Below the pieces are notes generated by a model. It saw only the letters and a list, made by a program, of their open reading frames with translations. It was not told the origin of the DNA and made no database searches. Shown piece by piece: positions 1 to 64,000 of a DNA stretch of 64,000 nt. Origin of the DNA: Podarcis cretensis (taxonomy: Eukaryota); NCBI GenBank assembly GCA_951804945.1, contig OX638150.1, positions 46,996,001-47,060,000 on the forward strand. Reading direction: 5' to 3'. Position 1 is the stretch's first letter, and each line of letters begins with the position of its first letter. The translations under genes and the position numbers were made by a program.

Positions 1-894
1 GAGAGTTGGAAAGAGAAAGGAAGAGGTGGGTGAAAGGAGGTGAAGGTGACAATGGCATGTGCAACCAAAAGTGGCTGCAGAACAGGAGAAATGAAAAGAC
101 ATGGAACTGGGGTCATCTGTATGCAAAGCATGAGAGTGGAGGGAGGGAGAGATGAAAGCAGGCTCATGAAAGGTTCTGAAGAATAGGAAGGGATGGTACA
201 TTCATAATTGGACAGGAAGTGAAAAGGGTGTTTGGCAGTTGCAATGGGTGGGAGGAAGAAGATGCAGGTGGCTACCACAGGGTGGTTTGTGTGCAAGGGA
301 AGAGTTGTACAAAAGGAGGAGGCATGAGCATAGGTGTGAAGGTGAAAATGAGTGCAAAGCGGGACTGTAGAACAGAAGAGAGCAATGGCTTCAAAATGGG
401 TTGGGAAGATGAAAAGCAAGCTTAGTAGTTGCTTGGGATGGGAAGGGGAATCTCTAGGGAGAAATGAATGAACCTTGAAAGCAAGAAAGCAGAATTAGCA
501 TGCTCTCTGGCCCAGCCCATACCTTTTCTCTCCTTAAAAGCTTATAACATGGAGAAATGGCTAGGTCAGTGAGAGAGACTGATCCTGTAGTGAAGTACAA
601 TTCTTAGTCAACTACAGGACTCAGATAGGCTAACAGGGAAATAGTAGTTACGTAAAACAAAGTAAACCAGTTACTTTCTGATTAATCCTGGCGATAGCCT
701 TTCAAGTAATACATACAAGCAGAGCATATTCTCCTGATGTGCCAGCAGAACAGGAATTCTCAATACAACAGGTCAAAAGGAAAACACAAAACTACTCTAT
801 GCATTTTTTCAGGGGCCCTATGACTGGTCAGGGAAGCAGCCAGCCAGCCAAAGTGCCTTCAAGGATGTGTGATAGGTGTAAGTGGAACATTTCA

Positions 895-1367
895 TTTTTT
901 TATTATTATTTTTTTTAAATAATATTTATTCAAATTTTAAAGGTTACAAAGAGAAAAAAGAGAAAAAAGAAAAATAAAAAAGACAAAAAATACAATCAAT
1001 TTTTAAAAAAGAACAAATCGAACCTTTACATAGCTTTCTTTCCTTTACTTATTTCCTTGACCTCCTCACACCTCCCATTTTTGTATTCTAATTCAAATAG
1101 TTATTTCAGCAAATCCTTCCAACCTTGTTTTTATCTTAATAATTTGTCTTAATATACTATAATTTTACATTCTCTCTTTCACCAATTCATTTTTACTTAA
1201 TCCTTTATGTCATTTCTGCCAAAACCACATAATTTTCTTTTTCCAACATCTTTCTAACAATCCTTAATTTTACAATATTTTTGAAGATAAACTTTAAATT
1301 TTTTCCAATCTTCTTCCACCGACTCTTCTCCTTGGTCCCGGATTCTGCCAGTCATCTCAGCCAGTTC
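895..1367 (-). mobile_element. 5'-truncated L1-clade LINE (ORF2 C-terminus, 3'UTR, A-rich tail)
   Basis: Minus-strand peptide ELAEMTGRIRDQGEESVEEDWKKFKVYLQKYCKIKDC*; T-rich start on + strand; perfect 17-bp TSD GTAAGTGGAACATTTCA at 878-894 and 1368-1384; near-identical to 7549-8156. Confidence 0.85.
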
Positions 1368-1693
1368 GTAAGTGGAACATTTCAGATGATGGATATTTAG
1401 GGCTTTTCCAATCATAGGAACTATAGAAAATAGGTGTGATTCTGAAGGAATCCATCTGAGGTTCCTGTCAGACAAAATTTAAATAAGGGGGAAACATCTT
1501 TGTGGTTAAATATGCAAAATCTGGAATCTGTTTCCCTTGCTTGGCTATAATGGAAGGAAAGTGTTTATGGTAGACAAGGGATTATTAAGTGGCAGAATGT
1601 TGTGTCTTGCCTCTGTTACAATCATGCTTAAAGAGGTTTGCATTATTATTATTATCTTACAAAATGGCCAAATAAATCAATTAAGAGTAGATG

Positions 1694-1719
1694 CACACAC
1701 ACACACACACACACACACA
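1694..1719. repeat. (CA)n microsatellite
   Basis: Seen directly. Confidence 0.95.
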
Positions 1720-3296
1720 AAACACAAGCCACAAATCACAATATCGAAAAGTTCAAAAAGATCATAATGTCCAACAGTGCTGAATAATCAATGTCAATAC
1801 TAAACAAAAACAAATTAATTTCAAACATTTCATCAATATTTACCTAACCCAAAGATTAATCTGCAATATGTCAATATACAGAACAATGCAAGAGTAAATA
1901 AAGAAGCAAGGCATAAAAATCAAGACCCTTTAAGCACAGAAATGCTCTTTCAAAGTACCAGTACACTCCTTCTCTAGTCTAATGTAATCCTATGCCATAC
2001 CAAAGTATTTGTATACCATCACATTCACTGTGCAGCCACATTTTTATTTTATTTTTTAAAAAGCAAACTTGGAGCTCAAACATTTCTTTATATCCAGAAT
2101 CCAGAGACATCAGTGCACATGTGTAAAGCATTATATACACTAGAATCTAATACTGCTTTGTAAGTTCCCTCACATCCTCAGATAAAGATGATCAGATAAA
2201 TATTTTCCAAGCCATTCATTAGAATGGGAGAATTAAATGTTCCTGTGCTTGCAGTATAGAAAACAAGTTAGGACCCTATTTTATATTTACAGTGGGGATA
2301 TTTGAATAAGTTGTTCCAATGGGCAGAGTTTGGGAACTGTGGTAAGATGCAGAACCCACTAGTCTCTGTGTGCTGCTGTAAGAGAGCTATAAATACAAGA
2401 AAGAATCCTATTTATGAATTCCAGTCTCAGAGCCTAATTTAATTGGAGCATTCCAACTACTATTGCTTATTTCACACTTCAATAAGTAAAGATGCATTAA
2501 TAATCGAAGCCTCGTACTGTAATTAACACTAGCTTTAGGCACCTGACAATGAAATGATTGCATTTATATATATGTAAAGCCTAATAAAGTAAGTCCAACC
2601 TGTGCATAAGTGACAAAAGTTACTTACTTTTTTTATTTTATTACAAATACACATGTAATTATGTGTTTCCGGGAACCATGCAGAACGTAGTTTTGCTTGT
2701 GGCAATAAAATAAATACATTTCCTCAAACATATAATTTAACGCTATATCTTGTTCTAGAAAGTAGAAGATAACCTATGCCAATTGATTCAGCTTGGTCTC
2801 CATGCAATGTAGTTTCCTTCTTACTGTTCACTGGATTGTGTGTGAGTGTTGTATTCTTTGCAAAACTCTTAGAAGTGAATCCCAACAGAAATTAAATCAA
2901 TAGCTCCAATCAACCACACACCCCCTGTGCTTGGCATGGAGGGGGTGAAGAGCAAGAATGTCTTCCTTGTGTAGCTGGGTAGTAGTTAGGACAGTGAATC
3001 TTGACCCAGGCGCCCCATATCAGCCTGACCCAATGATCACCCATCTCAGATCCAGCCCCAAATAAATGTAAGGGGCAGAACTAAGGGGATAAGGGAAGGA
3101 TATGGGGACTGAGACTGGAGGGGTGTCAATCCTATGGGGAAGGCCTTCTGAAGGAGCACCCTACATTCCACAGGATCCAATCATCCACTCAACAGCTGTT
3201 AAGCAATCCTGCAGGGTGCTGCTTTCAGGGAGTGTGGTGTTGGACAGGAAGGAGAAGCTAGCATCAGAAGGAGAGGTTAGGTGGGAAAGTCATGTG

Positions 3297-3860
3297 CATC
3301 ATGGACTGGCTGGATGCAGAGGAGTGGTGGGAGGCTGGGGAACCTCCAGATGAAAAAGGCTCAGAGCCAGGGGACTGGTGGTGGGATGATAATCAGTGGT
3401 CAGAAGGAGAAGAGGGGGGAGACTGGGAGGAGGCATGGTCAGAAGCTAAAGATGCAACAGGGTTTAGTGAGCAGGAAGATGTTGTGGCAGAGGGCAGTCC
3501 AGACTCAGAGGCAGGGGAGGATGAGGGCAGGAGACAAAGAGGAGGCAGGCTGTAGAAGAATCCAGGGAGCCTCACCCTCCTGATGCAACCAGCTTCCCTC
3601 TCCCCGGTCTCCCAGAACATACAGAGAAATGAAGAGAGATGAGCAAAAAGAGACAAGATGACAGAGCCTTAGGCTAATGGGGAAGGAACTGCGGAAGGAA
3701 CCTTAGAGAGTACTGAGAAGGCAGGGACCTTCAGTCCTTGCAACTGCCTTTGGGGGGCAAGAGTTTCTGTGATCATTAGGGCTGCACTGTTCTGGTTTCT
3801 TGGAATAAAGAGTTCATTGGCACTGGGTGTTTTATTAGTAACCTACTCCTCACTCTGGCA
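3297..3860 (+). mobile_element. LTR-like repeat unit (solo LTR or tyrosine-recombinase retroelement terminus), purine-rich
   Basis: Start CATCATGGACTGGC...AGAGGAG resembles the start TGTCAGGGACTGGC...AGAGGAG of 35644-36183; AATAAA at 3804-3809; ends ...CTGGCA; no clear TSD. Confidence 0.45.
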
Positions 3861-4394
3861 CCTGGCACTTGCAAATTAGTCCCCTGCAGCTCACATCCCA
3901 AGGCATCTGCCTTCATGAAAACAGTCGGCCTGGTAGGTCCCCCTATGCTTCTCCTAGGCCTGTCCACTGCTTAACCTTCTTCTCACATGGCCTCTCCTTT
4001 TTCATGCTTGATGTTCTGCCTCCTGACAGTCCTGGATTACTATGGGTGGCCCAACCCAACTCAGGTGGAGCCTGCATACCCTCCTTTCCAAATCAACCCA
4101 GTTCAGGGAAATTATCATATTCTGAGTCAGAATCTAGCTCTGTTGCTGGGCATCTGTCTGTCTTGGGAAGAGTGTGCCTTTGAGGGTGAAGTCAAACCGT
4201 TGGAGAGTTACAGTTTCTGCTGTTGCTGTAGATACTGATGTGGGAGAGACATGTTTTGTTGCAGTTGAGGAAGATGAAGATGTCCAGTTGTGCTGATACA
4301 GGTGTATGATGGCACCTTGATGTACCGTGGTACATTTAGCTCAGTGCTGTCTATGCTAACTGACTGTGGCTCTCCAGACCGGGAATTTCTTCTT

Positions 4395-4480
4395 CTGTCA
4401 TCTCTGGAGATGTTGGGTTTGGACCTTGGACCTTGTGCATGCAAGGCAGATGCTGTACCGCTGAGCTATAACCCTTCCTC
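4395..4480 (-). mobile_element. Degenerate tRNA-derived SINE head (Squam2-like)
   Basis: Reverse complement reads GGAAGGGTTATAGCTCAGCGGTACAGCATCTGCCTTGCATGCACAAGGTCC..., a tRNA-like A-box region; related copies near 56700-56810 (-) and 58520-58650 (+). Confidence 0.55.
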
Positions 4481-5830
4481 CATAGTGGGGAGGGTATAAT
4501 GAACAACATGAACATATACTTGAACATTTCATAGGTTGGGGAAATATTTCATTACCTTTTCAATTTACGAACCTTCTAGTTTCAGGTGAATGTTAAAATA
4601 CTTTAAATGGAAAAAAAAAACAAGAAATGCTAGTTGCTGGGTCTAAAATGTATAGCTATGTCAATATTGTTTAATCCTAAAATATTTATGTTGGAACTAA
4701 TGGCTAAGCACCATTTAAATATGTAGTAAGGCCCATAGGTAGTTTTTATTACTCTGCCTTTTCCAATTCTATTTCTAAAAAAAATCAAATTGTGTAAAAT
4801 ATTCTTTTTGAGGTGCTTTAGATTTATTAAGTATTAATTGACTGTGTGATCCCTTTTGTTAACTTTTAAGTAATTCTGTCCAGATGGCATGAGAAATGCA
4901 TAAATTAGGTACCATAATAAAGATATGTGATTCTTTTTCATCTACAGAAAAAGAATATTTCATGATATCTTCTATTTATGTGCCATAATCCCTAGCTATT
5001 ACTGAAGGTTATTGTTAGCAGCTGAGTGTTGCCATCTCCATCTCAAGCATAGGCTAAAAATTTGTGTTCTCTCTCTCTCTAGTTTTTTATAAAAGCGCTG
5101 CATTTTCTATTTTGTCAGACACCGGGACTCTATGCAGCTTGAAAATCTGAATTCTTCTAAAGCCAGAAAAAGTATACTTCATACAATATACCTTCTATTA
5201 AACACACCCTACCCCAATTGAAATTAGGATTTTTATAGAATGTAACATACCTGTGGTATTATACAATCCTTATTGCCTTTGCTGTATCCATTCGCTGCAG
5301 CTGCGATCAAACAATTGATCCACGAAACACATATTGTTTGTACAAGTCTTTAAAGTCTTTCGTACATTCATTCATATGATGAAGGTTAAATATATATGCA
5401 TATAAACATCACTGTAACTTAAAAGGAAAAAGAAAAGGTAGGAATAGCCCCGCCACTTGAAGGTAACTGCACTTTTATGAAATTAAGCTTTGCTGACTTA
5501 CATCTGAGTAGACATGCATAGAATTGTACTATTTGTTCCAAGCCATTTTCCCCTTGAAGTGTGAGCACAATCCAGTCAAAGGTATGCACTTCTCACTCTC
5601 CTTTTATATGACAGGAGAGATACTAGCACATGCTTAATTCCCATTGAAATCAATATGATTTTAATTTGGCCTAGTTCCCTCTCTCTGGGATTCAAATTGA
5701 TTTCTATTGATTCATTTTATACTTTTTAAAAGCAAAGACTCCAGTTTTATTTACCTGGAAGCAAAGTTATAGCTTGTAAGAAAGCTTCCATTTTACTATT
5801 TTGCTATCTTCCTAATGTTATTGGTATGGA

Positions 5831-5922
5831 GGCTGCAATCCTAAACCCACTTAAACTGGGGGGTAAGCCCCATTGAATTCAATAGGAGTTACTTCTGAGT
5901 AGACATGGCTATGATTGCAGCC
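5831..5922. repeat. ~92-bp palindromic mini-element
   Basis: Perfect 10-bp terminal inverted repeat (TIR) GGCTGCAATC/GATTGCAGCC; central palindrome ATTGAATTCAAT at 5872-5883; several degenerate copies in the window. Confidence 0.7.
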
Positions 5923-6977
5923 GCCAAAGCTTTAAGGGGACAATCACTCTTCTTGCTCTCTGACATAATTGCCTACACACCTCTTAAGCCAGACACCTTT
6001 ACTGGTTTAAACTGGACTCACAGGCCCAGTTCAAAAAGGATATAATTCTGATTCCTTCAAATGCTATATTATAGGAAATAATAGGAGGAGAGAAGGGGGG
6101 CTTTGGTTTTGTACTTTTTAGAATGTAGCCCACAGCTTCATTTCCATTACAGGTGAGAAGGGGCAGGATATTCAGAATAACATGTTACTTAGCTGACAAA
6201 TGTTGTAAGATGATCATAAATCTACCCTCATGAAAAATCAATGAGGATGTGAAAATAGGCCCAACGTAACCTATTCTCAGGCTGCGATATAGATGATGAG
6301 CAGTTGAAATCCAATTTGAATTCATAATACTACATTTAATTTACACTGCCACCTGTCAATAGGAAATAGACTGAGCCGTATCTCCTCAAAGATCCATAGG
6401 GAATGTTCAATTATAATTAACCTTCCTTTTTTTGTTAAATCTTTGTCATCGCAATTGATTGTTTGTGCCATTTCCCATTCTTGTAACAATCTGTCATGGG
6501 AAAATATTTGAATTTTAATCTAATATTTTCTCTGAAATATAACAGAAGACGCTTCCTCTCATCACTTTGGGATTGAGATCAGCTGTCCATGCCATTCCCA
6601 CCCACCCCTATCATTGCACTCAGACTAATCACTAAGGTGGGCTCAGAGAAAAATAGCTTTGCTGAACTCTTGGAAAGGGCTAAGTAATACCATGCATGGA
6701 TTTAAATGAACAGAATACAAGGTATTTGGAAAACGCTTTTACAACATCTCATTTCTTCTACAAAGATTGTCACAAACAGATGAAATGGTAATAAGACTGG
6801 GCACTGGCACTGACTTAACCTGGTGGTTATATTCATTAGACTGCAATGTCATTGTACGGTGTAGGCTGACAAAAACTGAAACAGATCTTCCCACATTCAC
6901 TGGTGATGCATTCCCACCAGCTCCTGTTCACAGCATAATAGTGTGTCCTAAATCTAGTTTTACTGTGTTTAATAAGG

Positions 6978-7152
6978 CCTGTTCACACGTCGCTTGAAGG
7001 GATAGGTGAATCTGTCAGTTCTGATTTCTCTCCATTTCGCAGGTTTCCAGTTTTCAGTCTCCACATATATGCTTAAGTTTGCATTTATTTATTTATTTGT
7101 TTGTTTGTTTCTAAAAGTCCTTATCAGGATTTATCAGCATTTGAGTGTGAAT
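6978..7152 (-). mobile_element. Old hAT-like MITE fragment, same family as 10895-11197, cut by a Sauria SINE
   Basis: AGGGATAGGTGAATCTGTCAGTT resembles the reverse complement of the right end of 10895-11197. Confidence 0.45.
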
Positions 7153-7157
7153 GTATA

Positions 7158-7516
7158 GGGACGCGGGTGGCGCTGTGGGTTAAACCACAGAGCCTAGGAC
7201 TTGCCGATCAGAAGGTTGGCGGTTCAAATCCCCACGACGGGGTGAGCTCCCATTGCTCAGTCCCTGCTCCTGCCAACCTAGCAGTTCGAAAGCACGTCAA
7301 AGTGCAAGTAGATAAATAGGTACCACTCCAGAGGGAAGGTAAACAGCGTTTTCGTGCACTGCTCTGGTTCGCCAGAAGCGGCTTAGTCATGCTAGCCACA
7401 TGACCCAGAAGCTGTACGCCAGCTCCCTCGGCCAATAAAGCGAGATGAGCACCGCAACCCCAGAGTCGGTCACGACTGAACCTAATGGTCAGGGGTCCCT
7501 TTACCTTTACTTTTAC
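7158..7516 (+). mobile_element. Sauria SINE (Squam1), full length
   Basis: tRNA-like head GGGACGCGGGTGGCGCTGTGGG, B-box GGTTCAAATCC, core GCAGTTCGAAAGCAC...AGATAAATAGGTACC, (ACCTTT)n tail. Confidence 0.93.
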
Positions 7517-7548
7517 GAGACAACCTGAATTGATGAGGGACACTTCCT

Positions 7549-8156
7549 TTTCTTTTCTTTTTAATAAATTTTTATTAAGGTTTTAAAAATTAAATAACAA
7601 TCAAAGAAAAAACAAAAAATAATACACCATCAAAAAACAGAAAAAAGAAAAAAGGATAAAAGACAAGTCAAACCTATGCATCACTTACTTACATTCACTT
7701 ATTTCCTTGACCTCCTCACACCTCCCATTTTTGTATTCTAATTCAGTTTGTTATTTCAGCAAATCCTTCCAACCTTATTTTCATCTTAGTAATTTGTCTT
7801 ATTATACTATAATTTTACATTCTCTCTTTCACCAATTCATTTTTACTTAATCCTTTATGTCATTTCTGCTAAAACCACATAATTTTCTTTTCCCAACATC
7901 TTTCTAACAATCCTTAATTTTGCAATATTTTTGAAGATAAACTTTAAATTTTTCCCAATCTTCTTCCACCGACTCTTCTCCTTGGTCCCGGATTTTGCCA
8001 GTCATCTCAGCCAGTTCCATGTATTCCATCACCTTCATCTGCCATTCTTCCCGGGTGGGTAGATCTTGAGTTTTCCAATACTTTGCGATGAGTATTCTTG
8101 CTGCTGTTGTGGCGTACATAAAAAAAGTTCTATCCTCCTTTCGCACCAATTGGCCG
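7549..8156 (-). mobile_element. 5'-truncated L1-clade LINE (ORF2 C-terminus, 3'UTR, A-rich tail)
   Basis: ORF 7904-8149 (...AARILIAKYWKTQDLPTREEWQMKV...KYCKIKDC*) resembles a non-mammalian L1 ORF2 end; 16-17-bp TSD GATGAGGGACACTTCC(T) at 7532-7548 and 8157-8173. Confidence 0.88.
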
Positions 8157-8710
8157 GATGAGGGACACTTCCTGCCCTAGAACACATGGCGACACCTCAG
8201 TGACTCAGACACACACAAAAGTGCTAAAGGGAAGTGCCTGCTAAAAGTGAAACTAATGCCTCAAACCATAGTACATAAGGAAAATACAAGGGTGAGGGTG
8301 GTGGAGGTAGAGCAAACACCGGCATAGGAAGAGGGAAGTGGAAGAACACAATTGGGACTGACAAGTCATGCTTGTAGTCAGAGGGAATCTGAGTGCTTTT
8401 TTTGGGTGGGGAGGGGGGGTCTTTTATTTTTAAACCCAGCCTCATTTTTTTAAAAAAGTGGTGTCTACTACAGACATCACTACACACAATTCAAAGTAGT
8501 TGAAATAGTATTTTGGGTTGCTATTTCTCTCTATCCATTTGATATATCCTTAAGAATTACTCTGTTGGGTAGACATAAGTATCTAATTGATTGTCGCTGA
8601 TATAGAATGGTGGATTGGATACTAGTATAGATAGGTGTTATAATATTAGAATGCTGAGACTATACATTAAAAATTGCCTTTGCTTTCTGAAGCGGTCTTG
8701 TACATTTTAT

Positions 8711-8756
8711 TACATAGTCCTTCTATATGCTTCTATACATAGTCCTTCTATATGCT
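8711..8756. repeat. Local tandem duplication (21-bp unit, 25-bp period)
   Basis: TACATAGTCCTTCTATATGCT at 8711-8731 and 8736-8756. Confidence 0.9.
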
Positions 8757-8764
8757 CTGCATAG

Positions 8765-8766
<2 letters not shown>

Positions 8767-8796
<30 letters not shown>
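8767..8796. repeat. (GT)n microsatellite
   Basis: Seen directly. Confidence 0.95.
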
Positions 8797-8800
<4 letters not shown>

Positions 8801-10404
8801 GGCTTTATGAAATATAAGGGCTCCCCTGCTTCTAAATATTCTATTAGGCCATTTGTATGAATGTAGAGTTTTATGTATTTAACCTTAGGTTTTCATTACT
8901 TATAAATTACTGATACTTCACACTTAAAGCAATTAAAACAAGTGATAATTGGCTTATTACCTCCATAATCATCTGCCATACAATAATGGCACTAAAAGAG
9001 AATCTGTTTAACATAATAGAATAAGGGCCATTTGAAATCTTTTTATGCCGAGGCAGCACTACTTTGACAGTAAGTTTTTATAGCAGTTGAGTACCTTATG
9101 CTGTAGTAAAAGCAAATAGATTTTCCATTACTGCAAGCCACTCGTATAATGCTGATAGAATAAATGGTGATTTGAAATAGAAAATAATCACATGGGCACA
9201 CTTTCTGCATCTTGGCTCAAAAAGCAAAACAGTTGTTATCTGCACCCTCCCTTAGCATTGTGTTTTGGATCTAAAATTTAGAACAGGTGAGGATCCATTT
9301 TTTTGCCTTCTATAAGCGATGTTATCTGTGGGCATCAGGGAAGGCCCTTCCTGTTTCCAAAGGCTACAGCCTTTCCATGGGCTTATTTAGATCTTATCCA
9401 CACGCACAAAATGTTACAATGAATGAGACTGGAAAGAAGAATCTTCAAGGAGTAAGTAGACTAAGGAACATAGACTTGAAGAGGAATAATAGTTGAACAG
9501 GGGGGGAGTAGCAGTGACCATGGGAATAAGGATCTAAAATAAATATTTGTGGTGAAACTCTTATTCTGACTGCACAGCATAGAACCCTCCACCAGAAAAA
9601 AAAAGAATAATTGGAAAAGTAATGTGCAACCTGATCCTAGACCCAATGACTCAGAAGTAAGTCTCAATAATTTTAGTAAAAATTACTCCTGAGTTTCATA
9701 GGGTTGCAGTTTTGCCATACAATCCTATACTTCCTTTATCAGAAGCAGGACTGGCACCAGCTTTAATGGGAGGCAGTGATGTGCATGGCACTTCAATTTG
9801 AACCTGCCCCCCCACCACTCGGCCCCCACCTGCCATTGGCTCTGCCATCGCTCATGCTTCTGGCTCTGCCTAGACATGTGAATGCTCAGCTCTAGGTCCA
9901 GCCAGATGTATCCTACTCAATTACTACAAAAGTGCCTGGCATTATATATGTGTCCTGCTATGCCTATTTTTGTGAGGCAGGTATTGGGAACTACTTCTGA
10001 TTACTGTTGAGTTGGAGGCGGGGATGGGGGGTGTCCCTCCCCATACACTGAGCAGTGACTTGATTGATCTAAAACAGTATTTGGACTTTTCCTGGTTTTG
10101 GTTGTTAAAAGTCAAGACTTTTCCTGGAACATATTCTTACCAGTCTTGATTCATAGTTTTGTGAATAATGCGGATAAGAAAAGGTATTTAAATCGGTCAT
10201 GTATTTTTAATGTATATATTACCAGAAAAATGAAATTCATTGATCTGCACTATGCCTTGTGCTTATATATTGATAGATTTACTGTAACAAAGGGTTATTC
10301 TTTTGTCTATCAGCAATACTTAAACGACAAGGAAAATTGAAAATGTCACATAGATTACTATTATTCCAGCAAACTTTATACTTTTGATGTGCCATGCAAG
10401 CATT

Positions 10405-10708
10405 GCCTGGCCAGCCCCACCATTATGTAAGTGGGGCAACTGCCTCAAACAGCAGATATTGGACAGCAGTGGCAGCCCCCTGGCAATTTCTCCTAGGCTA
10501 TTCACCTCTGCTGGAAGACAGAACCATATAGGCTACACAGGCTGTCCTGGACCTGCAAGAAAACAGCCTACTGCTTCTGATGCATTGTTAGCCACTACCT
10601 CATTAGCAGTGTTCATCTGTAAGCCCAGTTTCTTTCTGTACACAGAATATCGAGGGGACACCATCTTATCCTTTGCCTCAGACATCAAAACCTTTTGGAC
10701 TGGCCCTG
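10405..10708. mobile_element. Old hAT-like MITE remnant
   Basis: Ends ...GGACTGGCCCTG; repeated TGCCTCA subterminal motifs; a related copy in opposite orientation lies at about 42275-42445. Confidence 0.45.
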
Positions 10709-10894
10709 AATCAGTATGTGAGATTTCCATGCAGATCTGTTTATTCTCTGGATCTACTTGCTTAACAGACAGCAGAGCCCACAATCTAGTTAAGCTGTAA
10801 TATTTGGTGATTAAGGCTATTAGTCATTAATTTAGGGATGTACTTCAAGCTGTGTCAAACCTGTGGATAGCTATGGATGGATAGTATTAAATAT

Positions 10895-11197
10895 TAGGGA
10901 TGGGGAGAAATTTGATTCAATTAGCATTTAAAGGCGAACCTACCTAATTTGTATTTTTAAAACAATATGGCAAATGAAACATAGAGATTCTTCAAAATCT
11001 GCACTTCTCTGACTTTTCAAACACTCTTCTTAAGCCTTTTAATGTGTACAGAAATGAACTAAAAGAAGCAGTAATATTCCTGAAGATTTTTTAAAAAAGG
11101 AAAAAAAAACATTGTGGTGGCAACATTGAGAACTGAATTTCAGAATGGAAAAATGAGAAATTTAGAAAGTTGAAACCGACAAATTTGTTGTTTACTA
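10895..11197 (+). mobile_element. Old hAT-superfamily MITE with TAGGG terminus
   Basis: Starts TAGGGATGGGGAGAAATTTG; perfect 8-bp TSD TTAAATAT at 10887-10894 and 11198-11205. Confidence 0.7.
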
Positions 11198-11705
11198 TTA
11201 AATATTGTAGTGGAGTGTGTGTGCGCGTGCGTGCACACACACACACCCCATTGCTGGGATTTCTCCACATGCCTTAGATTCCAATGTGATGAGGACTGTG
11301 TCATCTTCAGGGCTGGCATAATATGTCTTCCATTCCTGGGCTATGTATGGGGATTCAAAGCCTGATTCCTCCTGACATGCACCCAGACTCTTCCCTTTTT
11401 AATACTTCCCACCTTTTGAACACTGAGGGCAGTTTAGCAACATTAGAGAGCTTTCAGACACTGCAACAGGGAGGGCTCTGGCCATGGTCCTCCCCATCTG
11501 ACCATAGACCTTCCTCTCTGACAGCATCCAGTGGCCTCACAATGATCCTCCCCAGTAGCTTAGGATTGTTCCCCAAGGGGCAAAACATATGATCAATAGC
11601 TTGCTTGATGTGCCTGCTCCCGGACTGGGCCATTTCAGAAGGCAGCTGTGTGATTTAATGTTTGAATGTTTCCTCATGTTAAGAAACTCTTTGCACCTTG
11701 CCAGT

Positions 11706-12072
11706 CAGTGCCAGATTTACATATAAGCTAAACAAGCTCTAGCTTAGGGTCCCACTCTCTTGCCCTGCCCCCCCCCAAAGGAAAAAAATACTGGATGTAC
11801 ATTTCCAAAATATAAGATAAAAAATAAATAAAATAAAACCTACATACAGCAACAGTGTTTTGTGTTGTGTAGGCGCCTATGATGTAATGGGCCCCACCTG
11901 CTAGCCTGCTCCCTAAAATATCACTGGTTTTAGATACCTATTAGGTCCATAAATTACCATATAGCATATATTCAACACAAAAAAGCGACAATTTGTTGTT
12001 GACAAAGGACAGCTGGAAGGGCCCCATTACCTTCAGTAGCTTTGGGCCTCATCAAACCTCAATCCGGCCCTG
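11706..12072. mobile_element. hAT-superfamily MITE
   Basis: Imperfect TIRs CAGTGCCAGATTT / CAATCCGGCCCTG; 8-bp flanks TTGCCAGT and AAGCCAGT match 6/8. Confidence 0.7.
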
Positions 12073-13767
12073 AAGCCAGTTAAGCTAGAACCTGCTTTCC
12101 TGAAAACCCGCTGCCAGTGGTCAGGAATGGCTTGCCCCCTTTGCCATTGTTCTTCAGAAGAGGTATTTTATTTATCATTGTTAATGCCTCAACCAACATT
12201 CTCTCAGAAACTTCTACCTTACATTAAATCCCGTAAGAAAATATTTTAAAAGCAAATTGATATGCAGGATTCTCTAGCGCAACATATTTTACGGCTGACA
12301 TTGTCTGAATTTTTTCGAGGAGCTCATATTTGAGTTCTCTAATTCAAGCAAATAGATTCTATTCCAAATGTAGCTATAATGTGTCCTAGAAGGTTTGCAT
12401 GTTATTTGAGTCCCTTGCCTAGGAATGTAAAGCACATATTTAAACTTCTTTATTAAAAGTACATACTATATACTCCAATTATACGGTTCATGTTCAAGCT
12501 GTGTTGTTTTCCATTGAGAAATCTTTAGGAGATATTAAAAGGGAGGGGAGTAAAGGTTTTAAATTCTGATTGAAGAGTTGCTGTGTTGAAATCTGCCGGG
12601 AATCTATTATTGCACATATGCTCCTTTATGCAAGTGCAGCCATGTGATTTTTTTTTTTAAAGCACTGTATATAGTTATCTGTGCCTTGCATCTGGAATTG
12701 CAGTCTGACTCAGATCATTAAGCAAGAGGAAAATGGGATATCTGGGTGTATAAAAACAAAGTATGGATGTTTATAAAGCATGCAGTTCTGTACACTGTGG
12801 CATACTCTCTCTCTCTTTCTTTTTTGCACCGCTTCTTGATTTTATGTGTCCGCTGTACAAAGACTAGCAAGGGTCCAATAACAACAAATGCTATGCAGAT
12901 TAAATCTGATCATACACTGTTACTAATTGAGCTGCATGTGCCCAGCTATGAAGTAAGGTCCTAAAAAACGCAGATATTCTTGTCGTAATGGAGATCCTAA
13001 ATGGGCCATTAGCAATACCTGCTAGTGCAGCTCAACTGCTGCTTTGCCACTTGAACACATTGCAGCACGTGCACAGCTAATTCTGGAGAAAGTTAGGAAG
13101 TATTTCCCATCCAACCACACTAATGGGTGACTTGGACAGGACAAGTCAGTTACAAAGACCTTCTACTCTTGCTCACCGGAAATGCAACATACTGTTGCGT
13201 TTTTCAGGTTTTAACCCTCTTTGGGAACTTAATTATGTATAAATTCTATTTTGCTTCTTCCCTAGGCCAGCTGGTTTTGAGTGTCATGAAAGGGCAACAA
13301 ATTGTTAGCCATGCAATTCTTAATTGTGACACGTTTACTGGCAAGGAGCACTAGCAGTGTTTCTGCAGGGTTTCTGTACCAGGTCCTAAAATAGCACAGT
13401 TGTGTTTGGGTCCTCTGCTCCTTTGCATGGTTGGAGGTCGAGGAAGGGACATTTATTGCTCTTCTATATGCTTGGTAATTTCATCTTTCTCAATGTTTTC
13501 CACCAGCTCTCCCAGGACAGTTGGTAAGCTAACCAGCCTGCCATTTCCAGAACCCTCTCTGGAAGCCTTTTGGTTTTATATTGCCCCTGAAATATTGGTG
13601 GTGCCATTAGGTTCACTGGGAATATTATTCTTGAGACCAAGAAACATTGGTAGAAAATATATTCATAGTACTTGGGCACCCATCCTTTACTCACCTGGGC
13701 ATAAGTCCCATTGAACCTGGTAGCAGACATGTGTAGGATTGCACAACTAGGTTCCATTACATGGCAG

Positions 13768-14186
13768 TAGCATTGTAGCAAACTGAACACTGATAAGTGC
13801 TTACAACTACTCCAGTGCTAACATTGCCACCACTGTATATTTTCCATCTTCCTGCTGAGGAGCAGAACACCCTTTCCTTTTAGAGATGGAAGATGATCTG
13901 CTTCCATCTAAGGGCTGTAGCAAGGGGAGATGTGGGCAGGCAAGTAATCACCCTCCTTTTTAGATTCCCCCCTTCCTCTTCTTCTTTTACTTGTATGCAG
14001 TGAATATACTTGCATTTATTCTCTCTCCAGCACTGTTACCTCCTTCCTTTCTGATGAAAGCTTGAGATGTATGCCATAGAACTGGCTACAGGGGGCATAT
14101 TTCCCAGCATGCATAGTGAGTGGGAGAGAAAAAGATGTTAGCAACCACCTGCAGCATATACCAGTGTTCAATTATCTGTTATGCTA
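13768..14186. mobile_element. Degenerate foldback/MITE remnant
   Basis: Inverted blocks TAGCAT..AACTGAACACTGA..TGCTAACAT on the left and ATGTTAGCA..CCAGTGTTCAATT..ATGCTA on the right. Confidence 0.45.
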
Positions 14187-14429
14187 CAGGCACAGGCACA
14201 TTAAAAAGAGGCCTCAAAGTGTGTTTCCGGCACTATGAGCCTCTTCTTTTATACATGTCTGTCGTTGTCCCCATCCTAAATTATAACCAGGAGCTAGATA
14301 TCTGGAGGAAATGTGCCTGTTTTCAATCTACTCAATAGCCATGAAAATTATTTCTTACTTTTATATTTGGCAGCTACTGTTCGTAATTTTATTTCTTTTA
14401 AACTTTACTCTTCAGCCTAAAGTCACTTT

Positions 14430-14810
14430 AAAACAACAACACCCTGCCATATAAATCAATAAAACTCTTCAGGATGAAAGCATGGTTAAAACAGCATAAG
14501 AACAATATCTAAAATGCCTGATCAGTAGAAGCATTTACCTGGTGCTAAAAGGAAATATATATGACTCCAGGAAAACCTATTGAGATGTTTTCCACAAGCA
14601 GGGGGCCACAGCTGATAAGACCCTTTCCCTAGTTACCACCTGCCTTACAGAGAGATACCTCTGAGGGTGGCAAAATCTATGGGGTTCATTTGTGAGGGAC
14701 CAATCTTTAAGGTACCTGCATCCTATAAGATTTACAGTTCTAAAGCTTAGAAGTAGTATTTTCAGTTGCACCTGGGAACAGACGGAGAGCTATTGTAGTT
14801 GTTTCAAAAG
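14430..14810 (-). mobile_element. Old L2-clade LINE 3' fragment
   Basis: Minus-strand peptide ...ERVLSAVAPCLWK resembles the L2 ORF2 C-terminal RAFSVAAPxLWN motif. Confidence 0.6.
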
Positions 14811-15019
14811 TAATGAGATATTGTTTGCTATCTATAAAATATTGTAGGTCTGTAGCCCACTAGCGCTTTCCCCCCTAGATATTGGTAGATAAAGAGAATT
14901 AAAATGAGATAAGATTAACTAGAAGATTAGTGAAGTACTGTAGCTTGCCTTGGGACAAATGGAAGTGATCAGCAAATGCCATTCTGCTATACTTGCACTT
15001 TCCAGGGATGGTGAATAAG

Positions 15020-15162
15020 AGAAAATTCAAGACGGGGATAGAGGAAGGAAGTACTTATCCACAGTCGCACAGTTAAACAATGGAATTGGCTGTCACAAGA
15101 TGTAGAGACATGGCCTTAAAAAGGGATTAGATGATTTCATGGAGGATAAGGTTATTAGTGGC
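15020..15162 (+). mobile_element. CR1 LINE 3' fragment
   Basis: GGAAGTACTT...AGTTAAACAATGGAATT...AAAAGGGATTAGATGATTTCATGGAGGATAAGG is a typical squamate CR1 ORF2 end. Confidence 0.7.
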
Positions 15163-15474
15163 AGGGCTTGCTGATCAGAAGGTCAGCAGTTCAAATCCCC
15201 GCCATGGGGTGAGCTCCTGTTGCTCCTGCTCCTACCAACCTAGCAGTTCGAAAGCACCTCAAAGTGCAAGTAGATAAATAGGTACCGCTCTGGCGGGAAG
15301 GTAAACGGTGTTTCCGTGCGCTGCTCTGGTTCGCCAGAAGCGGCTTAGTCATGCTGGCCACATGACCCAGAAGCTGTTCGCCGGCTCCCTCAGCCAATAA
15401 AGCGAGATGAGCGCCGCAGCCCCAGAGTCGGCCACTACTGGACCTAATGGTCAGGGGTCCCTTTACCTTTACCT
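15163..15474 (+). mobile_element. Sauria SINE, 5'-truncated
   Basis: High similarity to 7158-7516; (ACCTTT)n tail. Confidence 0.92.
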
Positions 15475-16968
15475 GTGGGCCTGATTTCCAGCTTTGGGGC
15501 TTTCAACAAGCAGCTGGTATGCCACTGTGGAAATCTATCTGTCTGCAGCCATTCTTCCAGGCAATAGGAGGCAAAACGATGAGAGAGAGAAGCCTTTACC
15601 TCAATTCTGCTAAGGCACCATCTCCATTAGGTTCCCTCCTCAACTTTTCTCTATCAGCAACCATACACCAGGCTTCTGTCTGTACATTAGTAATGTTTTG
15701 GAATGGCACTCTGTTGGCTCTGTTGAAAGACTAGCAACTTTTGATGCTTCCTCTCCAATTTATTCCTATCCAGCTGGCCAAAAACTTCTTTATTAAATCT
15801 AGAGCCCGAGATTGTGTCCCCCCCCCCCCACAAACCCCTTTCCTTTTGTGTTACATGTTTTAGCTTGTAATTCCAACGATAGGGACAGATATTTGCAAGG
15901 CACCCTGGAAGTCTGGGATAGAAGTGCTTTAAAGTTATAAAATAATAAACAAACAGAATGGCTGGACCAGGCAGGTCTCTGGTCTGATCCAGCAGGGATA
16001 CATTCCTATTTTTCTGCAAATATTATACAATGTTAAATAAGAAAAAAAAATATATGAAACTTGAGAGGTTAAGCATGCGAGTGAGTTAAGAATTATTACT
16101 TAGGAACTGGGTGAATTATTTCATGTATAAAAAATTCCATTACACGATAATTACAATGCTGAGGTAAAACTGAAAACATTTTCAAAAAGCACATATCACC
16201 AGCTTAATCTGATAATGGATATGTATGGGTTCCTTCCTGTTTTTTATAAATAGCTTACATCCGATACTTTCCCCCCAGACACAACAAGCATAATAATTGC
16301 AGTGTCTGGGGCAGCTGAAAGCATGAGGCAAACACAATCTAAGCATGCAGAGTTTTTTTCCCCATTTCCAGAATAATTGTATACTCTGTCATATGTGATT
16401 GCTTAAGTGGTGTGCAGCGGGAGAGCATAAAAACTAAATAAACAATGCAAACCTTTTTTTAATTAAATAAGAGCACTATTATACTCCATTGCTTTGATTT
16501 CAGTTGTTCATGAACTTCAAAGAGAAAATTGTTCTCCCTGTTTTAAGCATTTAGTATACTTTTTTTCTCCATGGCTATTGCACAATGAAGCAAAAGCATG
16601 GGGAAAGGAAGAGAAATTCTTTAATAATTAGTTACAGTAATCATATAGATCATTGCATTCTTATCTGTAAAATAGATGAAAAAGAAGCCAGGGTCACCAC
16701 TCTACTTTTCCTTCTTAATTGTACCACCCACCTAAGTTTGCAGGGGGCGGGTGGTGTGGAGTGTTTATGTACTTAGGTCAGCCTGATCTCTGGGATTCCA
16801 GGAAACATTTGTCAGGTTGATTGATGCAATTATATCCCACCTTTCATCACTTTCATGATCCCAGGGTGAGTTTAAAAAACAACACACACACCAACCATAA
16901 AAATATAAAATATAATTTAAAAATTCAGAAAGACATTTTCCCAGCAGACCAAGCTCTGACTCAACACT

Positions 16969-17345
16969 GCCACTGTGGTCTAAACCACTGAGCCTCTTGG
17001 GCTTGCTGGTCGGAAGATTGGCAGTTCAAATCGGCTTGATGGGGTGAGCTCCCATTGCTCTGTCCCAGCTCCTGCCTACTGAGCAGTTCGAAAGCATGCC
17101 AGTGCAAGTAGATAAACATGTACCACTGCGGCGGGAAGGTAAATGGCATTTCCGTGTGCTCTGGTATCCGCCACGTGTTCCATTGCACCAGAAGTGGTTT
17201 AGTCCTGCTGGCCACATGACCCACCCAGAAAGCTGTCTGTAGACAAACGCTGGCTCCCTTGGCCTGAAAGCGAGATGAGTACCACAACCCCATAGTCGCC
17301 TTTGACTGGAGTTAACTGTCCAGGGGTCCTTTACCTTTACCTTTA
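16969..17345 (+). mobile_element. Sauria SINE, more divergent subfamily
   Basis: CACTGTGGTCTAAACCACTGAGCC head, GCAAGTAGATAAA core, (ACCTTT)n tail. Confidence 0.9.
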
Positions 17346-18341
17346 TACCCCAGCATTACTGTAGCATCCAGCTTTCAGCTCATAAGACTCCCCCCTTTTT
17401 TTAAGGAAGAAGGAAGAGTTGCTTTAAACTGATAACCAGAAGCTGTTCTAATCTCAGGTGCTCACTAGCTGGCCTCCCTTGACTGAATTCAATTCATGCT
17501 CAAGGGAAGAATCATTTGGTAACTTCTCCCATGGGGCTTTTTTCAGATCAGGACACACAGGTAGACAAGGAGACTGCAGAGTACTAACTTTTTGTTTATT
17601 TGTTTGTTTAATGGAAATAAATGATAGCAACAGCAACAAAACACCCACTGCTACTTTGTTGTGATAAGGCCAGCTCAAAGTCGTGGACAGAAATTTGGAA
17701 ATGCCCTGAGAAAAAGTCAGAGTTGTTGTTGTTTTGAGAAATTTTGATGACAGGTTTCAGCACAGCACTACTTCAAAGTCACCACTTTGAGGGAGGCTTC
17801 CTTCCACAGGGTGAGGGAAAGAGGGAAAGCTACCTCTTCTTCCCTTTCTCATGTCTGTTGTCTTATGTGGCATAAGATGAAAATGCTAGTGGCCTATGGG
17901 AGATCTAGTTCTCCCAAGTGGACTCCTGGAATAGCTCTTGGGAGAAGTCTCATGAGCCAGCATGCCAATCACCATGGTAGTACAGCTACATAATTTCAGC
18001 ACCCTGGAGAGTGGCTTGATGCTTTCCTTCGGTCTGCATGCCACCACTGAATCTGCTCCCATCTTTGGCTGGCATATCTTTAAGTGGAAGTAGGCTGGCA
18101 AGGCAGGTATAGGGGGTGGCAAATGGCAGAGAGGAGGGTCCATGCTACCCCTTTAAAAAACATCAAATTGCCTTGGAATATAAATCATATTATTTACTTT
18201 TGTGGGAAGGGAAAACTTGACTGATCTCAAACAATGTGATGTGAGGGACACAGAGCAAGGGCTCACTTTCAATTTAGCATTGAAATTGGATAAAGTTCTA
18301 AGTTGGATTTTTTTAAGTGCTCCTTTCTTCTTTATTTAGTA

Positions 18342-18566
18342 CAGTGGTATCTCGGGTTAAGTACTTAATGCGTTCCGGAGGTCTGTTCTTAACCTGAATC
18401 TGTTCTTAACCTGAAGCACCACTCTAGCTATTGGTGCCTCCTGCTGCCGCCGCGCCGCCAGAGCACGATTTCTGTTCTCATCCTGAAACAAAGTTCTTAA
18501 CCCGAGGTAATATTTCTGGGTGAACAGGTCTGTAACCTGAAGCGTATGTAACCCGAGGTACCACTG
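18342..18566 (-). mobile_element. Tc1/mariner (Tigger/pogo-like) MITE, family A
   Basis: TA TSD; TIRs CAGTGGTA(T)CTCGGGTTA / TAACCCGAGGTACCACTG; internal TAACC(T/C)GA repeats. Confidence 0.9.
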
Positions 18567-18669
18567 TATTCCTTTATGGCATGGGAGAGGCAAGTCCCTT
18601 CAAAAAGCCTGGTCCTCACTGTCTGTAGGTCTCTTTCTAGGATCCCTGGCAAGAAAAAAAATATACTTT

Positions 18670-18940
18670 AGCAATAGTGGACAGTGTGGTGGGTTGGCAA
18701 TGACCACATGACCTCTCATTGGTCATGCTGCTTCTGCTTACTGGGAGGTAGAGCAGGAGGAGTAAGGCACTGGCAATGTTAGCATGGTGCAAACATGCTA
18801 GTGTAGCCAATCTGGTCATCCCACCATAATGTTTTCATTGCCCCCATTCATCCCCATCTGTGTCTCAGTAAGCAGCAACAACATGACTGGTCAGAGGTCA
18901 GATGAGCATGTTGCCCAACCATCCCATCTGCTACTGCACT
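18670..18940. mobile_element. Degenerate foldback MITE with ~56-bp imperfect inverted arms
   Basis: 18691-18746 aligns with the reverse complement of 18863-18920 (blocks TGACCTCT, GTCATG, CTGCTTACTG). Confidence 0.6.
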
Positions 18941-19525
18941 CTAGATGTCTACAAGAGCACCAGCCACTTTCTTTGCTGCTTCCATGGCATCTGAGGTAGG
19001 GTGTGTGTGTGTGTGTGTGTCTTTTATAGGAAGGGGAGAAGGAAGATGCTCAAGGGGTAGAAGCCAGCATAGTTAATAAGAAGCACTAATAGATTCCCTA
19101 TACAGACATACGAAATCCAAGAACAAAAAATAGGTCAGCTGCATGACAAATACAACACTCAACCCACATTTAGAAGAAGCTCTTTATCAAGGGAAATGTA
19201 TGTAAAAGTGAAGCAAAAACTTGCCCTGCTTAACCACTCAATCTCCCACTGCATTTTCATTTTGTCTCCAATTCAACATCATTCCTAGTGGAACAGCCTT
19301 TTGCCAAATGCTTCATTTAAATGCCAGCTTTCTGTGGAAGATCATCCAATTGCCTTAAAAGAAAAAAGTCATATGTATATCTCTGCTCAGAGAAAATCCT
19401 AATGTTTATTTCTTCATTTTTCAAAAATAACTTTAAACTTACTGAGATAATTCTGTTTTCATCCTTCCCCTTTAAAGCTAGATCTGCACTTGTGCATTTG
19501 GCAAAAGATTATGACATTTAAAAAA

Positions 19526-19556
<31 letters not shown>

Positions 19557-20291
19557 CATATTTAAAAAGAAAGAAAACATTTTATTACAAAAATTAATAA
19601 AGAAACTCATATTTATATGTTTGTTTTTTGGAACATACTCTTTGCATTGTCACATGCTCTCCACTTTCAAGGTCAGTACTTATATGGGTATTGCTTTCTT
19701 TGGAAGAAGAGGTCACAGAGGATTTACGATCTTAAGTCAGATCTCCAATAGAGAGACACCTCCCGAAATGCCTTCCGATCTTACTCTCTAGTTCTTTCTC
19801 TCATTCTGTGTCTATGTCGAGATGCAGTTTCTTTTTCCCTTCCCCCAAACCTGCTTGTTTTCTCATTTACCAATAAATAAATCAATCTATTGTTCCATCA
19901 CACCCACATTTATGTAGCTTGGGGCCCCTCCTGCTAGCTGGAAGGGGAAAATGAATAGTCATCCCTGGTTCTGAGACCAAAACAATTAGTTACCATCATG
20001 AAACATCTTGGGTCATTACGTACCTAACAAAAGTTTTGGTAATGACCAGTCCCTTTGCAATCCATGTAGATGGTACTGGTTGTCTGTTGGGTACTTATAA
20101 CATGGAATAGTAGGTTCAGCTGCATTTACCTAATGAAACCTGTCAATGGAACTCCTATGCAAGGACTTCTCCTTTCCCCAAGTACTCCACTGCAGTTGGC
20201 TTGAGTATGCAGGGAGAAAACCTGGAACAGCCTGTAGAGGGAAGGTATCATATTGTCCGCTTGTACAGATGGAATGTTCAACATCACATAA

Positions 20292-21657
20292 TGTGATGTC
20301 TATTCGGTGTCTATTCCAGTGAACAAACAAATTTGGGACCTTGGTCCGTATCTCAGAGGACATGGTAATGGCTGCTTACCTCCCTTGCAGTGAGCGGCGG
20401 TTGCAGCCCGACACGGTGCCTCCTCTATCGGCCCAGATGCACTGCACCATTTTGGCTGTGCGCATCCCCCTTGGCCACTGCAGAGATTCATGGGTTCCTG
20501 CCAAACCTGGCTAATTCAATTCAGCCAATCTTCGGCGGTCTTTTGGGGGGGACCTGGCTTGGCGAGTGGACCTGAGGGAGGCAAGCTTCACTCAGGTTCA
20601 CACACCAACTATATATCCCTGCCAACCCTGAATGCTTCATCCAGTCAGCTGGGAGCATCACCCACTCTTTCCCTCCCTACATTAATAAATGGTTACTGCT
20701 CTAACCATTTTTTTTGCAGCTAGGAGGGCTTTGCTGTGGTCTTTTGACTGAGGCCATATTCGGTGCTGGGAAGGAATTTCCTCTGTGCTGCGGGGTTCGC
20801 CTTCCCCATAGCACTAGCCACAACTTGGCAGTTGTGACCTTGGACAGACTCTTATAGTCTTTCATCCAGATGGGGTGTGGTGAAGTGGTGACTCACCCAC
20901 CCACTCTGTTCTCTGTGGCAGTGATAACAGGGTACCCCATTAGAGGGGTCTGGAGGGAAGTCTCTGTGCAAGGAGCCAGTTGCATAGGGGGCGAGAGAGC
21001 TTCCCTCAGCATTTGGGGGCCATCCACATAAATCTGTGTTTTGTAATGGATCCCCCGCTCCCTGGATAGACCCTGTCATGTCCGTTCCCCACCAGGGTGC
21101 TGAGAGGGATATAGGCCCAATATCTATATCTATATCTATGCCAAGGTTTCCTACATCTGAAATCAATAAAGTTGTGGCCATTTTAAATCCCAGAAAGTTG
21201 TGTCCATTCATTTACCCCCCCTTAGCAGTTAGTCTAGGGACCAGGCAGGTGGCACTGTGGGTAAAAGCCTCAGCGCCTAGGGCTTGCCGATCGAAAGGTC
21301 GGCGGTTCGAATCCCTGCGGCGGGGTGCGCTCCCGCTGCTCGGTCCCAGCGCCTGCCAACCTAGCAGTTCGAAAGCACCTCCGGGTGCAAGTAGATAAAT
21401 AGGGACCGCTTACCAGCGGGAAGGTAAACAGCGTTTCCGTGTGCGGCTCTGGCTCGCCAGAGCAGCGATGTCACGCTGGCCACGTGACCCGGAAGTGTCT
21501 CCGGACAGCGCTGGCCCCTGGCCATGGGCGCACAACCCCAGAGTCTGTCAAGACTGGCCCGTACGGGCAGGGGTACCTTTACCTTTACCTAGCAGTTAGT
21601 CATGCTGGGTGGGGGGACTCTGCAGCTGGGCATACAAAGCTGGAACTAAACATCACA
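20292..21657 (+). mobile_element. LTR-like unit (~1.0 kb without the nested SINE); solo LTR or DIRS/Ngaro-type remnant
   Basis: Terminal 8-bp inverted repeat TGTGATGT (20292-20299) / ACATCACA (21650-21657); CCAAT, TATATA and two AATAAA motifs in order on +; raised GC and CpG; no TSD seen. Confidence 0.55.
21237..21590 (+). mobile_element. Sauria SINE, young CpG-rich subfamily, nested in the LTR-like unit
   Basis: B-box GGTTCGAATCC; (ACCTTT)n tail; 11-12-bp TSD (T)AGCAGTTAGTC at 21223-21234 and 21590-21601. Confidence 0.93.
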
Positions 21658-21662
21658 AGATA

Positions 21663-21904
21663 CAGTGGTACCTCAGGTTACATACACTTCAGGTTACATA
21701 CGTTTCAGGTTACAGACTCCGCTAACCCATAAATAGTGCTTCAGGTTAAGAACTTTGCTTCAGGATGAGAACAGAAATCGGGCTCCGGTGGCGCAGCAGC
21801 AGAAGGAGGCCCCATTAGCTAAAGTGGTGCTTCAGGTTAAGAACAGTTTCAGGTTAAGTACGGACCTCCGGAACGAATTAAGTACTTAACCTGAGGTACC
21901 ACTG
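21663..21904 (+). mobile_element. Tc1/mariner MITE, family A
   Basis: TA TSD; perfect TIRs CAGTGGTACCTCAGGTTA / TAACCTGAGGTACCACTG. Confidence 0.92.
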
Positions 21905-24876
21905 TACTAGTATACCATACCCATATTGCCTAATGCTGTAGCTCCTAACAGCTTCAATTTCCTAGCATTTTGGAACAAGTATTGATAACCCTCAATAGAC
22001 ATGATAGACCAAAAGCTGTTTTGTTAACAATGTTAATATTAATATGATTCCAGTCATTGTTGGAAAAAGACAGGCAGGCTACTGTTTGCTGTTTAAAAAA
22101 GAAGTTATCCGGTAGTGCTTTTAAAACCATAATATTTGGGCACTGGCACTGCAAAATAACTTTGGTCAAAGGACCAGTGATACCACATAGTGAAGGAGAA
22201 GTGCTAGGAAACATTCCCTTCCAAAATCCTGGAGAAACACTGGCAGTAGAGAGCTAAATGGAGCAATGATCTAGCTCATTATAAAGCCATTTCTTATATT
22301 TTATGTTCCTTCCTACGTATCATTTGTCAACAGAATTTCATCTGATGAATCGGAAGCACCACAGTTTAGAATATTGCTTTGAACCTGTATCATGTGTTAA
22401 CAATAATGTGATTTACCAGAATTAAATTCCGCTTGAGGCACAGCGATGCAATGATTTGAATGACAAGTCATATGACTATCTGTAAAAAATCATGGCTATT
22501 TGTGCATTAAGGAAATGGTATTGTCATCGTTTTTTCCCAAAGACCATCCCTGAGCTTTTTCTCTATTAAATTTCAATTAAAATTTGGTTGGAGGACAAAT
22601 GTTAGAAATGTAAGTCTATAATTTTTTTATCTACCATGAGCTGTTAGTAAAGCACAGTAGTTTTCCATATTTGGCATTTATTAATATTTTGAATACTATT
22701 GCGCTTTTTAAGCTGAGTGTGGGGGAATTCTCATGTGGGATTATTAAATGAGTTGATTTGCATTCTAATGAGAACAAATGTTTGGGATTGCATTGTTAAA
22801 ATGCTAAAACGGTGTGTGTATAATTATTTTGCAGCTTAGATTTGCAGAACTCATCTCCCCAAACTCTTTAAAAAAACCAAAAAAACTAAAGAGACAGTGC
22901 ATACTGACGGCTGGAGGGGAGGTGATTAGGGTAATTTAACTGTTCACAAATGACTTACTACTGAATGAAAGCATTTCTTTGGCTTTGCTGGGCTTCTTTC
23001 ATTATCTTTAAGCGGCTGCAGTGCTGAGTCCCTTAAGAAGTCTCACCAAGCTCTCTTTCCTTGTACAATTTCTCATTTGTATTGATTAATCATTTTGTAA
23101 TTCTATTCTGGGCTGACTTGCTCATCTTTAAGGCATGTGCCGCTTTTCCTTAACTTGTCTATCCTGTAACAGTTATGTTGTCTCTTCTAATACCTTAGCT
23201 TTATCACTGCAAGTCAAGCTTTAAAACATTAATCCCTTCATGCTTTAATTTCATATTCTATTACAAGAATGAGTGCAAATACAGTTTCTTCTTTTCACTT
23301 CCTTTTCATTTTTTAAAAATAAGGTCATTTTAAAAATAGGAAGGGAAGAGTGGGTGTGTTTGTGTGTGTGTGTGTTTACTAGGGAGTAAATCACAAATGT
23401 GTTTGGGTAGTCTTGTTTTGAGCAGACACATACATTGCACACTTCATGTCTATTACCTGCCAGCCAGTTTACTCCAGCCTTTTTGAATGAGTGATGTTTA
23501 TTTGTTATGTTCTCCATCTCAGGGGCAACATCTATGCACTATTTTCCTAAAAACAGAACTTGTGTAGCTCGAGGGAAATCACCATGTGCAACTCCTACAA
23601 CCGTTACTGTTAATTTCTTCCCTACTGTATCATAAACAATCTAGATTGTGAAGTATTTGAATCACAAAGAATAAATGTCTCACAATATATGACAGCCAGA
23701 TAAAATGTTGACACGACTGGCTGTTTAAATTTCACAAAGAATATCATCAAAGTGCAGCAATGTCAGTAGGAAAAAATAAAAAAGTGCAAGTGCGGTTGGA
23801 ATACTGTATTAAGTGTTTAATAATATTTGTGAACTGGCTGGAATAAAACATTAGAAAAGAAACAGGTTACATCTTTTAATATTAAAATAAATAAGTTGTA
23901 CATTCACAATGTGAAGTTCTTGGAGTTTTTGGGAAGCATTCTTTTTCAAATCAAGGTTGCATTCTTTAGTCCTTTCATGCTAAGCCACAGCCATATCTCA
24001 AAGAAAGTTTACTTCTAAATCATTTGCAAAATCTGTACATGGGCATCCGCCTTTCAGAAGGAATAGGAAATGTTTACTGCGGGTCACATGGAATCCCCAA
24101 GTCCTTGTGTTTAGAATATCTTGATGTTGCTAGGAGAAAATGCCAAGAGACAGCTGTGATCAAAGTTACTCCAGCCAATTTCCAGGCCATTTTCTTTCCA
24201 TGCCACAATCATGCCTCCTAGACATATAGACATATTAGAACTGCAAACTTCCTTAACTAGACCTGTTCCTGAACTTTTAACAGCCGCTGAAGAGGCAGAA
24301 AATTTAAGTGAAGCTTTTCTTTATTGTTTAGAAAATGCTTTCTACGCTTAATTTCTTCATACAAACTGCTGCTGCCCTGGAGACAGCCAATAAAAAACCT
24401 AACATCATTCCATATATTGTTATCCACAACACGATTGATTGACTGAGAAGGAACACCAGACTAGGGTGGTTACACAAATGTTGTCACAACTTTGGGCAGA
24501 AATGGGATTAGATATGCATAGTAAAGAGGGGCCCCATAAAGGAGAGGGGGCAGATTAGCTTGATTATGTGCCTTCCTTGGCAATAAATCTATATGAAAAA
24601 AGTATTGATTTATTAAATTACTGTTAATAGACAAGATCACAACATAGGTTGCCTTACACTGATGCCACAGGTTGAACAAGAGACCTTCTATATGCTAAGC
24701 AGGTTCTCTGCTGCAAAGTTTTTCTTCCTAAGTAGAGAAGGTATCAGTTGAAGTGGAACAAACAGAAGAAGGGATTAGCCCTTCGGTCAAAGTGGTCACA
24801 ATCTCTCATGCTGATTTATTTGCTGTACCAACAAAACTGGGACCATTACTTCATTCCATATCCCTCATACCATATA

Positions 24877-26324
24877 CCATATTTTTCGCTCTATAAGACA
24901 CACCAGACCACAAGACACACCTAGTTTTTGGAGGAGGAAAACAAGAAAAAAAACATTCTGAATCTCAGAAGCCAGAACAGCAAGAGGGATCGCTGTGCAG
25001 TGAAAGCAGCAATCCCTCTTGCTGTTCTGGCTTCTGGGATAGCTGCGCAGCCTGCATTTGCTCCATAAGACGCACACACATTTCCCCTTACTTTTTTTTA
25101 AAAAAAATAATTTTCTTAACAGGCCAATCACATCACATTATTCAAATCACATTATTTCCAGATTATACAGCCAAATTTTAAATTTTGTTAAGGGTACCCA
25201 TACATCAAGCTTTGCACGAGTCCAAAATTCCGGATAGCTCCAGGCATCACATATTTTACTGCTTTAAATTAGACAGTTCTATCCAGTTCGATCCGGATAG
25301 TCCTTTATTACTTTCTTTCTCATCTTGTTGTTATCATATATTCCTTTCTTTGTGATCTCTGATGGTTCTCACAAGCAGACTGGAAACTGGTGTCTCTGTG
25401 TGGGTTTTGTACTCGTCAAAAACTATCTCTCTCAGGGACAGCCTCTGTTTGTCTCTTCCATAAACAAAGTTAACCTTTGGTCTGTCCTTTATTTTTCCTC
25501 AGGCTAGCCAGATATATCAAACAAATCAGGGGGCTCTGTCAGGTCAAACTTGCATTCCAACACTCCTTCTCTTTCGAACGATCCTGATTCTCCTCCCCCC
25601 TGTCCTTCTTTCTCCGGCAAGCCTGTCTTGGCGAGATGCCATTTTTTAACTGTGTCATAAAAAATTTCCTCTTCCTCACCTTTCACCAGTCTTCTCTTCT
25701 GTTGTAATCCATCCCCACACAGTTCTTAAAATCCTGCTTATGATTGATAAAAACGCGACGATCTTATTTCTTTCTGCGGTGAAGGGTTATTAATTTCACA
25801 TCATGTAAAAAAAAAAAAAAAAGGTTTTTTCCTCCACCCCCCCTTCGTTCCAAACATACAGTCTCCTAGTGGTGATTCATCAGAAGATTTACTTATCCGT
25901 CCGTCACTCCCGGTCACAGAGATCCATTAATCAGCAGCCTTATCTCGAGCTTTACTTGATGTATGTGCTTCAGCTTCCTTTCCAATCGTATATTTCCAAT
26001 TATAATTCCGAGCTGAAGCAACCAGCACGCACTAATTGGAATCGGCGTCAGGAAGAGCTGACTTCACCAAGGGCTCATGCCAAGTGTTCGGCACCCCCAT
26101 CTCTCGGATCAGGGGGTGCATTGTGAACACTGCTGGCAAGACAGGGTCCCCCACATCCTGGGGGGGGGAAGGCTGCATACTTCCCATAGCATCCCCTTAA
26201 TTACCTCGTATGGGTCAGAGAGATGTTATTGTCGGACATCTTCCAATGCGCCACCTGGTGGCCCCCCCATTTCCCCTTACTTTTTAGGAGGGAAAAAGCG
26301 AGTCTTATAGAGCAAAAAATATGT
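24877..26324. mobile_element. Tc1/mariner (Tc2-like) MITE split by a 1.17-kb retroposon
   Basis: TIRs CCATATTTTTCGCTCTATAAGAC (from 24877) and GTCTTATAGAGCAAAAAATATGT (26302-26324); TA on both flanks. Confidence 0.85.
25097..26267 (-). mobile_element. Non-autonomous ~1.17-kb polyA retroposon with L1-like 5' end, copy 1
   Basis: TSD CATTTCCCCTTAC(TTTTT) at 25079-25096 and 26268-26285; G-run start; A-rich tail; colinear with 36468-37600; no long ORF. Confidence 0.85.
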
Positions 26325-28479
26325 TAATTATAATCCATTTGAAATGTATTTTAAACGTGTGTGCTTTAAAAACAGCAGCAACAAAAATACTGCAGTAAAA
26401 GTGGCATGGCTGTACCTCCTAATTACAGAATTTCAGTGAACCTTCAGTATTTGTTCCTATTTCTTAGCTCTGTAAAGGGTCTTTTCAGGTCTGCTCTCCT
26501 AAGCTCCTCCCCGTTAAAAGGAAAAGAAGAGAGCAATTAACAGTGAAATCTCAGGCATATCTCTCTACTAGGTGTGTCTTGTGATGCAGATCAAGATATG
26601 GATCTGTCGATCTAGAAACAGTTAATGCTCCATATGATTAATTCTGTCCAAGTGCACCTGGATTTGGGGAGCATGTTGCTTTTAACATCTGGAAAGGGAC
26701 TATGGTGATGATATATATTCACAGAAAATTTGAGAACTTTGTTCTGTAAAACAGCCTTTTCTTTAACCTTCAGCAGCACAAATATTTTCATGTCTGCAGT
26801 CCTTCAGTACCATTGGTTGAGGTGACCTTTCACTTTCTTTATGTCTTTAAAAACAGCTTTGTAAATGTCAAAAGCTTTGGATTCTTTTGGAGGCTTTGGG
26901 GATTTAGGCATATAGCCCCCAAGTAATGAAATTCCAGTTAGTAGCAGTAATGGTATTTATTGACCATTAGGGTGGCTTTAGGCCTCTAATGTCATAGGCT
27001 GGATCACTGTATTGTTTAACATAGCAAAAGTCAAGCTCCACAGCAAGTTATTTGATCATGCACTTTTAGGGGATCTCAAGTTTAATTACAACTTTTCAGA
27101 CAGGGACATGGTCATTTCTTTATCTGTCCTTCCCTATGATACTTAACAACTGACATGGTGAGGTGCATTGGTAATATAGTAGAAATAGTCATACACTGCC
27201 AAACTTGAAATGCCTTTGCAATCTTTACGGTTTTATGTAAAACAAAAAAAGATGAAATAATAAAGATAAAACAAAATAGTGATAATAAGACAACATTTTG
27301 CAGGTTACCAAGAAATAATAGATTTTCACATTCTTCCTCTCTTGGTTTATGATTTATGCCAGGTAAGTTCCTAGCTCAGTAGGAATCACTTTGTTTATAG
27401 TGAAGACAGATTTGGTATTACAGTAGAAGTCGAAGTGGGTCTTTCACTCCCCGGTGTAATCCCAGCTCTGCTGTTTTAATAATAAATAGATGTATCCGAG
27501 AATCACGCACTAGTTCAGTCAAGGAGACACAAACTCAGAGAAGGTGGGAGGCAGGTGTGTCACTAGAGCTCCACTGATACTGTGACCCCTTTGGCAAAAC
27601 TACACATTGGTAAGAGATAGTTTGGGACCAACTCTAGCCAATCATTTCTCTCCATAGCCAGCTTCTGCTGCCAGTTTCTATCTTTTTATTTTTAAAGAGG
27701 AACACTGGATTGCAGAGGGAGAAAGAAGGAGCTGAATGTGGTGAGAGTGATTCCCAACTGACTCAATTACTATATAAATGTTACATAACAATGCTTACAA
27801 TTTGCATGGCACTTTCAAGTGTTCAAAGCACTCTACATGGATAATTTTCTTACACCCCCCACCCTAGATGGCTGTGTGTATTACTTCAGCTGTGAAGCAC
27901 ACAGTTCTCTCACTGTCTTCCCACTGCCATTTCATGCTTTACAACTGCTTTTACATCCCTGATATGTTAAAGCAAGCCCCCCCCCCCAAAAAAAGAAAAC
28001 CCCACATACCACAGCTTGCCAACCCCATTGGAAAATTATAATATTGTTGTATTTCAAGCACACTTACATCATAGCATGATCATGACCACATTAACAAAAG
28101 GGGATTTGCTTCTCCGTCTCTGATGCTACGCACATTTCCTTGGGAACAAGCACATTTTGTTCCAGAAAAGTTAATATTTTTAAAAAGTAAAAAAAGCGAG
28201 CACCTGTAACCATGTAAATACCGAGTTGTCCCCCTCTATAATTTAAAAGTAGTAGAAGAAAGAAAGACTACAATGTCGGCCCTGGGGGGTGCTTGTGTCA
28301 TCATCCATTCCTCTTCATTTTTTGGGAGGAGTAGGATACAGGGTTTTGGTCCCGAGTACCACACCTAGTGTATCACTGTTGGGGACTAAGTGGATAAATC
28401 TGATGCTTTCTGGAACACTCGCAAGCAGCTCCATTTATCCAAACCCTTATACCTAATATAAGAACACTGCCAAAATAAA

Positions 28480-28930
28480 TAAATAAATATTTAAAAATTG
28501 TCCAGTAGCACCTTAAGGTAAAGGGACCCCTGACAGTTAAGTCCAGTCATGAACAACTCTGGGGTTGTCTCGCTTTACAGGCCGAGGGAGCCGGAGCAGC
28601 ACATGGAAAAGCTGTTTACCTTCCCTGCCAGAGCAGTACCTGTTTATCTACTTGCACTGGTGTGCTTTTGAACTGCTACGTTGGCAGGAGCTGGGACAGA
28701 GCAACGGGAGCTCACCCTGCTGCAGGGCCTCGAACTGCAACTTTCCGATCGGCAAGTCCAAGCAGCACAGTGGTTTAAACCACAGCGCCACCGTCTGTGT
28801 GTGCATGCACACTTCTTCAGATACACAAAAGCTTATACCCACAACAAACTTAGTTGGTCTCTAAGGTGCTACTGGAATTTCATTTATTTATTTCGACTGT
28901 GTCAGACCAACATGGTTACCTACCTGAATA
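28480..28930. mobile_element. Penelope-like element terminal fragment with inverted end, interrupted by a Sauria SINE
   Basis: 15-bp perfect inverted repeat TCCAGTAGCACCTTA (28501-28515) / TAAGGTGCTACTGGA (28862-28876); ...GGTCTCTAAGGTGCTAC...CAGACCAACATGGTTACC resembles reptile Penelope termini (from recall). Confidence 0.55.
28515..28792 (-). mobile_element. Sauria SINE with internal deletion
   Basis: AAGGTAAAGGGACCCC tail, TTTATCTACTTGCAC core and AAACCACAGCGCCACC head, all as reverse complement. Confidence 0.88.
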
Positions 28931-31930
28931 ATAACACTGTGTTCAAGAAAAAGAACAACACCCTCACCACATCTGAATTCAGTAATACAAGGGAGGAACC
29001 CAACTATCACCTTCCTAATAGAAAAACTGCAGTTTTATCCTAGTAGCAAAACATATGCTGTTCCTTTGCTGCTAAATAGTTGTTAATAAGCTCATCCTTT
29101 GCCACAGGATATAGATTAAACAAAGCTATCAGTTGATGTTTTGAAAACACTGACTCCAGGAAAGTCCCTATGGCTTTACTCCTAGAGGACAGCCTTGTCA
29201 AATTCTATTCAATGTATGTTGCCACCTCCAATCAACCATAGGCAAAAACAGTGTTTGAAAAGCAAAATACAGGCCTTAATTTTGACAACAGAGGCAGGTG
29301 GAGATATTCTATTTTAGGCAGGGAATGGTCCTTGTTTCTGTTTAAAATATATGAAACTCAGCAGAATCCTTGAAAGGCTTTAAAAACATTTTCATCACAT
29401 GAAATTGCAGCACAATAATCAAGACAAACCTGTCAAGTCTCATGAAAAATGGTTGATAGTCTGCTTTAATCTGAATGGTGCCGCAATTCTATATGTGTGG
29501 GTGGCAAGACAAGGAGAAACAAATGCATACTTTAAAAAAAAACACAACTAAAAATCAAGCAAGTCAATAAACATGAGCTATTTTTATGAAATGATTTGTG
29601 GAGCAATGTTTACTTTTTATGTTTGTATGTTTCTTTTAGAACCACGAGCTTATTTCTAAACAAGGAAATGATGTTTCTTTTTTTATTTCTAATGTTTTAC
29701 CCATCTACAATTGGAGAAAAAATATGAGTGAAGAAAAACTATTTCTTGAGCACAATATGTACTATATTTTCATTCATCTTCACAATTGCATCAGTTCTTC
29801 ATTTGTTTATAGATACATCAGGAATATTGGTATGCATGAAAATTTATTCAGCCACCAGATGCATGGCAGCTTTTCAGTATGTGGTAACAAGGAGAGTGTT
29901 ACATAAGAGGTCCAGGGACAACACCTTTTTACTGTACACCTTTAGTGGAAACACTGAAGTAATTTTACAATTGATGTTGCTCATAAAACTGATTTAGGAA
30001 TTTAATTTATTTACATTTACATAGTATCCTTCCTGACCCTTCCATGGGTAAACCCATGACCTCCAAGATGTGACAAAAAGACATGATAGTTTGTTAAGGC
30101 ACTGTGGCAATATTCACCGAAGTCATGGTTACAAATATGGTGCTTGTGGACAAGCATGTACCCACAGAGGCCTTCTCTGGTGCCCCCATTTCCTCTGCTG
30201 AAATAATTATAATCATCAATATGATTAATTGTATTTAACAACCTGTATATACCACTTGATTGCAATAAAACCTCAAGAAGTTTTCACTACAAAAATGATG
30301 TAGTGTGTTTGCTAGGCCTACAAAATATTCTCTGGTTTCACATGTGTCCACATGGCCAAAAGGGGTTTCAGCCCTTGTGTAAATTTCTCCAAAGGAATGT
30401 ATATCCAGGAATGAGTGGACTATATCTGAACTGCTCTTACAGGTATATCTAGGGCTGTGCAACTGCTTTGACCGGATTCTGAATACAGCGACAAGGCAGG
30501 CATATATGGGCCAAAGCAGAGGTCCTCTGAGATCAGCTCTTTGCAAAGTGATTTGAAACAAACAGCTTCCAATGCTCTTCAGAGATAAAGTTTTTAAAGT
30601 TTAGAGTTACGGCCATTTTGGTTTCTCAATTCAAGTCATGAGAAAACTGTAGATTCTGAACTGAAGTAATGAGAAAACAGAAGTTTTCTGAATATTGCTT
30701 TAGATTCAGCGTCTGAAGTGACCCTCCCCCACAAGGCAATTTGTAAGGAACAGGGGTGCAACCTAAAGCAGGTCCAGAACTGAAACAGGGCAGCTCATGC
30801 AACCCAGGTAGATATTTCAAGTCGTAATTAAAAAGATGTGAGAAAATATAGGTCTTCCAAAATGCACAGTAGCATTCCTGTATATTATGCACACCATCCC
30901 AAAATCTTTGGATGAAGGCATGATTTGAAATTTTTCTAAAGAAACAAATGCACTTGGTATAGATAGGCACATTGCCGCCAAATGAAGCGAAAGAGAACAA
31001 TTCAACAAATTTTCAGTCTAAAGCAAAAGGGAAATACAGTAGGTGTTAAAACCAAATGAAATAACTATTACTTGTTTAGAGTTTAAGCTGTTTTGAAATG
31101 GTGTGATATGGCAATAGGAATCTAGAGGGAAATATCAATAGGTATAATCCAGCAATAGGGAATCACAACTAAAAAGAACTAAATATAAAAGCCTCAGCAA
31201 CCTGCTGTGGCATGTTTGCAAAGCGCTTTGAGAATAAAATTACTCATATTCACTCAGAACTGGATGTCTCTGTTGATACAGTTCCTGTGAAGATGTTCGG
31301 AATACCATGTTGTGGAATCATTTTCAACTGTTGTTGCCCAAAGATGTGGACAAGATCTTTGGAGCAGTATTTTCCTCAACTATGTGTAATCTTGAACCTT
31401 ATCCATGGTGACTGATAACAGCTAGTGGGGATGAAGACATCAGAAGATGCTATCTGCTACATTGAAAGAGGTGGCAAAGCAGCCTCTATTTAAACAACCA
31501 AACCCCACCCCATTTAATCCAGAGGTATTTGATGCCCAGCTGCAAATATTCCCTTTCTGGGAACGGTGCTCAAGATGGTGGTGACAAGTTAGGTGCAGAT
31601 GCTCTTGGAAAAGTTCCCAGCTAACAGGCCTAGGCTGACCTGATGAATGACCTTCAGAAGAGAGACACTACCATCCTGTTGATTATCTTGCCTCTCTCAG
31701 AATCTTTTTGACAACATCAAGCATGATATCTTATTGGACTAACTCGGTGTGATAGGACTGGTGGCAATGATGTTATAATGTAGTAATTCTGCTGCTACCT
31801 GCAAGTTCAGTTCCCTAAGGTAGTATTGGGGGACATCTATTTGGCAATTGGTCTGCGGAGCCTGCAAAGATGCATTCTGGTGCATACAAATCTATTGTGT
31901 GAGGACATCAGGGGGGTTGGAGTTGGACAA

Positions 31931-32277
31931 TAAAGGTAAAGGTAAAGGTACCCCTGCCCGTACGGGCCAGTCTTGACAGACTCTGGGGTTGTGCGCCCAT
32001 CTCACTTAAGAGGCCAGGGGCCAGCGCTGTCCGGAGACACTTCCGGGTCACGTGGCCAGCGTGACATCGCTGCTCTGGTGAGCCAGAGCCGCACACGGAA
32101 ACGCCGTTTACCTTCCCGCTGGTAAGCGGTCCCTATTTATCTACTTGCACCTGGAGGTGCTTTCGAACTGCTAGGTTGGCAGGCGCTGGGACCGAGCAGC
32201 GGGAGCGCACCCCGCCGCAGGGATTCGAACCGCCGACCTTTCGATCGGCAAGTCCTAGGCGCTGAGGCTTTAACCCA
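31931..32277 (-). mobile_element. Sauria SINE, young subfamily, 5' end runs into the gap
   Basis: Near-identical reverse complement of 21237-21590; (AAAGGT)n tail. Confidence 0.93.
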
Positions 32278-32429
32278 NNNNNNNNNNNNNNNNNNNNNNN
32301 NNNNNNNNNNNNNNNNNNNNNNNNNNNNNNNNNNNNNNNNNNNNNNNNNNNNNNNNNNNNNNNNNNNNNNNNNNNNNNNNNNNNNNNNNNNNNNNNNNNN
32401 NNNNNNNNNNNNNNNNNNNNNNNNNNNNN
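32278..32429. other. Assembly gap (152 N)
   Basis: Run of N. Confidence 1.
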
Positions 32430-33648
32430 CTAATGATACCCAGTTGAGTTTCTCCTTAATATCAGAGTCAGGTAATGAAATGCAGGCCCTGAAGCAGTGT
32501 TTGGTTGCTGTAATGAGCTGGATGGAAGCCAAAAAAACTGTTTTCAGTGGTTCATAGTGCTTTTTGCCAGCTTTGGCTAGTTTACCAGCTTTGACTGAAC
32601 CTGCATAGAGATAGCAATCCATGCTATGATAACCTTCTGTTTGAATTCCTGTAACGTGCTCTCTGTGAGGCTGCCCTTGAAGACAGCATGGAGGCTGGAC
32701 ATAATGCAAAATGCAGCAGCCAGATCATTGTGTGGATCAGCAATATACCACTGCTTCTGAAGGAATTGCACTGGCCGCCAATACAAAACCAGTCTGGATT
32801 CAAGGTGTTGTTTAGAGCTTTAACAACAAATTAGGATGTAAAATAAGTGTGCCTTCCCCCATGCTGTCCTGCTCAGGTGTTGCCATCATCTGGGGAGGTC
32901 CTTTTCATTGGAGCACAAACAAAAACATTTAATTCTGTAAAACACAATTGTTGAATGAATCAATGAATGAATGTTGCACCACAGAATCAAACCAGGTGAA
33001 GCCCATAGTGGTCTCTGTGTTTGTTTGTTTGTTTGTGCGTGCATGCACATGCACTTGCACACACACACATAATGGACACATGGTGGGCACGGGGGGTGAC
33101 AAAACCCTTTAGTCATCATGATTGGGTGCTTATGGGAGCAGTTATAAAAAATAACTATAAAAATTAATTGTTAAAAATAATAAATAATTAATTTTTGATG
33201 TTACCCACCACATTGAGAATTCTGCCTCGCATACATGCGAAGGGCTGTGCTGGAATGAGAGCAAGGAGCCTGACAGCACCAGAGCAAGAAACACAGTGTG
33301 AGTGCTAATTACAAGAGAAAGGTGGGGCAAGGGATCAGTCTTTTGCTTCAGGGCTGTGTCTGGATTAGTGGGTGGCCATATTACCAATATCTTTCGCTCA
33401 GATGAGGCGGAGTTTTAAAGAGCCGTGGCTAAACTTAACCAAAGTAATCCCCTCTGCACATTTCCCTACCTTTTGTTAAGTTTAGTTACAAAAGAAAGAA
33501 TGATCTGACATCAAATGGTTGTCATCTTCTGAACCATTTTAGGCAATAAAGGTACCCAGGAACAGTTACTTTTAATAGCTCATGGAATCAAAGCAATGTG
33601 CTGAAAGAAGGAAAGGGAAAGAACTCTCATCCTCTAGAATCGGTTTCA

Positions 33649-33732
33649 TTTCGATTGAAAGAGCACTTTTGCTCTTATGCTAGCTGCATGGCTAAACAGC
33701 TGCATAAGAGCAAGAGTATTATTTCATTGAAA
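33649..33732. other. 84-nt imperfect hairpin (pre-miRNA-like or ancient palindromic element)
   Basis: About 34 base pairs (including G-U) around a 10-nt loop at 33687-33696, paired by hand. Confidence 0.6.
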
Positions 33733-34479
33733 ATTATGTTTGGTACCATCTTCTGGTCTTAATGTGTTGCAGGAAAAAATTGAGGCTGTAACCATAGACA
33801 AGAAGATGTTTCTTGAGGTATAGCTTCTATATTTATTTTTAAGTAAAATATAGTGTTATAATTATTCCTATTGATGAAACACTTAATAGAACCTTGGTAT
33901 GAGTCAAATATCATGGTTCTATTGAGTTTACACTTAAGATATATAAAATGGAAATTGAGATCTACATATGTTGTTAAATATCTAAAATTTAACAGTAAAA
34001 AATAATGGCATGGTGTGAGCAGACTTAAACCTGTAAAAGATGTTGTAATAATAATAGGTTTTTAAAAGAAGCTGCTATGCTTTACTCCTAATATTGATGT
34101 TGTATGTTGAACATACTATGCACAATCCATTAAAAAATTAGTTATCACTACTGCTCCAATCATATGCACATATCAGCAAGAATGTCCTGTTGAATATCAA
34201 TCTATATGTCTATGTCATCAACAGCAAGGAAAGACTGCCATTTACCAATGAGAATAGATTTGAATTAAATTTTATCTGTGAGCTGCTTTGAGAGGGGGGA
34301 GTCTTCTGTCTGAAAAAAGAAGGGGGTACAATCATAATTAATTAATTTCTCCTTGGTATTGGGGCGGTGCATCCTGCCCTCCTGAAATTGAGCCAGGAAT
34401 CCTTGAAGTTTTCCCTTTGGTCCATCAGCCCCTAAAGGCATATCAGGCAATACAAATAGATAAACTCCCGTTATTATTT

Positions 34480-35146
34480 CATCTTCTTCTTCTTTGGCGA
34501 TCACTCGTAGCTGAGTAAAATTGTCTTCCAAAACAGGGTTTGAGCAGTGAGTCCAAAAGTGACTGTGGAGGCCAGTTCTGGATCCACACATCCTTCCACA
34601 GTTGGGACATAGGTTTCTGGGCAGGAGTTGATCACGGGGAGGGTTTGCCAAGCATGCCTTCCTCTTAGCATGTTTCTCCCTTTCGTCCTGAGTTCGAGCG
34701 TCTTCAAAGCCCATGACACTTTTGGTAAAGCTTGTTCTCCAACTGGAGCGCTCGCAGGCCAGTGTTTCCCAGTTGTTGGTGTTTATACTACATTTTTTTA
34801 GATTTGCCTTGAGAGTCTCTAAACCTTTTGTTGACCAGCAACATTATGCTTCACATTTTTAAGTTCAGAATAGAGTAGTTGCTTTGGAATATGATAATCA
34901 GGCATCCACACAACATGACCAGTCCAATGAAGTTGATGTTGAAGAATCATTGCTTTGACATTGGTGATCTTTGCTTCTTCCAGTACACTGATATTAGTTC
35001 ACCTGTCTTCCCAAGTGATGTGTAAACTTTCTCAGAGACACCGTTGATGGAAACTTTTGAGGAGCTGGAGATGGCGTTTATAAGTGGTCCATGTTTCACA
35101 AGTGTACAGTACGGTTGGTAGTACAATAGCTTTGTAAACAACCATA
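34480..35146 (-). mobile_element. 5'-truncated RTE-clade LINE (not Bov-B), decayed
   Basis: Minus-strand C-terminal peptide with CPNCGRMCGSRTGLHSHFWTH Cys/His motif; (GAA)n tail; 44-bp TSD at 34423-34466 and 35147-35190. Confidence 0.88.
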
Positions 35147-35643
35147 CATCAGCCCCTCAAGGCATATCAGGCAATGCAAATAGATAAACTTTAATTATTT
35201 ACTACACAATACAGGCTTTGCTAATGCCATCTTTTCTTGTCCTAAGGAGCTGTGCTCTAGCTTTAGGAATCAGCCTTGTGTGTTCCCCTTAAATATGGAA
35301 GGGGTGTTCTTTCAAGCGTTTGCTCCTCCTGAGTTTTGTCTCCTCTCCTGCCTCTGTTTCTCACTCCTTCATGATCCTTCTCCATTTGGATGCCCAATCC
35401 CACTTTCTCCACTGAGTGCACAGACACAGTCTCACTCTCACATACCTCACCTAGAAGGAGCTGGCATGGGCAGTGGAAAGATGGAACAAGCCTGCTGTGG
35501 GAGGAAATGGGCAGGGAACCAAGGGGTACTTGCTGTGGCGATCACACAGGGTCCCCAGACATTTCACTGTCTATTGATCCATGTGCCACCACTTTATTTC
35601 TCACTGCCACAACCCAGGCCCTACCTGGTACAATACTGAGTCC

Positions 35644-36183
35644 AGTCAGGGTTAAATTGGAACATAAACTTCTGTTTATTTATTGCAGTTTAACAAGCGT
35701 GTGGTTTCATAAACGGTATCGGTCAGTTACAATCATGGGGTGCCTATCCAAACCTATAACTTCCGTACCTGCTCTCACTCACTAAACCACCTCTCAGATA
35801 TTGACTTGTCTTCCTAGCCCCTAACTGTTCCTGACTCAGCTTATTTCGCTACACTAACTCAACCTACCCACAGACTCTATCCCAATTCACTCCCACTCCA
35901 ACCAACCACCCAACTCCCAATGAACTTCCCCCTTCGTCCCTCCCAGAGCTGGTTTTATAGTCCCTCTGACTCCACTCCCTGAGTTCTGATTGGGTAACCT
36001 GTTTAACTATTTCACCTCCAGCACTCTCATATGTTAACGTCACACTTGCCTCTTCCCTTCCTCATTACTAGTCTAGTCTCCAATTCTTTCCCCATAGCCT
36101 GCTGGTCCCTCTACTGGATCGTTCTCTTCGCATTCTGCATTCTCCCGGGCTTATCCTCCTCTTGGCTCTGCCAGTCCCTGACA
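35644..36183 (-). mobile_element. Solo-LTR-like element
   Basis: Minus strand starts TGTCAGGG and ends CCCTGACT; CCAAT (35989-35993), TATAAAA (35953-35959) and AATAAA (35675-35684) occur in LTR order; TSD ambiguous. Confidence 0.65.
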
Positions 36184-36467
36184 CAGTATCTTTCATTGAC
36201 ACCTATAAGATTAAATTAGTCCCAATTTATTTCAAGTCCACTGTTTTCAACAAAATGCATTTAGTTATTTAAGATATTTGCTATCTGTGTAATATCACAA
36301 GATCTGTATTTTAATTTGAAAACATAACCCAAAAAATAAGGGCAGTTAAAATCCAATTATCATCAATAGTGAATGAACAGAGTTCTCTTGTGAACCAGAA
36401 AAGGAAAAACAAAAGGAGCTGCTGGAGGCGAGAATCAAAGCAAATCTGTTGGAGTTTTCTTCTTAAT

Positions 36468-37600
36468 GGGGGGCCACCAGGTGGCGCATTGGAAGATGGC
36501 CGACAATAACATCTCTCCGACCCATACGAGGTAATTAGGAGGCTGCTATGGGAAGTATGCAGTCTCCCCCCCAAGGTTATGGGGGGGGACTGCCTTGCCT
36601 GCGGTGGCCACAATGCACCCCCAGACTTGAGAGAAGGGGGTGCACCGGTCACTTGGCTAAGCCCTCAGTGTGTTCGGCTCTTCCCGGACGCCGTCTCCAA
36701 TTCGCGCGTGCTGGCTTGCTTTAACACGAAAATATAATTGGAAATATATAATTGGAGATGTTGAAGCACATATATCAAGCAAAGGTCGGGAGATAAGACT
36801 GCTGATTAATGGATTTCTGGGATTGGAGCGGCGGGCGAAAGACAAATAAATCAAGAGATGAAGCACCATTAAGAGATGGGTATGTTTGGAGCTAAGAAGG
36901 TGGGTGGAGGAAAAACTTTTATTTCTTTATATTATATAAATAACCCTCCACCCCAAAGAAAAAGGAACCGCCGTATTTTACTACACAAGCAGGAATCTAA
37001 AAACTGTGTGGGATGAATTAATGATGAATGAAGAGAGGATTGGTAAAGATCGGAGAACGGAAAATTTTATGACACAGTTTTAAAATGGCGTCTTGCAAGA
37101 TAGGTTTGTTTAAGAAAGACAGGGGGAGGAGAAGCAGGACTGTTTGAAAGCGAACGATGTTTGGAATTTGATCTTTAACCTGGCAGAGCCCTCTAGGAGA
37201 TATTTTACAAGCCTGGGACAACTAATGGGCAGACCAAAGACAAATTTTTGAAGTAGGAGTGGAATGGCGGCTGTCCCTATGGAATATGACTTATGGAGTG
37301 CGTAAAACCCACACAGACGATGTTTGTTCTTAACCTGCCTGTGAAGATTATCAGAGATCGCAAAGAAAGGAATATATGGCAACAACAAGAATGAAGAAAG
37401 TAAAAAAGAGACTATCTGGATAGAACTGGATAGAACTGTTTAATTAATGCAGTAATAGAAATGATGTTTGGATTCTCGTCCGGAGCTTGATGTATGGGTA
37501 CCCCCAACAAAATTGAAAAATTCGGCTGTATAATTTGGAATTAATGTGATTTGAAATAATGTGATATGATTGGCCTGTTAATAAAAAATATGTTTTTTAA
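36468..37600 (+). mobile_element. Non-autonomous ~1.13-kb polyA retroposon with L1-like 5' end, copy 2
   Basis: Starts GGGGGGCCACCAGGTGGCGCATTGGAAGATGGCCG; AATAAA at 37580-37585; A tail; 57-bp TSD at 36411-36467 and 37601-37657 with one mismatch. Confidence 0.88.
36474..36502 (+). promoter_or_regulatory. CTCF motif plus YY1 motif at the retroposon 5' end
   Basis: CCACCAGGTGGCGC at 36474-36487 and AAGATGGCCG at 36493-36502; the same CTCF motif is reversed at 26248-26261; binding is not shown. Confidence 0.5.
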
Positions 37601-40335
37601 AAAAGGAGCTACTGGAGGCGAGAATCAAAGCAAATCTGTTGGAGTTTTCTTCTTAATGTGTTTGTGGTGGACCACCCCAACTCCAGCATTATTTACTTGT
37701 ATTGAAGGGGATGTTCTTGCATACCCAAAGTGTCCTGCTTTCTTTACTCTCTAAAGAAAAGAAAGCCCATTGTACAAAGGTAAGAGTCACACCTCTTGCT
37801 CCATCTACTTTTTACCTCTTTTGTCTATGGTCCCATCATCAGTGGTATGTGGTCCCACTGCCCAAGAGCAAATGTGGCCCTTTGAATGGAAAAGGTCCCT
37901 GCCTCTACTTTAAATGGAGTAGTTCCCTAACTTGTTTTTTATGATATGAGAGAAAGAACTCGAAGTCTCTCTCATAGTATTGTGGTTTGTTATTTGCCAC
38001 AAATGACCTTTCTCTTTGGTCTTCTATCTTCTTCAAGTGCATGGACCATCTTAATTACAGTTCTTCACCATTGAAAAATTCTCTTTTTTTCTATCATCCA
38101 CATTTGAAATGCAAATGCGAGAGAGCAGGAGAAGGTGGACAATACTTTGGCATTCTCAGAGACACAATATTCCTAGAATGTAAAAGTGAAAGAAGCTCTA
38201 GCTCCATTTCCTGTGGTCAGGTTATATTTTTAGAAGGAAAGATGGTAAATACATGGATCCAGACTTTGAGGAGATTATTTATGTTTCTATCTACTAGGTG
38301 CAGAAGGTAAAAATGAATCATAAAAGTTCACATGAATTACAAGCAGTGTCTTTTTTTGTTTTTGTTTAAGCAAACTGGCTTCTTCTGCTACTTACAAATT
38401 CCACTTTTATCCCGTCTCTGAATATGAATCACATTCATTTTGGATTATTTAATTTAACTTCCTTTCCAGGCGAACTGGCTTTATTAAATGTCTGCCATGG
38501 ATGGGCAAACAAAGTTTGTGTAGACTACAAATATCCTATGATTAGCCTGGTCGAATATATTGCACTAGTAAGGTGTACAAATTATGCCTAACAGTATAAG
38601 TTAAGCCTGGTAAATCAGTGGGGAACAACAAGGAATGCAAACATATAAAAATCCAAAAGTCATTTGAGAAAACTCTTTGTGCCTGTAGTAAGAGCCAGGG
38701 ACACAGATAGGAGATGATGTACAGATCTGCTATGAATAATAAGTCACAACTTTATTCACAACATTTCCATGTAGTTTTGGAAACAAAGATAGGTCAACCA
38801 TCTGATTGCTAAGACACAACTTGCACAGAAGAGTTGAGGGAAGCATGACCAATTTGATCACACTGGGTGCAGAGCCTTAGGGGTGTCTCAGGGGCATACA
38901 AGTAGATTGGAAGGTGAGGGTCAGGGGGTGCCAAATTTGGGTGTTGCATGGGACACCACTGAAAGTTGACTGGTGGATAAACTTAGGAAGAAGATTGGTA
39001 ATGGTCAGAGCAGACATTTGGGATGGAGCAATGCACCATTCAGGTTGCAAGACTGGTTTAAAGTGAACATTTGATTCAGTATTAGGTAAAACCTGTTTAC
39101 AGTATTATCTATAAATGTCTAAGCAGCAGGAAGTCCCATTGAGTTCAGATGGGCCATACTGCCAGGTGAGTGGGTATAGGATTATAGCCTAAGGCTGAAA
39201 TAAAAATCTAAGCAGATTTTGTTTTCAAGGGAACATAACAGCCAACACAATCTGTTCTGCTTCTTGAAATTTTGCCTTGAAATGTAGGCAAGTGGTAGAT
39301 GGTGAGGAGATAAGGATAGCTTGGGCTCACAACCTGTAGCACTGGTGACATATTTGGAGAAGGAGATGAGAACAAGCACTTACCAGAGCAGAGGAATTGA
39401 TTAATTAGCAAAATAAAAGGAAAAAGAGAAAAGACCTCAGGGCTCAGAAGTAGAACCCAGCTGTTCTGCCTAGCACAGTGATTTCCTAACAAAGCATACC
39501 TGAATAAGAATGATCAAATGTGTGGTTTCTCCCCCTCTACTTTCTGCTGGTGCCTTCACTGGAGTCAGAGACAAGGCAGTGAGTAATGCATGAAGCCATA
39601 TGAATTAAGCCAAGGGGTTTTAAAGACTGTAGTCATGTGCTTTACTGGTCGGTTTTCCTGCTTCCAGAGTAGACTTCCATTAGCCTGTGGACTAAATTAA
39701 GCTTATAAAATGAAGAAGACAATTGGCTTTTTATAACTGAGGTAGTGATGCTGCTCTACATAATCACATATACCCAACCTGAAATGGTGGAGTCATTAAG
39801 GCATAATGTGTCATGATTAGCAATTTAATTGTTTCCCAAAGACATTACTTTTCTCTTCAGTTTTCTAACTTTTTTTCTCCGGCTACTTAATATGTCCTAA
39901 TGATTTTCATTATGTTCAAGTAGGCTTAAGTGCATATTAATCTGTGCATGCAGACTATGTTTCGGTTTCAAATAGCTGAATGGCTGTTGTGGTGGCTGAA
40001 ACCCTAGAATGCTGAGAGAGCAATTTTTTGGGGGAAATGGGGGCTTTGGGGCTGAGTGGCGGGGTCCCTGAATCTGCCCTCATTTCCCCCTTCCCCTGTG
40101 GATGAAGAGGCCAAAGCAGGCATGAGTTTTCATTAAACATGTACTTGCTAGTTTGTGGGCAGTTTATTTCTGAGTCTAAACAGAGTGGGCCAAATATTAA
40201 TGTGAAATCTGTTTCTTTCCCCAATTTAACTCCCTGCACTCTGCTGTTTTAAGACTCTCCCCACCACTACCTAAAAGCCTTTCTCGTTTTCAGTATCAGA
40301 GGTGATCTGGGAAGAGGGTCTTAAAAATGTAAGTA

Positions 40336-40560
40336 CAGTGATACCTCTGCTTATGAACTTAATTCATTCCGGAGGTCCATTCTTAACCTGAAACTGTTCT
40401 TAACCTGAGGTACCATTTTAGCTAATGGGACCTCTTGTTGCCACCACGCCGCTGGCGCACAATATCTCTTCGCATCCTGAGGTAAAGTTCTTAACTTGAG
40501 GTACTACTTCTAGGTTAGCGGAGTCTGTAACCCAAGTGTTTGTAACCCGAGGTACCACTG
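40336..40560 (-). mobile_element. Tc1/mariner MITE, family A (more diverged)
   Basis: TA TSD; CAGTGATACCTC ... GAGGTACCACTG. Confidence 0.88.
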
Positions 40561-40888
40561 TATGTCTCTTCCTCTTCAAACACTTTGGAATGACAGAAGC
40601 TGTAGCATAGGAAAAAGGAGAAAGATGCACAGTAGTATCTGTGCACCAAGATACAGAATACAGTATTCCCCTTCTAGGGCCGATAGGGGTATTTTTACTC
40701 CACAAACCACAATGTGGCAAGATTTTTGAGTGACGCCATGAAATTACGTCACCATAGGTCCTAAGAGCCATTTTTGTATCTCAGAATGTCTAGACAGTTT
40801 TATCCTAAAGTATCACCTACTATGTTTTGTTAACTGCGTTGTGTGCTGATCCATGTATACGATGCCCTTTTTCTCTGCCAATAAATGC

Positions 40889-40889
<1 letters not shown>

Positions 40890-40919
<30 letters not shown>
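40890..40919. repeat. (ATTG)n microsatellite
   Basis: Seen directly. Confidence 0.95.
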
Positions 40920-41591
40920 ACTCCACCACCCAATCTCCAGGCTATTCTCCCATGCCATCCTCAAACCATCCCAGAACCCTGTGTTAATGTTGCATAAACC
41001 TTGGAAACAAGTCCCCAACAAAAATGGCTGTGTATTTTGTAACAGAATCTAATGGGGGAAGGCCCCTCATTACCTGCTTCCAGAAATGGAAGAAAATGCA
41101 CCACCTGAATTATTTGGAGCCAGCCCACTGCAGCCTTAGCCTGTATTTTGGAAATTCTGCCTTGCCTCAGAGCCCTCAGACAACTGCTCTGGAAAAGCGG
41201 GAGCCACATGGAAAAGTCTGGGAGGGAAAGAGAAATCAGTAAATATTGCGTCCTTCCCTTTTCCAATGTGAGCATTTGTGGAACGGTAATCTGGATTCAG
41301 CTCAATGGATAAAGTCATACTATTACCCCCTGGTCTCTGAAGAAAAGCTGACATAAAGGTAAAGCAGCAGGGGGAAAAGATGTCAGGTTTCTCTTCCCTT
41401 TCACCACTCCTTTACTTATCTGATCCTTCCATCTAGCTCATAAACTCTTATTTTTTTGTTTCTTCAGTCCTGCTGCTCCCATTAGTTAGATTAAATAGAA
41501 AATAAACTTAAACCATCAGGGTGTTAGGGCAGCACACCAGAGAGAAAAGGCAAAAGTTTTCAAATGTTATGGATTAAAAAGAAAAACCCTA

Positions 41592-41998
41592 GCTAGCAAG
41601 GATGACACAGAAGATCAGGCATCAGAAAAATTGAAAATTTATTAATGACTGGAGTAAATTCCTTACATATATGGAAACAAATTTAGGAAACATTAAAATC
41701 ACAGTAGGCGATATATAAAGTCTGAGAGGTGTAAACAAAGGAGATAAAAAACACCCCGCAGGAAGATAGCGTGGGATTACAACTCAAGCCGTTTCTGAAG
41801 GGAAGTCAATCACTGTTAGGGGATGGGTGGGTGTTTTTTTTTTGTGTGTGTGTTTTTCCCTCTTCTTTTTCTTTTTTGTATTTGTTGGAGGGTTTGCACC
41901 TGTGTCTTCGTTACTTTTTGTCTGTTTTTTGTATGTATTGTAATATTGCTGCTAGGAATCTGTTTCGAAAATGTAAAACCAATAAAAAAAATTTTTAA
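41592..41998 (+). mobile_element. 5'-truncated L1-clade LINE, second family
   Basis: Decayed peptide LARMTQKIRHQKN*KFINDWSKFLTYME is homologous to LAEMTGKIRDQ...EDWEKFKVYLQ; GT-rich 3'UTR; AATAAA and A tail; TSD AAAAAGAAAAACCCTA at 41576-41591 and 41999-42014, at a TT/AAAA site. Confidence 0.82.
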
Positions 41999-43496
41999 AA
42001 AAAGAAAAACCCTACAGAGGTTTATAAAAATATGTGGCTAGTATGGAGACATTTCTACCCACTTTTATAATACAAAGTTCCAAAATGAAACAATAAAATT
42101 AGTCAGCTATAGATTCAGGAGAAATAAAAGAAAAGACTTCTTTGCACAATGTGGTATGCCAGGATGTGTGGTGGGTGTTCTCAGAGGCTCATTTGTATTT
42201 AATTCAGCTTGGTTATGTTTTAACTTGCTAAATTTAATTGTCTGTACTTGCAAAGTTATTTTAATTTAAAGCTCAGTGCCAGACAAAGATGACATTTTGT
42301 TGCCTGAAGGAGAGCCCCAATGGCACCTAGGGGACCAACACTTTAAAAAGTCTGTGGCACCATTTTGACACCATACCCCGCCTTCATCTATTCTCACTTC
42401 AGGTGCTGCCTGAAGCAGGCCATTTCATCTCTGGTCAAGCCCTGTTTAAACACTGAACTACAAAGTTCTGATTACATTAGAATTCTGCTATGAAAATTTC
42501 CAGTCTGAAAGGTTGGGTTGAAGGAGCAGCAAATTCAAGCTCTTTTTCCCCCTTTCCCGTGTGTGTGTGTGTGTGTGTGTGTTTTAGCCCACTGTTTTCC
42601 CACCCCATCTGCACTTTTAGTTTTTAAATGGGCTTCCCCCCTAGGCATTCCAATGAGGGATCACACAGCCAGTGTGATGATCTCATGAAGTTATGCAATC
42701 AATCAGATTTGGATGTGATTGGTTAATTGGAAATCTAACACATTGAATTATAATGTTGATGTTGATATTTTCCCTTTGCAATAGTTCTGTCTGAGAATTT
42801 TTATTGATACAGTCAATGCCAAATGCATTAATGTTGTTGCATGTCACCCCAATTTCTGAGCAGTGTAAGATTCAAGGGGTTCCAGTTGCTTTCCCAGGGT
42901 TTGTGCTTCCTTTGGAGTGAGATACAATGGGGACGGTGGTGTCTTCAGGACATATGATTCTTTACATATATATACAACCAGAGCCTATGATGGAGGGGTC
43001 CACAGCATTAACACCCAAAGAGGGCCTTGCTTCTGCCATAGCCACAGCCTTGGATTCAAACAGAAATCAACACATCTCTCTTTACCCTGTGGCTTTGCAG
43101 CCTGCTGCTTTTATACTTCTAGCTCCTAGCTCACATCTCTCAACTCTCAACTCTGGCCTTTGTCTTTCTACTAGACAGTTGCAGGGGGCTCTCATTTGCC
43201 ATCTGGTACAGATCCACTTTCTTCATTCCCTCAATGGCCTGTAACCTAGGCTATTACCTCACCAGGAATCTCACCTGGCTTATATTTTAACACTTCTTGG
43301 ATCAAGGGCCTAGAAGGATCTCTGCATACAGCATTCCCCATCCCCTCCCCCCATTACAATATAGACTAATTATCATTGTGTGTTCAACATGTTATAAGAT
43401 GTGCATACCTGTCCACTGCATGTGTTGGCTGAACATGCACTCTTTTAAAAAAATGAACCTTTCATGTGAAGTCGAGACTTAGATCAGATGTGTGTA

Positions 43497-43718
43497 CAGT
43501 GGTACCTTGGGTTAAGTACTTAATTCGGTCCATTCTTAACCTGAAACTGTTCTTAACCTGAAGCACCACTTTAGCTAATGGCCGCCGCACCGCCAGAGCA
43601 CAATTTCTGTTCTTATCCTGAAGCAAAGTTCTTAACCCGAGGTAATATTTCTGGGTTAGCGGAGTCTGTAACCTGAAGCGTATGTAACCTGAAGCGTATG
43701 TAACCCGAGGTACCACTG
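43497..43718 (-). mobile_element. Tc1/mariner MITE, family A
   Basis: TA TSD; CAGTGGTACCTTGGGTTA / TAACCCGAGGTACCACTG. Confidence 0.9.
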
Positions 43719-45780
43719 TATAGCTTTTCTCCATATACCTAATGAAGAACTTTTCACACCAAGAAGTATGAAAATATTGGTTTATTACACAGAAATGAAA
43801 GAGATGTAGTATACAGTGGCTGCTTCAGGCAGCAAGGTTATAAATACTCAGGCAGCAAATAATCATTCAGCACATATACATATCTTAATTCTATACAGTA
43901 AAAGTCCCTAAGTACCCCAAAGCCTGGAAAGTAAGTGTACAATTTGCCACAGTACTCACACTAAAAGAAAAGGAAAAGATGAGGGAATGGGGCATTTCTG
44001 ATCATGGAGGAAGAAGAGTTAAGCTCTCTCTTCATAATCCTAGGGCAGTAAGGAAGCAGAGTCCCTCACTCATTTCTCTGATCTGTGATTGAGATTGTTG
44101 AGGAGCTGTGAGCTCAGTGTATTTTGACTCTTAACTTCTATGGAGAAGGGAAGGACCTTCCTTAATGAGTAACTAACATAACACTTTGAACTGTTTGTTC
44201 CTTCTAGTGTCCTTTTGTGAGATAAGTTTGAAGAACACAGTCCTAATCTTGGAAGACCACACCTTTAGTTGAGTCAAAAGTTTACCTTAAAAGAGGTATT
44301 CATTGTCTGCTTGGAGACTGGTTCCTGCTGACAGGAGGTTGATAACTACAGCTTTCTGGCAAATGCAAGGATTAGTGGTCTGATCTTTTCTGCAACTATT
44401 AAGGTCAGGGTGTTAACTGTTCTTTCCAGGTCATGTAGGAAATAGGCATTTGTACCAGGGTCACAGATAGATCATGAAGGGTATATTTTATATTATCTTT
44501 ATGCCAGCTGCACCAGTGCCATGATCCACAGAAATAAACCTTGTAAAAGTTCCAGACTAGCACCCATTGTCACACAAACTAGAACTGGATTTTGCATTAA
44601 GAAAATGTAATTTTTCTGGTGACCTGTATGAGATGAATTTAGTATCGTGCGCTCTGGCTAATATTTGTTTTGACATGCTGAGTTTTCAGAAGTATGCCTT
44701 TAAGCAGATTCATAATCTACCTGAGGGCTCATTGGTTACATAGTTTTATGCTATTATATTCATATATTTTCATTTCTACTAATGTCAACATGGTTAATGC
44801 AGTTTGTACTAGTTAAATTAAAATGAGTACAATTTTTAAACAGTTGGTCACAGTTAGTTCATATTGAAATTTATGAAGGTTGAACACTTAATTATGTACT
44901 TTATTTCCATGAGAGTTGGACATGATTTTCACTTGACTGCACTCATTCTCTTTTAGCTTTAGTCATCTTACTTAAACAAATAGAATTATTTTAACAGAGT
45001 GACATTTTAAATATAAAATCCAGTATAAATAGTACGGTTACATAGTATAGTAATATAGGGTGGGGAAAATTGCTACCACTAACACACCAACCACCAACCA
45101 CAAGATTCTGTGTGGGCTCCACTTAGGAAGAGAATGAGATTAGGTTCAAAGCACTTCTGAGGATGCCAGATTCAGACCAGGATACAAATCTGAATCATAA
45201 TTCAGAAAAAATAAAGTTTTGTGCCTCTATTTAAAATTGATTTTCTTCCCCCTCCCCTTTTGACAGAATTGGATGAAATTTATAGATGTGCTAGCTTCTC
45301 TTGTGTAGAAAATATTTACCAAATTACAAACAAATGGAAGCTGCAGTTTTTATGTCGAAAATCTTGCATAGCAGCCCCTCTGGAGGGGATGAATCTTGTC
45401 AGTCAAATTTCAGGAAGAGGGGCACAGCAGGGTCTGCCCCCTGCCCCACAGTCAGTATGGTTAAAAATGATTCACTTAATTTCCTTTCTTGTTTTATGTG
45501 CAATATATGAGAGAGGTATTCCTAAGTAAGAAACCTGTTATATTACAAGAAAAATTGGTTTGTGGTGTGTGGATGTGCATACCATACACCTCTAAAGCTA
45601 TTTGAGGGGAGGGTGAAGTGATGAACTAAGATGATTTTTTTGTTTGGTTTTGTTTGCAATTTTTTAATATAAAAATTGCATCAAAGTGGTGCTCTTAGGA
45701 AATTAATATGTGAAAATTTGAAAGGATGGGAGCAGAGGCTAGAGAGATAGGATGAATTTGGGGAAAGCTTTAGTCTTGTA

Positions 45781-46034
45781 CAGTCATACCTCAGGTTGAA
45801 GTAGCTTCGGGATAAGTATTTTCGGGTTGTGCGCTGCGGCGACCCGAAAGTAATGGAGCATGTTATTTCTGGGTTTTGCCGCTCGCGCATGCGCAGACGG
45901 TCAAAATGACGTCATGCGCATGTGCAGCAGTGGAAAATCACGACCCGCATAGATGCGCAGACGTGGGTTGTGTTTGCTTCTGGATGCGAACGGGGCTCCA
46001 GAATGGATCCTATTCGCATCCAGAGGTACCGCTG
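45781..46034. mobile_element. Tc1/mariner MITE, family B (CpG-rich)
   Basis: TA TSD; TIRs CAGTCATACCTC / GAGGTACCGCTG; internal GCGCATGCGC-type repeats. Confidence 0.85.
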
Positions 46035-47762
46035 TATTGTGTTCAATTGGCACCAAACGTCAGAGAAACTGTTCAGCTTTCTAAGGAAGTGTAAGTATCA
46101 AAATTTGCAAAGGGCACTGAACAAGCAAGAAAAATGTGTTAGACAAGCCATGGATCAGCTTTGGTTCTTGATTTGGGATTTGTCTAAATCTTTGTAGTGA
46201 TAGTCCACTGGACTGGCTATTATGAGAAGGCAGCCCAGACAGCTCTTTGCAACCTTATGGATGTGTTAGTGTTGCCAGGTCAGGTAGTGTCTGCAGCAAT
46301 AATAAAAATACAGGAAGAACAGGGATTCATCTATCCACCTGTTTTCATTACTACAGTACATTATGCCTGTGGTGCAGACAGCACTATGGTAAATTATGTT
46401 AGTCCTTCACCATACTGCTTTAGTACTTTAGTACTGCTACAGGGTAAAGTCATATTATCTCCTAACAGACCAGAAAAGGCTGTGATCTCTCACATATTGT
46501 GAGGAAGCGAAAAGATGGTATATAATTCGGTATGTTGTCTTCAGTAAGCATTGGGGGAGGGGGAGGTATGCAAACGCTGATGTGTTTTGACATTTTCCTG
46601 CACAGTGAATCCTCCAGCCGAATGACTACTCTATTCCAACTCAAGGGATTTCAATCATGGTAATACTAATTACTTAGGGGTTTCATATCATGGCACTAGG
46701 GCAGGGACACTCCCCCCCGAAAGAATGCTGCGCTGATCATGACCCACAAGAAGCATAATGCAAGATGGACAGACACTGCAGTAGTTGCTCCGTGTCCTTT
46801 CTTACCATAGCTGATGGGTCGGAGACATTCCCATGTACAGGAAAATACCAGAGATCAGAAGTTGTTTTTTCAAACTTCTGTAAATGTAGCTCTCATTTGC
46901 ATCATTTAGTTAGCTAAATGTCACTTTTTAAATATGAATGTATTAAATGTCAGCAGAGCTGGATCATTTGAATACTTATTTTCTCTCCCTATTATTTTCT
47001 TAGCATCTTCCAATTATTAAGGGCATTTCAACTGTTGATTGCTTGTTTTTCTTGATTGGGACCTTTGTCTGTTTAATTATGTTTTAAAGAAATTAAATTC
47101 AAATTCAGTCAGGCTCAGAAGTCATCCTTAATGCTGCCTGTATTTTGTCTTTCTTTCTTTCCTTGCATACAACAAGAATACACACAATGGAGCATTATTG
47201 AGAAAGCACAGTGCAGACCCCCACAGAGAGGCAATTTATCTTGTGCTATAGATGATCCTGCCTCGTGTCCACAGTGCACTTGGTCTCAATGTGCTTTCAC
47301 GTTAGCATGCCTCATCAGAAGCCTACGACGAGAGAGCCAATTAATTGCAACTACGATTGTCGCTATCAAATTATCAATCTTGTGAGAAATCTGATTTTCT
47401 AATTAATCTGGGAACATATGTGCATTAATCTGTCTGCTACTTCTGCTCTCTAATGAGACAGATACTTATAATGCTTTCTTAAGAAATAATAATAAACTGA
47501 CTGGCTGTGCATGACACTGTAGGCTAATTAATAAAATAGTGGCAGCTCTTCGATTTCCCTGGGCTGAATATCTTACATCTTTAACATATTATTTACCATT
47601 TGTAGCTTTAGATCTGCATCGCAGGAATGCGGTTGATAGTGTAAATTTGGCAATTAGCACTCTTGAAGTGAAATGAGAAGGTGCAACTGGTGCTGCTTGG
47701 GAAAATATTCTCATGCTACTCTGCAAATGTAATGCAATGCAAGAGCAAATGGTCTGTTAATA

Positions 47763-47776
47763 CTGACATCTAGTGG
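47763..47776 (-). promoter_or_regulatory. Candidate CTCF site in non-repetitive DNA
   Basis: Minus strand CCACTAGATGTCAG, one mismatch to the common CTCF core CCACTAGATGGCAG. Confidence 0.4.
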
Positions 47777-48275
47777 CATATGGGTCCTCTGTCTATAATG
47801 AAGGACCAAGTATGATGTGATCCTAGAAGGCTTTTCTGGGTGGGGAAAATCAATGTGGGTTCTAGAAGAATGGTAGGGATTTGTGGTTGATATAGATTAG
47901 TTCAGGCTACTGAAACTGGATGTGGAAGAGAAATTTAAGAAAAAAGACAGAAGCATGCCCAAAGGGGATTTTATGAGCCTTCCGTCACCAACTGCAACAT
48001 CTATCTGTATAGCAACCTTGTTTCCCTTGATAGCTCTTGGTTGTGGGGTTGTTTGTTTTTTAAATATTCCTTAGTATAGATTGCATGTAAAAAGAACCAA
48101 CAAGGTGAGGGATCAAATCTGATTCCAGAAACCAGATTTTAAAAGGGCATTGTAATAGTTCCAGATGGTAAGATAAAGGGAGAATTAACAAAAACACTTG
48201 CCAGCAATCCTTAACAAACTACCAGATAAAGAAAAGCTTGGAACTTATGGTGTCCAAATAAATGAAAGGATAATA

Positions 48276-48497
48276 CAGTGGTACCTCAGTTTAAGAACAG
48301 TCTGGTTTAAGAATGATTTGGTTTACAAACTCTGCAAAACAGGAAATAGTGTCCTGGTTTGAGAACAGAATCCGAATGGTGGAAGGGCACTGGCGGTGGG
48401 AGACCTCATTAGGGAAAGTGTGCCTCGGTTTAAGAATGGTTTTGGTTTAAGAACAGACTTCCGGAACGGATTAAGTTTGTAAACCAAGGTAGCACTG
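48276..48497 (+). mobile_element. Tc1/mariner MITE, family C (related to family A)
   Basis: TA TSD; CAGTGGTACCTCAGTTTA / TAAACCAAGGTAGCACTG; GGTTTAAGAA repeats. Confidence 0.87.
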
Positions 48498-48689
48498 TAG
48501 ATGGTTATTCTCAGGAACCACACTGAGGTCTCCACAGGCAGAAGGACTAGAGCAGACTCAGGGCCCAAGACCCAGGTCCCAGGAACTGAGAAAATGACTA
48601 GCAGGAGCAGAGACGAAAGAGACCCAATTGTCAGGCTTCCAGATAAAATTCATCTTCAGGTGGCAGGTTCTGCAATGGAACAAAGCAAG

Positions 48690-49330
48690 TTTTGCAGGAT
48701 CCAAAAGGCCACAAATACCTCTTTCTTGGGTAAGGTGGGGGAGAGGGGGGTGGCCGAGCAGTTACAGGAATTCCTAGAGCATATGAATTTCTTTGACATC
48801 TGATGGGAGGGCGTTCCACAGGGCGAGCGCCACTACCGAGAAGGCCCTCTGCTATGATATCGTCCTGGATTGGCTCTGTGGGATGGGCACTGGGACATTG
48901 TTTTGCAGTGGTTCCACTCCTATCTAGAGGGTCTTGTCCAGAGAGTTGTTCTTGGATAATGTGTTTCTTGTCCCCAGTGCTGTTTATATGAAGCCACTGT
49001 GTTTGGTCATTGGGAGTTTGGGGGCAAAGTGTCACCAATATGCTGATGATATAGATACTGATGACTACTCCCCATAACATTTGAATCAGGGGAGGTTGTT
49101 CATGATCTGGGCCATTGCAATGCAGTGCAGTGGGGGACTGGATGGAGGCCAATAAACTGAGCTTGAACTCTGGGATAAAGGTAGCACTGTAGGTTAGTGG
49201 TTCCTATGTCTGGGAGATCAGCCACTTGCCTGTTATGGTTGGGATTGGGATTAGTGCTCTTGGATCTACTTTTGTCAGGTGGCCTCGAGAGACAGGAGTG
49301 CTGTTTGCCAGTTATGGCTGGGATGTAAAC
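48690..49330 (+). mobile_element. Decayed L2-clade LINE reverse-transcriptase fragment
   Basis: NTSFLGKVGERGVAEQLQEFL; LQWFHSYL; RT catalytic motif YADD at 49039-49050; WMEANKLSLN. Confidence 0.82.
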
Positions 49331-50498
49331 TAATACCGTTTGTGTATTTAAATGTGCATTTTGATTTGTTTAAGCTATGAAGAACTATGGCACATTAGAA
49401 TGTGCAAATCCATTTGATAGCTAAAGTCTAATCTGCCCATTAGTCCAAGTTTCAGATCATTTTCTCTACGAATTTGCAAAGATTAAACATCACTCAATAC
49501 CAGTCAGTTCAATAAGGCTTGCACAGGAGACCATCACATTGACCAAATCTTTGTGCATTTAACCTACGGTAATTACTAAATGCTGCTTTCTATTGCACCA
49601 TATATATTTTATCCACCATGACTTATTAAACTGCACTTCTAAGTTAGTGGAAAGTGTGTATCAGCATTAAACAGATCCCACATAAATAAAAATCTAGAAC
49701 TGATGCTTTACTGATATTTTCATACACAATCACTTGATAGGCAAACCTACCCCTTTTCTCATTTAATCATTGTCAAAAGTGATGTTGAAGAAACACAATG
49801 CTTCCTTTAGTTTCACTGTTCTGCACTTTGCATGTCAATTCTGCCTTTTAAAAGAGTCCATTGGAATGTTGAGAACAAACAAAATTCATTTGCAAAAAAA
49901 ACAAAAACAAAAAAGAAATAAATCATTATAAATTGCTAGCATCCTTCACAAAATATGAAGAATCTATAACATTGCATTATCAAGAACTTGGAGGGACTGG
50001 GTGAATGGTTACGTATGCAAATCTCAGAGAATGAATTAATTCCTTTTGTAAATTTTAAGATAATTAGTTTAGAATCCTGATTGAGACCTGGAGTAAAATT
50101 CAGTCATGTTGGTATGTTATTAGAGATGATTGACATTAAGCTGAACATAAAGGATATTAGCCTCATTTAATCATCATTATTTGCAGAAGCCCTTGTTTGT
50201 CTTCAAGCCTAGGATATAAAAAATGCATGGCATTTGGGCGAAATAGGTATGTAGTGGGAACCTTGCCAATGAGCCAAATTAATGTGGACATTCTATTCTG
50301 CATACTTACCTTCTTCTAATACCTAAGGCCAGGCTGGTTCTTTCCTGTTTATGTACATTGTAGGTAATGAGCAGAATGACATTCATAGAGTATAACAACC
50401 TCTGAAGTAACTGTACGCACCACAAAGAAAAACGAGGTGATTTTCCAAGGTGATTTTTGTAGATAGTGTTAATGACAGCAATGCCAATGACAGTCTTA

Positions 50499-50503
<5 letters not shown>

Positions 50504-50542
<39 letters not shown>

Positions 50543-50544
50543 AT
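50504..50544. repeat. (TAAA)n microsatellite
   Basis: Seen directly. Confidence 0.95.
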
Positions 50545-51619
50545 TGTGACCTTTATATACATTGTGTTGTGGAAATTACTTACTCCCAAGTAATTGTAAC
50601 AAACAACTATTAGTTCATATGACTATGAACTCTCACACATAAGACTGAACTGCAAGCACTAAGAGGAAACTTGACACTGAATTTCTCATTCAGCAAAGTA
50701 CCATTATGAAATAACTTAATGGCTAAATTTCAGTAGAATTCAAAAAATCACATCTCCTTGTTGGGACCATGAAACACATACTCCCCCCCCCCCCCATAAA
50801 GAAAAAGAGGAATTATGTCATATAAATATTAAGTAAAAACAATGTATAAAGAAACAAAATTTTCCTGGCTCTGATGTCAGCAGGTGCTACAGTCCTTCCA
50901 TGTTTACATGGAAGTAAGTCATTGATTTCAATGTGACTTGGAGCCAAATGACACTAAATGTGTCATTAGAAAGCATGTTAGGTTTTCATTTTTTTATTTA
51001 TTTAACAATAAATAAAAAACACATACAAAGGGGATGGGCCTGTCAATGGTCCCACTTATGTTTACCAGTACAAACTGTATAAGCAGCAGTGAGGCACTTG
51101 CTTCTACTGGTGTACCAACTTCCCTCCCATACTGGCAACATGATCAGTCTTCTGCCCAGGTACAAGACCAGCACAACCTGAATGTGGTGCCCACCAGGAG
51201 GGCATGAAGTAATCACTGGTTCCTTAAAAAATGTCACTGGTGACTGACACCTGGGTTGCTATTTAGATTAGAAAACAGGTTTTGTCCCTCACATTTTGCA
51301 CAATGTGGCCCTTGCAAACAGGCCACATTGTAGACCCATCGTTTTTTAAAATTGGTTATGAGCGGCTAAAGCAAGTAGGGGATGGTACTTATCTACTTTG
51401 GCTCCAGGGTGGAATTATAGATTAATTATTTGGAGCAGAGTGCCTACCTTTAGTTCTCATCATTATTGTTGCAATTCAGGTGTAAGCTTCAAATAATGTT
51501 TTCCCTAGATTTTTCTACATGTACTCAAGCCAATGCATAAGTGTTAAATGGAAGAGTCAAAATACCTCTTAATGTGAATTCCCATACATCAGAGGTGAGG
51601 CAACTCATGGGCCTAATTA

Positions 51620-51862
51620 CCGTATATACTCGAGCATAAGCTGACCCAAATATAATCCAAGGCACCTAATTTTACCACAAAAAACTGGGGAAACTTATTG
51701 ACTCAAGTATATGCCGGTTCACCACACCAGAGGCTAGTGGCAGCAGTGGTGGAGGAGGAAGGAGCAGCCCAAAAGGACCCTCACTTGAGTATAAGCTGAG
51801 GGGGGCTTTCTCAGCATTAAAAAATGTGCTGAAAAAGTCGGCTTATACTCAAGTATATACGG
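51620..51862. mobile_element. Tc1/mariner (Tc2-like) MITE
   Basis: TA TSD; TIRs CCGTATATACTCGAGCATAAGC / GCTTATACTCAAGTATATACGG. Confidence 0.88.
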
Positions 51863-53049
51863 TAGGTCCTTCATCTGCCCTACATCTTAGGTCATATATG
51901 ACATAAAGTGTGTGGCAAGATGAAGCTTGTGGGGGAGGGGGCTCAGTGCTATCTAGACACAGACAATCAGCTCATTGTTGGGAATGACGTCTAGAGGTTT
52001 GGACTTCCCCAGTACAGACAGTCAGCTATTTGCTGGTGCGAGGGATGTACATACGCTTTTCAGCCCGTGTAGTTTAATTACAAACCATGCAGGCAAAATG
52101 GGTCATCTGTTGTCATTGTGACATCAAGTGTTTGACAAGTGGGAGGCCCCACCCACCTGTCAATTTTGGCCTGTGTGTGTTAGTTGTTAAAGATCTGGCC
52201 TGCCTGACAGGTCCAGTTCATTACCCTCAATGTACACGGAGTGTAAAATGATAGCATACGCTGGCTCCCATTGCTCCGATTGTTCAGTAATATGGCTTTT
52301 ATAACAAAATAAAAACATTGTGGAAAATGAGTTCAGTCGAACACATACGGAACATAAGCAGGATTTGATGTGTGAATAATCAAAACTCATTCAGTGTTCT
52401 TTTTCTTACACTTCTCAGCATCTTGAAAACCTAGACATAAAATTTAGTCCAACGAAGTGAAAGACAGCAAGATGGATTAGTTCACTTCCTGGGTTTTCCC
52501 TTTACGTGGGTGACTTGTATGAAAAGTACTTGTAAGGGTCAGGCAAAATCTGGCTTTCCATATTTCTCATAGAATCCAGTAGTTCATTAGATTCAGCTGG
52601 GAAGTCTGAAGTGATGAACTAGTCAGATTTGACTATGCTTCAAATTATTTTTGACATGGCAAATTGCTGTTCTACTCAATAGCCTGGGTCTAACAGAGGG
52701 TGTAAATTCACATTGCTCCATTTAACAGCCCTGGGGCTATGCCAGGTTAAGACCACTGAACATTGGATCACATTCTTCTCCTGACAATAAAGTAGCTTTT
52801 TTTCATTCTGCATGGTGAATAGCTGGTTCAGTGATACATAAAGGCACTTGTGAGTCTTTCAGTGGTATTCCTCATGCCACACCAATTAGACAGTGAAAAA
52901 CTTTAAGAAATGAGCTGGACCAAACTGACGCGAAAGGGCAAATGTCACAGAATGAATTGGTAAACTGACTCTTCAAAAGTGGCCTTCATTAATCTGTGCT
53001 TTAAAAAATAAACCATGCTGCTTTCCTTCAGCTTAAAGTATCTTACATA

Positions 53050-53420
53050 AATAAAAGAGATATAATAAATTTAAAACAAAAATACAATGAAAACATAACT
53101 AAAATGACAGCATCAAATTGCCCATTGAATTGCCTGGTAACTAGCCTGCCACTTCACAAGCTTTTTCAGACCTTTCCAAAGGTGACTAAGGCAGGGATGA
53201 AATAAACTTCAAAGAGATAATTGTTCCATAACCTTGGGGCAATCACTGTAAAGGCCCTGCTTGAGGCAGTTAAAGTGCTCAGCTTTTTGAACTGTTTTGA
53301 TACAAAGCACTGAAGGATTAGAAAAACACAGGTGGTGTTGCAGGGTATATCTAAAGCTTCAAAGTGAACAGATGCATGAGATTTGCATATTTGAAGTTCT
53401 GCTACAACATGAATGATAAG
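53050..53420 (-). mobile_element. Old L2-clade 3' fragment
   Basis: RAFTVIAPRLWN within ORF 53166-53423. Confidence 0.6.
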
Positions 53421-53879
53421 CACTAACAGTCCTCTTAGACATAATCATGATAGTTGCATATTTTCAAACAATGAACCTTGTTTGGGATAGTGGAATGGAA
53501 TGTTATGTTGGCCCATTACCCTAGTCAATGTGGTCCCTAGTAACTCCTTAGGTGCCCCAACATGGCTCTAAATAGTATGTCCTCGAGCAGTTAAGACAGA
53601 ATGAATAGACCAAGCCCGGGCATCTGCCATATTTCACCTGCACAGTATGCAATTTTGCAATCCTTCATAGGCAGATGAGTGTTCTCTGAAGAAGCATGGT
53701 AGCCACTGATGTGGCAAAACTACACTAATCTCTGTTATATGCAAACAGGACAGAGGCAGAGCCCAGAGTGCCAGGGCTTTTCCACTGCTTTGTTTCTTTT
53801 AATGATTAGATGTAAGCAAGTCCCTAAACTTGGGCGATCAAGAGTCCAGTTCATGATAGCCATAAACTGGAATGTAACA

Positions 53880-54340
53880 GCTATCGCCTGCTCACACATT
53901 CTTCCTACATAGGGAAAATGAATGAGAGGGCTATGGCAGAACAACTGCAGACATTCCTGGATCAAACTGATTATCTGGATCCATTCCGGAGGTGGCTGCC
54001 TCAGTCTGCCTCAAAGGTAGTCTGGCCCCTGAGGTTTGGTTGGCCTTCACTAAGGACTGAGCCTTTAGCATGGTTGGCCCTGTCTGGCGAAAGTCCTACT
54101 GGTAGATGTTTGGCAGGAACTGCCCCTGCCTTCTTCTAAATGTCTTCTGAAAACTGTCTTATTTAGACAAGCCTTCACAATGTGAATTTCTCTCCTTCAC
54201 CAGCCATGTCTACTGATGTTTCGGTGATGTTTTTATGGATACTTTTATTGTTTTTATTATATTCTGTATGTCTCATGCCACCTTGATATATGTTATGAAA
54301 GAGCAGTTTATATTATTTTGATCAAATGAATAAATGAATA
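53880..54340 (+). mobile_element. L2-clade remnant with a large internal deletion
   Basis: ERAMAEQLQTFLDQTDYLDPF (pre-RT region) lies close to a 3' end LLKTVLFRQAF and an AATAAA-like tail. Confidence 0.65.
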
Positions 54341-54349
54341 GACAGACTC

Positions 54350-54845
54350 ATTACGAACGTAAGAAGCACCAGCTGGATCAGACCAATGGCCAAACTGCAC
54401 TCTCCACTCTTGGGATTGCCAGCATCTGTTGTCCATTGAAGGCAGGAAATAGCCATCATGACTAGTAGCTGCTGATACATAGTAGTACATGAATTTACCC
54501 AATTCTCTTTATTCTCTGTATTGAGTCCATGATAACTTCTTGGGGGAGCAAATTCCCTAGGTGAAGTATGAAAAGGTACCGTATTTTTTCTGTGTATAAG
54601 ACAATGTTTCCAGAATTTTCTTGCCTCAAATTGGGGAATGTCTTATCCACAGAGTTATTCAGTAAGTCTGGTACAAGGCAGCATAGTCAAGGATTTCCCC
54701 CCAAAAGCTCAACAACTTCAAAGTATTGATTTCTAATTTCTTGGCTCCCAAAAATAGGGGCTCGTCTTATACATGGGGGTATCTTCTACTTGGAAAAATA
54801 AGGTACATTGTCCTGTCTGTCCTGAAACTTTCAACACTTAGCTTC
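54350..54845 (-). mobile_element. CR1 3' fragment interrupted by a MITE
   Basis: GCTGGATCAGACCAATGGCC, AGCCATCATGACTAGTAGC and TCCTGTCTGTCCTGAA are reverse-complement CR1 3' motifs. Confidence 0.65.
54579..54803. mobile_element. Tc2-like MITE
   Basis: TA TSD; CCGTATTTTTTC ... GGAAAAATAAGG. Confidence 0.75.
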
Positions 54846-56239
54846 GTCAAGTGGCCTTGGAAAAGCTACTTTTCCTCTGTCTCCGTTCCCCATGTCTAAA
54901 ACAGACATGTCTAAAAGTATCTCTTACCTGTGAGTATCTCTGAGTACTAACAAAATGAAAACAGTAAAGTGCTTTTAATATTGAATGGGTTACATACATT
55001 ATTATGATGATAATGACAACGATCCTTATGAGATGGAATGTATCGCTCCCTAATGTTTTTTTATTCCACAACCATGGCATGTTTTTGTTTGGCATAGCTG
55101 CACTGCAGTATTTAAATGCCTGTATCTAGAATCTGTTGTCACTTAATGATTCACAAAACACTTCATAGGATGGGGAGGGGAAATGTGAAGGTCAAAGATG
55201 ATACCAAACACCATGTAAATAAATCAGCATTTCAGAACTGTTGAGATGTAAGGACAAAGAAAGACAGTTCTGTGGCACTACTATCTATCTACATTGAAGT
55301 CTACTTCACATTTTTGCTGGCTCTCATTCTTTGATTTTTGGCTCATTGCTTCCTTATCTAGTCAGAAATGATGAATCTGTGAAAGGATATGGTGTAGCTG
55401 AGCTATTTAACTGCTTAACTCCCTGGGCTTTTTGTCAATACTTGGCCAAGCAAACAAACACATAGTTTAATAACAAAAAAGTAAGGGGTGGGGGGTTCAG
55501 TAACATGCAGCCTTTAAAAATAAGAATGAGTTAAGCATGAGCACATTTTCAATCCAGGAGTCTTTTGCCTCGTGGAATTGAAAGATTCAGAGTAATAAAT
55601 CCTTTCCAAATGTATAGCGGTACAATAGCTGCATCCTTTTTTCTTACCCAAATCCCTAGTGTTTAGTTAGAAGCTCAAACATTTTCTAAGGCACTCCAGT
55701 ATAAATTAGATCATCTCCAGATGTTTTGGTACCGTGAAGAGAGAAGCTCAAATTCACTTTTAATGAACCGTATTTTAATGTCAGTCTTCCCTATCTCCTT
55801 AAATGACAAAGAGCTCATCAGACTTTGTAATGAATCCCACAACTGTATCATTTTCAGCCCAGTCATTTATTAAGCCTCCCTCCTTGTATCTATGCTGGTC
55901 TGCAGTAGCAGCAGGTTGACAGCCTAAGTAAACTACACTGAAGATTTGTTAGGCGAGCTCGGAGCATTTAAAGAAATGTCACTGGAAACAGCAGGATGTG
56001 TTGAAACGCAGAGTTCTAGACAGGAGAACAGGTTAACAAGGGGCTGGTGAAATAAAGGAATGCACGAAGAGCCATAAAGGTAGCATTGAACAGAGGCTGG
56101 GGAGCAAATAATATTGGAAGGGATGTTCAGTTCAGTGAAAAAATCACAATAAAAATAATAATGAAGTGAGTGTAGGGCAGGAGGGGAAATACCGAACACA
56201 TTTAACTACAGTGCTATGGACACTTCCCTATCATGTTTA

Positions 56240-56467
56240 CAGTGGTACCTCGGGTTATAGGCGCTTCAGGTTGCAGAAGCTTCAGGTTACAGACTCCGTT
56301 AACTAAGAAATAGTACCTTGGGTTAAGAACTTTGCTTCAGGATGAGAATAGAAATCAAGCGGCAGCAGGAGGCCCCATTAGCTAAAGTGGTACCTCAGGT
56401 TAAGAACAGTTTCAGGTTAAGAACAGGCCTCCAGAACGAATTAAGTTCTTAAGCCGAGGTACCTCTG
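56240..56467 (+). mobile_element. Tc1/mariner MITE, family A
   Basis: TA TSD; CAGTGGTACCTCGGGTTA / TAAGCCGAGGTACCTCTG. Confidence 0.9.
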
Positions 56468-56562
56468 TACTTACTTAGGAACAAGCCTCACTGAGACTAG
56501 TAAGAATTAATTCCAAATAGACTTATGGACAACTAAACTTATTTGTCTAATCCTGTCTACTC

Positions 56563-56682
56563 CAGGGGTAGGCAACATGGAGAGTCAGCTCCAATTGTTG
56601 GACTACAACAACTTCTGGCCATGCTGGCTGGGGTTTGATAGAAGTCCAGCAATGTCTGAAGAACACAATATTGCTTAATCTG
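56563..56682. mobile_element. Short old hAT-type MITE remnant
   Basis: CAGGGGTAGGCAAC start; GGACTACAAC...GGCCATGCTGGCTGGGG...AGTCCAGCAA internal palindromic pattern. Confidence 0.55.
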
Positions 56683-57254
56683 GTCTCATCTGGCAGGCAG
56701 TGGTCAAGACAGATGTTCTTTTCCAGCCTGACTACCTAGGATCCTTTCAGTTGACATCTTGAAGACTTAACTGATATGAAGTGCATATGCTCTCCCACTG
56801 AGCTATGGACCATCGCTAAATCACAGGCTCCTGGTGGCTGGTGGCGGCGGGTGGCATGGGATACAGAGAATATGCCTTAGAATTTCAGGTTGCATTGTCT
56901 CATTTTACCAAGTTCCTTTAGGTATCATTAAATGTCTCTAGTTCTCCCTTTAAAATAGATGTGGGAAACTTGACCACATAACCTGCCTACAAACAAAAAA
57001 GTGACATGTATAATTGTGATTAGATATGTTTGGTTCTTCTTATGGCATCTTCATAATCCTTTGGTTACTAAGGGTTCTCCCACTAGTTTGCACTTCCATG
57101 AAAGGAACAGGTGTTGATGAGGAATACTTCTTGATCAATCTGCCACTTGAAGTCCAGGTGACCTTGGTAGCTAGCAGTGCCTATTTCTAGCTATTGTTAG
57201 TTCACCAGCAATAGCCCTGGATAAGAATAGCTTGGCCATTGTGATCCATGCATC

Positions 57255-57382
57255 TATCCTCACAACATTCCTGTGAGGTAGAGAGATAGTAACTGGCCCA
57301 AGGTCTCACATTGAGCTTCATGGCTGAGTGGGAAGTTGAACTTGGGTCCTCCACATTCATATTCTGCTTCTCTAACCACTGC
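57255..57382 (-). mobile_element. MIR/Squam3-like SINE remnant
   Basis: ATCCTCACAAC..CCTGTGAGGTAG..CTGGCCCAAGGTC..TGAAC..TCTAACCACT, the reverse complement of a tRNA head plus core. Confidence 0.7.
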
Positions 57383-57449
57383 TGACATGGGCTCTCACCA
57401 GCTCTCCAATCTCTCCCCCCCCCCTTGACTGAAGACATATGGAGCTCTA

Positions 57450-57691
57450 CAGTGGTACCTCAGGTTAAGTACTTAATTCGTTCTGGAGGTCCGTTCTTAA
57501 CCTGAAACTGTCCATAACCTGAAGCACCACTTTAGCTAATGGGGCCTCCTGCTGCTGCCGTGCCGCTGGAGCTCGATTTCTGTTCTCATCCTGAAGCAAA
57601 GTTCTTAACCTGAAGCACTATTTCTGGGTTAGCGGAGTCTGTAACCTGAAGCGTGTGTAACCTGAAACATATGTAACTCGAGGTACCACTG
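57450..57691 (-). mobile_element. Tc1/mariner MITE, family A
   Basis: TA TSD; CAGTGGTACCTCAGGTTA / TAACTCGAGGTACCACTG. Confidence 0.92.
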
Positions 57692-59039
57692 TAATAGGAA
57701 ATGAATGAGTATCTGTGCAGTATTTTAGAAGAGGCAAAGGTCATATCTGGATTTGCTATGGCACTTTGATGGTGTTTTCACCCTTCGCTGAATGTTATTC
57801 CAGGTCTGAAACAAAGTTTTGTAGCTTTTGCAATTCAGTATCTTCGGATTTGCTAGGATCAAAGTGTAGCTCATAATTTAGAGACATTAGGTAATGTGTC
57901 CACACTCAGGTTCAGCTCAAACAGACTTGTTCACAGCAATCCATTTCCTTCATTAGGTTCCCAATGATGGTGGTTTTCTCATTTGTTCAGAACAGTACTT
58001 AATCAGCACACATGCAAATTTCAAGAAACCCAATATTTAATTGCTGGAAAGAATACTTGTAAGTACAAGTACTAAAATGACTAGTTTTAGTGGCTAACTC
58101 TCAAAGCAAAATATTAAGCTGCAGGAGTGCAACGTAACTTGTTTTGATCATCCAAGGTTGTCGTGCTTCGCTGTGTAGACAAATCTATTCTTCAATGAGA
58201 ATGAGAAATGAGAAACTAATAGGTGGTCAGTTTCCTTCTGTACTGAGTAGAAGTCTTGACCTTGACACTGGATGAAAAGAAAATCATGTCTAAAAGGTGA
58301 ATAATTGACATGGAACACCTGCTTATGCAGGGGTCTGGCGGTGCTTATAAGGTAATCATGGCTGCCCTTTAGCCTTCCTCTCACTATGAGGTAGCTGTAA
58401 TTCAGTGCCAGATAGACTAGTTGGTTAAATAGAAACATGATATCTTTATTTTTCCTTGCGCCCTTTTCCTTCAGTAGTTGCATTTGAAACAGACATCAGG
58501 GTTTGAGGCAGGGTTGCAGTTCAGAAGCTTAATGCGTATTTTGCATGCAGAAGTTTCCAGTTTCAATTCCCAGGATCTCCAGGAAGGGCTGGAAAAGACC
58601 CCTATGTAAGACCCTGGTGACCTGTTTCCAGTCATAGTAGACCAGATGTAGGCAGGCTAAGCTTGCAGAACCTACCAGTACTTTGTTTTCACTAAAAAGT
58701 ATTCATTTATTAATTGTATTTATTAGTAATCACATAACATACATTCTTTCCAAGAAGTGAAGGAGCCCAAGATGTACCAATGAGGCACTGAAAAACTCTG
58801 AATTGTGGGTCATCGTACCCACAGCCTAATCACAAACTACAGAAGATTTTGTTTTAAAATCTAAAAGTGTCATGCAAAGTGCCTCCCCCCCATAAAAGTT
58901 CTATAGTGCTGTGCTTTAGCAAAAGCCAAAAACAACACTACAGAGCTCTGCAGAGCTCTGCAGGCAGCTTTCTGGAAAGCATCACACTGTAAGGCTTGTG
59001 TAAATGTTTAACAGATACTAAAACTGACAGCCATACATC

Positions 59040-59365
59040 CAGTAGTGGAGGAACCCTTTCCGGCACCTGGGGTGGGACACCGAGGGTCGGGGAGAACCGC
59101 CCGGTGACGCGTGCGTAACGTATGTACGGACTGGGCATGTGCGGCATCCCGTACAGAGCGTACATGTGCAGCATCCTGGACGGTCGCCGTGTGAGAGGCA
59201 GCCCATACGGACGTCCGTACGGATGCTGTGCGAGAGGCGCCCACACTGACTGCACACACCCTCGGCCGCTCTACAGCTGGGGGGAGGCAGGGGCCATCTT
59301 GTCACCTCCCCAGAGTGGCACCCGGGGCACCCCGCCCCTTCCGCCCCCCACTTTGTACGCCCCTG
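59040..59365. mobile_element. CpG-rich hAT-superfamily MITE
   Basis: Perfect 8-bp TSD CATACATC at 59032-59039 and 59366-59373; CAG...CTG ends; GTACGG/CCGTAC repeats. Confidence 0.85.
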
Positions 59366-59589
59366 CATACATCAATCTCCCCCTTCTATAATGGTACAGC
59401 TTACCAGTGTGGCCTGATAGCATGATATTGTGCAAACCTTCACCCAAGTCAATGCCAGGAATGGATAAATCCGTCAGTTCCGGCTTCTCTTGACTTCTCA
59501 CATTTCTTGATCTGTTTCTGGTTTTTGTTTCCAAGTTGTCATAAAAATGAGACTTTTAAAAGGTGTTTGTGGGAAGGGGGATTTTTGGT

Positions 59590-59705
59590 TTGTTTTTGTT
59601 TTTATTATGCGTTTTATCTTCTCACTTTGTAATTTTCTGTTGTGAACCGCCCTGGGATCTTTGGATGAAGGGTGGTATACAAATTTAATAAAAAGATAAA
59701 TAGAT
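59590..59705 (+). mobile_element. L2-clade 3' tail
   Basis: TGTGAACCGCCCTGGGATC...GAAGGGTGGTATACAAAT followed by an A-rich (TAAA-like) tail. Confidence 0.65.
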
Positions 59706-62152
59706 AACGAAAATGAGTGTGCATTTCTACCACTATGCTAAACTTTATATGCAATTTTGCATCACCATGCATTCCTGATGCACAGTGCACTCTCAACACA
59801 CACGTTTTTGTCTTGTATACACATTTTTGTGCATGCATTTCCCTAATGTTTTTGTTTTGGGGGTGGAGAACTGTACTGCAAGATTTGGAGAAAGCTGCAT
59901 TTCAGCTCGTGTATTCTAAACTGAACCAAATTTGTCACCCAACTTTAGAGAACAACAACAACACAACACTTTGATATTCAGACATGATTAGATTGTAATA
60001 GACATTAATGCCATTTTCTATGACAGTCACATTTATATAATGTCTAGTTCTGGCCTAAATGCCCATCTGTTAGAGCTGTATTCTGTAGGTCCACTATATA
60101 ACCCTGTGAATGCATAGTGGCAAACTGACAACTTTAATTTTGTATGCAGACATTTGAGGGAAAGTATGCATCATGATTATTGGGTAATTGTCTTCACTGT
60201 ACTGTATTAAACTTGGGAAAACTGCTGTAAGCCAAGGCAACAGCAAAATAATAGCTGTTCTCTGGAAATGCTTTTTGTAGTACCTGCCATAGTTATTACC
60301 TGTACTGTATCCCTTTTATTAAATTCTTTATCTGAGATTCAATTGTCTATTCAATAACATCAAGCATTAGTCAGATAACAGGCTGACATAAATATTGATT
60401 TACTCTGACTGATAATAGAATCAATCTCTCCAAGGCCCACGAAAATACTCTTTATTGAGGAGTCTATTCAATAAGCATCTGTGCAAGCCCTTTATATGTG
60501 TGTGGGGTGCATAATGTATATGAAATGTATGTTATAAGAACACATAAATCAAGTGGTGCCCAGCTACAAAAGACCATTCTATTTCAGTATTCAAGAGGTT
60601 TCCTTAGCAATAGATTCAATGCTTATCCATAAGCAGTAATTGCAATAAAATATTATACAGCACAAGATAGCACTATTAATCAACACAACTGATTTCTTTT
60701 AAGTGAACTACATATGTATTGGATTGCATTAATACTTCTTGTGCATTTTGTATGAAAATTAAATGCTATAAAGTGATTTTTTATTGTTGAGGGAACAAAA
60801 AATATCAAAGGGAAGTGAAGTAGCTTCAGTGCTTAGATAATGAACTACTGGAGGATGCCAATCTCAATGGTTTGAAGTATTACATTTGAAATTAAGAGAT
60901 GTAATACCGAAGTCTTTGTCCTAGAATATAGGGCAAGACTATATCATTAGAATGGGACAGTACAAACATGGGCAATCTACTCCAGATTATGATTAGCTCT
61001 GAGAATGTATTATGTATTATGTTCTGTATATTAATTTGCATACTATTTGCATATGAGTGGGACATCAGTTACATGAGATCTCTTCTGTTATAATGGCTGT
61101 GCAATTTTATTCACTGAGAAAAATAAAAGTTAGTATTACTTCTCTTCGTGTGCTTTGGAGCCTTTCATCAGCTCAATGACATCTTACTATATACTCTGAC
61201 AGTGTAATCCTAAGTATTTCTACTCAGAACTAAGTGCCATTGTGTTTAATGGAGCTTGTTTCCAGGTATATAGGTGTATATTCTTATTCTTATTCTGAAT
61301 AGGCTTGCAAGGGATTTTCCAAATATATATATTTTTAAAGAGAAATCCCCTTCCCCACAACTGAATGTTATCACATTGATCCTATATGAGTATATTTTGC
61401 ATTCCCAAGAGATCATATGGGGGGGGGGATTTAATTAATAATTCTTCACACACCTATTCCCCTGTCCATCTTATTCCTAGAAACCACTTTTTCTTCTGTA
61501 TCTGTGTCCTCTGTTATATTTCCTTTCTGTTTTGAAGCAACAGATTACTCTTAAAAAAAGAAGAACTGTCACATGAAAAGTGACAGGTGGCTCCCTGTCT
61601 GGAACCTTGACATATTTCCACATATGCACTTTTGTTTTCCACACTTGACTTCACCCACATTTCTGCAGATTCATTTTTAACCGGTTTAGCACTACTAGTT
61701 CATACTGATGAAGTGGCAGGACAGAACCTATACAAAACACAGCTGCATTGTGCTTTCGGTATGGTACAACTTTCAGAATATATGATTAATGTTGAGTCAC
61801 TGAATAAAAGGCTATATGCTTCCTGCTTTTTAAAACTTTTTTTGAAAAAGTAACTGCATTACAGGACCAAGTTGGACGGTTTTTTCTCTCTAGTATTGCC
61901 CTGTGCATTGTTCCCGAGTTGAATTGCATTGTTGTTTCTTGAGGACTCGGTAACATTCACAGGTTTAACATGCAAGTACATAAAATTAGAATAAAAAAGA
62001 GTCATATTTCTGCAAACTTTGTACTTTGCACTCTCAGCTAGTTTCCCCTAATGTTCGAATGCTTTACAATGTGTTGCTTAGCATCCATTGAGAATGCTTC
62101 AATTCCTCTTCTTTTAAAAAGGACAAAACTGAACAAACCACCAAAATATTTC

Positions 62153-62319
62153 CATAGAATCATAGAATCATAGAGTTGGAAGAGACCACAAGGGCCATCG
62201 AGTCCAACCCCCTGCCAAGCAGGAAACACCATCAGAGCACTCCTGACATATGGTTGTCAAGCCTCTGCTTAAAGACCTCCAAAGAAGGAGACTCCACCAC
62301 ACTCCTTGGCAGCAAATTC
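62153..62319 (-). mobile_element. Young CR1 LINE 3' end
   Basis: (CATAGAAT)n, the reverse complement of the (ATTCTATG)n octamer tail; AGTTGGAAG.GACC.CAAGGGCCATC.AGTCCAACCCCCTGC. Confidence 0.9.
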
Positions 62320-62388
62320 TAATCGGTAGCATGCATCAAAAAGTGATCCGTCAGCATGTGTAGACTATAAAATTAGGCACAGAATTAG

Positions 62389-62971
62389 TTGTTGTTGTTG
62401 TTTAGTCGTTTAGTCGTGTCCGACTCTTCGTGACCCCATGGACCAGAGAACGCCAGGCACTCCTGTCCTCCACTGCCCCCCGCAGCTTGGTCAGACTCAT
62501 GCTGGTAACCTCGAAAACACTATCCAACCATCTCATCCTCTGTCGCCCCCTTCTCCTTGTGCCCTCCATCTTTCCCAACATTAGGGTCTTCTCCAGGGAG
62601 TCTTCTCTTCTCATGAGGTGGCCAAAGTACTGGAGCCTCAGCTTCACAATCTGTCCTTCCAGTGAGCACTCAGGGCTGATTTCCTTCAGAATGGAGAGGT
62701 TTGATCTTCTTGCAGTCCATGGGACTCTCAAGAGTCTCCTCCAGCACCATAATTCCAAAGCTTCAATTCTTCGGCGATCAGCCTTCTTTATGGTCCAGCT
62801 CTCACTTCCATACATCACTACTGGGAAAACCATAGCTTTAACTATACGGACCTTTGTTGGCAAGGTGATGTCTCTACTTCTCAAGATGCTGTCTAGGCCT
62901 GTCATTGCCCTTCTCCCAAGAAGCAGGCGTCTTTTAATTTCGTGGCTGCTGTCACCATCTGCAGTGATCAT
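62389..62971 (-). mobile_element. Bov-B LINE (RTE clade), 5'-truncated, uninterrupted ORF C-terminus
   Basis: ORF 62402-62995 contains ITADGDSSHEIKRRLLLGR...VKAMVFPVVMYGSESWT...GRQRMRWLD...HGVTKSRTRLND; (CAA)n tail; 12-bp TSD GCACAGAATTAG at 62377-62388 and 62972-62983. Confidence 0.95.
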
Positions 62972-63400
62972 GCACAGAATTAGAGTCAACATCAAATAAT
63001 ATATTTATAAGTGGTGTGCACTGGATCTGTGCGTAACCCTGAATTATAAAGGGAATTGGGGTGATTTGGGAAGGTTCCCAATTTTCTGAATCAGATTGCA
63101 CTATTTTTGTCTTGAGGGATCTCTAAACCTCCAAGTGGTTCTCACTGGGAAAACACCCAGAGCTACAGAAGGTAGAGAGTGGACAGGTTTGGCTTTTAAT
63201 GAGAAAATTAGAAGAATCGTGGCTCGGAGGTGGGACAGTGCCAGGTTAGGGAGGGCCCTCAGAACCTTGTCCTCTGATAGGCCTTGTACATGGGTGAACA
63301 ACTTGAAAGCAACAGCAGTAGATGCCCATTTTTCTTTCCCCCATATTTGCCACTGTCATCAAAAGATAAGATTGCAGCCAGGTCCCTCAGGCAGATATCA

Positions 63401-63634
63401 AGAAGAAGACGAAGAAGAGTTTGGACTTGATATCCCGCCTTTCACTCCCCTTAAGGAGTCTCAAAGCGGCTAACAATCTCTTTTCCCCTTCCTCCTCCAC
63501 AACAAACACTCTGTGAGGTGAGTGAGGCTGAGAGACTTCAGAGAAGTGTGACTAGCAGGTCACCAGCAGCTGCATGTGGAGCAAACCCGGTTCACCAGAT
63601 TATGAGTCCACCGCTCTTCACCACGCTGGCTCTC
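63401..63634 (-). mobile_element. Squam3-like tRNA-derived SINE
   Basis: Minus strand starts GAGAGCCAGCGTGGTG; core CTCACCTCACAGAGTGTTTGTTGTGG; (CTT)n tail. Confidence 0.78.
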
Positions 63635-63756
63635 AACATCAGTGGTCTTGCTGGATTCTGGGGCCCTAGAAGCTGCTCAGGAGTGCTGGCTGTTAAAGTA
63701 TTCCTGATGGTTAATGCAGTGGATTACAGTGGCCTTAACCCTTGTGCACACACAAG

Positions 63757-63920
63757 GACTTAACATTAGGAAGAACTTTCTGTCTTCAAAGGTGGTGGAC
63801 TCCTTCATTACAGGTTTTAAAGCAAAGGCTGGGTTCCCAGAGTGCTGTAGTAGCCCCCAACACTGACAGGGGTTGGACTAGATTATTTTTAAGGGGACTT
63901 TATAATTATATGGTTCTATA
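63757..63920 (+). mobile_element. Old CR1 3' fragment
   Basis: AACATTAGGAAGAACTT...GGTGGTGGACTC...GGGGTTGGACTAGAT. Confidence 0.7.
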
Positions 63921-64000
63921 ATACATGAAGGCTGCTGTAGGTCATTGGGGCTGCAGCCCTAAACACACACCTAGAAAAATACCCCCTAGAACAAAATGGG

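What the first reader, a model, noticed from the sequence alone, without database searches (positions are those of the whole stretch)
25097..37600. Full-length non-coding ~1.15-kb retroposon family with an L1-type head (two independent copies)
Seen: two colinear copies, 25097-26267 (-) and 36468-37600 (+), share a G-run 5' end and an A-rich 3' end, and each has its own TSD starting at an A-run. I see no tRNA/7SL head, LTR, TIR or long ORF. By eye the first and last ~100 nt are much more alike (about 90%) than the middle (about 70-75%). Known: mammalian L1 5'UTRs begin with a G-run and AAGATGGCCG (YY1 site), and L1 endonuclease cuts at A-runs. Inference: a Pol II-driven non-autonomous element mobilised in trans by a lizard L1 (deleted-L1 or HAL1-like, but with no evident ORF1), with cis-signals conserved at both ends. 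It is full length in both copies, while every true LINE here is 5'-truncated or fragmentary.
Basis: partly seen in the sequence, partly recalled or inferred. Interest (0 to 1): 0.8.

Follow-up and report, generated by a model that had tools for sequence, protein, structure and literature searches.

The report
Non-coding lizard retroposon with L1-like head
Two complete copies of a roughly 1.15-kb jumping element with no gene of its own sit in this lizard sequence; it is a real, young, multi-copy family that must borrow a copying enzyme (most likely L1's), which makes it a solid but fairly ordinary kind of genomic parasite whose starting end carries a perfect CTCF motif.

Summary
Copies at 25097-26267 (-) and 36468-37600 (+) are colinear end to end. 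They are 75% alike overall, 93% in the first 100 nt, about 89% in the last 125 nt and 74% in between. Each has its own target-site duplication: 18 nt perfect, and 57 nt with one mismatch. A contig from a related species joins 36421 directly to 37612, so copy B is a clean, lineage-specific insertion. Thirty-two contigs from the window's own species break exactly at the G-run into unrelated, A-rich flanks, so the G-run is the true 5' end. No conserved ORF, Pfam domain, tRNA/Rfam head, LTR, TIR or VNTR was found. Stranded RNA reads from a related species lie mostly in the sense direction.

Best reading: a non-coding, non-autonomous, non-LTR retroposon family with two diverged subfamilies here and selection on both ends of the active lineages. 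It inserts by target-primed reverse transcription at T-run/purine sites.

The L1 partner and Pol II drive fit the G-run, YY1-like motif, purine-rich sense strand and AATAAA, but are not shown. No L1 from this genome could be fetched and Dfam/Repbase were not available.

First-stage readers noted at least nine similar ~1.15-kb elements elsewhere in this genome, so the scan has found this before. The N gap lies between the copies and touches neither.

The parts
25097..26267 (-). Copy A, full-length element (1,171 nt)
   Evidence: Colinear with copy B from first to last base and flanked by a perfect 18-nt duplication.
36468..37600 (+). Copy B, full-length element (1,133 nt)
   Evidence: It is precisely absent from a contig of organism H, which joins 36421 to 37612 (skips 1190, with 47 letters fitting both sides).
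26268..26285 (-). Copy A target-site duplication, 5' side (AAAAAGTAAGGGGAAATG)
25079..25096 (-). Copy A target-site duplication, 3' side
   Evidence: 18/18 identical to the 5' side.
36411..36467 (+). Copy B target-site duplication, 5' side (57 nt)
37601..37657 (+). Copy B target-site duplication, 3' side (56/57 identical)
   Evidence: The organism H contig carries a single copy of it.
36468..36567 (+). Conserved 5' head of copy B (G6, CTCF consensus, YY1-like motif)
   Evidence: 93% identity to copy A against 74% in the middle. It holds the deepest bin in the DNA contigs, 36485-36541. Thirty-two X1 contigs have loose ends exactly at 36468.
26168..26267 (-). Conserved 5' head of copy A
36474..36487 (+). 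CTCF consensus CCACCAGGTGGCGC in copy B
   Evidence: two matches to CCASYAGRKGGCRS in 64 kb, both in element heads, against 0.03 expected by chance.
26248..26261 (-). CTCF consensus in copy A
36493..36502 (+). YY1-like AAGATGGCCG in copy B
   Evidence: It is an 8/9 match to the mammalian L1 YY1 site CAAGATGGC quoted in PMC5381506. As a 10-mer with one mismatch allowed it is not rarer than chance in the window: 4 found, 1.9 expected.
26233..26242 (-). YY1-like motif in copy A with one mismatch (AAGATGTCCG)
37340..37600 (+). Conserved 3' module of copy B, ending AATAAA (37580-37585), T6 (37593-37598), AA
   Evidence: 78-90% identity to copy A. DNA depth is about 450-1,450 times the flank.
25097..25366 (-). 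Conserved 3' module of copy A, ending AAGAAA, T8 (25100-25107), AAA

Best explanation
These are two young insertions of a multi-copy family of non-coding, non-autonomous, non-LTR retroposons, about 1.15 kb long, in a lacertid lizard. They belong to two diverged subfamilies.

Shown:
- Each copy is a discrete insertion with its own target-site duplication.
- The nick sites are T-run/purine on the bottom strand (TTTTT/A and TTTT/G).
- The element carries no enzyme, so it was inserted in trans by the endonuclease and reverse transcriptase of a LINE, by target-primed reverse transcription.

Inferred:
- The helper is an L1.
- The conserved first ~100 nt (G-run, CTCF consensus, YY1-like motif) act as a downstream or internal Pol II promoter and start-site determinant that travels with every copy, as in L1.
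- The conserved last 100-260 nt, ending AATAAA, T-run and a short A-run, are the part the helper's machinery needs.
- The middle is free to drift. That is why two lineages of source elements differ by about 26% there but only 7-11% at the ends.
For: - **Colinear copies with uneven identity:**; Fisher P=4e-6 and 1e-4.
- **Divergence arose before insertion:** the duplications show 1 mismatch in 75 sites. If the 23% divergence were decay after insertion, one mismatch or fewer has P=9e-8.
- **Empty site:** a 753-nt contig of organism H joins 36421 to 37612, with 47 nt fitting both sides. Its flanks differ from the window at 16 of 468 sites.
- **True 5' end:** 32 contigs of X1 have loose ends exactly at 36468, with low-agreement (0.39), A-rich upstream sequence. 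X1's flank contig is identical to the window, so it is the same species.
- **Multi-copy:** summed contig depth against about 14.5 in the flanks is roughly 40-100 times in the middle, about 450-1,450 times in the tail and about 9,000 times in the head core. Twenty runs from eight organism labels in nine studies hold part of the element.
- **No coding capacity:** the longest sense ORF is 60 aa and is not shared. Of 28 indels between the copies, 24 are not multiples of 3. Ten sense ORFs gave no Pfam hit at E up to 1.
- **Not Pol III or other classes:** no tRNA and no Rfam family. There are internal T5-T16 runs on the sense strand. No LTR, TIR or VNTR.
- **L1-like traits:**
  - a G6 start and GAAGATGGC, against the mammalian L1 start G2-6...CAAGATGGC;
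  - in lizard L1s the first 100-120 nt are the most conserved part, and they end with AATAAA (PMC5381506);
  - a sense strand with A 0.32 and C 0.17;
  - CpG observed/expected of about 1 at element positions 201-400, against 0.25 for the window.
- **Transcription:** raw RNA reads of organism H lie on family sequence mostly with the first mate on the minus strand (61.9 against 11.1 in the head bin of X23). In the usual stranded protocol that means sense RNA.
Against: - No autonomous L1 of this genome could be compared, so shared ends with an L1 are not shown.
- The head does not match the published Anolis L1 5' consensus sequences (GACTTCCGGTGN8ATGGCG; GGGNGCTGCGCATGC).
- Young copies carry almost no poly(A) tail, only 2-3 A after a T-run, which is unlike young mammalian L1-driven insertions.
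- A 57-nt duplication is long for L1.
- No pile-up of RNA read starts at the G-run was reported.
- The RNA reads are mostly under 90% alike and come from relatives in another species that lacks copy B.
- Some RNA reads carry conserved-looking sequence upstream of the G-run.
- The YY1-like 10-mer is not statistically unusual in the window, and copy A has it mutated.
- The contig-depth ratios are not copy numbers; the tool itself warns of this.
Confidence: 0.7

Rival explanations
1. It is the same kind of non-autonomous retroposon, but the helper is a LINE of another clade present in lizards that recognises a specific 3' end (stringent type), not L1.
For: The last 100-260 nt are conserved between subfamilies. 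There is almost no poly(A) tail, and the element ends in a fixed T-run plus a short A-run. The head differs from the published Anolis L1 heads. The window holds a YADD-type (non-L1) reverse-transcriptase fragment.
Against: Copy B has AATAAA. Insertion is at T-run/purine sites, with variable duplications of 18 and 57 nt. There is no 3' microsatellite of the kind usual for CR1, L2 or RTE. The G-run plus YY1-like start and the purine-rich sense strand are L1 traits. No element in the window shares the tail.
Confidence: 0.15
2. It is a decayed or further-reduced half-L1 (HAL1-type) element whose ancestors carried an ORF1-like gene. Under this reading the family is ordinary HAL1 seen in dead copies.
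For: Unchecked notes from this scan report several 1.8-2.1-kb ORF1-bearing or coiled-coil-coding L1-dependent families in the same genome. The head core is far more abundant than the middle, which would fit a head shared with such families.
Against: Both copies are young (near-perfect duplications; copy B absent from a sister species) yet have no ORF over 60 aa. They come from two subfamilies about 25% apart and share no frame: 24 of 28 indels are not multiples of 3. There is no Pfam hit, L1 ORF1 families included. At least nine other noted copies have the same ~1.15-kb length class.
Confidence: 0.08
3. The copies are processed retrocopies of a highly expressed host non-coding RNA gene, not a self-propagating element.
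For: They are non-coding, have retroposition hallmarks and have transcripts.
Against: Retrocopies of one gene diverge evenly after insertion. Here the divergence predates insertion and spares both ends. Depth indicates hundreds to thousands of copies with many grades of similarity: 158 pieces at 99% or more, 462 at 95-99%, 537 at 90-95% and 288 below 90% in X1. That is the pattern of successive subfamilies.
Confidence: 0.04
4. It is the 3' part (for example a 3'UTR) of a longer LINE, with the apparent 5' end arising by chance truncation.
For: None beyond the A/T-rich 3' end.
Against: Two copies start at the same base with duplications directly abutting. Thirty-two contigs break at exactly 36468 into unrelated sequence. 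The empty site removes exactly the element.
Confidence: 0.02

Closest known systems
HAL1 (half-L1) elements of mammals
   Same: A non-autonomous element with L1-style ends and retroposition hallmarks, presumably Pol II-transcribed and moved in trans.
   Different: HAL1 is defined by keeping an ORF1. Here there is no ORF over 60 aa, no shared frame between subfamilies and no L1 ORF1 Pfam hit.
SVA / LAVA composite retroposons of hominoids (PMC3287187, PMC7353768)
   Same: Non-coding elements in the kilobase range, with target-site duplications and a polyadenylation signal, moved in trans by L1 proteins.
   Different: SVA and LAVA are composites of Alu-like, VNTR and other pieces. Here there is no VNTR or SINE part, and the element carries an L1-like start of its own.
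Internally deleted LINE derivatives that keep both ends of the parent (RIME/ingi and NARTc/L1Tc in trypanosomes; 'SIDE' elements); from my own knowledge
   Same: Short, non-coding elements in which both termini are the conserved, functional parts.
   Different: Descent of these ends from an autonomous LINE of the same genome was not testable here.
5' termini of vertebrate L1 (Boissinot and Sookdeo 2016, PMC5381506)
   Same: A G-run at the first base; a YY1-type ATGGC motif within the first 40 nt; in lizards the first 100-120 nt are the most conserved part across families; AATAAA at the 3' end; T-rich tracts in the 3' region; A bias on the sense strand.
   Different: The published Anolis consensus heads (GACTTCCGGTGN8ATGGCG; GGGNGCTGCGCATGC) are not the head seen here. 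A CTCF consensus is not reported for them.
CTCF-motif-bearing retroposons such as rodent B2 SINEs (from my own knowledge)
   Same: A retroposon that carries a full CTCF consensus into each new site.
   Different: B2 is a short Pol III SINE. CTCF binding was not tested here.

Membership tests
Non-autonomous non-LTR (LINE-dependent) retroposon | Discrete insertions flanked by target-site duplications of variable length | tested here: met
   Duplications of 18 nt (perfect) and 57 nt (56/57).
Non-autonomous non-LTR (LINE-dependent) retroposon | Precise empty site in a related genome | tested here: met
   A contig of organism H joins 36421 to 37612 with one copy of the duplicated target.
Non-autonomous non-LTR (LINE-dependent) retroposon | No reverse transcriptase or endonuclease of its own | tested here: met
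   No sense ORF over 60 aa and no Pfam hit.
Non-autonomous non-LTR (LINE-dependent) retroposon | Multi-copy, with defined common ends | tested here: met
   Thirty-two contigs end at exactly 36468. Depth is 40 to about 9,000 times the flank. Parts of the element are held by 20 runs from nine studies.
L1-dependent element | Insertion at TTTT/A-like nick sites, and an A-rich 3' end with a polyadenylation signal | tested here: inconclusive
   The nick sites are TTTTT/A and TTTT/G. AATAAA is present in copy B but is AAGAAA in copy A. The A-tail is only 2-3 nt after a T-run.
L1-dependent element | 5' and/or 3' end shared with an autonomous L1 of the same genome, or mobilisation by L1 proteins | not testable with these tools
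   The window holds no L1. Metagenome scans were blank.
HAL1 (half-L1) | Carries an ORF1 homologous to L1 ORF1p | tested here: not met
   no ORF, no Pfam hit, and indels not in threes.
SINE (Pol III) | Head derived from tRNA, 7SL, 5S or snRNA with an internal Pol III promoter; no internal terminators | tested here: not met
   ARAGORN found none. Rfam found none at gathering scores, and only a chance 0.14 hit at E up to 1. The sense strand has T5-T16 runs inside the element. Its length is 1.15 kb.
SVA/LAVA-type composite | Central VNTR and SINE-derived modules | tested here: not met
   TRF finds only 2-copy 10-15-nt duplications.
LTR element or DNA transposon | Terminal direct or inverted repeats | tested here: not met
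   Apart from the target-site duplications, no terminal repeats were found.
Catalogued repeat family (Dfam/Repbase) | Match to a deposited consensus | not testable with these tools
   No repeat library was on hand. Full-text searches for four diagnostic 15-19-mers and for lizard non-autonomous L1 families found no description.

The most novel reading that the evidence does not exclude
The conserved head is a mobile CTCF + YY1 cassette that this family, perhaps with related families sharing the head, has scattered in thousands of copies through lacertid genomes, with insertions that differ between closely related species (copy B is absent from organism H). If CTCF binds these sites, this would be a reptilian, Pol II-retroposon counterpart of the SINE-driven waves of CTCF sites in mammals, and a source of species-specific chromatin boundaries in wall lizards.
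Probability: 0.2. Interest if true: 0.65.

Novelty: new member of a known kind. Interest (0 to 1): 0.35.

Why it matters
It adds a well-delimited, recently active, non-coding LINE-dependent family to the little-described repertoire of lizard non-autonomous retroposons. The two subfamilies show by natural experiment which parts the element cannot afford to lose: roughly the first 100 nt and the last 100-260 nt. That gives concrete candidates for the promoter and start-site module and for the helper-recognition module of a reptile LINE system. Because every copy brings a full CTCF consensus, and insertions differ between sister species, the family is also a candidate source of lineage-specific insulator sites. 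None of this is mechanistically new for transposable-element biology, and the family is probably already present, unnamed, in automatic repeat libraries.

Tried and rejected
- **Other copies or LINEs in the window:** blastn and blastn-short of the whole copies, heads and tails found only the two copies themselves.
- **LINE coding sequence in the window:** Pfam on all 18 N-free ORFs of 110 aa or more found nothing. A motif scan found one decayed YADD-type fragment.
- **ORF1 test:** Pfam on ten sense ORFs at E up to 1 found nothing.
- **Small-RNA head:** Rfam at gathering and E-value thresholds and ARAGORN found nothing, apart from a chance rliB hit at E=0.14.
- **Conserved 3' RNA structure:** the RNAalifold consensus was only -8 kcal/mol with no compensatory pair. 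Two sequences are too few, so no structural claim is made.
- **Host-derived copies in metagenome contigs:** two head patterns gave 0 hits.
- **The search of earlier findings by sequence:** blank.
- **Literature:** no description of this family or of its diagnostic strings was found. PMC5381506 has no supplement held as text.
- **Large protein searches:** not used. The non-coding verdict rests on two diverged young copies sharing no frame, not on an absence of relatives.
- **Rejected readings:** 3' part of a longer LINE, SINE, LTR or TIR element, SVA-like composite, and simple retrocopies of one host gene.

Full report
**1. What is in the sequence**

Copy A (25097-26267, minus strand, 1,171 nt) and copy B (36468-37600, plus strand, 1,133 nt) align from first to last base (alignment A1). 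blastn gives 75% identity over the whole length with E=0, and there are no further copies or fragments in the 64-kb window. A short-word search with heads and tails alone confirmed this.

Identity is uneven:
- 93/100 in the first 100 columns.
- 108/121 in the last 125 columns.
- 661/895 (74%) in between.
- The excess conservation is significant: Fisher P=4e-6 for the head and 1e-4 for the tail.

So the by-eye impression of about 90% at the ends and 70-75% in the middle is correct.

**2. Ends and target sites**

Both copies begin with GGGGGG, then CCACCAGGTGGCGC. About 25 nt in, copy B has AAGATGGCCG and copy A has AAGATGTCCG.

Both end with a 14-15-nt duplicated TAATGTGAT motif, then GATTGGCCTGTTAA, an AATAAA (copy B) or AAGAAA (copy A), a T6-T8 run and a few A.

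Copy A is flanked by a perfect 18-nt duplication, AAAAAGTAAGGGGAAATG. Copy B is flanked by a 57-nt duplication with one mismatch. The bottom-strand nick sites implied are TTTTT/A and TTTT/G.

Because each duplication begins with an A-run, only 2-3 A can be credited to the element. These young copies have almost no poly(A) tail.

**3. The assembly gap**

The only N run, 32278-32429, lies between the copies. It is 5,992 nt from copy A's outer duplication and 3,981 nt before copy B's. Neither copy nor its duplication touches it, and nothing below depends on reading across it. Only the 10.2-kb spacing and the back-to-back orientation of the two copies rest on the scaffold join. The left edge of the gap is a tRNA-derived SINE-like sequence. 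The gap was not filled.

**4. Evidence from other genomes and reads**

Parts of copy B's 31-mers are held by 20 runs from eight organism labels in nine studies, none with more than 43%. I laid two DNA contig sets and two raw RNA runs on 36200-37900 at 80% likeness.

(a) Run X1 has a flank contig identical to the window (0 differences over 261 nt), so it is the same species. Run X12 (organism H) differs at 16 of 468 flank sites.

(b) One 753-nt contig of organism H runs from 36200-36421 straight into 37612-37743. It skips 1,190 nt, and 47 nt fit on either side. This is a textbook empty site carrying one copy of the duplicated target. Copy B is therefore an insertion absent from organism H, most simply one made after the two lineages split.

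(c) In X1, 32 contigs have loose ends exactly at 36468. Their upstream sequence is A-rich and poorly agreeing (0.39). Many copies therefore start at the same G-run in unrelated places, and the element is not the 3' part of something longer.

(d) Summed contig depth in X1, against 14.5 in the flanks:

| Region | Summed depth | Approximate multiple of flank |
|---|---|---|
| Most of the middle | about 560-1,500 | 40-100 times |
| Last 260 nt | 6,500-21,000 | 450-1,450 times |
| Head core 36485-36541 | 131,000 | about 9,000 times |

In X12 the head core is about 2,000 times the flank. The tool warns that these are not copy numbers, so I use them only to say two things. The family is highly repeated. 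The ends are shared by far more sequence at 80% likeness or better than the middle is. The same pattern would arise from many subfamilies with drifting middles, or from a head shared with other families. I cannot tell which.

(e) Pieces laid from X1 span all grades of similarity: 158 at 99% or more, 462 at 95-99%, 537 at 90-95% and 288 below 90%. This is expected of successive subfamilies, some of them recent.

**5. Age and subfamilies**

If the 23% divergence between A and B had built up after insertion, the duplications should have decayed likewise. One mismatch in 75 sites has P=9e-8 under that model. The divergence therefore arose among source elements before these two insertions, so A and B represent two subfamilies. 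The sparing of both ends then reflects selection on active lineages. This is the strongest internal evidence that the ends are the functional parts.

CpG observed/expected is about 1 at element positions 201-400 and 0.3-0.9 elsewhere, against 0.25 for the window. This agrees with youth.

**6. Coding and other classes**

- The longest sense ORFs are 60 aa (A) and 59 aa (B), and they do not correspond to each other.
- A shared ATG at element position 81 opens frames that diverge at once.
- Of 28 indels between the copies, 24 are not multiples of three.
- Ten sense ORFs gave no Pfam hit at E up to 1, so there is no trace of L1 ORF1.
- No tRNA gene was found, and no Rfam family at gathering scores across the window. 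The E-value scans of the two copies gave only a chance rliB hit at E=0.14.
- The sense strand holds T5-T16 runs that would stop Pol III.
- There are no LTRs, TIRs or VNTR.

The HAL1, SINE, SVA-type, LTR and DNA-transposon readings all fail a defining feature.

**7. Transcription**

Raw RNA reads of organism H lie over family sequence, most densely on the head. They lie mostly with the first mate on the minus strand: 61.9 against 11.1 in the head bin of X23, and 30.7 against 16.3 in X24. A neighbouring unrelated repeat at 37739-37852 has reads only the other way. The libraries are therefore stranded, and under the usual protocol the RNA is sense to the element.

These reads are mostly under 90% alike and only partly fit. 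They come from relatives in a species that lacks copy B. No pile-up of read starts was reported at the G-run. Some reads carry moderately agreeing sequence upstream of it (for example ...GGGGGCGTGGGGGCCACTAGG), which may be a longer head variant or read-through. Sense transcription of the family is supported. A start at the G-run is not shown.

**8. Is the head L1-type, and is L1 the helper?**

No L1 is in the window. ORFs of 110 aa or more have no Pfam domain, and the only reverse-transcriptase trace is a decayed YADD-type fragment near 48968-49077.

The comparison therefore rests on the literature. Boissinot and Sookdeo 2016 (PMC5381506) report the following:
- Almost all mammalian L1s start G2-6(A/C)G2AGNCAAGATGGCGGA, where CAAGATGGC is the YY1 site needed for accurate initiation.
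- In lizards the first 100-120 nt are the most conserved part across families.
- Lizard 3'UTRs hold T- or C-rich tracts and end with AATAAA.
- Amniote L1 sense strands are A-rich.

The element here has a G6 start, GAAGATGGC (8/9), the same pattern of 5' conservation, a T-run and AATAAA at the 3' end, and a purine-rich sense strand (A 0.32, C 0.17).

Against this:
- Its head is not the published Anolis consensus.
- The YY1-like 10-mer is not rare in the window: 4 matches at up to one mismatch, 1.9 expected.
- There is almost no poly(A) tail.
- A 57-nt duplication is long for L1.

I put L1 as helper at about two in three. A stringent-type LINE of another clade is the main alternative.

**9. The CTCF motif**

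CCACCAGGTGGCGC fits the degenerate CTCF core CCASYAGRKGGCRS exactly. The window holds two matches, both in element heads, against 0.03 expected. They point away from each other. Whether CTCF binds was not testable. No paper on retroposon-borne CTCF sites in lizards turned up.

**10. What the scan already knew**

An earlier first-reader note covers the same stretch for its CTCF pair (s1-835177). At least nine further first-reader notes on other pieces of this genome describe 1.12-1.21-kb non-coding elements, eight of which start with CTCF and YY1 motifs. None had a follow-up, and I could not read their sequences.

They agree with the multi-copy result and with a discrete length class, but they are not independent evidence. 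Follow-up notes call the genome a wall or lacertid lizard and describe 1.8-2.1-kb ORF1-like coding relatives. I did not verify either point.

**11. Verdict**

This is a non-coding, non-autonomous, recently active retroposon family with constrained ends.

It is unproven in its specifics: L1 descent, the L1 helper, and a Pol II start at the G-run. It behaves like an internally reduced LINE derivative. It fails the HAL1 definition, and it is neither a SINE nor an SVA-type composite.

I could not test whether it is catalogued in Dfam or Repbase. It is abundant enough that automatic libraries very likely hold it unnamed. I rate it a new member of a known kind, of moderate interest. The CTCF-spreading reading is its most novel open possibility.

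Noticed in passing
window 24875-24899, 24962-25040 and 26302-26326: Copy A sits inside a small MITE-like repeat. There is a 25-nt inverted match between the two flanks (92%) and an 81-nt palindrome next to the insertion (86%).
   Followed up: partly
window 32150-32277: A tRNA-derived SINE-like sequence on the minus strand runs into the left edge of the N gap and is cut by it.
   Followed up: no
window 48968-49077 (+): A decayed reverse-transcriptase fragment with LSPxLF and YADD motifs in two different frames. It is not the FADD type usual for L1, and the short ORFs were not put to Pfam.
   Followed up: partly
window 37739-37852: Another repeat just downstream of copy B. DNA contig depth is about 175-390 against 11-14 in the flanks, and the RNA reads lie only in the direction opposite to those on the element.
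   Followed up: no
window 37744-37786: The organism H contig lacks 43 nt here relative to the window, an indel difference between the two species in copy B's downstream flank.
   Followed up: no
window 36483 (RNA loose ends): RNA reads of organism H that enter the head carry moderately agreeing upstream sequence ending ...GGGGGCGTGGGGGCCACTAGG or ...GCTGCCTGGGGGCCACTAGG. Some expressed relatives may have a longer or doubled G-run head.
   Followed up: no
window 26248-26261 (-) and 36474-36487 (+): These are the only two CTCF-consensus matches in 64 kb. They point away from each other, 10.2 kb apart across the assembly gap, and the scan already noted them as s1-835177.
   Followed up: partly
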